This document shows, piece after piece, positions 1-32,000 of a stretch of DNA of 32,000 nucleotides. The position numbers were made by a program, and so were the translations under genes. Each line of letters starts with the position of its first letter. Position 1 is the first letter of the stretch. Origin of the DNA: Fastidiosibacter lacustris. GTDB taxonomy: Bacteria > Pseudomonadota > Gammaproteobacteria > Francisellales > Francisellaceae. The stretch spans positions 31,917 through 63,916 of the forward strand of contig NZ_QLIR01000012.1 in assembly GCF_003428155.1 (NCBI RefSeq). Reading direction: 5' to 3'. Below the pieces are notes generated by a model, which did no database searches, had not been told where the DNA came from, and saw nothing but the letters and a program-made list of their open reading frames with translations.

Positions 1-204
1 GCATCCTCGGATGAAGACTTTAAATGGATTCGTGAGAATCTACAGAATGCACAACGCTTAATCGTGGGGCAATATCAAACACAAGCATATCGTGCTTTGC
101 AACAGAAATCAGAAATGGTGATGCGTGGCATACAGGTTCAACATTCTGTGGTCGGTGATCTCTCGGCACAGACAAAACAAAATTACGCTTTTACTACTTT
201 TTAG
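1..204 (+). CDS. 3' end of an upstream transfer gene (partial; TraH-like by position only)
   Basis: Frame 1 is open from the window edge to TAG 202-204 (...VVGDLSAQTKQNYAFTTF*). It ends 27 nt before the traG start. In F-type operons traH precedes traG. No family motif was recognised in the 67 visible residues. Confidence 0.35.
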   Translation, partial: ASSDEDFKWIRENLQNAQRLIVGQYQTQAYRALQQKSEMVMRGIQVQHSVVGDLSAQTKQNYAFTTF

Positions 205-231
205 CACTTTTACTCTGTTTGGAGGGATACA

Positions 232-3132
232 ATGTTAGATATTTGGGTTACATCACAATCGGGTGTGATGAAAACGGTACTTGATGGTATTGCTGCCTTT
301 TTTAATCAAAATGGTGGTGAGCTATTATTATACTTGGTGACAGCCGTTGGCTTTTTGGTGGTATTGTTAAAATACCTTGAAAAGCCCGATGTCAAACAAG
401 CCTTAACGTGGTTTATTATTGTGGCTGTTATTCCTGTCACTTTAATTAATCCTCGTGAAAAAGTCACCATTCATGATACAACAAGCACGTTAGAACAGCA
501 TGCAGTTGACAATGTGCCTTTAGGCTTAGCCTATCCGTTATCGATTATCACCAGTGTGATGTATAGTGTGACCAAAACGCTTGAAGATGCAATGCATGTT
601 CCTACGGATATTGCCTATGCCACCACAGGGATGATTTATGCGTCAAAGCTCTTTAAAGAGATGAAGAGTGTTCAGCCTGACCCTGATTTAATGAGCCAAT
701 GGTCACAGTTTATCTATATGTGTATTGACCCTAATGTTCGTGTGCGTCATCGCTATACGTATAAACAGTTATTTGATGCACCTGATATGATGAGCTTTTT
801 GAAAAGTAACACCAAGGATGGCTCGAATCATATTTACGTACCGAAAGTTAAAAAAGCAACGTCTACAACGAGTCCCAATGACATTTTTGCGCCAAAGGAT
901 GAAACATCATCTACTAATCCCAAAGATGACTGGGTTGGATGTAAAACAGCGCTGACACGTTTAGAGGAAGCTTATAAGCATTCTATGGCATGGAACTTTA
1001 AAACGATGGGCGCACTTGACCCATTAGATAAGGTTAAAGATGCCACGGCCATTGAAAAAGATATCCAAGGGGTGTATGGGTATTTTTATAAACTATCAGG
1101 TACATCACAGGAAATGATGATGCAGAATCTCATGATTAATGCGACTAAAAACGGATTAAGCAATATTGCTGCACAAAAAAATCAGATGGCTGCGGGATTA
1201 AACTATGCGCAAACGCAAAATGAAATGAACTCAACCAGTACATGGGCAACGATAGGCATGATGGCGCAGGAATATACCCCTATGGTGCAAACCATTCTGT
1301 TAATGCTAATGTGCTGTGCGTTTATTCCGATGATTTACATCGCAATGTTTCCGACCTTTACCTATAGCGTCTTGAGTAAATATATAGGAAGTTTGCTATG
1401 GATAACCAGTTGGGGTGTGTTCTATGTGTTTATCAACTTTATCATGACAGCATTTATGAAGTATCGGCTAAATGCCTTTACCGATATTTATGGCGGTATT
1501 ACGATGTCGAACATTGATGCCGTGGCAAGTTTAACCAGTCGTTATGTGACGTTAACAGGGTCATTCCTTATTTTTACGCCTTACTTAGCACGATTGGTCG
1601 TATTGGGGGCTGCCAACACGATAAGTGGCTTGGTAACGTCAATCTCATCAGGCATTACCTCGAATGCACAAGCATCAGCCAGAGGGGTTGCCACAGGTGA
1701 CTATAATTTGTTTAGCACGAATGTTGCCAATCACAGTGCTAATAATGCCAGTTTCAACAAACATAACTTTGATCGTGAGGATCGCTTTGGCAATGAATCA
1801 CGATCCAACTTGCAAGGCGGGATTGAAAGTGTTGATGCGATGGGCAATCGATATCGCGATAACCGTGTATCTAATTTAGCCACGCAGATTTCCAAAAACG
1901 AAGCAATCACAGCAGGACTAAATGAGGGCTTTAACAGCCACCTATCCAATGCCTATTCAGAAAGTCAGCAGGCACAACAGTCTTGGAATACTACTTTAAG
2001 CAGACTGGCAAGTGTTAATGATAATGAGGTAATGCGACAGTCAAGGCAAGCCAGTCAAGGAAATACTGAGAATATGTCGACTGATCAGGCGTATGCGAAT
2101 ATGGTTGATTATGCGCATAGGTTTGGAAAGGATGAGATTAAATCATTTATAAATGGAATAGCTTTGCAAGAGGGTGGGAGCGTTTCATTTGGTGGCAAAA
2201 TACCATTTACTAAAATTGGTGCAGAGGGGCATGCAAGCTTAAACTTTAATCAGTCATGGAGCAATGCAACCAATAACACATCGTCGATGAGTGCAGCCGA
2301 CCAAGAAACTTTTAGAAAGTCTTACAACAAATTAATTCAAGCTTCACAATCTGAAATTGCCAGCGTAGAATCGCATTTCGGTGTTGATAAAAGCAATTCG
2401 ATACAATCAAGTCTTACTGAAACCGAAACGCATAGTCAAAATGCAGCCAATGAGTATCGTTTGGCAATGGATTATCAAAAAGCAGCTAACTATGCTGAAA
2501 CGAATGGCTCATCGGTGAATTACAATGATATACCTCAGTTTGAGTCATGGTTAAATAAAAAGGTAGGTTCTGATCAAGCAAGCTATTATCTCAATAGCCC
2601 ACAACAGCAAGGCAGTGCTGAGTTTAAAAATCTCGTGCATAACTATCAGCAAGATTCAGCAGATCAGTTTAAACAAGAGTTTCTTGCTAACAAAGCGCAA
2701 ATTGAGTCATCGACAGGTGCACAAATTCAACATAATTCTGATGTAAAAGTTGCTGGTTTAAGTGATATTAATAGCGCCTACCAAACCAATAACAATAAGG
2801 TGGCTAATCAGTACGGTCAAAGCAAATCTGGTTTTGAAAATTGCGTTAATGATATGGATCAGAATGTTGCCAACAAAGCGGTTAGAGAAACTTTGGGGCA
2901 ATATGGGTTGAAAGGCAATACCTTTAGCGCTGACAATCCATCAAGCTTTAATCGGCAAATGGTTATTCCACCGAAGATGAATATATCCGTGGATGCGCAA
3001 GGTCAGGATTTACGTTCAAGGGCGGATGCTTTGAAGTCGGAGGTGATGAATAACAAAATGACTAACTTAGAACGCGCAAAACGTGATCCGAATATAAAAA
3101 ATAATCCAATGATGCCCATTTGGCTGCAATAG
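232..3132 (+). CDS. traG: F-type TraG (mating-pair stabilisation / entry-exclusion partner): polytopic TraG_N domain plus a long Q/N/S-rich C-terminal region
   Basis: 966-aa ORF with GGAGGG upstream of the ATG. The N-terminal half parallels F TraG as recalled: VDNVPLGLAYPLSIITS vs VDNVPVGLAMPLSLTTR, and TGMIYASKLF vs TGMLFGANLV. Several TM segments lie in aa 20-470. traT and traD follow, as in F. Confidence 0.85.
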   Translation: MLDIWVTSQSGVMKTVLDGIAAFFNQNGGELLLYLVTAVGFLVVLLKYLEKPDVKQALTWFIIVAVIPVTLINPREKVTIHDTTSTLEQHAVDNVPLGLAYPLSIITSVMYSVTKTLEDAMHVPTDIAYATTGMIYASKLFKEMKSVQPDPDLMSQWSQFIYMCIDPNVRVRHRYTYKQLFDAPDMMSFLKSNTKDGSNHIYVPKVKKATSTTSPNDIFAPKDETSSTNPKDDWVGCKTALTRLEEAYKHSMAWNFKTMGALDPLDKVKDATAIEKDIQGVYGYFYKLSGTSQEMMMQNLMINATKNGLSNIAAQKNQMAAGLNYAQTQNEMNSTSTWATIGMMAQEYTPMVQTILLMLMCCAFIPMIYIAMFPTFTYSVLSKYIGSLLWITSWGVFYVFINFIMTAFMKYRLNAFTDIYGGITMSNIDAVASLTSRYVTLTGSFLIFTPYLARLVVLGAANTISGLVTSISSGITSNAQASARGVATGDYNLFSTNVANHSANNASFNKHNFDREDRFGNESRSNLQGGIESVDAMGNRYRDNRVSNLATQISKNEAITAGLNEGFNSHLSNAYSESQQAQQSWNTTLSRLASVNDNEVMRQSRQASQGNTENMSTDQAYANMVDYAHRFGKDEIKSFINGIALQEGGSVSFGGKIPFTKIGAEGHASLNFNQSWSNATNNTSSMSAADQETFRKSYNKLIQASQSEIASVESHFGVDKSNSIQSSLTETETHSQNAANEYRLAMDYQKAANYAETNGSSVNYNDIPQFESWLNKKVGSDQASYYLNSPQQQGSAEFKNLVHNYQQDSADQFKQEFLANKAQIESSTGAQIQHNSDVKVAGLSDINSAYQTNNNKVANQYGQSKSGFENCVNDMDQNVANKAVRETLGQYGLKGNTFSADNPSSFNRQMVIPPKMNISVDAQGQDLRSRADALKSEVMNNKMTNLERAKRDPNIKNNPMMPIWLQ

Positions 3133-3134
3133 TG

Positions 3135-3548
3135 TCAGGATTGAAGCTTAAAATGCTTAGACATAAATTGTTTTATGGCAGGCATACCTGCTTTATAAGC
3201 ACAATAGTATGATGCAATAATACAGGAAATAAGAAATATAAAGAATATTGGAGCAAATGCGTAAGCGGTTTGTACAGCAGTTCTTACATCTGTCAAAAAG
3301 ATGTTAGCTAGAATAATTGCTAAAACAACAGTGAGCATGGCAAGTAATATAAAAGCAATATATCCAAATGCCCATTTTTTCTGTTCTTCCGTAAAAGTCA
3401 GCTTATCTTCTTCAGCTTTAACCACTTTGACTGCAACTGGTTCTTGGGAGGATTGTCTTTCTTCTTTCATAAAATCCATCATTTCTTTTGCCAATTCAGG
3501 ATTTGTTTCAGCTATTTTTAATAATCTTTCTTTTTGATTGTCATTCAT
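3135..3548 (-). CDS. Small inner-membrane protein (soluble acidic N-terminus, two C-terminal TM helices); function unknown
   Basis: I place the start at the internal ATG 3546-3548 (MNDNQKERLL...) because AGGGAG lies 7 nt upstream; the track start at 3587 has no SD. Hydrophobic stretches are WAFGYIAFILLAMLTVVLAIILANIFL and AYAFAPIFFIFLISCIIASYYCAY. Its stop is 2 nt from the traG stop (convergent). Confidence 0.6.
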   Translation of the reverse strand: MNDNQKERLLKIAETNPELAKEMMDFMKEERQSSQEPVAVKVVKAEEDKLTFTEEQKKWAFGYIAFILLAMLTVVLAIILANIFLTDVRTAVQTAYAFAPIFFIFLISCIIASYYCAYKAGMPAIKQFMSKHFKLQS

Positions 3549-3688
3549 TGTCAAACTCCCTTTAAATATCAGTTTTGCTTGCAGCAACTTAGCATATTTA
3601 TAGGATTATTTCAACAACAATCAATGACAAGTCAAATAGTCAAATAGCTAATCATTTGTTTCAACCAACCACAAAAGGACGATAAAAA

Positions 3689-4447
3689 GTGAAAAAATCA
3701 CACATCATTAAAACAACCACAAGCTTAACTCTGGCAGTGACTCTTCTAACGCTCAGTGGCTGTGCTGCAATTTCAACAGCGATTAAAAACAGACATTTAA
3801 AAGTCGAATCAAAAATGTCTGATAGCATATTTTTGGAGCCAGTAGCGGATAATGAAAAAACCATTTATGTGCAAGTCAAAAGCACATTAAGTGAAAACTT
3901 TGATGGCTTAAAAGAAAAACTAATCCAAGATTTTCAACAAAATGGCTGGACAGTAGTTAATGATCTTGCCAAAGCACATGATATGGTACAGATTAATGTG
4001 TTACAAATGTGGCAAGCGAAAAATCAAGCCTCCGCTTGGGGTGCGCTTAACAGTGGCTTTGGTGGAGATATTTTAACAGGTGGTTTAATGGGATTAGCCA
4101 CGGGCTATGCGACAGGTTCAGTGGGCGCAGGTATTGGTGTCGGTGCAATAGCATCTGGCGTGTCATTTTTGACAAATTCACTTATTGAAAATGTATATTT
4201 CTCAATGATCAGTGATATTCAGGTATCGGTTAGAGCTAAAGACGGACAGGTCACACAAACAACGCAATCAAGTCTATCACAAGGCACGCAAAGTAAGGTA
4301 TCACAAACCTATCAGCAATCATCTGATTGGATCAGGTATCGCACACGGATTGTGTCAGTAGCAAATCAAGTCAATTTAAAGTTTGAAGAAGCTAAGCCTG
4401 AGCTACAGGCACAAGTAGCAAAACAAGTCAGTGGTATATGGGGGTAA
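3689..4447 (+). CDS. traT: TraT surface-exclusion / serum-resistance outer-membrane lipoprotein
   Basis: GTG start with AAAGGA 9 nt upstream. Lipobox LTLSGC, then AAISTAIKNRHLKVESKMSDSIFLEP and a C-terminal ANQVNLKFEEAKPELQ. These parallel F TraT ([30 protein letters not shown] ... ANKVNLKFEEAKPVLE) as recalled. Confidence 0.9.
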   Translation: MKKSHIIKTTTSLTLAVTLLTLSGCAAISTAIKNRHLKVESKMSDSIFLEPVADNEKTIYVQVKSTLSENFDGLKEKLIQDFQQNGWTVVNDLAKAHDMVQINVLQMWQAKNQASAWGALNSGFGGDILTGGLMGLATGYATGSVGAGIGVGAIASGVSFLTNSLIENVYFSMISDIQVSVRAKDGQVTQTTQSSLSQGTQSKVSQTYQQSSDWIRYRTRIVSVANQVNLKFEEAKPELQAQVAKQVSGIWG

Positions 4448-4453
4448 GAAACA

Positions 4454-6460
4454 ATGATCCCTAAAAAAATAAAGTCGTTTATCCGCGGCACGCAGATATT
4501 TTTTTATAATTTAGCGATGTTTTTTCAGAGCATGAAGCGTATTGGGCTATGGGCAATTGTCGTCTATATCTGCCTATTTATTGTTTTAATGTTTATATTG
4601 ACGACCAAGGCAGATGTTAAAACCTTAGCGATGCAAATATGGTCAAATATGCTTAATGCTATTGGGTTTGGTGAAGTTGTTGTTGCTAATGATGCCGTTA
4701 ATGGCAGCTCGTATACTGCGGCAAGAATTGCTCATGATCCCATTGATCAGGTCTATTTTACACGCGCCTTACAACGATTTATCACACATGCCATTATTTC
4801 GGCGTTGATTGGTGGTTTTTTATATTTGCTTGCAATGGCATTTTTTATCCGTGCGTTTGTTAAAAAGGGCGATAAAAACAGTCTTGATCAGTTTGTATCA
4901 GGTACATTTTTAGCTAAGCAGGAGAAGCAAACGATTAAGTCAGTCAACCAGTCTAAAGAGGGGGCAGGTGATATTATGATTGCAAATAAACTGCCATTGC
5001 CTAGACTCTCAGAGCGACAGGGCATTTTGATTCATGGTTCAATTGGTACAGGTAAAACGCAAGTGATTATGTATTTATTGGATGAGATTAGACGTGCTGG
5101 TGATGTGGCTATTGTTTACGATAAAGAATGTACTCTCAAGCCCTATTTTTTTAATGAAGCGACCGATAAAGAGTTAAACCCCTTATCGGTATTGTGTGAA
5201 AATTGGGATATTTGGAAAGAGTGTAAAACACCGATTGAAATGGGGGCTTTAGCCACCTATTTAATGCCAAAAGCAGTCCAAGGTAGCGACCCCTTTTGGG
5301 TCGATGCAGCACGTACTATTTTTGCCAGCGTGGCATGGAAGATGCGTCATCAGCCCGATAGAAATGTCATCAAGTTGCTTCAAGTTTTATTAACCACCTC
5401 ATTAGATGAGTTGCGTGGCATATTAAAGGGTACAGAAGCAGAAAACTTAGTGTCCAAAGATATTGAAAAAACAGCTATTTCGATCCGTGCGGTGATGGCT
5501 ACCTATACCAAATCATTACGATTTTTAGAGGGCTTAAATAAAGATGAATTAAAAAAATCAAACAAAGTAAGAAAAGCAAAAAAATCAAAAGAACCGTTTG
5601 CGATTTGTGACTGGATACAAGAGCAGGCTACCAATCAGACTCAGCAAAAAGGCTGGCTGTTTGTAACCTCACGTGCTAATTTTCATGCAGAGATTAAACC
5701 ACTCATTTCTGCATGGTTAGGCATGGCACTCAAATCGATTCAATCGTTACAACCAAATTCAAGCAGACGCGTCTGGGTGATTATGGATGAAAAAGCGAGT
5801 TTAAATCGACTGGAGGGCTTTTCTGATATTGCTGCGGATATTCGAAAGTTTGGCGGCTGTGTGGTATTAGGATTGCAAAGTCATTCGCAAGTCAATTTTA
5901 TCTATGGGCGTGATGAGGCAACTGCAATTACTGATAATATGAACACCAGTGTTTATTTTAGATCACCGAAAAAGCAAGTGGCTGAATGGGTATCGCAAGA
6001 CTTGGGTGAGCATGTTTTAGAAGAAATCAGGGAAAGTCAGTCCTATGGTCCCAATACGATACGTGATGGGAATACCATAGCCAGACAACGTGTCACCAGA
6101 AGAACGGTCGATACTGGCACTATTATGAACCTTGAAAATTTAAACTGTTATGTGCGATTAGCTGGGAATCATCCGATTACCAGATTGACTATTGATTATA
6201 AGGAGCGTAAACCATTATTGGAACAACCGCTGATAGAACGCGCCATTGATTATGATGCGATTGAAAAGGTCGCAATGGAAGCCTTGAAAGCGGAAAGCAA
6301 TCCTGAGCGTGATGAGGCAGTTAAGGTCGAGCAGAAAGTTAATCAAGTCAATGATAAGGTTGGGCGTAATGCCAACGTTGTAGATGGAATGGAAACAGAA
6401 GATCATCAAGCACATCAAGTTAAAAAACAGGAAAGCACATACATATTTCATCAGTTATGA
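4454..6460 (+). CDS. traD: TraD type IV coupling protein (FtsK/VirD4-like ATPase)
   Basis: 668 aa with two N-terminal TM helices and Walker A GSIGTGKTQ. F-TraD-like blocks: ELNPLS, WDIWKEC, DPFW, EKTAISIRAVMATYTKSLRFLEG, GWLF, RRVWVIMDE (Walker B), RKFGGC. Confidence 0.9.
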   Translation: MIPKKIKSFIRGTQIFFYNLAMFFQSMKRIGLWAIVVYICLFIVLMFILTTKADVKTLAMQIWSNMLNAIGFGEVVVANDAVNGSSYTAARIAHDPIDQVYFTRALQRFITHAIISALIGGFLYLLAMAFFIRAFVKKGDKNSLDQFVSGTFLAKQEKQTIKSVNQSKEGAGDIMIANKLPLPRLSERQGILIHGSIGTGKTQVIMYLLDEIRRAGDVAIVYDKECTLKPYFFNEATDKELNPLSVLCENWDIWKECKTPIEMGALATYLMPKAVQGSDPFWVDAARTIFASVAWKMRHQPDRNVIKLLQVLLTTSLDELRGILKGTEAENLVSKDIEKTAISIRAVMATYTKSLRFLEGLNKDELKKSNKVRKAKKSKEPFAICDWIQEQATNQTQQKGWLFVTSRANFHAEIKPLISAWLGMALKSIQSLQPNSSRRVWVIMDEKASLNRLEGFSDIAADIRKFGGCVVLGLQSHSQVNFIYGRDEATAITDNMNTSVYFRSPKKQVAEWVSQDLGEHVLEEIRESQSYGPNTIRDGNTIARQRVTRRTVDTGTIMNLENLNCYVRLAGNHPITRLTIDYKERKPLLEQPLIERAIDYDAIEKVAMEALKAESNPERDEAVKVEQKVNQVNDKVGRNANVVDGMETEDHQAHQVKKQESTYIFHQL

Positions 6461-6592
6461 TATGGCGATTGTAGAGCAAATGATTATTATTGTTCAACAG
6501 GCATTATCTTGTATTAGAAACAGCAATGTAAGGCTTGTATTTAAAGGCATTGCAGTATATTTTATCAATACAAACTCAAAAGGAGTGATCAA

Positions 6593-6793
6593 ATGGCTAA
6601 GAAAAAAGACATTAAAAGTTATAAAAAAGATGAATTTGTGAGTTTAGTTGCAGAAAAAATGAATACAACCAAAGACACGGCTAATAGATCAGTTGATGCC
6701 TTTATTGAAGCGGTCACAGATATTGTCAAAAACGGTGATTCGGTTAATTTCATTGGCTTTGGCAAGTTTAGTGTGGGTGAACGTGCAGCGTGA
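6593..6793 (+). pseudogene. HU/IHF-fold DNA-binding protein lacking the beta-arm (66 aa; truncated or frameshifted)
   Basis: AAAGGAG SD. FVSLVAEKMNTTKDTANRSVDAFIEAVTDIVKNGDSVNFIGFGKFSVGERAA* matches the HU helical body up to the conserved R-A-A. It stops where the R-x-G-R-N-P beta-arm should begin. The TGA overlaps a GTG (GTGA) that opens the next ORF. Confidence 0.55.
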
Positions 6794-7740
6794 AGACAAA
6801 GAAACGAAGTAAAAGCCATACGAGCCATAAAAGCAGTGGAAGCAATCGCAACAAAAGGAATAAAAGGAATGATCTTTTCGAGTTTTCAAGCGCACTTGAT
6901 TTGATGTTAGCGGGACATGATCAGGTGATTGGCTCAGATTTTATTATGCGTAAGCGTGACACGTTAAATGCTGACATTGGTCATTTAAACCCAGATGACT
7001 TAAATACTTACGACCAAGCTTATATTGAACGCTTAATTCACTGTCAAGCTAAGGAATGTCTTACCATTCCAACGGATGTTGAGTTGCAGCGTTTGTCTAA
7101 TGAATATACGAAACAGCGAGAGGTTTTATCTGCTTATCATGATGAAGTCGTTGATATTATGATCGATTATGACACCGAAGCTGCTAAAGAGTTGGGTAAT
7201 TTTGACCCCTACATTGATAAAGTGGTCATTCGTAATCAAGCTGAAATGAATTTTTTCTATGACTATATTACCTTGTATCGAACAGTAAAAAATAAACGTG
7301 TGATTATTGACTGGAGAGAAGCTCACCCTGATGCAGTTAATCAGAACAATAGGCAGGTTGTTACAGCACTTGAACAGGCGCGGTTTGCCATATTGCGATT
7401 AGATGAGAATTTAGCACATGGCGGTATTAGAGTTACAGATATGATTACCCAGAAAGAAAGCTTATTAATTGATAAAGCACTCAATCGTTCACGTAAAGAG
7501 GGTATGTTTTTTATTTGCTCATTATTAACAATGGGTAAATATGTGATGACAAGTGGTGGCGGTGTTCCTGTTGACCCCAAAGCCGCTGCGGGTAAATCTG
7601 CGCTAAGTCTGTCTCAACCTTATTTGGCACAATTACGTAATGCGCAATCAGTTATTGATGAAAATGTGCTGCAATGTGTCCGTAAGATATATGGACTTTG
7701 TTTGCGTGGTGGTGCCTTAAGTCATATTACGGTTCATTAA
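6790..7740 (+). CDS. Hypothetical protein (316 aa from GTG; true start may be ATG 6904 or 6946)
   Basis: Long ORF with no recognised motif. The first ~35 codons (KTKKRSKSHTSHKSSGSNRNKRNKRN) lie where the missing HU C-terminus would be, so they may be out-of-frame relic sequence. No convincing SD precedes any candidate start. Confidence 0.5.
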   Translation: MKTKKRSKSHTSHKSSGSNRNKRNKRNDLFEFSSALDLMLAGHDQVIGSDFIMRKRDTLNADIGHLNPDDLNTYDQAYIERLIHCQAKECLTIPTDVELQRLSNEYTKQREVLSAYHDEVVDIMIDYDTEAAKELGNFDPYIDKVVIRNQAEMNFFYDYITLYRTVKNKRVIIDWREAHPDAVNQNNRQVVTALEQARFAILRLDENLAHGGIRVTDMITQKESLLIDKALNRSRKEGMFFICSLLTMGKYVMTSGGGVPVDPKAAAGKSALSLSQPYLAQLRNAQSVIDENVLQCVRKIYGLCLRGGALSHITVH

Positions 7741-7744
7741 GTCG

Positions 7745-8674
7745 ATGACTGAGCAAACGAAACCACTACCGACAGCGCATGATGTCTTTTTTAAAGCCAA
7801 CCTTGCCGAAAAAAGTAAGGCAAAAGCATTACTGAAACAAATCTACTCAAAGGAGTTGGTAAGCAAGCTTGATTTAAAACATTTAAAGCACGTTCCGACT
7901 GAGTTTATACAACACAACTTGCGTAAAGTGGTCGGTGATGTGCTGTATATGACTAAGCTGAACGGCAAAGATGCTTATGTTTACGTCCTTTTTGAACATC
8001 AGTCAAGCAGTGATGAATTAATGGCATTTAGGCTGTTGTTGTATGTGGTGCAGATCATGCAACAGCATTTGCAACAGGGGCATGATAAGTTACCTATTAT
8101 TTTGCCTGCCGTTATATACCACGGCAAAGAGTCACCTTATCCTTATTCGACTGACTTGATGGACTGCTTTGCGGATAAGGAAATAGCCCAAGAATATATG
8201 TTCAAGTCATTTAATTTGCTTGACTTAACGATCATGAGTGATGATGACTTAGGCAAATTTGATGCTAATTTAGTCTTTGAATATATGCTTAAACACAGTC
8301 GGGATAACCTAACAGATAAGTTGATAAAATGGCTGTTACAGTACCCACATCAAGCGATTTATTTCATAAAATCTGGCAATAATCTGTTAAATCAAGTATT
8401 CTCATATATAGAAAGTCGCGATGATGTTGACAGTGAAGCGATAGACAAATTAATCGGTGTCATTAATGATAATACAGGTGGTGAGTTTATGAATTACTTA
8501 CAAAGGCGAGAACAAAAGGCAGAACAACAAGGTGCGATTTTAAAGGCACAAGATACTGCGAAAACTATGCTTATTGATGGTTTAGATGATAGTGTCGTTA
8601 TCAAATATACTGGACTTGACCTTGATACTGTCCTTAAACTCAAAAAAGAAATTAGCACTAAGACAAAACACTAG
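7745..8674 (+). CDS. Rpn-family recombination-promoting nuclease / putative transposase (YhgA-like PD-(D/E)XK)
   Basis: Family-typical N-terminus HDVFFKANLAEKSKAKALL. The core DVLYMTKLNGKDAYVYVLFEHQSSSDELMAFRLLLY holds the D...E-H-Q nuclease motif. There is a helical C-terminal tail. Confidence 0.8.
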   Translation: MTEQTKPLPTAHDVFFKANLAEKSKAKALLKQIYSKELVSKLDLKHLKHVPTEFIQHNLRKVVGDVLYMTKLNGKDAYVYVLFEHQSSSDELMAFRLLLYVVQIMQQHLQQGHDKLPIILPAVIYHGKESPYPYSTDLMDCFADKEIAQEYMFKSFNLLDLTIMSDDDLGKFDANLVFEYMLKHSRDNLTDKLIKWLLQYPHQAIYFIKSGNNLLNQVFSYIESRDDVDSEAIDKLIGVINDNTGGEFMNYLQRREQKAEQQGAILKAQDTAKTMLIDGLDDSVVIKYTGLDLDTVLKLKKEISTKTKH

Positions 8675-8746
8675 ATTTAAATATTTGGTACAAAAATCTC
8701 GCTTTGGATTGATATTCAAATAAATTCTTTGAGCTAAATTGCCTAT

Positions 8747-8843
8747 CCCCGCAGCAAGCTACGGGGTATTTCGGCAATTTTCCTACGGAACCGCTCAAAG
8801 TGACCTTCTCCATTCGCAGCAGAGCTGCGGGGAATTAAACCCC
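8747..8843. repeat. Two related GC-rich hairpin units, 65 nt apart, in direct orientation
   Basis: Unit 1 is CCCCGCAGCAAGCTACGGGGTATT (8747-8770), with stem CCCCG/CGGGG. Unit 2 is CGCAGCAGAGCTGCGGGGAATT (8815-8836), with stem CGCAGC/GCTGCG, followed by GGGGAATTAAACCCC. The shared core is CGCAGCA.AGCT.CGGGG.ATT. Confidence 0.5.
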
Positions 8844-9038
8844 ACGGAGATTAAAAACAACTCTCGTGTGATAAGGGGTAATGTGTCAATTTTTTGATTT
8901 AAATTTATTGAAAATCCTTATTTAAAAGCATCCGTAAAATACTTACAAAACCATGAGTAAGATAGCAAAGCAAGCGATATGTATAAGTAGACTTTGAAGT
9001 CCAATGGAACGAAAATGTACGCTAAGAAACTTTCTGAT

Positions 9039-9076
9039 GGTTTTCTATTGCTCTGGGAGGATTTTAGTCCATTCGT
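9039..9076 (+). repeat. 38-nt relic repeat, copy A (31/38 identical to copy B at 29875-29912)
   Basis: GGTTTTCTATTGCTCTGGGAGGATTTTAGTCCATTCGT vs GGGGTTCTGTTGCTCTGGCACGACTTTGGTCCATTCGT, same orientation. In frame both encode G(F/V)LLLW(E/H)DF(S/G)PFV. Copy A is followed directly by TAA. Confidence 0.6.
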
Positions 9077-9235
9077 GTAAAAAGCAATCAGAAAAATGAT
9101 CTATTGCTCTCCCCAAGTAATGTGAAGTAATTAAACAATGTATATGTATACTTCAAAATTTATGCTATAGCTAGTCTGGCTGTTAATAATACAATATACG
9201 AAAGTTATCACTAAAAATACCTTGCCTGGAAGAAC

Positions 9236-9259
9236 CCCCAGAAATGGGGATCGTTTTTT
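9236..9259 (+). terminator. Candidate intrinsic terminator (short GNRA-capped hairpin plus T6)
   Basis: CCCCA-GAAA-TGGGG (9236-9249), then ATCG and TTTTTT (9254-9259). The stem is only 5 bp and the T-tract is offset by 4 nt, so this call is weak. Confidence 0.3.
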
Positions 9260-9595
9260 GTTCAGTGCGCCGTAATTTTAAAACTTGAAGAAAACAGTAA
9301 CATTGAACTTTTTTAGATTGAATAATAGTCAAATAACAACGCAGACACATAAAAACGCGCATAAATTAGATTTAACCGTATTTTTTATTGATTTTGAACG
9401 ATTGCATTATCGTATTACAGATAATTGAACAGCGCTTAAATATGAAAGCTGAATTTTTAACCAGAATTGCTAAAAAAATGAATTTTTAGACTGATTTTGA
9501 AAATTTAAGGAGAAATACGCCTGCGCTATAAGCTGAAAACGTTAATTTTTTTAAAAAAAATTGCATATTCCTGTTCACCATAAGGGAGCCAGTCC

Positions 9596-9859
9596 ATGAA
9601 GCTAAAACTTAACATACAACGTGATATTCACGATAAAATAAAGCTTCAAGGCAGTAAACTTATACTACCAATGCACTTTGATGTTGTCGAGGTTTATAAA
9701 GATGTACCCTTATTTGAGCCAGACGATAGCAAGCAGATTGTCACTATCCATTATCATGTGGATGATGATTTATATGCAGCCGTGTATTTTTACTTTGACG
9801 ATGGCAGTTATGCCAGACTGGTATGGCGGTATGGAGCAAGTGACAAAAATACAAGGTAA
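9596..9859 (+). CDS. Hypothetical protein (87 aa)
   Basis: ATG preceded by AAGGGAG at about 7 nt. No recognisable motif. An alternative-frame ORF at 9678-9899 lacks an SD. Confidence 0.5.
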   Translation: MKLKLNIQRDIHDKIKLQGSKLILPMHFDVVEVYKDVPLFEPDDSKQIVTIHYHVDDDLYAAVYFYFDDGSYARLVWRYGASDKNTR

Positions 9860-10271
9860 TGTTTTAAATAGCACCTCAGGTATCGCTTATGAGGTATAGG
9901 CTAGAAAGCAATTTTCAAATTACTATAACCAGTTTACTGACGTATTCCGACTGAACTATAGGTTCCCTGCAAAGCCCTCCAATTTTCCCTGTTTTGAAAA
10001 AATAAAATCACTCAATGCCATATACAGTAACGCTTGTAGTGAAAATCAATGTTTCTCTAAAATAAGTTTCGTCAAGGTGCTTTTATCGAGTGGGAGGTGA
10101 GATGATGAGAAAGCGACCTTGACTAACTGTGGCTAAGTATAGTCTAGCAAATATTAAAGCAACTTAATTAGCAAGTATTTTTACCTTTTTTATTATTTTT
10201 TCACATTACATTCATTGATCGCAAAAAAGCAAAAAATAGACGAATAACGCAATAACACAGGAGAAGAAACT

Positions 10272-13200
10272 ATGATGTCAATTGGCGTTGTCAGTTCAGG
10301 CAGCAATGTACACAAGTATTTCATCGACAAAGATAATTACTATTTAACCGATAAGTCTGAGTTAAAAGAAGCGGCAACTTGGTATGGCAAAGGCGCTGAA
10401 TTACTGGGCATTAAAGGTGAGCAAGTCGATGAAAAGTTATTTTTAGATTTACTTCACGGCAGATTACCTAACGGTGAGCAAGTTGGCATTATGCGTGATG
10501 GTTCTTTCAAACATCGCCCTGCAACGGACATTACGTTTTCAGCACCTAAATCGTTATCTATTATGGGTTTGGTTGCAGGTGATACACGCTTGATTGAAGT
10601 CCATAACAAAGCTGTTGAAAAAGCATTAGGCAAGATTGAAGCTTTGTATGCTGAAGCACGTATTACTGAAAATGGCATCACAAGCTATGAAAAAACTGGG
10701 AACTTAACCATTGCCGCCTTTCGTCACACCTCATCTCGTGAAAAAGACCCGCAACTGCATACGCATGGCGTTACGATGAATTTTACGCAAAGAGAAGATG
10801 GGCAATGGCGTGCGCTATCTTCCCGTCAAAAAAATGATGTACAGCATCTTGAAAATGGCTTTAGAGAAATGCTTTATGCCAATCAGCATTACTTGGGCAT
10901 GATTTATAATAGTGAAATTGCTAAAGGCACCGTTGAATGCGGTTATGAAATCAAAGTCAAAGATCAATATGGCAACTTTGATATTGTTGGATTGTCACAA
11001 GACTATCTTGAAAGCCAATCTAAACGCAGAACACAGATTCTCAATAAGCTTGAAGAAAAAGGACTTAACGGTGCTAAAGCTGCACAAAATGCTTGCTTAG
11101 ACAGCCGTATTGCTAAAAGTGATATTTCACCTGATGAATTAAAAGCTGCATGGATTGAAGATGCCAAAGCACAAGGGGTCAGCCTTGGTAAAGTGTTTAT
11201 GGAATCTATAAACAACCTTGAGCAAGATGCAAAAGAAGAAAAGGAAGCAGAAAAGGCAAAAGAAACCAATAGCACTAAAAATAATACGCCGAATGACCAA
11301 CTACCGTCAAAAGCTTATGTCACCAGTGACCTACAAACACACTCACATAACGCCAAAGAAGCCATTAGTGATGCGGTTGCTCATTTATCTCAATATGGCG
11401 TGCAGATAAAGCATGGGGATATTATTCGCCAAGCCTTTGTTTTTTCAGCCGGACTGGTTGAGCATGATCATTTAGAAGCGGTATTGTCGGATAAGCTTAA
11501 AACAGGTGAGCTTATTGGGCGTGAGCATCAATACTATACGACAGATCAATTAGTAAAAGTCGAAAAAGATTTCATGCAGTTTGCTAAAGCATCAATGGTA
11601 AGTGCATGGTCGGTTAACCTTAATCGTTCTGGGTTAGAAGCCTCATTATTTAACCATAAAGACCGCTTGCAATTGATTGATGTTAAAGGCTTGCGCAATG
11701 AAGCAAAACTGATTGACGGACTGGTTAAAACGGCTGAGAACAACGGTTTAAATGTCTATGTATTGCATCAAAACTATTCACGCTTAAATAGGCTTAAAGA
11801 AGATGTTAAACGTGATGGATCAAGCTTATGGAAAGCCTTTAAAAACCATTTTAAGCATGACTTACTGCAAACCGTTGGTAAGTTTGAGCATGATTATACG
11901 CAAAAGCTTAATAATCCTTTTTTTTCTTTTGCTCAATTAAGCCATAAGCAGGACTTAATTATTGTCGCGGATAGCCAAAAACTTGGCATTAAAGACGTTG
12001 AACGCTTAAATACATTAGCCGAAAAAGGGAAAGCTAAGATTGCCTTTTTAAATAATACCGAATCAACCCTTGGCTTTAGTGCGGGCAATCCAATGAAGCT
12101 ATTAAAAGAGTCTGGTGTTAATCAGTTAAGATCACAAAGCATTTCCAAGAACACGCTAGTAGAAGTGGCAAGCTTCAGTGAAGCACACAAAGCTTTAGCA
12201 TATCATTATGTTGGTTTAGATAATGAAGCTAAAAAAAATACGCCGATTGTGGCTTTTACCAATAAAGCACAAGCAGAAATCACTGGTGAGATTCGTGATC
12301 ACTTGAAAGAAAATGGCGAGCTTTCCTTACAGGAAAATCACTACCAAACACTATCAACCAGTCGCTTAAGTGACATTGAAAAAACCAAAACGCAATGCTA
12401 TCAACTTGGTGATAGCGTGACACTGAATCCGTTTGCCCAAGCTGAAGAAAATGGAAAAAGTAAAAGAAGTGAAAAAGGTGAAAAAAATGGCGAAAAGCAC
12501 AAACAGCAAAGTTATCTTGTGACGGGTATAGATCGCGACAATCAAGCTTTACACTTAACGAATCGTCACGGTGAGTCAATACAATTGTCACTGAAAAAAG
12601 AAGATTTATTTCATGCTGATGGCAGCTTTAAAGTTAATTTTGAAGCCAATAAAAGCAAAACAATGGCAATTGCTGTCGGTGAAACCCTACGAGCCACCCG
12701 TAATCTTTATCTGGATTATCAGGCGGATTCAATAGATAACAGTAGTAAAAGTGATAAAAGTGGTCAAAGCGGTGAAAGTAATAAGGATAGCAAAGTTGAA
12801 ACCGTCAAAACAGTTAAAATTGATAAAAACAGCACCTTTAAAGTGCAGTCCATTGCTGAAAATGGTATCCATATTCAGCACGACAATAAAACCATTTTTG
12901 TAGCCAATGAAAAGCTGCAAAGAAGTTTCATTGAGCATGGCTATGTCATTAAACCACATCAGTTAAGCAAGGATACTGATAGTGTTTTAACTGCGCTTTC
13001 AAGTTATCAGGTCAATCAAAATAACATTGGTGAGATTGCTGAGTTTGCGAAAAAAGTCACCCTTTTTACCGATAATCCAGAAAAAAGCACCCAAGCTTTA
13101 AACGCACAGCAAGTTTCATGGTTGGCATTAGATGTCGCCAGTGGCAAAGCACAAAGCTACAACCCGATTGTACGAACAGAAGAAGCCATCAGAAAAGACT

Positions 13201-16200
13201 TAGAGGTGGTGGCTAAAGCCTTATCTGGTGATGACAAAACCAAAGCAGATACGGCCGTTTCTTATGGTATTGCGAAACTGGCTGAGCGTGAGGCAGGCTT
13301 TCAACTGAATGACTTACTCAAAGAGTCGATGAAATATGCCCTTGGCTCGGTATCGCTTGAGGATATTGAAAAAATCATTGCTGATAAATCCAAGCAAGGT
13401 GATTTGTTGGTTACAGGACAAACAGTCACAACAGCTTATGCCTATCAGTTAGAGAAAAATATTATTCAAACGGTTAAAGACAATCACGCCAGTGTTGCAC
13501 CTATTTACGACAAAGTACCTACTTTGAGCCAGGAGATAAGTTTCACCCAAGGACAAAAAGATGCGGTGAGCTTAGCCTTAACCACCAATGATCGTTTTAT
13601 TGGGGTGCAAGGGCTTGCCGGTACAGGAAAAACCACGATGATGAAAGAGTTGAAACAACATGCTGAAAAGGCAGGATTCAATATCATTGGTATTGCGCCA
13701 ACACATAAGGCAGTGCAAATGCTTGATGAGTCTATCAATAAAGAAGTGACTGGTAGTCGCTTTGAAAAAGCGGGGATTCCGGTGATTACTGCACATAGTT
13801 TTATTAATAAAACAAATACAACACATGATGGACACGATACGAACAAGATAGATAACAGCAAAACCCTGTTTATTATTGATGAATCATCGATGTTGGGTAA
13901 TCGGATTTATCATGATATTCAAAAGAAAATTGTTAGTCTCAATGCCAGAGGCATCTTCTCAGGCGATATTAAGCAACAGGTGGCGATTGAAAGCGGGAAA
14001 CCGCAAGAGTTAAGCATGAATAACGGCTTAAAATATGCCTCAATGAATGAAATTGTGCGCCAAAACCCTAACCCACAATTAAAAATGTCGGCTGTATTAG
14101 CAGCAGATAAACAACCGGCTAAAGCATTAATCAATCTTGAAAGTATTAATCCTTTTGATCATATTCAGCGTAAGGATTTTTACAGTAGCGAGCCAATTTC
14201 TTTTATTGAAGTTGGTGCCGCAAAGGATGGTCAAGGCAAAGTATTACTAGATGACAATGGCAAACCCTCGTTAACTAATCTATATGATGTAATTGCTAAG
14301 GATGTATTAACACGCATACCAGAACAGCGCGAAAATACCATTGTGGTTGCTTCAACGCATAAAGATCGCCATGAGATAGATCAACGTATTCGCCAAGGAC
14401 TCATTAATGATGATCACATTAAAAATGAAGTCAATGCAACTCGTTTAATGTCAAAAAACATTGATCAAGCAGATATGTTACATGCTAAAAACTATGAGGT
14501 TGGTGACATACTACGCTTTGAAAGAGGTTACTCAGTTGCCAAAAAAGGGGATTACATGCAAGTGATTGGTATTGATGAAAGCCAAAATAAACTCAATGTG
14601 ATAAACATCGGTGATGGCAATAACTACAGTATCAATCCTGCCAGTATTGCCTTAAAAGCCGATATGAGTGTTTATAAAGAACTAGAAGTACAACTTGGTG
14701 TTGGTGATCGCATCCGACTACGCCAAAGTGACCCTAAGCGTGGTTGGGTCGGTGGTGCTGAGTATAAAGTCAGTGCCATTGAAGATGGTAAGGCTTATTT
14801 AACTTATTTACATCACACGAATGCACAGAATAATAAGCATAATGAAAATAACACGCATACTCATAACCTCACCATTCATCTTACGGATAAAAAAGATCAG
14901 CTTTGGGATTACGCTTATACCAATACAACCTATAGTGCCCAAGGCGCTACGTCCAAATATTTTATTGGGTTAGCCGATGAAAATTATCGTTCGATGTATA
15001 TTCAGCTAACACGCGCAAGCATGCAAGCAACGATATACACAGCGAACAAAGTAAAGCTCCTCAATGGCTTAGAAGATGCTAGACGGCAACTGCAAGCTGA
15101 TAAACTATCCGCTTATGAGATGCTGCATCAAAGCCATCAACAAAAAGAAATTGAAAAAAATGAAACAATTAAAACAATTAAAATAACAAAAGGTGCCTAC
15201 AATAAGCAACATCAAATCAGCAATACTAATGTAAGTGTCGATGGAAAGGGCATACCTATTGCTAAAACACGAGATAAAACAGGGTATACTGCTAAAGAAA
15301 AAATAGAAAAACCAGTTTTAGCTGATGATATTAAGCCACTTTTACGCCAGAGAATGGAGGAGTTAGCGATAAGCTTATTGGGTGAACCTAACAAAGCACT
15401 CTCAAATCAAACCCAGTTACGGTTTGGTAAAAATGGCAGTTTAACGGTGAATTTAGAAAAGGCACAATGGTTCTCACATGAAACTGGCAAGGGTGGCAAT
15501 CCCTTTGATCTCATCAAACATGAGCTGAATTTTAGTGACTTCAAGGATGTCTTGGACTATGCCAAAAAGTTTGTCAATTACACGCCAGATATGCAGTATA
15601 TTGAAGTTAAACCTAAGCCTACTGAGCAAATCAATCTTGAAGATGAAAAACGACAAGAGAGAAAAGAGAAACAAGAGCAAATGAAAGCATTAGGTGATAG
15701 GTTATATCAGCAGTCTGTACCCATTAAAGGCACACTTGGTGAAAAGTATCTAGCAGAATGTAGAGGATTATCATGCTATGAAAATGCAGATATTCGTTTT
15801 GTAAATTCGATCTCTGGCATCGACAAAACAACTGGTAATAGAATCTATACCCCTGCTATTTTATCAGTTGCTAAAGATGATAAAGATGCGCTTCACCATG
15901 TGCAAGTAATTCGATTAAATCAAGATGGCAGCAAAAATAAAGACGTTAAAATCACCAAACAAACTTATGGTAAAATGGATGGCTTTGCTGTGGATTTAAA
16001 CACCAAAGCCGATAAGTCTGTCACCTATCTTGCCGAGGGTGTTGAAACAGGATTATCCATTCTTAATATTCATAAAAATGCACACGTTTTAGCCGTTTTA
16101 GGGAAGTCAAATTTTGCAAATATAAATACAGATAAGCTTGCTGATAAGATAGTTATTTGCCTTGATAATGATTTTAAAGGGAAAGATACATTTAATAATG

Positions 16201-16805
16201 AGCAGAAATTATCAGATCATATTAAATCTATAAAAAGAAACTGTGAACAAATAAATGCGTTAGCTAACCACTTCAAAAGTTACGGAAAAGAGGTACGTTT
16301 TATATTACCAGATAGAGATAAATTTGACTTTAATGATGTATTAAATCAACAAGGATATGCTGAACTTAGCAGACAAGTAAATCAGCTAATAACAGAAAAA
16401 GACTTTAGTAAAATAACGAATAAGTATATTGAAATAAAATTAAATCACATCAATGACGAGATGAGTAAGCACATTAAGTCAATAAAAAATGAATATGAAA
16501 AATCAATTATGCAACATCCTAGTTTAAATCATTTAAACTCATGTCACGATAAGGGCTTATTAATAAATGAGACTATTAATAAATCGAATATTTATAAAGA
16601 TACACTGCTATCAGATCAACGAATAATGGATGCAAAGAAACGTCTTGATAGTCAATTACAAAATCAAATTCGACATGACCAGATTGAAAATATCGTTGGC
16701 AAAATAGATAAAGTAGATAAAATAAATAAGATAGATAAAACACCTAATGCAAAACATCAGGAAACGCTAAAATCACAATCAGTTAATAAGGAAATTGAGC
16801 GATAG
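10272..16805 (+). CDS. traI: TraI: MOB-F relaxase + RecD-like helicase + C-terminal Toprim/primase-like module (2177 aa)
   Basis: AGGAGA SD. The N-terminus MMSIGVVSSGSNVHKYFIDKDNYY...GKGAELLG...HRPATDITFSAPKSLS parallels F TraI (MMSIAQVRSAGSAGNYYTDKDNYY...GKGAEQLG...HRPGYDLTFSAPKSVS), including Tyr16. His triad HTSSREKDPQLHTH at 10724-10766. Walker A GLAGTGKTT at 13611-13637. C-terminal Toprim signature: AEGVETG (Glu 16035-16037) and ICLDNDFKG (DxD 16164-16172). Confidence 0.92.
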   Translation: MMSIGVVSSGSNVHKYFIDKDNYYLTDKSELKEAATWYGKGAELLGIKGEQVDEKLFLDLLHGRLPNGEQVGIMRDGSFKHRPATDITFSAPKSLSIMGLVAGDTRLIEVHNKAVEKALGKIEALYAEARITENGITSYEKTGNLTIAAFRHTSSREKDPQLHTHGVTMNFTQREDGQWRALSSRQKNDVQHLENGFREMLYANQHYLGMIYNSEIAKGTVECGYEIKVKDQYGNFDIVGLSQDYLESQSKRRTQILNKLEEKGLNGAKAAQNACLDSRIAKSDISPDELKAAWIEDAKAQGVSLGKVFMESINNLEQDAKEEKEAEKAKETNSTKNNTPNDQLPSKAYVTSDLQTHSHNAKEAISDAVAHLSQYGVQIKHGDIIRQAFVFSAGLVEHDHLEAVLSDKLKTGELIGREHQYYTTDQLVKVEKDFMQFAKASMVSAWSVNLNRSGLEASLFNHKDRLQLIDVKGLRNEAKLIDGLVKTAENNGLNVYVLHQNYSRLNRLKEDVKRDGSSLWKAFKNHFKHDLLQTVGKFEHDYTQKLNNPFFSFAQLSHKQDLIIVADSQKLGIKDVERLNTLAEKGKAKIAFLNNTESTLGFSAGNPMKLLKESGVNQLRSQSISKNTLVEVASFSEAHKALAYHYVGLDNEAKKNTPIVAFTNKAQAEITGEIRDHLKENGELSLQENHYQTLSTSRLSDIEKTKTQCYQLGDSVTLNPFAQAEENGKSKRSEKGEKNGEKHKQQSYLVTGIDRDNQALHLTNRHGESIQLSLKKEDLFHADGSFKVNFEANKSKTMAIAVGETLRATRNLYLDYQADSIDNSSKSDKSGQSGESNKDSKVETVKTVKIDKNSTFKVQSIAENGIHIQHDNKTIFVANEKLQRSFIEHGYVIKPHQLSKDTDSVLTALSSYQVNQNNIGEIAEFAKKVTLFTDNPEKSTQALNAQQVSWLALDVASGKAQSYNPIVRTEEAIRKDLEVVAKALSGDDKTKADTAVSYGIAKLAEREAGFQLNDLLKESMKYALGSVSLEDIEKIIADKSKQGDLLVTGQTVTTAYAYQLEKNIIQTVKDNHASVAPIYDKVPTLSQEISFTQGQKDAVSLALTTNDRFIGVQGLAGTGKTTMMKELKQHAEKAGFNIIGIAPTHKAVQMLDESINKEVTGSRFEKAGIPVITAHSFINKTNTTHDGHDTNKIDNSKTLFIIDESSMLGNRIYHDIQKKIVSLNARGIFSGDIKQQVAIESGKPQELSMNNGLKYASMNEIVRQNPNPQLKMSAVLAADKQPAKALINLESINPFDHIQRKDFYSSEPISFIEVGAAKDGQGKVLLDDNGKPSLTNLYDVIAKDVLTRIPEQRENTIVVASTHKDRHEIDQRIRQGLINDDHIKNEVNATRLMSKNIDQADMLHAKNYEVGDILRFERGYSVAKKGDYMQVIGIDESQNKLNVINIGDGNNYSINPASIALKADMSVYKELEVQLGVGDRIRLRQSDPKRGWVGGAEYKVSAIEDGKAYLTYLHHTNAQNNKHNENNTHTHNLTIHLTDKKDQLWDYAYTNTTYSAQGATSKYFIGLADENYRSMYIQLTRASMQATIYTANKVKLLNGLEDARRQLQADKLSAYEMLHQSHQQKEIEKNETIKTIKITKGAYNKQHQISNTNVSVDGKGIPIAKTRDKTGYTAKEKIEKPVLADDIKPLLRQRMEELAISLLGEPNKALSNQTQLRFGKNGSLTVNLEKAQWFSHETGKGGNPFDLIKHELNFSDFKDVLDYAKKFVNYTPDMQYIEVKPKPTEQINLEDEKRQERKEKQEQMKALGDRLYQQSVPIKGTLGEKYLAECRGLSCYENADIRFVNSISGIDKTTGNRIYTPAILSVAKDDKDALHHVQVIRLNQDGSKNKDVKITKQTYGKMDGFAVDLNTKADKSVTYLAEGVETGLSILNIHKNAHVLAVLGKSNFANINTDKLADKIVICLDNDFKGKDTFNNEQKLSDHIKSIKRNCEQINALANHFKSYGKEVRFILPDRDKFDFNDVLNQQGYAELSRQVNQLITEKDFSKITNKYIEIKLNHINDEMSKHIKSIKNEYEKSIMQHPSLNHLNSCHDKGLLINETINKSNIYKDTLLSDQRIMDAKKRLDSQLQNQIRHDQIENIVGKIDKVDKINKIDKTPNAKHQETLKSQSVNKEIER

Positions 16806-16820
16806 CTATCACTACATTTT

Positions 16821-16850
16821 CTATATTTTACTATATTTCACTATAAAAAT
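16821..16850. repeat. Three tandem 10-mers (helical-phase A/T tracts) between convergent traI and the traM-like gene
   Basis: CTATATTTTA / CTATATTTCA / CTATAAAAAT at 16821-16850, preceded by the related ACTACATTTT (16811-16820). Confidence 0.6.
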
Positions 16851-16887
16851 CCAAAGTAATAATATTTGTCTTTACTTTAATCTCCCT

Positions 16888-17217
16888 TTATTTCCCACTT
16901 TTCCCTTTCAAATAAGCTGATGTTTTGTTTTCAATCATCGTTATCAATGTATCGGCATCAAAGAATTTACCTGTTGTTTTAGTTTTATCAAAGACACAGC
17001 GTATAATCTCTTTAACCACTTCGTTGGTTTCAATGGCATATTTCACACTATCATCTACTGCAAGATCATCTGATGACTTATCTAGCGATGATTTATGCAC
17101 TCTTAATCCTAAATCAAGCATATCAAGCGCAAAGTTAGCCGTTGATTTACTACTGCTTTTGGCATGTTTTTCTAATTCTTCATAGACATTAGCGCCTATA
17201 TCTAATTTCATTTCCAT
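16888..17217 (-). CDS. traM: TraM-like relaxosome accessory protein (RHH-type N-terminus)
   Basis: MEMKLDIGANVYEELEKHAK...ANFALDMLDLGLRVHKSS resembles F TraM (VNLYISNDAYEKINAI...ATASMLLELGLRVHEAQ as recalled). Size is similar (109 vs 127 aa) and it lies next to the predicted oriT. The third codon ATG (17209-17211) overlaps the upstream gene's TGA as ATGA, so the start may be 17211. Confidence 0.55.
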   Translation of the reverse strand: MEMKLDIGANVYEELEKHAKSSSKSTANFALDMLDLGLRVHKSSLDKSSDDLAVDDSVKYAIETNEVVKEIIRCVFDKTKTTGKFFDADTLITMIENKTSAYLKGKSGK

Positions 17218-17705
17218 TGGTTTTTATCCTCTTCAATTGGAATAGTTTTCATGTTATTTCTATCATTTGAAACATAAATATTTTTATATTCTTCACCTTG
17301 AATCTGTCCACATTTTTTCACTGTTTCATCTAGAGAAATGGCGAATATTTTCTTGGCAATCTCGGTATCATTTATCTTGCCTAAAAGACATTTCGTGCTT
17401 ATTTGTGCTGCATGAACAAGGTGAGGTATCATAATATTTATTTGCTCTGTTAACTTTACTAAATGATTAATGTCATCAGAAATAACAACGTTTTTACCTT
17501 GTTTTTCTTCCTTTTTTTCCAATATTTTTTCGCGAATTAAATGCTTAATTGCCAAACCCAATGATGGCTCATTGTTACTTTTTAATAATGCGTTGTCATA
17601 TGCCAATTTGGTTAGATACTTTTCTTCGGTTTCAGATAACCTTAATGAGGTTGGGTATTGTTTTGATTCCATAAGGCGTTTTTGCTTGATTTTTATGTAG
17701 TGCAT
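17208..17705 (-). CDS. Ribbon-helix-helix protein, candidate TraY-like oriT-binding/regulatory factor
   Basis: PTSLRLSETEEKYLTKLAYDNALLKSNNEPSLGLAIKHLIREKIL fits the RHH pattern (beta strand then two helices). It is the first gene leftward of the predicted oriT and is translationally coupled to the TraM-like gene. The start is uncertain (17705 or 17672; neither has an SD). Confidence 0.5.
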   Translation of the reverse strand: MHYIKIKQKRLMESKQYPTSLRLSETEEKYLTKLAYDNALLKSNNEPSLGLAIKHLIREKILEKKEEKQGKNVVISDDINHLVKLTEQINIMIPHLVHAAQISTKCLLGKINDTEIAKKIFAISLDETVKKCGQIQGEEYKNIYVSNDRNNMKTIPIEEDKNQWK

Positions 17706-18254
17706 TGTAGCGCATATAAAGTGGACTTGCTAGCTATTTGTATCACATTTTACTACTTATAACGGTTTTATAAGGCTAGTCTCTGTATTAAATTGTGCTA
17801 CAATCAGGCTAATGAGTATATCCCTTGTACTACAATGTAGTTTTTACATATAAATACTTTACTCTGATGCCAAGAGATGCTTATAAATAAAGGCTTCTCT
17901 ATGTATTATTTTTTGCTACAAGATAATCAGGAGTATTTTTAATGATTTTATATTCGCTAAAAAAAGCCAAAAGCCTTTATTTACAAGACTTTGAATAAGC
18001 CTTTTTAGGCAACACTCGATTGCGTGGTGTGTGGCAGGGTCAGGGAGGTCGTGTCGAGGATACCTTGGATTTAATGTAATGATTATGATAATCGTTATCG
18101 TACAGTGTGCGTATGAAAATTGAGCAGACAATCCTATGCCGTTTGAATGGAAATTGACATTTTAAGCCTATACCTTTTAAAAAGATGGAATAAAATTAAA
18201 GGACAATAAAAACAAGATAAAATCGGTTTGATTTTTTAAAAAAATATTATTTTT
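17706..18254 (+). other. Probable origin of transfer (oriT) region
   Basis: A 549-bp gene-free interval between the RHH/TraM-like genes and ardC. It contains an F/R100-like nic sequence, three ATTGTAG/CTACAAT motifs (two of them palindromic) and a perfect 13-bp inverted repeat (17884-17896 / 17971-17983). Confidence 0.6.
18020..18037 (+). other. Candidate nic site (predicted cleavage between 18032 and 18033)
   Basis: TTGCGTGGTGTGT|GGCAG compared with F TTTGCGTGGGGTGT|GGTGC and R100 TTTGCGTAGTGTGT|GGTGC, both as recalled. It matches F at 14 of 15 positions over TTGCGTGG.GTGTGG. At the two positions that differ between F and R100 it carries one base of each. Confidence 0.55.
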
Positions 18255-19208
18255 CTATGTAACTTTTTCATATTGATCATTTACATTAATATTCAAAAGA
18301 AAACTAAAAACTTTTACGCAACATTTAACAGCTTCCATATAATCATCATCTGTTAAAAGTGAAAGCCAACTTTCAATATATTTTTCATGATTTTTTATCT
18401 CGCCATTAATACCAAAATGCTTTAATAAAATGGTGCTGCTGATCTCAGCAATTAACTCTTCTTTTGCATAAGACTTTTTGCATGAAAAATTTATTTCTCG
18501 ATTTAATCTGCTTGGATGCAATGTCCAATGCGCTAACTCATGCAAAAGCGTTGCCTGATAGTCTGCCTCAGTTCTAAAATATTTTGGGCTTGGCAGCCTT
18601 ATTTCGTCTAACTCTGGTGAGTAATAAGCTTGACCAATGTCATGATGAACAATTTTTGGATTGTGTGCATTAATCAAGCTTTCGATACCACTATCAGTTT
18701 TTATTTCCTGATCAACATCTTTTAAGGTTGTTTGCGTTAAATTAAAAACGCGGTACATTTTAGGGCATATAGCAGTATATTTGTATTTATCACCCGCTTT
18801 AACTTTAACTAAATGACCATTGTTTTTATATTCATAATCAGTTTTCGCGTCACCTTCCTTTTTGTAAGTTGTAAAGAAAAAGACTTCTTCCGATTTTTCA
18901 CCTTTACGCACACTCCCACCAAGTTCATTTATTTGTTTGAAAGTAAACCATTGATTAGACTTGTATTTATTTTCAAGTTGCGAAAATAATAATTGCAAAA
19001 CGTTAACGCCGTTATATAGTTTTGATTGACTATTAACAGGCAATAACTGACTTCCTGAGCGATCAAAATTATCTACCCAAACGTCTGCGCCTTTTTTGAT
19101 ATTTTCTTTAATCTTTTGAGCAATAGACAAAACATAATCCTGATATGTTGTTTTTACTGTTTTTGAAGTTTTTAAAGTGCTATATTTTTTTACTTTTGTT
19201 GTAGTCAT
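18255..19208 (-). CDS. ardC: ArdC-like antirestriction protein (N-terminal ssDNA-binding domain + C-terminal zincin metalloprotease)
   Basis: 317 aa with a GGAG SD. The N-terminal part is DUF1738-like. The C-terminal part has LLHELAHWTLHPSRLNR (HExxH) followed by YAKEELIAEISS, typical of ArdC/TraC-type proteins. Confidence 0.85.
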   Translation of the reverse strand: MTTTKVKKYSTLKTSKTVKTTYQDYVLSIAQKIKENIKKGADVWVDNFDRSGSQLLPVNSQSKLYNGVNVLQLLFSQLENKYKSNQWFTFKQINELGGSVRKGEKSEEVFFFTTYKKEGDAKTDYEYKNNGHLVKVKAGDKYKYTAICPKMYRVFNLTQTTLKDVDQEIKTDSGIESLINAHNPKIVHHDIGQAYYSPELDEIRLPSPKYFRTEADYQATLLHELAHWTLHPSRLNREINFSCKKSYAKEELIAEISSTILLKHFGINGEIKNHEKYIESWLSLLTDDDYMEAVKCCVKVFSFLLNINVNDQYEKVT

Positions 19209-19246
19209 CGTATTATCTCCATTGTTGTGTTGATAACACCTTTTGC

Positions 19247-19321
19247 AACAAGCCTTAAAAAATTAAATGCAAGGGTGCCGCAGGCACTTGCGTAGCCCTT
19301 GCATTTGAATTTTGGCTTGTT
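19247..19321. other. Composite long hairpin upstream of ardC (terminator and/or ssDNA-active element)
   Basis: AACAAGCC-TTAAAAAATT-AAATGCAAGGG-[TGCCGCAGGCACTTGCGTAG]-CCCTTGCATTT-GAATTTT-GGCTTGTT. There is a perfect 11-bp inner stem and a perfect 8-bp outer stem, with partly pairing A/T between them. The apical loop holds its own mini-hairpin TGCC-GCA-GGCA. Confidence 0.6.
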
Positions 19322-19344
19322 AAAAAAGAAAATATTACTAGGCT

Positions 19345-19363
19345 ATCACGCTGTAAGCGTGAT
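19345..19363. terminator. Hairpin ATCACGC-TGTAA-GCGTGAT downstream of the TA operon
   Basis: Perfect 7-bp stem. The T-run (TCCTTTTTG) follows it on the plus strand only. On the minus strand, the sense of the TA operon, the U-tract is displaced by ~14 nt. Confidence 0.4.
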
Positions 19364-19433
19364 TCCTTTTTGTCGGCGTTGTTTATTTTTTGAGATTTCA
19401 GGAAAGAACTTTAAAGGGATTGAGATAAAAAAA

Positions 19434-19739
19434 TTATGATAAATATTTTAAGCCATTCTCATCAACGAGATTAATTAGTTTTAAGATAGCACCCTTAGCT
19501 TGTCGCGTGCCCTGCTCAAGACTTTTAACCATTGCTGGACTGATATTAAGAAATTTAGCAAATACCGCTTGGCTGACGTTTTGACGTTCTCTAATTGCTT
19601 TTATATCATCGCCTGTATATTCGTATACTGTTGGCGTTTCAACTTCGGTTAATTCGCGCAGGGTTGTTTTGTCAATAATACCACTGGTGTATAGATCATT
19701 TGACAAGTCGTTTATGGTTTCTCTTATGCTGCTCATCAT
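19434..19739 (-). CDS. HTH (XRE/NadS-type) antitoxin
   Basis: IKAIRERQNVSQAVFAKFLNISPAMVKSLEQGTRQAKGAILKLINLV is the typical HTH of antitoxins paired with PF06296-type RelE toxins. Its ATG overlaps the toxin's TGA (ATGA at 19736-19739). Confidence 0.8.
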   Translation of the reverse strand: MMSSIRETINDLSNDLYTSGIIDKTTLRELTEVETPTVYEYTGDDIKAIRERQNVSQAVFAKFLNISPAMVKSLEQGTRQAKGAILKLINLVDENGLKYLS

Positions 19740-20107
19740 ATCACCTTAAATAGTTTTTTATCTGCGATTAACGTTTGCACATCACTATCACTTAATGACA
19801 GTAATATGCTAGACAACTTTTTAAAGTCCACAAGCTCGCGCTTTGTGAAGTTTTCTTTTTCATTCTTTTTAAAGCAATGCACCCAGTAACATACAACGCC
19901 ATCACTAAAAACAATAATGGTTCGACTGCTGCCGCTTTTGCCTTTATTGTCTGTCGCTACTCTAAGCTTATATAAGCTGCCACCTAATGCATATCTTTGC
20001 TTACCCAAGTCATCTAGTGAAGCAAAGTAATTTAATGTTTCTTTTAAATCTGCATCGCTAATATGTTTTGATTCACTTGCAAACTTTTTTATTTTATAAT
20101 TTTTCAT
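19736..20107 (-). CDS. RelE/HigB-2-like toxin (123 aa from ATG 20107)
   Basis: LGGSLYKLRVATDNKGKSGSSRTIIVF...FKKNEKENFTKRELVDFKKL matches the G-x-YK-R-ia...GKSGG-R-i...F-KNe-eNl-E signature. The track's extra 41 N-terminal residues are AT-rich promoter sequence. Confidence 0.75.
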   Translation of the reverse strand: MKNYKIKKFASESKHISDADLKETLNYFASLDDLGKQRYALGGSLYKLRVATDNKGKSGSSRTIIVFSDGVVCYWVHCFKKNEKENFTKRELVDFKKLSSILLSLSDSDVQTLIADKKLFKVI

Positions 20108-20118
20108 GCTTAAAATAG

Positions 20119-20166
20119 TTGGCTGTATGTTACATAGTATTATAATACACTGGCTTACCATGTCAA
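20119..20166. promoter_or_regulatory. Back-to-back sigma70 promoters sharing one palindromic -10
   Basis: Minus strand: TTGACA (20161-20166), 16 nt, TATAAT (20139-20144), reading into the toxin gene. Plus strand: TTGGCT (20119-20124), 16 nt, TATAAT (20141-20146), reading into the 81-aa gene. Both -10 boxes lie inside the perfect 12-bp palindrome GTATTATAATAC (20137-20148). Confidence 0.55.
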
Positions 20167-20223
20167 TAAAACAATAAAGCAAAAAATTAAAAATAATGAT
20201 ATAAACATAAGGAAGTAAATAAC

Positions 20224-20469
20224 ATGCCAAGCATTACAAAACCATCTGCACCCAGTTATATGACGCTACCTAAAAAAGTTAGAATCACCGAGGAAACTTA
20301 CTTTAAAATGCTAGAGTATCTGGATTGGAATCAATCGCTTGATGGCGAAAACGATATTGATTTTTTAATTGAGGAATCCATTAAAATTGCACTCGAATCT
20401 GATAAAGATTTTAAGCGTAGAAATAAAGTGAAGAAAACAGCAGCGGTTAAGGAAGAAGCGACTGCATAA
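20224..20469 (+). CDS. Hypothetical small protein (81 aa, possible RHH-like regulator)
   Basis: ATG preceded by AAGGAAG. PKKVRITEETYFKMLEYL resembles an RHH strand-helix start. It is divergent from the TA operon. Confidence 0.5.
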   Translation: MPSITKPSAPSYMTLPKKVRITEETYFKMLEYLDWNQSLDGENDIDFLIEESIKIALESDKDFKRRNKVKKTAAVKEEATA

Positions 20470-20487
20470 TGCAGTCTAATAACTCAC

Positions 20488-20841
20488 TTAATAGCGATAC
20501 TCAGGGATGCGTTCGATTTCGTTATCAATGCGATACGTCATATCATCACAGTAAACATTTTCTAGCTTCTTAATCGTTGCATGCTCCAGTATCTCATACC
20601 GGCATTCATTAGATGTCGTAAACTTCGGCGGGTATTCACTAAACAACACTTCATAGGTGTCACTGCCAAAACAGTAACGGATATATACATAACCATCTAA
20701 ATGCCTTGCATTGACTTTAAACATCAGTGTCGTTTCATCTAGGCGCTTAAAGTCATGCGCACCCCAACTCCAAACCAAGGTTCTTCCGCCTGTAAATAAT
20801 TGCTGTATGATTGTGTTTACGTAATAGTTTTTATCATTCAT
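20488..20841 (-). CDS. Hypothetical protein (117 aa), leading-region orphan
   Basis: Strong SD (AAGGAG 7 nt upstream). No motif recognised. Trp/Tyr/Cys-rich globular composition. Confidence 0.6.
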   Translation of the reverse strand: MNDKNYYVNTIIQQLFTGGRTLVWSWGAHDFKRLDETTLMFKVNARHLDGYVYIRYCFGSDTYEVLFSEYPPKFTTSNECRYEILEHATIKKLENVYCDDMTYRIDNEIERIPEYRY

Positions 20842-21134
20842 GGTTGTGCTCCTTTTGTAGCTTGCTTTTGGTTGTTTTTATTATTTTTATTTTTTCGCTT
20901 TGTGGTCGAGAAAGTTTTTGATAACCCATTTATTCCATATTGTGCAAATTAACAAACATTGACTATGATTAATCTATGCGCTTGAGCGGTTGAAACGAGG
21001 CGTTTTTATTAATTTTATTTGGTATTCTCTTGCTCAGGTGTATAACCTTTATAAAACACATAAACTGCCCAATTGACCATAACCGCATTAAAAGCTAATA
21101 TTCGTGCAAAACAATATTGAGTAACACAATTACC

Positions 21135-21377
21135 ATGCGTAATGACGAAAAGAAAATCATGGCTATTGACGCCAAAGTTAAAGCCCTCCGTGCTAAAAAC
21201 ACCGATGACATGATACTTTTAACCGAAATGATTGATGAGATGCTAATTTTTAGAGAAACTATGAAAAATACTAAACCAGAGCAACTAAATGCCTACTGTC
21301 AGAAATATACCAACTTTTTCTACTTTGCAAAACTACTGGACAATCTTGCAGACAAACTCGCCAGCGCTAAAGCCTAA
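21135..21377 (+). CDS. Hypothetical helical protein (80 aa from ATG 21135; track start TTG 21117)
   Basis: An ORF with helical, charged composition. No SD precedes either start, so the call is weak. Confidence 0.35.
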   Translation: MRNDEKKIMAIDAKVKALRAKNTDDMILLTEMIDEMLIFRETMKNTKPEQLNAYCQKYTNFFYFAKLLDNLADKLASAKA

Positions 21378-21393
21378 AATTTCCTGTTTTACG

Positions 21394-21407
21394 ACCACGA
21401 TCGTGGT
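21394..21407. terminator. Bidirectional terminator-like palindrome between convergent genes
   Basis: Perfect 14-bp palindrome ACCACGATCGTGGT, flanked by GTTTTACG on the left and TAAAAAAC on the right. This gives a U-run after the hairpin for transcripts from the minus-strand genes; the plus-strand transcript gets an A-run. Confidence 0.5.
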
Positions 21408-21435
21408 TAAAAAACGGAAAATCAGAAATTTAAAT

Positions 21436-21771
21436 CTATTGCCCATCACTAAAATACGCATCAATGCCTTTCTGTACTAGCTGATATTCAAACCCTTTAT
21501 TCAGCAAATATTTTAAAAGCTTTTGCTTCTTGCCATAATCGGTTTTGCCTTTAATCAAAGGATACTTAGCACTGATTCTGCGTAGAACATTGTTAAACTG
21601 CTGTACTTCGTCAACGACAACTAACTTGTCAATCATGCTTTGTGGTATCGCTTTCTTTTTGAGCTTATCAATCAATGCACCTGTTGATATATCTTGGTTA
21701 CTTTCAATGATACGCCTTGCTTTGTTTTCTAATAGCATATCGTTGGTTATATTGGCGTTGTCTAGAGTCAT
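21436..21771 (-). CDS. RecX-family mini-protein (two helical repeats, 111 aa)
   Basis: AAGGGA SD. KARRIIESNQDISTGALIDKLKKKAIPQSMIDKLV parallels the first repeat of E. coli RecX (RAMRLLAHRDRSEWELRRKLAQKGFSEEVIEQAI, as recalled). AKYPLIKGKTDYGKKQKLLKYLLNKGFEYQLVQKGI parallels the last repeat ([34 protein letters not shown]). The middle repeat is absent. Confidence 0.5.
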   Translation of the reverse strand: MTLDNANITNDMLLENKARRIIESNQDISTGALIDKLKKKAIPQSMIDKLVVVDEVQQFNNVLRRISAKYPLIKGKTDYGKKQKLLKYLLNKGFEYQLVQKGIDAYFSDGQ

Positions 21772-21784
21772 TGTGGCATCCCTT

Positions 21785-22486
21785 TTACATCTTTATTATT
21801 CTTTTTATCCTGTTCTGCCTTCTCTCTTCCTTAATTACCTCGGCTTCTGGTATCTGATTAAATGCAAATTTCACCTGCGCATTACTTAATATATTAGTTA
21901 GGTTAGCCGTATCTATTCGATTAACTTTTATATCTTCAGACTTGCAAAATTCCCCATTGTTATCAATCCCAATGATTATGTAGCGGCGTTCACTTTCATT
22001 GAGCGTGTTGGCTAATGATATAATATCCTTAAACAAGTCACCCTGTTTTTTTGAATCCTTAGAATACCATTCACGCTTAAAATCATGGCGTTCACTTTCT
22101 CTTTTAGATTCAATTAACGGGATTATATCTTTACGTACTTCAATATATTTAGGTGTTGCTTGCAACTCTATCTTGTCTGCATCTTCTGGTTTTAGCTCTA
22201 GTTTAGAATGTTTTATTAATACGTTTAGTAAAGCAGTCCCTTTTATTTCTAAAATATGATGGGTATTTAAGGATAAGCAGTATTTTTTATCTTTACTAAA
22301 TTCAAAGCTAAGGTTGTTTAATATATCAGACTCTCCAGCCTTGGAAAAATCATCCTCAAGGAGATTGTCAATTTTATGAAATATGCTTATTTTGACAACT
22401 ATCTCACCCTTCCTATCGCTATAGTGGCTCTGCACAATTCCAATATAGCCTTTAAGACTTAGTATCAAGTTGAAGCTCCGGAACAC
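21785..22486 (-). CDS. Protein with a C-terminal AlbA_2/Schlafen-like DNA-binding domain and an unknown N-terminal half
   Basis: ESERHDFKREWYSKDSKKQGDLFKDIISLANTLNESERRYIIIGIDNNGEF fits the AlbA_2 pattern E-x-lEFK...i-k-i-AfaNt-GG-liiGvdd-G. The track start is GTG 22486 without an SD. TTG 22468 follows GGAG at 7 nt and is the more likely start. Confidence 0.5.
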   Translation of the reverse strand: MFRSFNLILSLKGYIGIVQSHYSDRKGEIVVKISIFHKIDNLLEDDFSKAGESDILNNLSFEFSKDKKYCLSLNTHHILEIKGTALLNVLIKHSKLELKPEDADKIELQATPKYIEVRKDIIPLIESKRESERHDFKREWYSKDSKKQGDLFKDIISLANTLNESERRYIIIGIDNNGEFCKSEDIKVNRIDTANLTNILSNAQVKFAFNQIPEAEVIKEERRQNRIKRIIKM

Positions 22487-22667
22487 AAAGACAAATTTTT
22501 GAGCTGTTCAAAACAGTGTCATTTTGAATTCTATTTTCCATGTATTTTAATTCGATAAAACTCGCTTCAATATCACTATCAAAATCATCATTTACAACTA
22601 AAATAAAACTATCCATAAATACCATTAACCTTTTATGTTCCAGCTTCCGATATAGATATGCATACAA
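22452..22667 (-). CDS. Small acidic protein (57-71 aa), overlapping and probably coupled to the AlbA_2-like gene
   Basis: ORF with a TTG start at 22667, or ATG at 22625 or 22616. Acidic core VVNDDFDSDIEASFIELKYMEN. Its 3' end overlaps the next gene by 17-35 nt. Confidence 0.35.
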   Translation of the reverse strand: MYAYLYRKLEHKRLMVFMDSFILVVNDDFDSDIEASFIELKYMENRIQNDTVLNSSKICLCVPELQLDTKS

Positions 22668-22901
22668 GCGACCAATAATAAAAATTCTCTGGTTTGTTCT
22701 GTGAATTTATTGCTTAGCATCACTGTTTTTCTACGGCTGATATGCTTTGCTCAAATTCTACAGATAATTACAAGCTTATCAAACGCTCACTCCTTGTGAC
22801 ATCAATAAATTTTCACTGCGCACTGATAAACTTGCTTATTTTGAGGTATTACACTACTTTAGTCATTGGTAAAACATATATAACCAAAGGAGTAACATTA
22901 T

Positions 22902-23117
22902 ATGAAATACCTAAGCCCTATCGCACTTATATTAATTATCATCGGTGGCTTAAACTGGCTGCTCGTTGGTTTGTTCAATTTCAATCTCGTCCATGCCATT
23001 TTTGGCAAACTGGGCTTTGTTGAAAACATCATCTACATTATCGTAGGTATTGCGGCTTTAATTTGCATTCCCATGCTCAAGAAATGCTGCCCAAAATCAT
23101 CTTGCAACAAGGACTAA
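22902..23117 (+). CDS. DUF378-family small membrane protein
   Basis: AAAGGAG SD. IIGGLNWLLVGLFNFNLVHAIFG...IIYIIVGIAAL is the characteristic DUF378 (YuzA-like) two-TM signature. Confidence 0.8.
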   Translation: MKYLSPIALILIIIGGLNWLLVGLFNFNLVHAIFGKLGFVENIIYIIVGIAALICIPMLKKCCPKSSCNKD

Positions 23118-23428
23118 TCAACATTGTGGGAAATCAATTTACTGATAACTTTTGCGCCGCAGTTGAAAACACAACAGGGCAGACAATTGCGGATTTTTTA
23201 ACACAATGCGCCAATCAAGGCTTGACCTACACAGAAGTTGGTGAGCTTTTTGGTTACAAGCAGAATACGGTTAGAAAATGGTGCAGACGATGCAATGTCT
23301 CGCTATACAATGAAAGCAGTCTTAAAGCGCTAAACTCACCCGTTAAAAAAGCAGCCATTGAGCAATTACTTGATGACATCAAAATCAAATCCCTTAGCTG
23401 CTCAAATGTACTGTATAAAGCTTGGTGA
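23063..23428 (+). CDS. Putative HTH protein (start uncertain; possibly GTG 23126, giving 100 aa)
   Basis: GLTYTEVGELFGYKQNTVRKWCRR is HTH-like. The track start overlaps the DUF378 gene by 55 nt. GTG 23126 lies 9 nt after the DUF378 stop. Confidence 0.45.
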   Translation: MHSHAQEMLPKIILQQGLINIVGNQFTDNFCAAVENTTGQTIADFLTQCANQGLTYTEVGELFGYKQNTVRKWCRRCNVSLYNESSLKALNSPVKKAAIEQLLDDIKIKSLSCSNVLYKAW

Positions 23429-23433
23429 AAATC

Positions 23434-23664
23434 ATGCAGCGCTTGGAAACAGAAACCAAGTTTTATGAGATAATCGTTAATCAGGATTTATTAGGCGACA
23501 TAGTTTTAATTTGCTATTTTGGCGGAAAAAACAGCCATCGCCATCAGTCAAAAACGATCAAGTTAGATTCGTTTTTACAATACTGTAAAGCGTATAAAAA
23601 AATTATCACTACCCGATTGAAACATGGGTATTGGTTTATCCATCATTCACCGCAAGACTTTTAA
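23434..23664 (+). CDS. WGR-domain-like small protein (76 aa)
   Basis: KFYEIIVNQDLLGDIVLICYFGGKNSHRHQSKTIKLDS...AYKKIITTRLKHGYW follows the WGR pattern (kfYEi-v-dLfG-w-l-WGRiG...f-s...A...K-kGY). The WGR triplet itself has degenerated to YFGG. The ATG lies 6 nt after the upstream stop. Confidence 0.5.
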   Translation: MQRLETETKFYEIIVNQDLLGDIVLICYFGGKNSHRHQSKTIKLDSFLQYCKAYKKIITTRLKHGYWFIHHSPQDF

Positions 23665-23726
23665 AATGCAGGCGATACAGCTTTGTGCTATGATGTTTTA
23701 AGCCAAAATAATACCGCTAATTTTCA

Positions 23727-25208
23727 ATGACTAGAAAAAATAATTGGAAAACACCCATCCCATTATCGCATATATCAGCAAAGCAAGCTGATTATCCGCT
23801 TGATGCTTTACCTGATATTATCAAAGATGCTATCCAGTCTTATGCCGAGTACGGGCAGCAACCCATTCCATTATTAGCTAATAGCGCCCTGTCTAATGTC
23901 TCACTAAGCTGCCAAGGGCTAGCCAATGTTGCACGTGATGATGTGCTGACCAGCCCTGTCTCCATGTACTTTATTACGGTTGCATCCAGTGGTGAGCGTA
24001 AAACGGCGGCTGATAAAGTCTTTAGCAAAGGTGTTGAGGATTGGCAAAATAAGACAACGAAAACCATGATGCCAGAATATACGCGCATCAAAAATGAATA
24101 CACTACTTGGTCAATCAAGCGCAAAGGATTGCTAATGATGATTAGACGTTTAGCTACTCAAGGTTATGAAACAGATCAATATGATGGTTACTATGATCAA
24201 GTAATGCTTGAAGAACCAGAAATACCTTTATTGCCTAAACTTAAATATGAGGACATCACCGCAGAAGCTTTAAGCGAAAACTTAGCAAAGGAATATCCAA
24301 GCACAAGTATTTGGTCAGACGAGGCAGGCATTTCCTTATCAAGCCCAAGTATGCAAAAAGACAACACAAAGTTTGTTGCCTTACTAAACCGGCTATGGGA
24401 TGCGCAACCCATAGCCGTACATCGTAAAACAACCGGTGATCTATTCATCAAAGATCGGCGGTTTACACTGAACCTAATGATGCAACCACTATTGTTAGAA
24501 CAAATGCTCAAAAAAGGTGATGGCATTAATAGAAACAGTGGTTTTCTTGCACGAACCTTATTAGCTTACCCTACTTCAACAATGGGCAATCGATATTACA
24601 AAGAGCCATTCAAGAACGTCACTGAACATCTTGATAAATTTCACAGGCGCATTAAAACCTGTCTGAGCAACACTCAGCCAGTTGATAAATACGGTTTTGG
24701 ATACATTCCAACGCTTATCTTTAGCAAAACAGCTAAAGAAGCATGGGTGAAATACTTTAATTATATTGAAACCGCTATCGCCAACGAATACCACTGGCAA
24801 TCAATCCATGACTTGGCATCTAAAGCCAGTGAGAATATTGCAAGGCTAGCTGCCCTATTCCATTTATTTACAGGTAAACAAGGCACTGAAATATCTGCTG
24901 AACACATCGAGTCTGCTTATCAGATTATCGAATGGCATTTAAATGAAGCTAAACGCATCTTTGGAGAAACCAAACTGACACAGGTTGAGCACGATGCCAA
25001 GTTAATAATTGACGCCATCATCTCAAAGAATATTGTTGAAACCACTTCACGCGAGATTTTACGTGTCACACCCGTCCGTGACAAAAGCAGACGAGATCAA
25101 GCAATTAAGCTACTTGAGAAGTCGAATTACCTTATTTCAACGCCAGATGCTAAGCGCACAAAGATCATCTTTCACCCAACGCTATTCAAAACCTCTGTGA
25201 CAGTTTGA
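23727..25208 (+). CDS. DUF3987 (YfjI-like) protein
   Basis: The N-terminus WKTPIPLS...ADYPLDALPDIIKDAIQSYAEYGQQPIPLLANSALSNVSLS is typical of DUF3987 proteins, followed by SSGERKTAADKVF. Size is 493 aa. Confidence 0.7.
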   Translation: MTRKNNWKTPIPLSHISAKQADYPLDALPDIIKDAIQSYAEYGQQPIPLLANSALSNVSLSCQGLANVARDDVLTSPVSMYFITVASSGERKTAADKVFSKGVEDWQNKTTKTMMPEYTRIKNEYTTWSIKRKGLLMMIRRLATQGYETDQYDGYYDQVMLEEPEIPLLPKLKYEDITAEALSENLAKEYPSTSIWSDEAGISLSSPSMQKDNTKFVALLNRLWDAQPIAVHRKTTGDLFIKDRRFTLNLMMQPLLLEQMLKKGDGINRNSGFLARTLLAYPTSTMGNRYYKEPFKNVTEHLDKFHRRIKTCLSNTQPVDKYGFGYIPTLIFSKTAKEAWVKYFNYIETAIANEYHWQSIHDLASKASENIARLAALFHLFTGKQGTEISAEHIESAYQIIEWHLNEAKRIFGETKLTQVEHDAKLIIDAIISKNIVETTSREILRVTPVRDKSRRDQAIKLLEKSNYLISTPDAKRTKIIFHPTLFKTSVTV

Positions 25209-25308
25209 CAATTGTGACAATAACAATATAAACCTTATAATTCTATAGTTTTATAATCCTATAATTATCAAATAAGATCATGACAATAGTTCAAATCACT
25301 TTGACAAT
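25198..25308. repeat. Iteron-like repeat array
   Basis: TGACA(G/A)T occurs at 25198, 25206, 25215, 25281 and 25302. Two abutting 16-mers, TTATAATTCTATAGTT (25235-25250) and TTATAATCCTATAATT (25251-25266), are 14/16 identical. Confidence 0.6.
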
Positions 25309-25419
25309 GCCACAATCAAGGTCATTATGCAACCATCTTAAATTGATTCGTGATTTTAGTTTGACTTACCCACTTCTTAATAGTAGAAATGCAACAATCA
25401 TAATGAATAGCCGTTAAGC

Positions 25420-25683
25420 ATGGCAGCAAAGCAAAAGAAAAAGCGTAATAAGAAATATACACCTAAACGCCACATAGGGTGGATTGGTTATGGCTATATC
25501 GAATACGGCAATTATGGCTGTTACTTTGAGGTAAGGTTTGACCACCTTAACAAAGAGATCAGGAAAGATGATGATTTTGGTGGGTTTGTAATTGATGTTT
25601 TGGACGAATTTGCAAAAGAGGATGGCATCACATCAGAAGCCACCAATCTGAAAATGTTGAGTTGGATTGAGTGGTGCAAGTAG
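25420..25683 (+). CDS. Hypothetical protein (87 aa, basic N-terminus)
   Basis: ORF downstream of the repeat array, with N-terminus MAAKQKKKRNKKYTPKRH. No motif recognised. Confidence 0.45.
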   Translation: MAAKQKKKRNKKYTPKRHIGWIGYGYIEYGNYGCYFEVRFDHLNKEIRKDDDFGGFVIDVLDEFAKEDGITSEATNLKMLSWIEWCK

Positions 25684-25685
25684 TT

Positions 25686-26000
25686 CTAGCTCGCCTTTAA
25701 GGTTATCGTATAATCTAAGCCAGCAGTATATAGTTGATCTTCCAAAAGACGAGAAATAAAGAACTCTTTAGGATGTTTTAGATACTCAGCAAACTTTAAA
25801 GCAAGCTCAACATCCACCTTACGCTCACCACTTTCAATATTGCATAGGTATTGTCGACTTATACCAATAGAGCGAGCCATTTCAGCCTGAGAAACATTTT
25901 CACACATGCGTAACGACTTTACCATATCACCAAAATATAGATGTCCTGTTATTTCAGATATAGCCTGAGATGCACTTAATTTATTTTCACTAATATTCAT
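25686..26000 (-). CDS. XRE-family HTH antitoxin
   Basis: MVKSLRMCENVSQAEMARSIGISRQYLCNIESGERK is a canonical HTH_3. It overlaps the upstream toxin gene by 11 nt. Confidence 0.75.
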   Translation of the reverse strand: MNISENKLSASQAISEITGHLYFGDMVKSLRMCENVSQAEMARSIGISRQYLCNIESGERKVDVELALKFAEYLKHPKEFFISRLLEDQLYTAGLDYTITLKAS

Positions 26001-26280
26001 GTTTGTTTACCTCTATTATCTCAAGATAGCTAACTTCAATTCTGCCGTTTTCATGTTCAACATAAAAAGCACGGTACGCTTTGTTTAAACGAATTGACCG
26101 CTGTCCAGTTCTGTCACCTTTTAACGGTTCATCATGGTATGAGCTTATTTGTCTAACCTCTATAACACCATATTGCTCAACCATCAAAACCCACGTATTT
26201 AGCTTATCAATTATATGCCTTGGTATTTTTCTTAGCGATTTTGCCACTTTCCTGTCAATTATAACTTTGTTTATATTCAT
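25990..26280 (-). CDS. RelE/ParE-superfamily toxin (toxin-first, HigB-like organisation)
   Basis: HDEPLKGDRTGQRSIRLNKAYRAFYVEHENGRIEVSYLEIIEVNKHEY fits the RelE-type C-terminal signature (LkG...g-rSiRin-yR-iY...i-I-i-H-Y). Confidence 0.75.
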   Translation of the reverse strand: MNINKVIIDRKVAKSLRKIPRHIIDKLNTWVLMVEQYGVIEVRQISSYHDEPLKGDRTGQRSIRLNKAYRAFYVEHENGRIEVSYLEIIEVNKHEY

Positions 26281-26476
26281 CTAACTAAAGCATAGTAACT
26301 GATATAAATATAATTGTATCCTGATTTGGATACTTTTACAAATGTTGATGTCAACTTAGACTGTAACCCCTTGATGTCAGGCAACATCAATATATCTGTC
26401 AGATTTAAGTTGGTATTTGCTTTAGTTGGCACTTTGAAATCAATATCAAAGGGCAAGCTTGACAGCATCTACACCT

Positions 26477-26764
26477 TCAAGCTGCGATAGGGTTAACAGG
26501 TGTATGTTTCTGTTTTGCGTTCCATAAATCGTAGGCTAATTGTAAGTTTAACCAAAATTCAGCCTCCATATTAAACGCTTCAGCAAATGCTAAAGCAGTA
26601 TCAGCAGTAATTCCTCGCTTGCCATTTACAATTTCGTTAATCCTTGCATATGTCCACCCTAAATGTTTTGCAAATTTTGACTGCGTTATCCCCATTGGTT
26701 CCAAAAAGTCTTTCAAAAGAATTTCACCGGCATGGGTTGGTTGTCTTGTGGTTGGAAGTCTCAT
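26477..26764 (-). CDS. higA: HigA antitoxin (HTH)
   Basis: PTHAGEILLKDFLEPMGITQSKFAKHLGWTYARINEIVNGKRGITADTALAFAEAF is the classic HigA signature. I start at ATG 26764 because GAGGAG lies 7 nt upstream; the track's TTG 26779 overlaps the higB stop. Confidence 0.85.
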   Translation of the reverse strand: MRLPTTRQPTHAGEILLKDFLEPMGITQSKFAKHLGWTYARINEIVNGKRGITADTALAFAEAFNMEAEFWLNLQLAYDLWNAKQKHTPVNPIAA

Positions 26765-26775
26765 TTTATCACTCC

Positions 26776-27066
26776 TCAATGGTAATCAACAATATCAACG
26801 TCTACCGCACTATTCTTAACCAACTTGAATATAATACGATACTGATTATTAATCCGTATTGACCAACAATCTGACAGCTTGCCCTTTAGTTTTTCCAATT
26901 TATTATTTGGCGGCACATTCAAGTCTTCAATCTTAGTGACAGCATTTAGCTGATCCAATTTTCTAACTGCAAGTGAATGTAGATTTGTTGGAAGCTTTCT
27001 AGAATATCTAGTAGATACTCCATTAAACACATCTTCAGCCATCTTACTATTAAAATTCTTAATCAA
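26776..27066 (-). CDS. higB: HigB toxin (plasmid maintenance system killer family)
   Basis: TTG start. The N-terminus MIKNFNSKMAEDVFNG and the C-terminus LSDCWSIRINNQYRIIFK are typical of HigB (PF05015-type). It lies directly upstream of higA. Confidence 0.85.
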   Translation of the reverse strand: MIKNFNSKMAEDVFNGVSTRYSRKLPTNLHSLAVRKLDQLNAVTKIEDLNVPPNNKLEKLKGKLSDCWSIRINNQYRIIFKLVKNSAVDVDIVDYH

Positions 27067-27139
27067 AGCTCGATATCACTTGGTGTTTTTTAAATTATAT
27101 ATCGATATGCAATATATGTCAATCTCTGATCTGATATAA

Positions 27140-27167
27140 CTCCCATAAAACTATAGTTTGGTGGGAG
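27140..27167. promoter_or_regulatory. Candidate resolvase crossover site (28-bp imperfect palindrome)
   Basis: CTCCCATAAAACTA|TAGTTTGGTGGGAG; the half-sites match 12/14. A further direct half-site ACTCCCACAAA lies at 27282-27292, 70 nt upstream of the resolvase start. Confidence 0.35.
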
Positions 27168-27361
27168 CATACATCCACAGCCAACGTGCACCTTTGTGTG
27201 ACTCGTTAAATGTCTGCATAAAATTCTTTTGTTATAGCCACTTGATCTAAATACACACGACAATTTTAAATACTTTAAAACACTCCCACAAAGTTGTTCC
27301 ATTTTTATTTTTGTGTCATAATTGATTTCTATATATTTTATGGAGCAAATGCGTTTTAATT

Positions 27362-27970
27362 ATGATTTATGGATATGCACGAGTGTCAACTCAAGATCAA
27401 AACCTTGATATGCAAATTGAATCACTCAACAAGTATCACTGTGACGAAATTATCACAGAAAAGAAAAGTGGCACTTCGCTAGAGCGCCCTGCTTTCAAGA
27501 AACTACTTGATACCTTGCGAAAAGATGACACGCTTATCGTGTATAAACTCGATCGCATCAGCAGATCAACCAAGCATATGATTACGCTATCAGATCACTT
27601 TAAATCTAAACAAATTAAGTTTGTATCTATCAAAGATCAGATTGACACTGCCACGCCAATGGGTGAATTCTTCTTTACGGTAACAACGGCACTAGGACAA
27701 CTTGAGCGCGACATTTTAAGCATGCGTGTCAAGGATGGGATTGAAGCTGCTAAAAACCGTGGTGTTAAGTGTGGGCGACAACCAGGAATGACCTTAGAAA
27801 ACAAAAGAAAATGTGCTTATGCTTATGACATTATTACAAAGCTTAAAAAAAATGATAAGACATCAGTCGCTCAAATTCTTAAAGATCAAGGCATTGCACG
27901 CAACACCTATTATCGCTATGTGAATGGGTATAAACAAAAATCGCCTGAAACTCAGGGCGAGTTGTTTTAA
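27362..27970 (+). CDS. Serine recombinase (resolvase/invertase family)
   Basis: MIYGYARVSTQDQNLDMQ contains the catalytic Ser. LIVYKLDRISRS is present. The C-terminal HTH is GIARNTYYRY. Size is 202 aa. Confidence 0.9.
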   Translation: MIYGYARVSTQDQNLDMQIESLNKYHCDEIITEKKSGTSLERPAFKKLLDTLRKDDTLIVYKLDRISRSTKHMITLSDHFKSKQIKFVSIKDQIDTATPMGEFFFTVTTALGQLERDILSMRVKDGIEAAKNRGVKCGRQPGMTLENKRKCAYAYDIITKLKKNDKTSVAQILKDQGIARNTYYRYVNGYKQKSPETQGELF

Positions 27971-27998
27971 TTTGTATTAGTCTAGATATAATCTGACA

Positions 27999-28072
27999 CT
28001 CATCTTGACTTAGATGAGGTTGCCTGTTTTGATAAACGTGAAAGAAAACAAATCAAAAACAGGAGCAACCTC
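27999..28072 (+). promoter_or_regulatory. Alternative hairpins sequestering the transposase SD
   Basis: Hairpin 1: CTCATCT (27999-28005) pairs with AGATGAG (28012-28018). Hairpin 2: GAGGTTGCCTGTTTTGA (28016-28032) pairs with TCAAAAACAGGAGCAACCTC (28053-28072). Hairpin 2 contains AGGAG and ends at the ATG. The two hairpins share GAG, so they are mutually exclusive. Confidence 0.5.
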
Positions 28073-28324
28073 ATGTTGGATACTAATAGTAAATTAATCA
28101 AAAATAAAGTCGGCTTGTTAAATTTAGCAGAGGAACTAGGCAATATTTCCAAAGCATGTAAGGTAATGGGTTTCTCACGAGAGACCTTTTATCGTTATCA
28201 AGAAGCGGTAAAAGATCGTGGTATTGAAGCTTTACTGGATAAAAACAGACGTGTGCCTAATTTCAAAAATCGCGTTGATAAAGTGATTGAAAAAGCAGTT
28301 GTTGAATATGCACCGTCATATTAA
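28073..28324 (+). pseudogene. Truncated IS481-family transposase (N-terminal HTH fragment, 83 aa)
   Basis: LLNLAEELGNISKACKVMGFSRETFYRYQEAVKDRGIEALLDKNRRVPNFKNRVDKVIEKAVVEYA matches the N-terminal HTH region of IS481-type transposases. The DDE core is absent. Confidence 0.6.
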
Positions 28325-28534
28325 AGGAATAAAACTTGCCTAAGCTAAAACTTTGCACCGTCATGAATAATTGAATTCTTTAAGTTGATAAGGTATTTTA
28401 GGCATCAAATTTAATAAAGGTACAAGCAATCAGCTCAACAAATACAATTTATAACAACATTCCTTTTGTTAAAAAGAAAATTAATTAATAGAATGAAATA
28501 GCAAGCATAAATTATTTGCGATAAAGGTTAATTT

Positions 28535-28894
28535 ATGAATAAACTTAGAAAAAGATTATATCTGATTATAATTTGCATATGTGGCATAAGCTTTAATGCC
28601 TTTGCTTCATCAAATATTGACGTAGCTTCAGTTCAAGTTGTTAATTTAACTGATAACATTATGATTAGAGATTATGCTAAAGAAATAATTGACAAAAATA
28701 ACATCCCCTATAAAACCATAGCCGAATTATATAATCAAATCATTAGCAATAGGAACGATTTATTATTCCGTTATGATGGTAAATCCTTAATTTCTGCTAG
28801 TCAAAAATATCAAGATGATAAACTAATAACTGTTAGAATCATTAAAAAAACAAAGGTTATCGAGGGAGTTTCTATTGAGTATGATGAAAAATAA
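28535..28894 (+). CDS. Small secreted protein (119 aa, Sec signal peptide)
   Basis: MNKLRKRLYLIIICICGISFNAFA|SS is a signal-peptide-like N-terminus. The gene lies in very AT-rich DNA and overlaps the next ORF by 20 nt. Confidence 0.5.
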   Translation: MNKLRKRLYLIIICICGISFNAFASSNIDVASVQVVNLTDNIMIRDYAKEIIDKNNIPYKTIAELYNQIISNRNDLLFRYDGKSLISASQKYQDDKLITVRIIKKTKVIEGVSIEYDEK

Positions 28895-29783
28895 ATTAAA
28901 GCATAAGAGTCTATTTTTGATGACTATTACTACTACCATTGTTCATTCAGCAAATGCAATTGCATTAAACACTAAATCAGAAGATAAATATGGTGTATTC
29001 TTCTGTACAAGAGACTTATCACAAGAATTGTATGAGCAAATTGAAAAAGGGAAAATAGCTTCATCTATATTCTTATCAACATCTTCCTCATCTGCTATAG
29101 CTTCTAGCTTACTCAGTTCATTATCTTTTAAAATTATTCTTCCTGCTAGCATTGCTTCAGGTGCAGGGGTTGCTTATTTATCGACTAACTTTGTTCATGA
29201 TTGGTATAAAAAAGGGTTTTACCAAAAAGTAACAGAGAGTTTGAATTCTATTAGTAGTGTAAGCATGAGTGGACTTCATAATAATTATGTTAACGTAAAT
29301 GACACAGTTCTGATGGGTAATACTTATAGACATTGTTCCGTTCTATTAGCTCAATACAATGATGAACAAGAAGGTCGTATTCGCTTAAAAAGTTTTGATA
29401 CAAAGGGTTTTTTTCAAGATGAAAAAGGCTCTTCTCCCTTGTATGGAAACCAAAATACGGCGGTAGATAGAAATGACCTTTTGGATAGTTCTACTGTATG
29501 TACGTTAGTAAAAAAAGCAAAAGACAAAAGAGAATATTTTAATTTAAGAGCTGAAATTTTTGACTTTTTCTCTTTTGAAACAGATAAAGGTTACAGTTTG
29601 ACAGAACGAAACTGTTGTACTGTCACGTATAATGCTGTGAAAAAAATAGACGGTAATACAAATGTAATCGACAATTCAAGCTTTAATCATGGAATTGGTA
29701 TGCCTCATGATAAATCTTGGTTTTCATTTTTAGCTGCATCGCTAGAAGATGAGAAAAATGAAAAAACAACAGATGATTTATAA
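28875..29783 (+). CDS. Exported protein with a Ser-rich hydrophobic segment and a PPPDE/DeSI-like (permuted papain) Cys-His motif
   Basis: TTG 28875 follows GAGGGAG at 6 nt; ATG 28881 is an alternative start. Signal-like LFLMTITTTIVHSANA. TYRHCSVLLAQY (His box) and YSLTERNCCTVTYNAVKKI resemble the PPPDE motifs H-t-g-V and Y-ll-NCNhF. This is motif-level evidence only. Confidence 0.5.
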   Translation: MSMMKNKLKHKSLFLMTITTTIVHSANAIALNTKSEDKYGVFFCTRDLSQELYEQIEKGKIASSIFLSTSSSSAIASSLLSSLSFKIILPASIASGAGVAYLSTNFVHDWYKKGFYQKVTESLNSISSVSMSGLHNNYVNVNDTVLMGNTYRHCSVLLAQYNDEQEGRIRLKSFDTKGFFQDEKGSSPLYGNQNTAVDRNDLLDSSTVCTLVKKAKDKREYFNLRAEIFDFFSFETDKGYSLTERNCCTVTYNAVKKIDGNTNVIDNSSFNHGIGMPHDKSWFSFLAASLEDEKNEKTTDDL

Positions 29784-29874
29784 GATCAATATCAACCCAA
29801 CTTTTTTATTAACCTTAACTTTTTATCAACGCTATACCTACCATTATACTGACAGGCTGTGTCTTAGACTACTT

Positions 29875-29912
29875 GGGGTTCTGTTGCTCTGGCACGACTT
29901 TGGTCCATTCGT
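29875..29912 (+). repeat. 38-nt relic repeat, copy B (begins GGGG)
   Basis: See copy A at 9039-9076. 31/38 nt are identical, and four of the codon differences are synonymous third-position changes. Confidence 0.6.
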
Positions 29913-30041
29913 CTATTTATTAAACAAAATATCTTGCTTAAATATAACCACTAAGAATGTTGATACCGTAATTGGCGTTTATTGATGTAGTTGTTAAGGT
30001 GGTCGAGTAAGCCAGAGGAACTTCCCCTCTAACTTCTCACG

Positions 30042-30075
30042 GAACCGTACGTGACAGTCTCCTGTCATACGGCTC
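30042..30075 (-). ncRNA. Group II intron catalytic domain V
   Basis: The minus strand reads GAGCCGTATGACAGGAGACTGTCACGTACGGTTC: the AGC triad, a 2-nt bulge position and a GNRA-type apical region. It is a near-textbook 34-nt domain V and sits immediately 3' of the RT stop codon. Confidence 0.9.
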
Positions 30076-31335
30076 TTATTGTACAACCTTTTGTTGGCTC
30101 AATTGCCAATGTGTATAAAGATTGGGCTGCCTCGCTCTTACTCCTGCCAACCACTCTCTTGCCTTAGCTTTACTTGTTTTGAGCTTTTTAAATTTCCTTT
30201 TTGCCCATCTCACTAAAGCATAATCAAGTTGATTAGCTATTTTATACGTTGAGGATTTTTGATACTTTCCATAGTAGTTTATCCATCCTCTCGTTTTAGA
30301 ATTGATAAGTTCAGCAATACTTTCCAGAGATTGATTTGACCAAAGCTGCATTTTCCAACCTTTTATCTGATCACTGATTTTCCCTTGAGCTTTCTTGCTC
30401 ATTGCTGGATTAAAACCAACAAAGAAATTCCCTCTCTTTGCTTTGACCAATCGAGGTCGGAAAGTGTATCCCAGAAAATCAAACTGCTGGTTCACATAAC
30501 TTCCACTACGCTTACCATCTTTACAGTATACAATTTTTGATTTTTCTGGGTGTAGTTTTAGTGTACATGCTTCAAGTCTGGCTTCAAGAGCCTTTTTGAG
30601 CCGTTCAGCTTCTGATTGGAATCTACAATGGTAGATGGCATCATCTGCATACCGCTCAAATGTGACCATTGGAAAGTTCTTTTTCACCCATCTGTCTAAA
30701 GCATAATGAAGAAATAGATTGGCAAGTATTGGACTGATCACACCACCTTGCGGTGTTCCTGATAAGTTCTGTACACATTTGCCATCAATTTCAACTGGCG
30801 CTTTAAGCCAACGTTGTATATAGAGGATAACCCACTTACACTTGATATGCTTGCATACTGCTTTCATTAACAAGTCATGATCAATGTTGTCGAAAAATCC
30901 TTGGATGTCTATATCAACAACCCAATCATATTGCCAACATCGTTGCCTTGCCAAGCCAACCGCATCAAGCGCTGATTTCCCAGGTCTATAACCGTAAGAG
31001 TCATTATCAAAGTGAACCTCTAACTCAGGTTCGATCATGATTTTAACAACCATCTGAGCTATCCTATCTGATACCGTAGGAATTCCTAGCGGTCTGGTTT
31101 TACCATCCCCCTTGGGAATCTCTACCCGTTTAACCGCAGGTGGAAAGTAGCTTCCAGAAGACATTCTATTCCATATTTTGAATAAATTTCCCGATAGATT
31201 TCTATCAAACTCGCTCAGAGATTGATCATCCACCCCTGCTGCGCCTTTGTTTGCTTTGACTCTTTTATACGCTTCCCAAACAGTGTGCTTAGGAATATCA
31301 AAAGGTTTTGTTGATGTCAAATTCATTCCTCCCAT
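30076..31335 (-). CDS. Group II intron reverse transcriptase/maturase (no C-terminal HNH endonuclease domain evident)
   Basis: RT blocks RPLGIPTVSDRIAQ, DIDIQGFFDNIDH, GTPQGGVISPILANLFL, and YADDAIYHC (YADD). X/maturase region GWINYYG. At 419 aa it ends at domain V with no room for an En domain. The start is ambiguous (ATG 31335, ATG 31326 or TTG 31320). Confidence 0.9.
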   Translation of the reverse strand: MGGMNLTSTKPFDIPKHTVWEAYKRVKANKGAAGVDDQSLSEFDRNLSGNLFKIWNRMSSGSYFPPAVKRVEIPKGDGKTRPLGIPTVSDRIAQMVVKIMIEPELEVHFDNDSYGYRPGKSALDAVGLARQRCWQYDWVVDIDIQGFFDNIDHDLLMKAVCKHIKCKWVILYIQRWLKAPVEIDGKCVQNLSGTPQGGVISPILANLFLHYALDRWVKKNFPMVTFERYADDAIYHCRFQSEAERLKKALEARLEACTLKLHPEKSKIVYCKDGKRSGSYVNQQFDFLGYTFRPRLVKAKRGNFFVGFNPAMSKKAQGKISDQIKGWKMQLWSNQSLESIAELINSKTRGWINYYGKYQKSSTYKIANQLDYALVRWAKRKFKKLKTSKAKAREWLAGVRARQPNLYTHWQLSQQKVVQ

Positions 31336-32000
31336 GTTATGGTTGACTCATTTTCACAACGGTACAATGTAACCCCTTCGCTCCATTCCCATTACAGGAA
31401 TTTCAACACTACTACGAGTTACTCCGCCCCTGTGCTCTGCTTTGGTACTTTCATCCTTATGGGGCTACCACTTCAGATTTTTCCCTTGTCATCAGAACGA
31501 CAGGTTCCCAAGTTCCTGCTAAAAGCCTAAGATAAGCTCATGCCACCTCAATACCCGATGCCGCTCAGTCAGTAAATAGCTAACTTCTGAGCTTATCCCA
31601 ATGCTCCACTACCCATTGGTTTTGACATCATGAAAATTGCTAACGATACGTCATCAATGGTTCACTTTCATTCATCTTCTTATCTCATACCTGACATATA
31701 TTTATGCCTTTTCCTCAACGCTCACTACCATAACTCTTTATTACAGCAGCTTGAGGTGGTTTGAAGCCTGTAGCTATATACCGACTTCGGGAGACCTACT
31801 CCCATCTTCTAACAAGCATGGTGTTTACACACCTTCTTGGCACACTAATGGACTGCAAACTTAAATGCTTTTTTATTTTATCTTTCTTGATATTATGTTG
31901 GTCAAATTATAATAAACAAGTTTAACGTAAAATTTAGGACAGATAGTCTGAAAACTATATTGCTTCTTGACACTTAGCAAATCTCGTTCTGTTGCAAACT

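Follow-up and report, generated by a model that had tools for sequence, protein, structure and literature searches.

A DnaG-type primase module at the C-terminus of the F-like relaxase-helicase TraI of Fastidiosibacter lacustris

The window analysed here, a stretch of 32,000 nt from contig NZ_QLIR01000012.1 of Fastidiosibacter lacustris, carries traI downstream of the F-type transfer genes TraG, TraT and TraD. An earlier sequence-only reading had proposed that the 2177-aa TraI combines an F-like relaxase and a RecD-like helicase with a C-terminal Toprim/primase-like module. The features of the locus are:

10272..16805, + strand: traI, whole gene; a single 2177-aa ORF for relaxase, helicase and primase
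10308..11171, + strand: TrwC-type (MOBF) HUH relaxase domain, residues 13–300
13545..15101, + strand: active SF1B RecD-like helicase, residues ~1092–1610
15102..15353, + strand: low-complexity linker at the helicase/primase boundary, residues 1611–1694
about 15354..16376, + strand: primase module, whole, residues ~1695–2035
15354..15686, + strand: zinc-ribbon-like domain without zinc ligands, residues ~1695–1805
15687..15995, + strand: DUF7146, N-terminal subdomain of the primase RNA-polymerase core, residues 1806–1908
16026..16355, + strand: Toprim catalytic domain, residues 1919–2028
16173..16733, + strand: recombinant patch, residues 1968–2154
16377..16802, + strand: C-terminal tail, poorly conserved, residues 2036–2177
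18020..18034, + strand: candidate oriT nic motif TTGCGTGGTGTGTGG, with likeness to the F nic site

The TraI frame is uninterrupted by stop codons, and Pfam domains within this one ORF bear out both the relaxase and the helicase. The protein matches the TraI profile TIGR02760 with 1259 bits (cutoff 930). The relaxase domain is recognised by Pfam TrwC (E = 1.1e-75) and by NCBIfam MobF (E = 3e-78), and features the motif residues Y16, Y23/Y24 and HTH (residues 163–165, within LHTHGV). The helicase part is matched by Pfam AAA_30 (E = 2e-40) and by AAA_19; its Walker A motif is GLAGTGKT, with GTGKT at residues 1117–1121, and the alignment of PRK14712 to TraI extends as far as residue 1605. The linker that follows is just 62–68% identical to that of the Cysteiniphilum homologue, and where it enters our AlphaFold2 model (residues 1660–1672, i.e., model positions 1–13), pLDDT is below 50. 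We sought an internal start preceded by a Shine-Dalgarno sequence across residues 1600–1725 and found none.

The candidate nic site is located at nt ~18032, roughly 1.2 kb 3′ of traI, in a motif that resembles the F nic-site sequence; eight related loci have the same motif downstream of traI, with the spacing conserved. Directly past it are an ArdC gene (18255–19208) and other minus-strand genes, as expected of a leading region. A DUF3987 helicase-like protein is encoded at 23727–25208, with an HTH protein nearby, and nothing in the 32-kb window stood out as a Rep initiator.

The C-terminal module consists of a Cys-free zinc-ribbon-like domain, DUF7146 and Toprim_3, in that order. The first domain opens with MEELAISLLGEPN, the point at which stand-alone homologues start in the alignment, and includes RFGKNGSLTVNLEKAQWFSHETGKGGNPFDLI (residues 1717–1748; nt 15420–15515). 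DUF7146 (Pfam E = 5.6e-14; score 52.8 bits, gathering cutoff 27) harbours GEKYLAECRGL (residues 1823–1833) and IRFV (1841–1844). In Toprim_3 (Pfam E = 4e-14; score 53 bits, gathering cutoff 27.2), LAEGVETGLSI spans residues 1920–1930 and contains E1922 and E1925, VICLDNDFKGKD spans residues 1961–1972 and contains D1965-N-D1967, and a further Toprim motif, DFNDVL, occupies residues 2019–2024 (D2019-F-N-D2022). Each motif quoted in the sequence-only reading was located where it had been placed, and the residue numbers given there for E1922, D1965 and D1967 are correct, as follows from the positions of LAEGVETGLSI and VICLDNDFKGKD, respectively. The domain check it had suggested, for a DUF7146/COG4643-type domain plus Toprim, yielded profile matches to both, the Toprim family being Toprim_3.

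In a profile search of the PDB by sequence only, similarity to DnaG is marginal (E = 0.054). The AlphaFold2 model of residues 1660–2060 has a mean pLDDT of 90.7, and its top Foldseek matches are exclusively DnaG, T4 gp61, T7 gp4 and Twinkle primases: the best PDB match is 2au3 (E = 3.8e-10), followed by 8dvf_H, 5vaz, 5guj, 1nui and Twinkle, and the best viral structure matches are again all DnaG/Twinkle-type primases. The model aligns over its full length with 2au3, a DnaG structure comprising the ZBD and RPD, while the isolated ZBD 1d0q is matched with a TM-target of 0.67 (rmsd 2.8 Å); the DxD of TraI lines up with the DSD/DGD motif of DnaG. DnaG, T7 gp4 and Twinkle have the same ZBD, N-terminal RNA-polymerase subdomain and Toprim fold as well as the same acidic metal-binding residues, albeit that the TraI module has no counterpart of the DnaB-binding C-terminal domain of DnaG. 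The Pfam matches and the predicted structure, on which the primase assignment is built, confirm the C-terminal extension as a complete DnaG-type primase module whose E...DxD centre is intact.

Conservation was counted in 51 fused homologues. E1922, G1923, D1965, D1967, D2019, N2021 and D2022 occur in all of them, and these invariant residues include the 'DaN-' motif, a signature of active DnaG-like primases in conjugative elements (Iyer et al., PMC5512222). In DUF7146, Y1826 and R1831 are likewise present in 51/51 and K1896 in 50/51. The primase part is under purifying selection, its dN/dS being 0.086 as compared to 0.087 for the helicase and 0.42 for the linker. The zinc ligands are gone: no cysteine occurs in residues 1690–1829 of TraI, in agreement with the absence of zinc-finger cysteines noted before, and the zinc-ribbon-like domain has no conserved Cys across the 51 homologues. 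In a manual alignment with the CHC2 motif of DnaG, all four ligands are replaced, by L, G, S and T (residues 1716–1742). Zinc-binding residues serve template recognition in DnaG and T7 gp4; since they are absent here and family-wide, initiation must differ or need a partner.

The same family-wide loss could signify that the module does not prime at all and is rather a ssDNA-binding or protein-docking module (e.g., for TraD, TraM or polymerase recruitment) or a Toprim nuclease, Toprim domains being known also in nucleases (OLD, Gabija GajA) and topoisomerases. We consider this improbable. The invariance of E, DxD, DxND, Y1826 and R1831, with K1896 kept in all but one sequence, makes a mere docking domain unlikely, the full-length fold match is to ZBD+RPD primases and not to OLD or topoisomerases, and the low dN/dS of the primase part likewise speaks against it.

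The three-part architecture had been thought unfamiliar for F-type TraI, and this implied novelty finds no support. The curated NCBIfam/TIGRFAM equivalog TIGR02760 'TraI' (1960 positions) already covers the primase module, which on its own matches model positions 1555–1928 (E = 1.9e-63), and the same fusion is plainly annotated 'TraI' on ~150 plasmids of Piscirickettsia, Legionella, Vibrio, Shewanella and Photobacterium. Of ~170 distinct homologues examined, 49 have the extension, and the fusion is present in dozens of 50%-identity clusters. TIGR02760-type TraIs, extant on plasmids and ICEs of the above genera and Cysteiniphilum, share the full order of TrwC, vestigial and active helicase, linker, DUF7146 plus Toprim_3 and tail, and their loci share with the one described here the gene order TraT-TraD-...-TraI and, after it, two small convergent genes. 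In the literature searched, we came upon no member of the fused family that had been tested biochemically or genetically.

Stand-alone homologues start exactly at the equivalent of M1695, and in one P. salmonis plasmid record a 1541-aa TraI and a 390-aa toprim protein have separate CDSs, as could be expected if the fusion were a product of faulty annotation or assembly, or if traI had only recently, and by accident, come to be read through into a stand-alone toprim gene. This is hardly credible, as it is contradicted by the survey of fused homologues: the continuous fused ORF occurs in at least 35 genomic loci and in 49 cluster representatives from different orders, and the curated TIGR02760 model crosses the junction. 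Compared with its intact sister plasmids, the split P. salmonis record shows a 5-bp length difference, consistent with a frameshift or a sequencing error.

The three-part design is the normal form of a large, catalogued TraI family, not a new invention; the unusual one is F itself. F TraI, whose length of 1756 aa agrees with that given in the sequence-only reading, is collinear with the TraI described here over ~1650 aa (25% identity, E = 3e-117) through the relaxase, vestigial helicase and active helicase, including the MMSI...DKDNYY start and LHTH motifs, and the F-type gene neighbourhood of TraG, TraT and TraD is shared with F, R1 and R100. Enterobacterial F-like TraI carries TraI_C (PF07057; residues 1465–1622 in F) and no Toprim, whereas here TraI_C is absent and the primase takes its position. 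Model NF010263 (F/R1/R100 TraI, MOBF12, Enterobacteriaceae) scores 604 bits with our TraI, far under its cutoff of 2212.

The module occurs on three relaxase-helicase backbones: long F-like TraI, short TrwC-like proteins (~1300 aa) and MobA/MobL TraA(Ti)-like proteins. This recurrence argues for a selected functional coupling. In Rickettsiales TraA(Ti)/RAGE TraI (P0101, P0108, P0116), the same DUF7146 plus Toprim_3 lie C-terminal to the relaxase-helicase, but the relaxase is MobA/MobL (MOBQ-type) instead of TrwC (MOBF), and the primase is just ~27–31% identical to ours. The relaxase-helicase-Toprim architecture of R. bellii has been described (PMC4564193), and a TraI 'Toprim region' is listed in PMC10732058.

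RSF1010/R1162 MobA-RepB′ also unites a relaxase and a C-terminal primase in one polypeptide, albeit without a helicase domain. RepB′ is an AEP-like primase, not a Toprim/DnaG-type one, and RP4 TraC1 and Sog are closer functional relatives of the TraI module. According to the part of PMC12857230 that cites Henderson & Meyer (1999), the MobA-linked primase of R1162/RSF1010 is required for efficient mobilisation, which provides a precedent for transfer that depends on a primase joined to the relaxase; RepB/RepB′ is cited there as a replication primase and as the C-terminal part of MobA. By that example, the TraI module could serve vegetative replication of the element, like RepB′ at oriV, with the fusion a mere matter of expression or economy and the DUF3987 protein as a possible partner; the lack of a recognised Rep initiator and the proximity of the DUF3987 and HTH proteins would suit this. 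It seems a poor prospect nevertheless. RepB′ is also made from an internal start, whereas TraI shows none for a free primase; the window is just 32 kb, so a Rep gene may be elsewhere; and the module, found in TraI on widely differing replicons and in ICE-like chromosomal settings (Legionella, Rickettsiales, others), travels with transfer genes, not with replication genes.

RP4 TraC1 and ColIb-P9/R64 Sog, also encoded by conjugative elements, have EG..T. and DxD motifs and a Toprim of PF13362, the TOPRIM profile in PMC7213743, where the domain is stated to be common to both; their likeness to TraI is by way of that profile. They are separate proteins, in contrast to the relaxase-helicase-fused primase of TraI, and the ArdC-type domain fused to the primase in TraC1 (PMC7213743, PMC5512222) is specified here by a separate gene. 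TraC1 and Sog are passed on to the recipient cell (PMC7213743), where they prime DNA replication (PMC5512222); for TraI, we infer both by analogy, and hold it to be somewhat probable that its primase primes complementary-strand synthesis on the T-strand in the recipient. The relaxase would nick oriT at the candidate site and, remaining in covalent linkage with the T-strand 5′ end, be exported via TraD through the F-type T4SS. The primase would refold in the recipient and synthesise short RNA primers along the single strand that has entered, from which host DNA polymerase III would make the complementary strand independently of recipient DnaG or special priming sites. With its primase joined to a 5′→3′ translocase that tracks the same strand, TraI would then resemble a T7 gp4/Twinkle-type primosome made of a single chain. 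Priming in the recipient has its difficulties: with its anchor at the 5′ end, the relaxase is ill-placed for priming that starts toward the 3′ side, so that looping, release or a second TraI molecule would be needed, and a folded module of ~340 aa must cross the T4SS unfolded.

In favour of action in the donor is that nothing in these data points to export. In addition, the primase follows immediately on a 5′→3′ helicase that is active in the donor, and this pairing is retained with three relaxase types; the primase might prime replacement-strand (donor conjugal) synthesis, the nic 3′-OH being held by the relaxosome, and the fusion would serve only to put the primase at the fork opened by the TraI helicase. 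We regard this as unlikely, although less so than a replicative or non-priming role. A free 3′-OH for rolling-circle extension and host DnaG are at hand in the donor, making any advantage doubtful; the helicase travels on the T-strand and not on the retained strand that needs replacement; and TraC1 and Sog, the characterised conjugative Toprim primases, act in the recipient.

The closest relative of our TraI is that of Cysteiniphilum sp. JM-1 (relaxase 98%, helicase 93% and primase 78% identity); no near-identical record was found in PLSDB, nor an exact match in the protein collection searched. The blastn alignment with JM-1 (89%) covers 10272–16172, ends at the DND codons and restarts at 16734; in between, protein identity to the Cysteiniphilum homologue drops from ~90% to ~35%. 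Unlike in other TIGR02760-type TraIs, the patch of residues 1968–2154, i.e., the C-terminal half of Toprim with a 17-aa insert and most of the tail, derives from another lineage than the rest of traI. Exceptions to the poor conservation of the tail are RHDQIENI and the terminal SQSVNKEIER, and most fused TraIs share an acidic/hydrophobic terminus of the form ...E-[RK]-E-[ILY].

The traI gene is a single open reading frame of 2177 codons (10272-16805, plus strand) in which relaxase, helicase and primase parts follow one another. Its domains are listed here by residue.

Domains assigned in the window TraI
Residues 13-300: TrwC/MobF relaxase (Pfam and NCBIfam; Pfam TrwC, E = 1.1e-75)
Residues ~1092-1610: RecD-like SF1B helicase (AAA_30 and AAA_19 profiles; AAA_30, E = 2.2e-40)
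Residues ~1695-1805: ZBD-like domain (AlphaFold2 model and Foldseek)
Residues 1806-1908: DUF7146 (Pfam, E = 5.6e-14, well over the gathering score)
Residues 1919-2028: Toprim_3 (Pfam, E = 4e-14; 53 bits against a gathering score of 27.2)

The N-terminal part scores 263 bits with the NCBIfam MobF profile (cutoff 100) and 322 bits with TIGR02686 (cutoff 145.5). Its tyrosines Y16 and Y23-Y24 (KYFIDKDNYY) align with Y16 and Y23-Y24 of F TraI, although the first tyrosine pair reads YF in the window relaxase and YY in F TraI; the histidine triad H152...H163-T-H165 aligns with H..HTH of F. By profile and catalytic residues, this part is a MOBF relaxase. In the helicase part, the Walker A motif GTGKT occupies residues 1117-1121 and the Walker B motif IIDESSM aligns with LLDESSM of F; profiles and Walker motifs together point to an SF1B helicase of the RecD-like type. 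The Pfam match to TraI_2B, the region where F/R1 TraI carries translocation signals, is weak (E = 0.0011, below the gathering score).

F TraI (1756 aa, from NC_002483) and the window TraI are collinear over ~1650 aa, with 25% identity (E = 3e-117). F TraI carries TraI_C (PF07057) at residues 1465-1622, whereas the window TraI has the primase in that place and gave no Pfam match to PF07057. With the model for F TraI proper (NF010263 / PRK13709), the window TraI scores 604 bits, far from the cutoff of 2212.

The sequence-only reading had proposed that TraI bears a C-terminal Toprim/primase-like extension. The sequence blocks it quoted are all present, its numbering of E1922, D1965 and D1967 is exact and the length it gave for F TraI is correct; therefore, the observation stands confirmed. 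DUF7146 and Toprim_3, both above their gathering scores, and the predicted fold support its reading of the domains. An AlphaFold2 model of residues 1660-2060, built from an alignment of 28 homologues (mean pLDDT 90.7), was searched against the PDB with Foldseek; all 21 matches at E <= 0.001 are primases, and one more primase domain was matched with a weaker E-value. The ZBD+RPD structure of Aquifex DnaG (2au3) gave E = 3.8e-10 with the whole length aligned, and the other matches include T4 gp61, T7 gp4, human Twinkle and RNA-polymerase domains from the DnaG proteins of P. aeruginosa, B. subtilis and M. tuberculosis (among the RPDs, 5vaz, 5guj and 5w34). The weaker match was to the isolated DnaG zinc-binding domain 1d0q, at E = 1.7e-2 (TM-target 0.67, rmsd 2.8 Å), and a Foldseek search of viral models agrees with the PDB result. 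Because the fold matches are primases, the module is predicted to be a complete DnaG-like primase, with a ZBD-like domain, DUF7146 as the N-subdomain and Toprim. A nuclease, a topoisomerase or a RecR-type Toprim protein can be ruled out, since the matches at E <= 0.001 are primases throughout and the primase-specific DaN- motif is present. A phmmer search of the PDB with the C-terminal 568 aa returned zero matches, and a profile search reached DnaG marginally (E = 0.054-2.5), pairing DND of the window TraI with DSD, the catalytic motif of B. subtilis DnaG (E = 0.054); thus, the primase assignment rests on Pfam and the predicted structure.

The module deviates from DnaG in its zinc site. Residues 1690-1829 contain no Cys, as the sequence-only reading had remarked of the zinc-finger cysteines; no Cys is conserved among 51 homologues, and Pfam gave no match to zf-CHC2 or Prim_Zn_Ribbon in the window TraI even at E <= 10. 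In a manual alignment to the DnaG motif, the four CHC2 ligand positions read L, G, S and T. From sequence and model, the Glu and DxD of a DnaG-type Toprim and the N-subdomain are in place, and the zinc-binding CHC2/C4 ligands missing.

Conservation was assessed in an alignment of 51 proteins that combine relaxase, helicase and primase in a single chain. E1922, G1923, D1965, D1967, D2019, N2021, D2022, Y1826 and R1831 are invariant in all 51, and K1896 is retained in 50. The stretch D2019-F-N-D2022 corresponds to the DaN- motif (defined in PMC5512222), with D, N and D in 51/51 and F or Y at the second position in 42/51. Compared with Cysteiniphilum sp. JM-1, the closest relative, dN/dS is 0.057 for the relaxase, 0.087 for the helicase, 0.086 for the N part of the primase and 0.42 for the linker; by these values, the primase module is as constrained as the helicase. 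A non-catalytic role for the module is the less likely reading.

At the helicase-primase junction, there is neither a stop codon nor an in-frame start preceded by a Shine-Dalgarno sequence; therefore, TraI is a single fused product and not two proteins. An internal start from which a separate primase would be made, as happens with RepB', Sog and TraI*, was rejected: M1695 lacks a Shine-Dalgarno sequence and there is no convincing alternative. In one P. salmonis plasmid (p2PS2, NZ_CP013764.1, 1391-7368), traI is annotated as two CDSs, a TraI of 1541 aa and a toprim domain-containing protein of 390 aa, and in the sister plasmid pPSA1-3 it is one ORF of 1992 aa. In total length, the records of the two plasmids are 5 bp apart, so that the split probably comes from a frameshift in the linker or from an error of sequencing there.

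The survey of loci and homologues, for which we analysed the ORFs of 80 genomic loci and 150 cluster representatives, rules out an artefactual fusion. With one genome taken per species, at least 35 loci carry an ORF of 1900-2200 aa that joins TrwC to helicase and primase; the genomes concerned are those of Cysteiniphilum, other Thiotrichales, many Legionella species, Legionellaceae MAGs, Berkiella and other Gammaproteobacteria. All three domains occur in 49 of the ~170 sequences examined. Searched exhaustively with HMMER, 1.84 billion cluster representatives yielded 2758 sequences related to the module; in genome contigs, a single-sequence scan gave no match and an alignment-based scan did. 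The relaxase domain as a homology query returned short fragments only, of no use for architecture. No protein record is identical to the window TraI. In PLSDB, where a search for near-identical DNA gave no match, tblastn with the module hit 377 plasmids; the matched feature is annotated "traI" in 41 plasmids of Piscirickettsia, 34 of Legionella, 54 of Vibrio, 11 of Shewanella and 11 of Photobacterium, and in Rhizobiaceae plasmids it is a stand-alone "toprim domain-containing protein". The 1992-aa TraI of P. salmonis shares the Pfam architecture and the surrounding gene order found in the window. The module also occurs on a short TrwC-type relaxase-helicase of ~1300 aa (P0085) and on TraA(Ti)-type relaxase-helicases with a MobA/MobL relaxase (P0101, P0108, P0116).

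The sequence-only reading implied that such an architecture is new for F-type TraI; this suggestion is not supported, given the "traI" annotations in five genera and a curated family that spans the primase. TIGR02760, the NCBIfam/TIGRFAM equivalog "conjugative transfer relaxase/helicase TraI" (1960 positions), scores 1259.3 bits with the full-length window TraI (cutoff 929.85), the best stretch pairing residues 847-2086 with model positions 761-1927. The C-terminal 518 aa alone match positions 1555-1928 (E = 1.9e-63), which implies that the family definition already includes the primase. The window TraI is a further member of this database-catalogued family, with a recombinant C-terminal patch.

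Among elements of bacteria with an intracellular or amoeba-associated life (Legionellales, Piscirickettsia, Rickettsiales, Holosporales, Berkiella), the module is strongly enriched; the survey loci L044-L081 belong to Rickettsiales, Holosporales, Caedibacter and other alphaproteobacterial MAGs. Several genomes carry multiple copies, among them MAGs CBDALO01 and JACDGE01, with at least four each. F-type/TrwC-type relaxases with their own primase constitute a large conserved class under strong purifying selection; they are frequent in Legionella, Vibrio, Rickettsiales and Piscirickettsia, the last a major pathogen of salmon.

The architecture is known to databases and annotation pipelines and practically uncommented in the literature. 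Our literature search on the fusion yielded only a Rickettsia TraA(Ti) description and general statements; the MobA/MobL TraA(Ti)-type fusion was described in Rickettsia bellii, where the primase domain was called unique to rickettsial relaxases (PMC4564193), and the same MobA/MobL-type architecture was noted for RAGE TraI (PMC10732058). A 2025 review lists primase domains for MOBQ relaxases only (PMC12857230). By our survey, both the MOBQ-only and the rickettsial-only statements are too narrow. No description or test of a MOBF relaxase-helicase-primase was found in the literature searched, the 2009 MOB classification review, which may mention it, aside.

Complementary-strand priming in the recipient has been studied thoroughly in IncP (TraC1), IncI (Sog) and IncQ (RepB') plasmids, and the understanding of it in F-type systems is only loose. 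The window TraI shares the DaN- motif with the TraC1/Sog group (Toprim_2/3/4 sensu Iyer et al.). Like the members of that group, it is encoded by an element with a T4SS (TraG_N, TraT, TraD and a weak TraM match in the window). PF13362, the Pfam family also found in the window TraI, is the profile for the TOPRIM domain common to RP4 TraC1 and IncI Sog, both of which are transported into the recipient (PMC7213743), where they prime replication (PMC5512222). The primase linked to the R1162 relaxase is needed for mobilisation (as cited in PMC12857230). Because TraC1 and Sog share this TOPRIM, are transported and prime in the recipient, the best-supported reading, and a plausible one, is that the TraI primase would prime on the transferred strand in the recipient. 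From its fusion to the relaxase, we infer that TraI enters the recipient and primes there; the fusion would guarantee delivery of the primase with the T-strand. Against recipient priming, however, the zinc site with which other Toprim primases recognise their template is lost, and an enzyme anchored at the 5' end would be awkwardly placed. That the primase acts in the donor, or that it serves vegetative replication, seems less likely than priming in the recipient.

The geometry of recipient priming is supported by a candidate oriT downstream of traI.

Features around the candidate oriT
16888-17217, minus: TraM-like small gene (Pfam Tra_M, E = 4e-4, below the gathering score)
17208-17705, minus: small gene with no family; convergent with traI, as is the TraM-like gene
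18020-18034, plus: candidate nic motif TTGCGTGGTGTGTGG, in the intergenic region 17706-18254
18255-19208, minus: ArdC-type anti-restriction protein (ArdcN and zincin MPTase-PolyVal), adjoining the candidate oriT

TTGCGTGGTGTGTGG resembles the nic-site sequence of F. It is preceded by a 32-nt direct repeat (17772/17890) and a 17-nt inverted repeat (17880/17971), and the motif recurs 0.7-1.25 kb downstream of traI in eight related loci (L001, L002, L003, L005, L010, L012, L014 and L016). Beyond it, every gene, those for ArdC and a RelE/HTH pair included, is encoded on the minus strand, so that the incoming plus strand would be their template, as in a leading region, which they would form. RP4 TraC1 combines an ArdC-like N-terminal region with the Toprim primase in one protein; in the window, TraI carries the primase and ArdC has a gene to itself. 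The ArdC segment is without counterpart in the Cysteiniphilum locus (blastn gap 18151-19222). On pPSA1-3 of P. salmonis, two hypothetical genes that follow traI are in synteny with the TraM-like gene and its neighbour.

A primase fused to a 5'->3' translocase that moves on the T-strand would, to our mind, resemble a primosome of the gp4/Twinkle type. It is possible, if rather doubtful, that the TraI family constitutes a self-contained "conjugative primosome", made up of a covalently piloted relaxase, a 5'->3' translocase and a zinc-independent DnaG-type primase. If so, the incoming strand would become duplex without recipient DnaG and without dedicated ssi sites, and such host independence could explain the dominance of the fusion in elements that move between distantly related intracellular and aquatic bacteria (Legionellales, Thiotrichales, Rickettsiales, Holosporales and Vibrionaceae). 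In that case, the ZBD without Cys would be a way of recognising the template that is new among Toprim primases.

Over 10272-16172, the DNA is 89% identical to that of Cysteiniphilum sp. JM-1, which suggests a Cysteiniphilum-like source (Fastidiosibacteraceae) for the window; the match breaks off precisely at the DND codons and starts again at 16734. The patch in between (16173-16733; residues 1968-2154) comprises the second half of Toprim, with a 17-aa insert after DND, and most of the tail, so that the breakpoint lies inside the catalytic Toprim; protein identity drops to ~35%. Because identity stops and resumes in this way, residues 1968-2154 derive, through recombination, from a different lineage; a metagenomic fragment (P0001) matches the patch most closely. 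At 16701-16736, a 9-nt tandem repeat (three copies) encodes KIDKVDKINKIDK in the TraI tail, a segment absent from the Cysteiniphilum homologue. Most fused TraIs (P0029-P0163) end in an acidic/hydrophobic peptide, ...[DE]-[RK]-E-[ILY] (e.g., EREL, DREI, EKEIY), preceded by ~100 unalignable residues; the window TraI ends in ...NKEIER (16770-16802), and F TraI, unlike the fused proteins, in ...KEKTLGGD. The peptide may be a docking or export/secretion signal.

The window covers the distal end of an F-type transfer region, followed by accessory genes.

Other features of the window
232-3132: TraG
3689-4447: TraT
4454-6460: TraD
6790-7740: 316-aa ORF with no Pfam family
7745-8674: YhgA-like transposase (Transposase_31), inserted between traD and traI
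19434-20230 (minus), 21436-22486 (minus), 23063-25208 (plus), 27362-27970 (plus): accessory genes
30002-31803, minus: group II intron (Rfam Intron_gpII at 30002-30077, group-II-D1D4-2 at 31689-31803)

The ~1.6 kb between the YhgA-like gene and 10271 contain no ORF longer than 87 aa. The group II intron, whose parts flank an RT/maturase ORF (30076-31335), was the only element found by an Rfam scan of the window. The accessory set includes an HTH/RelE toxin-antitoxin pair, a RecX-like protein, Schlafen AlbA_2, an HTH protein, after it a DUF3987 protein (493 aa) that is possibly a replication helicase, and a serine resolvase.

Follow-up and report, generated by a model that had tools for sequence, protein, structure and literature searches.

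The 32,000-nucleotide stretch of DNA considered here (the window) very probably includes, at positions 17673-18254, the oriT of an F-type (MPF_F, MOBF12-like) conjugative plasmid belonging to a lineage found in Cysteiniphilum, Piscirickettsia and Legionella. As read from the sequence, the plus strand would be the T-strand, and the ardC side would be the first to enter the recipient. A first-pass annotation of the same DNA had placed oriT here, with the plus strand as the T-strand and the right side going first, and comparison with five relatives supports this view: the motif, its strand and its position are kept in all of them, at 47-96% relaxase identity.

A precise predicted oriT and nick position (between T18032 and G18033, plus strand) is obtained for plasmids of Cysteiniphilum, the salmon pathogen Piscirickettsia and Legionella, and ArdC and a toxin-antitoxin pair are the genes predicted to come first into the recipient. 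The two nic bases and two relaxase residues that experiments had shown to distinguish F from R100 vary together, in the same manner, among 16 distant MOBF plasmids, and this provides a cheap rule for matching relaxases with their oriT sequences. In our opinion, the outcome is a useful annotation and a modest evolutionary point, with no new mechanism. No description of oriT was found in the literature for this Cysteiniphilum/Piscirickettsia/Legionella plasmid lineage. The coordinates of the features are collected in Table 1.

Table 1. Features of the predicted oriT region, the transfer genes and the predicted leading region (positions in the window).
Feature	Position	Strand	Remarks
TraG_N protein	232-3132	+	F-type transfer gene
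TraT	3689-4447	+	
TraD	4454-6460	+	Coupling protein
traI	10272-16805	+	2177 aa; TrwC-type relaxase, AAA_30 helicase, DUF7146-Toprim_3
Second accessory gene	16888-17217	-	109 aa; overlaps the first; TraM-like N-terminal DNA-binding part
First accessory gene	17208-17672	-	154 aa, counted from Met12 (probable start) of a 165-aa ORF
Predicted oriT region	17673-18254	.	Intergenic, from the first accessory gene to the 3' end of ardC; ~580 bases
TGTRNNAC-type heptad/dyad repeats	17696-17919	.	Mostly pairs 10-11 bp apart
Heptad pairs	about 17696/17706, 17739/17749, 17826/17836, 17901/17912		
Palindrome ATTGTGCTACAAT	17791-17803		Within the heptad array
Partly conserved A/T-rich block (AAGCYAAAAG ... 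CTTTGAATA ... GGCAA)	17962-18019	+	5' of nic; from the six-way alignment
Predicted nic core, TTGCGTGGTGTGT/GG (slash, nick)	18020-18034	+	Unique; 1 mismatch to F; invariant in five relatives
Predicted leading region, six ORFs	18255-22486	-	6/6 with the predicted T-strand as template
ArdC	18255-19208	-	PF08401 (ArdcN), E 4.5e-23; PF18818 (zincin-like metallopeptidase), E 5.8e-34; both above cutoffs
HTH_3 ORF	19434-19739	-	
RelE-like PF06296 ORF	19736-20230	-	
ORF without assigned family	20488-20841	-	
RecX_HTH3-like ORF	21436-21771	-	
Schlafen AlbA_2 ORF	21785-22486	-	

Predicted nic core

The plus strand at 18020-18037 reads TTGCGTGGTGTGTGGCAG, exactly as had been claimed, with the core TTGCGTGGTGTGT followed by GGCAG. 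The F and R100 nic sequences given in the first-pass annotation are borne out by the records. In the F record (NC_002483), nic is TTTTTGCGTGGGGTGT, followed after the nick by GGTGCTTT (the 3' side of the nick was read as GGTGCTTTTGGTGGTGAGAACCACCAA), and lies on the strand antisense to traM, at a distance of 322 bp from the ATG of this gene; in the R100 record (NC_002134), it is TTTTTGCGTAGTGTGT, followed after the nick by GGTGCTTT.

The genuine F 15-mer TTGCGTGGGGTGTGG matches the window nic with one mismatch, and none of its 100 shuffled versions has any match in the window. The window 15-mer itself gives a single match at up to 2 mismatches across the window, where 0.06 is expected by chance, and a window-wide search with the 13-nt core at up to 1 mismatch revealed no second site besides 18020.

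In the numbering of F, G18026 and T18028 of the window correspond to positions 147' and 145', and T18032 and G18033 to 141' and 140'. The G then T reported at the bases that distinguish F from R100 are indeed present, G at 147' being F-type and T at 145' R100-type. Compared with F (TTTGCGTGGGGTGT/GG, the slash marking the nick), the window is alike at 14/15 positions and has T instead of G at 145'; compared with R100 (TTTGCGTAGTGTGT/GG), it has the same T145', but G rather than A at 147'. Substitutions of T141', G142' and G144' are the most damaging for F transfer (Hekman et al., PMC2504302), and all three bases are retained in the window nic. Cleavage is predicted to fall between T18032 and G18033.

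The pattern TGCGT-N3-GTGT/G, which defines F-type oriT sequences when it is antisense to the first accessory gene and a few hundred bp away from it, is found here in that very setting. The core of R388, TGCGTATTGTCT/AT, follows the general grammar TGCGT-N3-GTNT; it needs the hairpin IR2 directly 5' of the core, and the gene order of R388 is trwA-trwB-trwC with oriT upstream, which differs from the layout of the window. TrwC of R388 (MOBF11) and the window TraI have a common relaxase fold family (PDB 1omh, E 2e-51), whereas the hairpin 5' of the core is absent from the window.

Relaxase and transfer genes

The F-like N-terminus ascribed to TraI in the first-pass annotation (MMSI, Tyr16, DKDNYY, H...HTH) was recognised in all its features. 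The protein starts with MMSI and carries DKDNYY at residues 19-24 and H...HTH further on; over the first 305 residues, it matches structure 1p4d of F TraI (E 2e-59, about 39% identity). In Pfam, TrwC (E 1e-75) and AAA_30 (E 2e-40) were detected. Residues Y16, D21, N22, Y23, Y24, H146, H157 and H159 are invariant in the relaxase alignment. The first Tyr pair (window 10317-10322, TraI residues 16-17) is Tyr-Phe (HKYF) where F has Tyr-Tyr; Tyr-Phe also occurs in P. salmonis, the Thiotrichales genome and Denitratisoma, and among the tyrosines only Y16, Y23 and Y24 are invariant.

The HUH histidine triad, the catalytic Tyr16 and a fused RecD-like helicase are characteristic of MOBF12 and are all present here, and the (D/E)NYY motif of this group is represented by DKDNYY. 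At the position of the D(L/F)TF motif, the window has DITF (ATDITFSAPKS), which is strictly outside the published pattern and is a conservative departure from it; P. salmonis has DLTF and the Legionella plasmids DVTL at the same place. One criterion of MOBF12 is >=40% identity to a reference relaxase of this group over the N-terminal 300 aa (PMC5102898, after Garcillan-Barcia 2009), and the N-terminus of the window TraI is 38-39% identical to those of F and R100 and 63% identical to that of the P. salmonis plasmid. In Fernandez-Lopez et al. 2016 (PMC5102898), the F-like plasmids of Piscirickettsia, like those of Legionella, belong to an unassigned non-enterobacterial part of MOBF12. Judging from these comparisons, the window relaxase is best filed with the unassigned non-enterobacterial F-like plasmids.

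The C-terminal part of TraI bears a DUF7146 and Toprim_3 extension (window 15687-16355, residues ~1806-2028), and this tail is kept in all the Legionella, Piscirickettsia and Thiotrichales relatives examined. A relaxase-helicase fused to Toprim might prime the synthesis of the complementary strand in the recipient. To our knowledge, F TraI (1756 aa) has no such extension.

The association with an MPF_F system is seen in the TraG_N, TraT and TraD genes, which lie upstream of traI on the same strand; only the distal end of the operon falls within the window. Inserted between traD and traI (6790-10271) are a 316-aa ORF, a YhgA-like gene (Transposase_31, 7745-8674) and non-coding sequence of ~1.6 kb. 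G+C-rich palindromic elements occur in this non-coding part, such as CCCCGCAGCAAGCTACGGGG near 8738 and GCAGCAGAGCTGCGGGG...CCCCACGG near 8815.

It is conceivable that the oriT is correctly identified and that the plasmid is decaying or merely mobilisable, so that nic would be used in trans only or not at all. The transposase-like gene and another ORF inserted between traD and traI, together with 1.6 kb of non-coding DNA at the same place, mean that the system could be degraded; a group II intron is situated nearby, the P. salmonis and L. israelensis relatives are typed by MOB-suite as 'mobilizable' and not as conjugative, and of the transfer operon the window shows the distal part alone. However, traG, traT, traD and the 2177-aa traI are intact ORFs, and comparison with the Cysteiniphilum JM-1 copy shows full conservation of the nic core and of the two accessory genes. 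Decay or mere mobilisability therefore appears unlikely to us, and the oriT of a conjugative plasmid is the interpretation retained below.

Anatomy of the oriT region and the accessory genes

The 165-aa ORF that borders the region on the left probably starts at Met12 (17672), because all four homologues align from this residue. With this start, the gap spans 17673-18254 and the distance from nic to the gene is about 360 bp, while the ~330 bp given in the first-pass annotation applies to the longer ORF. The corresponding distance to the TraM gene in F is 322 bp, close to the 330-360 bp of the window. The N-terminus of the 154-aa protein, TSLRLSETEEKYLTKLA, looks like a ribbon-helix-helix (RHH) motif. 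Syntenic proteins with 29-42% identity are encoded in P. salmonis, Thiotrichales, pLPP and L. israelensis; searches of NCBIfam and PDB with the 154-aa protein gave no match.

The 109-aa product of the second accessory gene resembles TraM in its N-terminal part. Against Pfam Tra_M (PF05261) it gave E 4e-4 and 20.8 bits, below the gathering cutoff of 27.7, and its family profile matched weakly the TraM of pED208 (3on0, E 0.0015). When this family was compared with F and R100 TraM by hhalign, the probability was 62.6% (E 7e-5), the match covering 48 N-terminal columns. AF2 single-sequence models of the two accessory proteins had mean pLDDT values of 43 and 53, too poor for a fold search.

TGTRNNAC repeats are ~30-fold enriched in the oriT region, where their density is 16.6 per kb compared with 0.5 per kb elsewhere in the window. 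They have no sequence kinship to the sbm and sby sites of F, and they are presumed to be putative binding sites for the accessory RHH proteins. The placing of such repeats between the accessory gene and the core is, as far as the sequence can tell, the anatomy expected of a relaxosome assembly site. The equivalent gap of P. salmonis contains 12 copies of GTAWTAC, and analogous arrays with plasmid-specific half-sites were found in the gaps of Cysteiniphilum JM-1 and Thiotrichales; like arrays were recognised by eye in those of Legionella pLPP and L. israelensis. In each plasmid, the repeats mostly form pairs with a spacing of 10-11 bp. Among these plasmids, the half-sites differ: GTAWTAC in P. 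salmonis, a GTATAC type in Legionella and TGTRNNAC in the window.

The A/T-rich block 5' of nic may be a bending site or a site of contact with the relaxase or an accessory protein. Folding of 17955-18075 as single-stranded DNA revealed no significant hairpin (z = 0.06), so a recognition hairpin like that of R388 is unsupported. F and R100 have an inverted repeat, TTGGTGGTGAGAACCACCAA, immediately 3' of nic, and the window differs from them in this respect, as no repeat comparable to the F-type GGTGGTGAGAACCACC was found directly 3' of its nic. In the Thiotrichales 19S3-11 locus (its positions 17389-17396), the sequence 3' of nic is GGGTGCTTT, which resembles GGTGCTTT of F and R100; the relaxase of this genome is ~35% identical to F TraI, and the likeness is absent from the window and the other relatives. 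A scan of the gap for sigma-70 promoters found none, and the IHF consensus WATCAANNNNTTR has 100 matches window-wide against 86 expected, which is the chance level.

Conservation in related plasmids

Five relatives were compared: Cysteiniphilum sp. JM-1, Thiotrichales 19S3-11, Piscirickettsia salmonis, Legionella pLPP and L. israelensis. Their relaxase domains are identical to that of the window at 96% (JM-1), 65% (Thiotrichales genome), 63% (P. salmonis) and 47-50% (the Legionella plasmids). The layout is the same in all five: traD-traI, two overlapping accessory genes on the reverse strand, homologous to the pair in the window, then heptad repeats and then TGCGTG[G/A]TGTGT. The gaps that correspond to 17673-18254 in P. 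salmonis, Cysteiniphilum JM-1, Thiotrichales and the two Legionella plasmids contain this set of elements in an unchanged order.

The sequence TGCGTGNTGTGT is present in exactly one copy in each of the P. salmonis, Cysteiniphilum and Thiotrichales loci, on the plus strand and past the accessory genes, and the gaps of pLPP and L. israelensis carry the window's own core, GCGTGGTGTGT. The nic core of P. salmonis is one base off that of the window (G146'A). When all six gaps are aligned, no block other than the nic core is invariant; its strand and position are kept. The plasmids of Legionella (pLPP and relatives) and P. salmonis (the p3PS6 family) agree with the window in gene order and in the C-terminus of TraI and differ from it in the leading cargo, which is ArdC in the window and ArdA or other antirestriction genes in these plasmids.

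Specificity bases and relaxase residues

The substitutions E153D, Q193R and R201Q shift the specificity of F TraI toward that of R100 (Harley and Schildbach 2003, as cited in PMC3245843), and the aligned proteins confirm the differences at 153/193/201, which are E/Q/R in F and D/R/Q in R100. The window TraI has D/Q/N at these positions, Gln205 and Asn213 being equivalent to 193 and 201. Gln193, which goes with G147', is shared with F, whereas at 201 F has Arg and the window Asn. Asp153 and a non-basic residue at 201 (Q in R100, N in the window) are shared with R100, whereas at 193 R100 has Arg and the window Gln.

Covariation of the candidate nic bases with the relaxase residues was studied in 16 MOBF relaxase/nic pairs (the window and 15 others). 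G147' is accompanied by Gln at 193 in 13/13 pairs, and A147', seen in three pairs, by R, N or S. With G145', the residues at 201 are Arg, Arg and Lys (3/3 pairs); T145' occurs in 13 pairs, with Lys at 201 in two of them and N, Q, M, T or E in the other 11. The variants of the core include GAG in Blastomonas, ATG in P. syringae, GAT in Pandoraea, GTT in pYKBQ040 and AGT in Aquicella. In the Xanthomonas and Moraxella loci, no intergenic nic candidate was found; these circular records are probably cut at the relevant place. Base and residue changes are independent in distant lineages, R100 and Aquicella being one such case and F and Blastomonas another.

The tracking of specificity residues by nic bases is hard to explain unless the motifs are real recognition sites. 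The data suggest a simple recognition code across MOBF relaxases, in which residue 193 would go with base 147' and residue 201 with base 145'; we infer the residue-to-base contacts (193 to 147', 201 to 145') from the covariation. If true, this code would predict nic specificity across the MOBF family.

The first-pass annotation had deduced a new specificity class from the hybrid G/T bases. The corresponding explanation accepts a genuine oriT and regards the relaxase/nic pair as a new class peculiar to this element, a hybrid of F and R100; it agrees with G147' as in F and T145' as in R100, with the D/Q/N combination found in neither of them, and with the fact that GCGTGGTGTGT was not found printed in a conjugation context in the literature searched, a full-text search returning only unrelated papers on primers and aptamers. 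On the other side, five further plasmids have the identical 12-mer, TGCGTGGTGTGT, as their candidate nic at the corresponding place in oriT: pLPP, L. israelensis, A. baumannii p1BJAB07104, B. glumae p22s2p and Denitratisoma pI. In the last three, it is located just upstream of an accessory gene and reads away from it. In total, it was found in 7/16 lineages sampled, spread over gamma- and betaproteobacteria, and the combination most often seen among the 16 relaxases is Gln at 193 together with an uncharged residue at 201.

Since the same 12-mer is widespread and the residues are the commonest ones, the pair is not peculiar to the window element and not a hybrid by origin, and a class of its own is quite improbable here; the claim of novelty has to be given up. 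By the same facts, the pair of the window represents the majority MOBF state. Its G/T nic core is, on the plasmids compared, a common form outside enterobacteria and not a new one.

It may be tentatively suggested, as a possibility and not as the expected case, that TGCGTGGTGTGT with Gln193 and an uncharged residue at 201 was the ancestral MOBF pair, from which F (T145'G, Arg201) and R100 (G147'A, Arg193) each departed by one base and one residue. If true, the lineage of the window would be a natural intermediate, and specificity could switch without passing through a dead state. The GCGTGGTGTGT core appears so far uncharacterised by experiment, and the TGCGTGGTGTGT class may be functionally distinct from F and R100.

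Orientation and proposed course of transfer

As in F, the window nic points away from the accessory genes, here in the direction of ardC. The records of F and R100 show nic reading from the traM side to the leading region and the leading genes (ssb, psiB and others) on the opposite strand, so that the T-strand serves as their template; the window agrees with both features. The statement that the topology matches F is correct relative to the accessory genes and fails for the operon, as traG-traT-traD-traI is on the nic strand, unlike in F, which means that oriT and the accessory genes form a module in inverted orientation compared with F. The window also differs from F in having no traJ or traY, and its accessory genes follow traI and converge on it. 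The inverted arrangement is common to the whole Legionella/Thiotrichales group.

A functional oriT elsewhere, for example in the non-coding DNA at 8.7-10.27 kb upstream of traI, with the 18020 motif as a look-alike or relic, was considered as well, given the 1.6 kb without long ORFs and the position of oriT upstream of the relaxase operon in many MOBF plasmids, but it is hardly credible and was rejected, as the stretch has no nic-like core at up to 3 mismatches and is not conserved (a DsbA gene is found there in P. salmonis, and in pLPP the 19 bp between traD and traI leave no room for an oriT), while the 18020 motif keeps its place and strand even where relaxase identity falls to 47%.

With oriT at 17673-18254, the following course of transfer may be proposed. 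The TraM-like and RHH-like proteins, whose genes read outward from the gap, would bind the TGTRNNAC heptads and would help to load TraI. The relaxase domain would then bind TTGCGTGGTGTGT on the plus strand and cleave the bond from T18032 to G18033, TTGCGTGGTGTGTGGCAGGG being the nic-spanning sequence predicted as its cleavage substrate, and Tyr16 would be joined to the 5' phosphate of G18033. In this step, the G147'/T145' core with Gln205 and Asn213 would act as the common recognition pair of non-enterobacterial MOBF plasmids. Export of the unwound plus strand would run 5' to 3', so that ardC and the remaining minus-strand genes to the right would be the first to enter the recipient, and these leading genes could be read off the incoming strand.

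Since TraI becomes linked to the 5' phosphate at nic (PMC3074121), entry should begin with the DNA to the right of 18033. As a general rule, leading genes are oriented with the T-strand as a template (Samuel et al., PMC11541004). The arrangement typical of a leading region, that is, anti-defence and toxin-antitoxin genes by oriT with the T-strand as their template, is found to the right of the predicted nick.

In the predicted leading region, the HTH_3 and RelE-like ORFs behind ardC overlap by 4 bp and look like a toxin-antitoxin pair. The same neighbourhood is occupied by a HigB/HTH pair in P. salmonis and an MqsR/MqsA pair in L. israelensis. The cargo further to the right (21436-25208 and 27362-27970) consists of the RecX_HTH3-like and Schlafen AlbA_2 ORFs, a 493-aa protein with DUF3987 (E 9e-85) and a serine resolvase. 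Further on, at 30002-31803 on the minus strand, there is a group II intron (Rfam D1-D4, 113 bits; D5/6, 63 bits) with an intact 419-aa reverse transcriptase/maturase ORF at 30076-31335.

Follow-up and report, generated by a model that had tools for sequence, protein, structure and literature searches.

The segment described here lies within a window of 32,000 nt (the whole stretch of DNA analysed) from a Fastidiosibacter lacustris contig, on an element that carries an F-type transfer set comprising TraG_N, TraT, TraD and a TrwC-type TraI. The C-terminus of this TraI carries DUF7146 and Toprim_3; in related elements the same domain is encoded by a separate gene beside traI. The features, in window coordinates, are as follows.

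16888..17705, minus strand: pair of relaxosome accessory genes reading away from oriT
16888-17217, minus strand: 109-aa accessory protein, weakly TraM-like (Pfam Tra_M, E 4e-4, under the curated cut-off)
17208-17705, minus strand: 165-aa accessory protein
17706..18032, plus strand: accessory-protein side of oriT, from the first accessory gene to nic
17704-17714 (inverted), 17794-17804, 17826-17836 and 17912-17921: GYRCTACAA repeats in oriT
18020-18034, plus strand: predicted nic, TTGCGTGGTGTGT|GG, with cleavage at 18032/18033 predicted by homology to F
18255..19208, minus strand: ardC, predicted first gene to enter; its anti-restriction product combines an N-terminal ssDNA-binding domain with a zincin domain of HExxH type (HELAH)
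19223..19343 (stem 19240-19328), plus (transferred) strand: conserved hairpin module, candidate ssDNA promoter for ardC (fold, covariation)
19299-19304: -35 motif of the hairpin, TTGCAT
19318-19326: extended -10 of the hairpin, TGT-TAAAAA, after a 16-nt spacer from the -35
19434..20110, minus strand: type II toxin-antitoxin (TA) operon, toxin gene first (Pfam)
19434-19739, minus strand: HTH_3 antitoxin (4e-7)
19736-20110, minus strand: RelE-family toxin, ATG at 20110 (Pfam RelE PF06296, 3e-22)
20139..20166, minus strand: consensus sigma-70 promoter TTGACA-16-TATAAT before the toxin gene (12/12 match; double-strand type)
20224..20469, plus strand: 81-aa gene with an AAGGAAG ribosome-binding site
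20488..20841, minus strand: 117-aa protein; family widespread but uncharacterised
21117..21377, plus strand: 86-aa ORF, its frame open in JM-1
21436..21771, minus strand: RecX-like mini-protein of 111 aa, six helices in two three-helix repeats (Pfam, NCBIfam)
21785..22616, minus strand: decayed AlbA_2/Schlafen-family gene (tblastn, with the 357-aa homologue P0169 from Facilibium as query)
22461-22616, frame -1: N-terminal fragment of the decayed gene
21785-22498, frame -2: body of the decayed gene

The sequence TTGCGTGGTGTGTGG (18020-18034, plus strand) is the one place in the window that matches the F-type nic pattern, for which 0.07 occurrences would be expected even with two mismatches allowed. 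It equals the F site, 5'-TTTGCGTGGGGTGT|GGT, at 14 of 15 bases, and the single differing base is one at which R100 too departs from F. The motif is also found in three related elements (JM-1/L003, L013 and L004), whose sequences diverge 3' of the nick. On its other side, the accessory-protein portion of oriT is approximately 85% identical to that of Cysteiniphilum JM-1 and is conserved in L013. The accessory genes occupy a position equivalent to that of traM in F, with 327 nt separating nic from the first of them and 322 nt separating nic from traM in F, for which the nic position is that of the literature (PMC2504302). No family match was obtained for the 165-aa accessory protein; the L013 homologue of the TraM-like protein matches Tra_M at 8.7e-5. 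The placement of nic at 18032/18033 in the initial annotation is thus well founded, resting as it does on a unique match one base removed from F and kept in three relatives. The identification of a leading region is likewise borne out by the motif on the plus strand, its spacing from the accessory genes, its retention in relatives, the direction of the genes toward oriT and the presence of ArdC. By homology with F, the plus strand should be the one transferred, 18033 being its 5' end; since the geometry matches that of F, the sequence from 18033 onward should enter first and serve as template for minus-strand genes.

The ardC stop codon (18255) lies 222 nt from the predicted nick, close to the 220 nt first given. 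The product matches Pfam ArdcN (4.5e-23), MPTase-PolyVal (5.8e-34) and the anti-restriction family phrog_7245 (7.6e-56), and it resembles the solved ArdC of the IncW plasmid R388 (6I89/6SNA) with E 8e-38 over 267 residues (24-290), sharing its two-domain architecture and HExxH motif. Its identity to ArdC homologues among the matches listed from plasmids of other genera does not exceed 36%. In R388 the gene also lies in the leading sector and is reported to be required in the recipient and not in the donor (PMC7213743). These family relationships suggest that the protein encoded here is a bona fide anti-restriction protein, acting in the recipient. Unlike R388 ardC, it is predicted to enter first of all, as an anti-restriction gene behind a hairpin module. 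As previously proposed, ardC is the sole recognised anti-defence gene in the block, and no uncharacterised gene matched an anti-defence or defence model in the phrog, NCBIfam and PADLOC searches.

Other genes of the block fared variously on closer inspection. The RelE and HTH family matches substantiate the TA pair, in which codon changes relative to JM-1 number 16 synonymous and 1 non-synonymous for the antitoxin, and 8 synonymous and 3 non-synonymous for the toxin. The 117-aa protein, previously called an orphan, is nothing of the kind: its family numbers 211 cluster representatives in a profile search (E<=1e-3), and it matches phrog_9437 (8e-6). None of 43 family members gave a Pfam match; the fold predicted by AlphaFold2 (helix, antiparallel sheet, helix; pLDDT 87, pTM 0.82) found no significant fold match. 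The RecX-like assignment of the mini-protein holds, with a Pfam RecX_HTH3 score of 28.1 bits against a cut-off of 26, NCBIfam RecX models covering residues 32-108, 15 homologues, and RecX structures as the best two Foldseek PDB matches of its AlphaFold2 model (pLDDT 77), namely 3e3v (probability 0.96, E 0.3) and 3d5l. The similarity is modest in terms of this E value and extends to two of three RecX repeats. The AlbA_2-like protein was correctly placed in its family (Pfam SLFN_AlbA_2, 1.2e-7), but its gene is decayed: near 22460 the frame shifts by +1, and approximately 80 internal codons are missing relative to P0169. The two ORFs listed there, 22452-22667 (71 aa) and 21785-22486 (233 aa), are its pieces, and the reported "small acidic protein" is no separate gene: the 71-aa ORF is the N-terminal fragment. 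The intact homologue P0169 matches the PADLOC candidate defence family PDC-S50 (2e-39), so that the AlbA_2 family looks like a defence gene and not an anti-defence gene. The suggestion that all remaining ORFs are anti-defence candidates does not survive in that form, given a decayed gene of defence-like family and an ORF that is not a gene of its own.

All nine ORFs assigned to 18033-22667 are present at their coordinates, seven of them on the minus strand, and orientation does switch to the plus strand at approximately 22.9 kb. Because the 71-aa and 233-aa ORFs are fragments of one gene, the minus strand carries, on the corrected count, five intact genes and one that is decayed, and the plus strand two, both of which look genuine. 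The 81-aa protein is 74% identical to an L010 homologue at the same position, its frame is open in JM-1, and a shared hairpin separates its gene from the convergent 117-aa gene. The 86-aa ORF probably represents a real gene; its changes relative to JM-1 are mildly biased to the third position (11, against 5 and 5). Neither product gave a family match (Pfam, phrog, NCBIfam and PADLOC for the 81-aa protein). The incoming strand is not the template of these two conserved genes, which counts against both the block as first described and the preferred account given below. A seven-to-two split of the ORFs between the strands does not by itself exceed chance (two-sided binomial p ~0.18); the strand bias is convincing only once related elements are added, 13 of 15 ORFs being co-oriented in L006 and 21 of 22 in L008, in blocks that include SSB, DUF4942, ArdC and RecX-like genes. 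Taken as a whole, the coordinates, strands and nic call of the initial annotation stand, whereas its fragment ORFs, its "orphan" label and the orientation within the window as evidence on its own do not.

The hairpin upstream of ardC is the sole strong T-strand fold in 17.7-23 kb (-28.2 kcal/mol, against -6.35 +/- 3.38 per 100 nt), and ardC is the only gene in the window behind such a structure. Folded as ssDNA it gives a dG of -28.5 and a z of -6.3, the F Frpo2 control having a z of -6.4. Eight full copies, every one on the T-strand, occur in six elements; seven were found with the model R1 and the eighth complete copy, in L013, by pattern. The gene downstream of them changes (ardC in two cases, six different uncharacterised genes in the others), and whichever gene comes next, the hairpin is accompanied by a conserved leader that includes a Shine-Dalgarno sequence. 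Likewise the first gene after nic varies among relatives (ardC, a 1.9-kb uncharacterised cassette or a gene for a 150-aa uncharacterised protein), with the hairpin retained. In the aligned copies the hairpin ends approximately 15 to 52 nt ahead of the start codon, mostly at approximately 26 nt. Across the seven model-aligned copies 95% of cells are paired. Covarying pairs number 16, where shuffles give 5.4 +/- 1.8 and slid controls 2 to 5; these counts represent approximately four sequence lineages in an alignment that had been fitted to the model. The -35 TTG, TGTTAAAAA and a 2x2 mismatch are invariant, and the spacer stem covaries. The adenines at -11 and -10 (19322-19323) fall within this mismatch, facing GC at 19245-19246. 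From fold, conservation and motifs, the hairpin is probably a compact Frpo-like ssDNA promoter. A simple consensus promoter scan misses its -10 because the hexamer TAAAAA is without the conserved final T; the same scan found nothing in the validated F Frpo2 region either.

We consider it reasonably probable, as a complete account with each mechanistic step included, that 18033-22667 is the F-type (MOBF relaxase, MPF-F) leading region of a conjugative element of F. lacustris, and that the region entering a new host first carries ardC preceded by a conserved DNA hairpin, its probable switch during the ssDNA stage. TraI would nick the plus strand between 18032 and 18033 and remain bound to the 5' end at 18033 while the strand enters the recipient 5' first. 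The order of entry would be ardC, the RelE TA pair, the 117-aa protein gene, the RecX-like gene and the decayed AlbA_2 gene, and ardC would therefore arrive within the first 1.2 kb. On the incoming ssDNA, 19240-19328 would fold into a duplex presenting the -35, the 16-nt spacer and the extended -10 with its -11/-10 adenines already unpaired, from which host RNA polymerase may initiate near 19235 and read the T-strand into ardC. ArdC would thus be made ahead of the complementary strand, shielding the DNA from type I restriction. Conversion to duplex would remove the hairpin promoter and, since the same sequence would form an intrinsic terminator in sense RNA downstream of the TA operon, ardC would drop to read-through levels. 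The TA pair would then be turned on from its consensus double-strand promoter, stabilising the element. Most plausibly, judging from family and context, the RecX-like protein would damp RecA/SOS activity set off by incoming ssDNA, as PsiB does in F. The earlier picture of a block uniformly set for early expression is not sustained, only ardC lying behind a strong T-strand hairpin and the TA pair having a perfect double-strand sigma-70 promoter.

A competing view, which we regard as doubtful though it is the strongest of those weighed, holds that the block is ordinary accessory cargo lying beside oriT by chance, with ArdC alone serving establishment and the other genes having no anti-defence function. 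The insignificant strand count, the broken AlbA_2 gene with its PDC-S50 affinity, the double-strand promoter of the TA pair and the want of anti-defence or defence matches among the uncharacterised genes are all consistent with it, as is the observation that pESBL leading-region genes are not all induced early (PMC12672017). However, RecX-like genes, the 117-aa family, RelE/Gp49 TA pairs, ArdC and SSB recur in strongly co-oriented blocks by oriT or the relaxase in independent relatives, and leading regions show a statistical enrichment of TA pairs (PMC11541004).

Two further alternatives concern the hairpin itself. Its sequence also reads as an ordinary bidirectional intrinsic terminator, and it could be merely a strong terminator or insulator between cassettes of a leading region whose genes are expressed only once the second strand has been made, from ordinary double-strand promoters or through read-through. 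The sense-RNA stem is followed by a U-run (AAUUUUUUAAGG) and that of the other strand by a U-rich tract, a scan gives terminator-like sites at 19275-19287 (minus) and 19345-19363 (plus), and the hairpin immediately follows the antitoxin stop; the -10 is non-consensus, and at ~90 nt and -28 kcal/mol the structure is far below F Frpo2 (~300 nt, -119 kcal/mol), the screening threshold for ssDNA promoters in the pESBL study being -75 kcal/mol (PMC12672017). A terminator should nonetheless be placed relative to the upstream stop, whereas the hairpin keeps a short, mostly constant gap and a leader before the downstream start; one JM-1 copy precedes the 117-aa gene at a place where no minus-strand gene ends nearby; and an outer stem of ~15 bp with an invariant 2x2 mismatch is superfluous for termination. 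Nor is a sense-strand double-strand promoter visible by eye between hairpin and ardC. We judge this reading unlikely. Still less probable is a role in priming the complementary strand, as a single-strand initiation (ssi) signal possibly recognised by the TraI-fused DUF7146/Toprim_3 carried into the recipient. This primase-like module, whether fused or encoded beside traI, fits such a role, as do the strand specificity of the hairpin and its location in the leading region, and Frpo-type elements are said to give primer RNA besides mRNA (PMC12672017). A priming site, however, needs neither a fixed distance to a start codon nor a leader with a ribosome-binding site, and it leaves the conserved -35/extended -10 spacing unaccounted for; priming and promoter roles could also coexist.

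The preferred reading, an F-type leading region with an ssDNA promoter before ardC, adds to a published framework of leading-region anti-defence islands whose genes are legible from the incoming strand, with TA enrichment and ssDNA promoters (PMC11541004, PMC9849209, PMC12672017); the concept is theirs, and what is described here is a new member with possibly a new promoter class. In F (IncF) the nic core, TTGCGTGG[G/T]GTGT|GG, is nearly identical, and the leading genes share a strand with traM, the former being transcribed toward oriT and the latter away from it, so that in both systems the T-strand is the template of the leading genes. F also has a TA module (flm/hok) and a T-strand hairpin upstream of an early gene. 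Unlike F, the block is only ~4.6 kb, is without ssb, psiB, psiA and ardA and has no DNA similarity to Frpo, and traI, which includes the Toprim domain, ends beside oriT, convergent with the accessory genes. Similar DNA was not found among PLSDB plasmids. The islands of Samuel et al. (Nature 2024, PMC11541004) resemble it in the known anti-restriction gene adjoining oriT, T-strand-readable genes, a TA pair, many uncharacterised genes, content that differs between relatives and a candidate ssDNA promoter. They differ in that one recognised anti-defence gene is present here, together with one decayed candidate defence gene, and the main text of that study names neither Fastidiosibacteraceae nor the RecX-like and 117-aa families.

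The mini-protein shares three-helix repeats with RecX and its leading-region position with psiB; loss of host recX raises plasmid-induced SOS (PMC11288057). Unlike the matched RecX models and structures (~150 to 270 aa), it has 111 aa and two of three repeats, and it has no sequence relation to PsiB, its role as a RecA inhibitor being predicted from family and context. The non-Frpo ssDNA promoters of pESBL and F (classes 2 and 3; PMC12672017) are likewise T-strand stem-loops directly 5' of leading operons, with reconstituted -35/-10 boxes and sequence unrelated to Frpo. In contrast to those, which are large and validated by 5' RACE, the candidate described here is much shorter and appears portable, moving with its conserved leader and ribosome-binding site, and its -10 contains an invariant, pre-melted 2x2 mismatch.

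The prediction of a leading region at 18033-22667 is well supported, since an F-like nic site and the geometry of the accessory genes beside it both bear out what the initial annotation had proposed. On the 5' side of the predicted TraI cleavage site (nic, 18032/18033) lies an F-type transfer gene set, separated from the region by two accessory genes. The DNA comes from Fastidiosibacter lacustris, and one ORF of the window has a 100% identical NCBI protein from this species. The transfer side is composed as follows:

232-3132, plus strand: TraG_N, F-type transfer set
3689-4447, plus strand: TraT, F-type transfer set
4454-6460, plus strand: TraD coupling protein, F-type transfer set
10272-16805, plus strand: TraI, 2177 aa, with TrwC relaxase, AAA_30 helicase and C-terminal DUF7146/Toprim_3
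16888-17217, minus strand: weakly TraM-like accessory gene, transcribed away from nic
17208-17705, minus strand: 165-aa accessory gene with no family match, transcribed away from nic

The predicted nic sequence, TTGCGTGGTGTGT/GG at 18020-18034 on the plus strand (the slash marks cleavage), is a TraI/TrwC-type (MOBF) site whose 3' side leads into the region. It is the single match to the pattern in the 32-kb window, where 0.07 would be expected by chance even with two mismatches permitted, and 14 of its 15 bases are the same as those of F (NC_002483), whose transferred strand at oriT reads TTTTTGCGTGGGGTGT/GGTGCTTTTGG. The sole difference, G to T at F position 145', falls at one of two sites where R100 also departs from F. 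The F bases 140', 141', 142' and 144', substitution of which harms binding or transfer, are all retained, and the F cleavage point has been placed at 5'-TTTGCGTGGGGTGT/GGT-3' (PMC2504302). Counterparts occur in Cysteiniphilum sp. JM-1 (ATTGCGTGGTGTGT/GG), a JGI metagenome contig (L013; ATTGCGTGGTGTGT/GC) and an ENA contig (L004; ATTGCGTGATGTGT/GA), and their divergence immediately 3' of the nick agrees with recognition of the 5' side by the relaxase.

The surrounding geometry is equally close to that of F. The start of the first accessory gene lies 327 nt from nic, compared with 322 nt from nic to the traM start in F; traG, traT, traD and traI lie beyond the accessory genes, where they would be the last to enter, and a gap of 549 bp (17706-18254) separates the accessory genes from the block on the ardC side. 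Apart from two, the SLT gene and a small hypothetical one, the annotated leading genes of F lie on the traM strand, directed toward oriT, and the minus-strand genes of the window are disposed alike. Conjugative transfer proceeds 5' to 3'. TraI is bound to the 5' phosphate (PMC3074121). From the nic motif, the F geometry and this 5' attachment we infer that TraI would cleave at nic and that the plus strand would be transferred 5' to 3', so that the strand beginning at 18033 would enter first and template the minus-strand genes, in agreement with the original proposal.

The motif GYRCTACAA is repeated at 17704-17921 (three direct copies, one inverted), between nic and the 165-aa gene, and these copies are probably binding sites for accessory proteins; the L004 contig has unrelated palindromes (TACTAATATTTAGTA) in their place. 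The Toprim_3/DUF7146 part of TraI is primase-like and fused in the window, whereas in the ENA element (L004/L006) the Toprim protein has a 357-aa gene of its own, placed two genes beyond traI. The region entered from nic comprises the following features, two of the frames first predicted there being combined into one:

18255-19208, minus strand: ardC, 222 nt from nic, the first gene to enter
19223-19343, plus strand: hairpin module (stem 19240-19328), between the antitoxin stop and the ardC start
19434-20110, minus strand: RelE/HTH toxin-antitoxin operon
20224-20469, plus strand: 81-aa gene
20488-20841, minus strand: 117-aa gene
21117-21377, plus strand: 86-aa ORF
21436-21771, minus strand: RecX-like 111-aa gene
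21785-22616, minus strand: decayed AlbA_2 gene

The identity of ArdC as the product of the first-entering gene is solid, and places a recognised anti-defence gene near oriT with the transferred strand (T-strand) as its template. Both the ArdcN and the zincin HExxH domains score above Pfam cut-offs, the protein matches an anti-restriction PHROG at 7.6e-56, and it aligns with the solved R388 ArdC (E 8e-38), its HELAH opposite HEATH of R388. With R388, it is the recipient and not the donor that requires ArdC (PMC7213743). In the Legionella plasmid pLPL, ArdC and HicAB converge on the mobF end in the same convergent geometry as in the window; the F-type nic pattern was sought there and was absent. 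An exact-protein look-up of the window ArdC, of P0168 and of P0169 (a 357-aa Facilibium protein) returned no record.

Directly 5' of ardC, the T-strand carries a stable stem-loop. When this strand was folded in 100-nt windows between 17.7 and 23 kb, a single outlier emerged, 19240-19339, at -28.2 kcal/mol where the region averages -6.35 +/- 3.38, and the 95-nt hairpin element itself gave a dG of -28.5 and a z of -6.3. The latter is close to that of the control, Frpo2 (a single-stranded DNA [ssDNA] promoter of F), at -6.4, although the F element is far larger. Three other intergenic stretches folded ordinarily and were dropped as ssDNA promoter candidates: 20842-21135 (z +1.35), 22668-22901 (z -2.1) and 17960-18254 (z -0.2).

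A covariance model search recovered seven copies of the hairpin, and a metagenome pattern scan added the copy in L013, which precedes a 150-aa gene (1357-1809) that is the first after nic, and two copies cut by contig ends. All lie on the T-strand. In the seven aligned copies the element ends 15 to 52 nt, mostly about 26 nt, before a start codon, and a conserved leader carrying the ribosome-binding site AGGAG comes after it. Of the cells in their model-fitted alignment, 95.3% pair, and 16 pairs are changed on both sides. Shuffled alignments gave 5.4 +/- 1.8 such pairs (0 of 500), and slid controls 2 to 5; these figures come from an alignment that leans toward the model, in which seven copies represent about four lineages. 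Covariation is free in the middle stem. No change is seen in CAAGGG/CCCTTG, in the outer stem or in the 2x2 internal loop, where GC faces AA. The module also behaves as a unit in genome comparisons. JM-1 has a 1.9-kb cassette of uncharacterised genes in place of ardC, yet its hairpin is almost unchanged. A second copy there (L003 696-816) stands upstream of the 117-aa gene, where the window has none (at about 20895), so that gain or loss concerns the module as a whole. The first cassette after nic is likewise exchanged (L003 2525-4000 versus window 18170-19240) with oriT and hairpin flanks kept: it consists of ardC in the window, several genes including one matching phrog_10415 in JM-1, and a 150-aa protein in L013. 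Recombination may use the conserved flanks as anchors.

From its sequence, we infer that this hairpin may act as an ssDNA promoter. The gene-distal arm, read from loop toward base, has in all copies TTGNNN, a spacer of 16-17 nt and an extended -10, TGT-TAAAAA; the -35 is TTGCAT in the window, TTGACA in the Cysteiniphilum plasmid pQT6929 and TTGATT in L008, a related locus. At -11 and -10 (19322-19323) stand the adenines that the conserved mismatch leaves unpaired. Once the single strand has folded, the distal arm would serve as non-template strand to a polymerase heading for ardC, with an expected start near 19235 and a 27-nt leader containing GGAG. After conversion to duplex, the sense strand has TTGCAA in place of the TTAAAA of the T-strand arm, so no equivalent double-strand promoter faces ardC; nor was a convincing sense-strand double-strand promoter found between hairpin and ardC or in the distal flank. 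Sense RNA would form the stem followed by a U-run, as in a terminator. The module would thus allow expression from ssDNA and insulation after duplex formation, a sequence of events reported for Frpo and other classes of ssDNA promoter (PMC9849209, PMC12672017).

The weak points of the promoter reading are the small size of the element and its imperfect -10 hexamer, TAAAAA, which lacks the final T. A consensus scan does not list the candidate boxes of the hairpin, and also finds nothing in F Frpo2, whose -35 and -10 boxes were located neither by eye nor by scan, so that the geometry of the hairpin was compared with F through the literature description. The hairpin model gave no match in Legionella pLPL, the F locus (L001) being outside the model search. 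Searches of the hairpin and region by blastn and megablast against PLSDB (F and IncI included) yielded only a 283-bp match to pQT6929, with none for the hairpin; the window DNA is not in PLSDB. Should the module prove inactive, the region would still be a clean instance of an ordinary, known layout. An active module, small, well delimited and no longer than an oligonucleotide-sized fragment, would lend itself as a compact component of engineered conjugative delivery vectors. It would then also mark uncharacterised genes of several elements for very early expression and offer a cheap guide to new establishment or anti-defence proteins. The portable hairpin-leader module, which would mark these genes, is a compact ssDNA promoter candidate, possibly of a new class. 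Less likely than not is the fuller proposition that some 120 nt (hairpin, conserved leader and ribosome-binding site) constitute a new portable class in which the -10 is pre-melted by the invariant 2x2 mismatch and the duplex form terminates transcription. Such a module would provide a hard-wired expression pulse for any gene behind it, and the genes behind it in relatives (a 150-aa gene; an 81-aa gene with phrog_10415; 58-, 72- and 104-aa genes; the 117-aa family) would make up a list of new factors for establishment or anti-defence in the first minutes.

Whether the block behind nic as a whole is an early-expressed anti-defence island is a separate matter. The count first given for its co-orientation, seven of nine ORFs, becomes six of eight when real loci are counted, and neither is significant by itself within the window. 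The pattern becomes convincing because of related elements. In L006, one strand carries 13 of the 15 genes in the stretch from a restriction-modification gene to oriT, a Gp49 toxin-antitoxin pair, the 117-aa family and a RecX-like gene among them; in L008 the figure is 21 of 22, with RecX-like, SSB, DUF4942 and ArdC genes included; and in pLPL the convergence of ArdC and HicAB on the mobF end follows the same pattern. Islands of this kind, with T-strand orientation, enrichment in toxin-antitoxin systems, many unknown genes and Frpo-like candidates, have already been reported, and the architecture of the window matches them (PMC11541004; its main text has no mention of RecX, AlbA or Schlafen). 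The layout is here extended to F-like elements of the Fastidiosibacteraceae, relatives of Francisella. Nothing of this kind had, to our knowledge, been described in that family. The family and structure searches recognised ardC but left it as the sole recognised anti-defence gene, the remaining ORFs having no match to anti-defence-annotated families in general family models. A uniform, early-expressed anti-defence role for the block is not supported, and one ORF pair is the pseudogene of a likely defence gene.

That pair comprises the 233-aa "AlbA_2" and 71-aa "acidic" ORFs, along which the Facilibium homologue (P0169) aligns in frame -1 (22616-22461) and then in frame -2 (22498-21827), with about 80 residues missing. 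By this alignment the two are one decayed gene, and the small acidic protein, previously counted as a gene of its own, is its N-terminal fragment. Intact P0169 matches the PADLOC candidate defence family PDC-S50 (2e-39). A promoter-like TTGATA-16-TAGAAT site (10 of 12) lies at 22755-22782 on the minus strand, upstream of the decayed gene and the RecX-like gene, and suggests that both would be read from an ordinary double-strand promoter.

Of the remaining genes, the toxin-antitoxin pair is a type II RelE/HTH operon (RelE, PF06296, 3e-22; HTH_3, 4e-7) with a 4-nt overlap (19736-19739) and a shared promoter, a perfect TTGACA-16-TATAAT; it is under strong purifying selection relative to JM-1. Two tandem HigB-like/HTH pairs occur at 25686-27066 (minus strand), in the leading-gene orientation, past a plus-strand block (DUF378, HTH, DUF3987). 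The 117-aa protein had been called an orphan, a description that does not hold: it has three close relatives only, yet a profile search retrieves 211 cluster representatives. Its confident alpha/beta model gave weak matches only among PDB and BFVD folds (E2/Atg10-like, frataxin-like and uncharacterised phage proteins), and PDB sequence searches with the 117-aa, RecX-like, AlbA and 81-aa proteins were uninformative. Both plus-strand ORFs look real from their sequences: the 81-aa protein has a homologue of 74% identity at the equivalent position in L010, and the 86-aa frame is open in JM-1 with a mild third-position bias. An 81-aa homologue beside oriT in L004 was rejected, BLASTP finding none there; the true homologue is that in L010.

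The 111-aa protein is RecX-like, short of the full three-repeat definition of RecX. Only RecX_HTH3 exceeds its Pfam cut-off, the alignment covers the C-terminal two repeats of RecX models, and NCBIfam RecX scores fall far under their cut-offs. The model has six helices, equivalent to two of the three repeats (HTH1 to HTH3), and its best two PDB fold matches are RecX, weakly. Loss of host recX increases plasmid-induced SOS (PMC11288057), and our literature search found no paper on RecX-like genes carried in the leading region of a plasmid. On the fuller proposition about the module, which is less likely than not, this two-repeat protein, itself not behind a module copy, would be an anti-SOS factor independent of PsiB. 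An Rpn gene immediately follows the RecX-like gene in four elements (L005 10703-11254, L007 10455-11393, L008 4164-5012, L002 8066-8980), which suggests a recurrent pair; in the window an Rpn/YhgA (Transposase_31) gene lies between traD and traI (7745-8674, plus strand). Between the 86-aa ORF and the RecX-like stop is a near-perfect palindrome (ACGACCACGATCGTGGT, 21379-21422), kept in JM-1, with no clear T-run after it on either strand. Rfam reports for the window a group II intron only, far from the leading region at 30002-31803 (minus strand), where a reverse transcriptase/maturase ORF (30076-31335) lies between the matches to domains D1-D4 and to D5/6.
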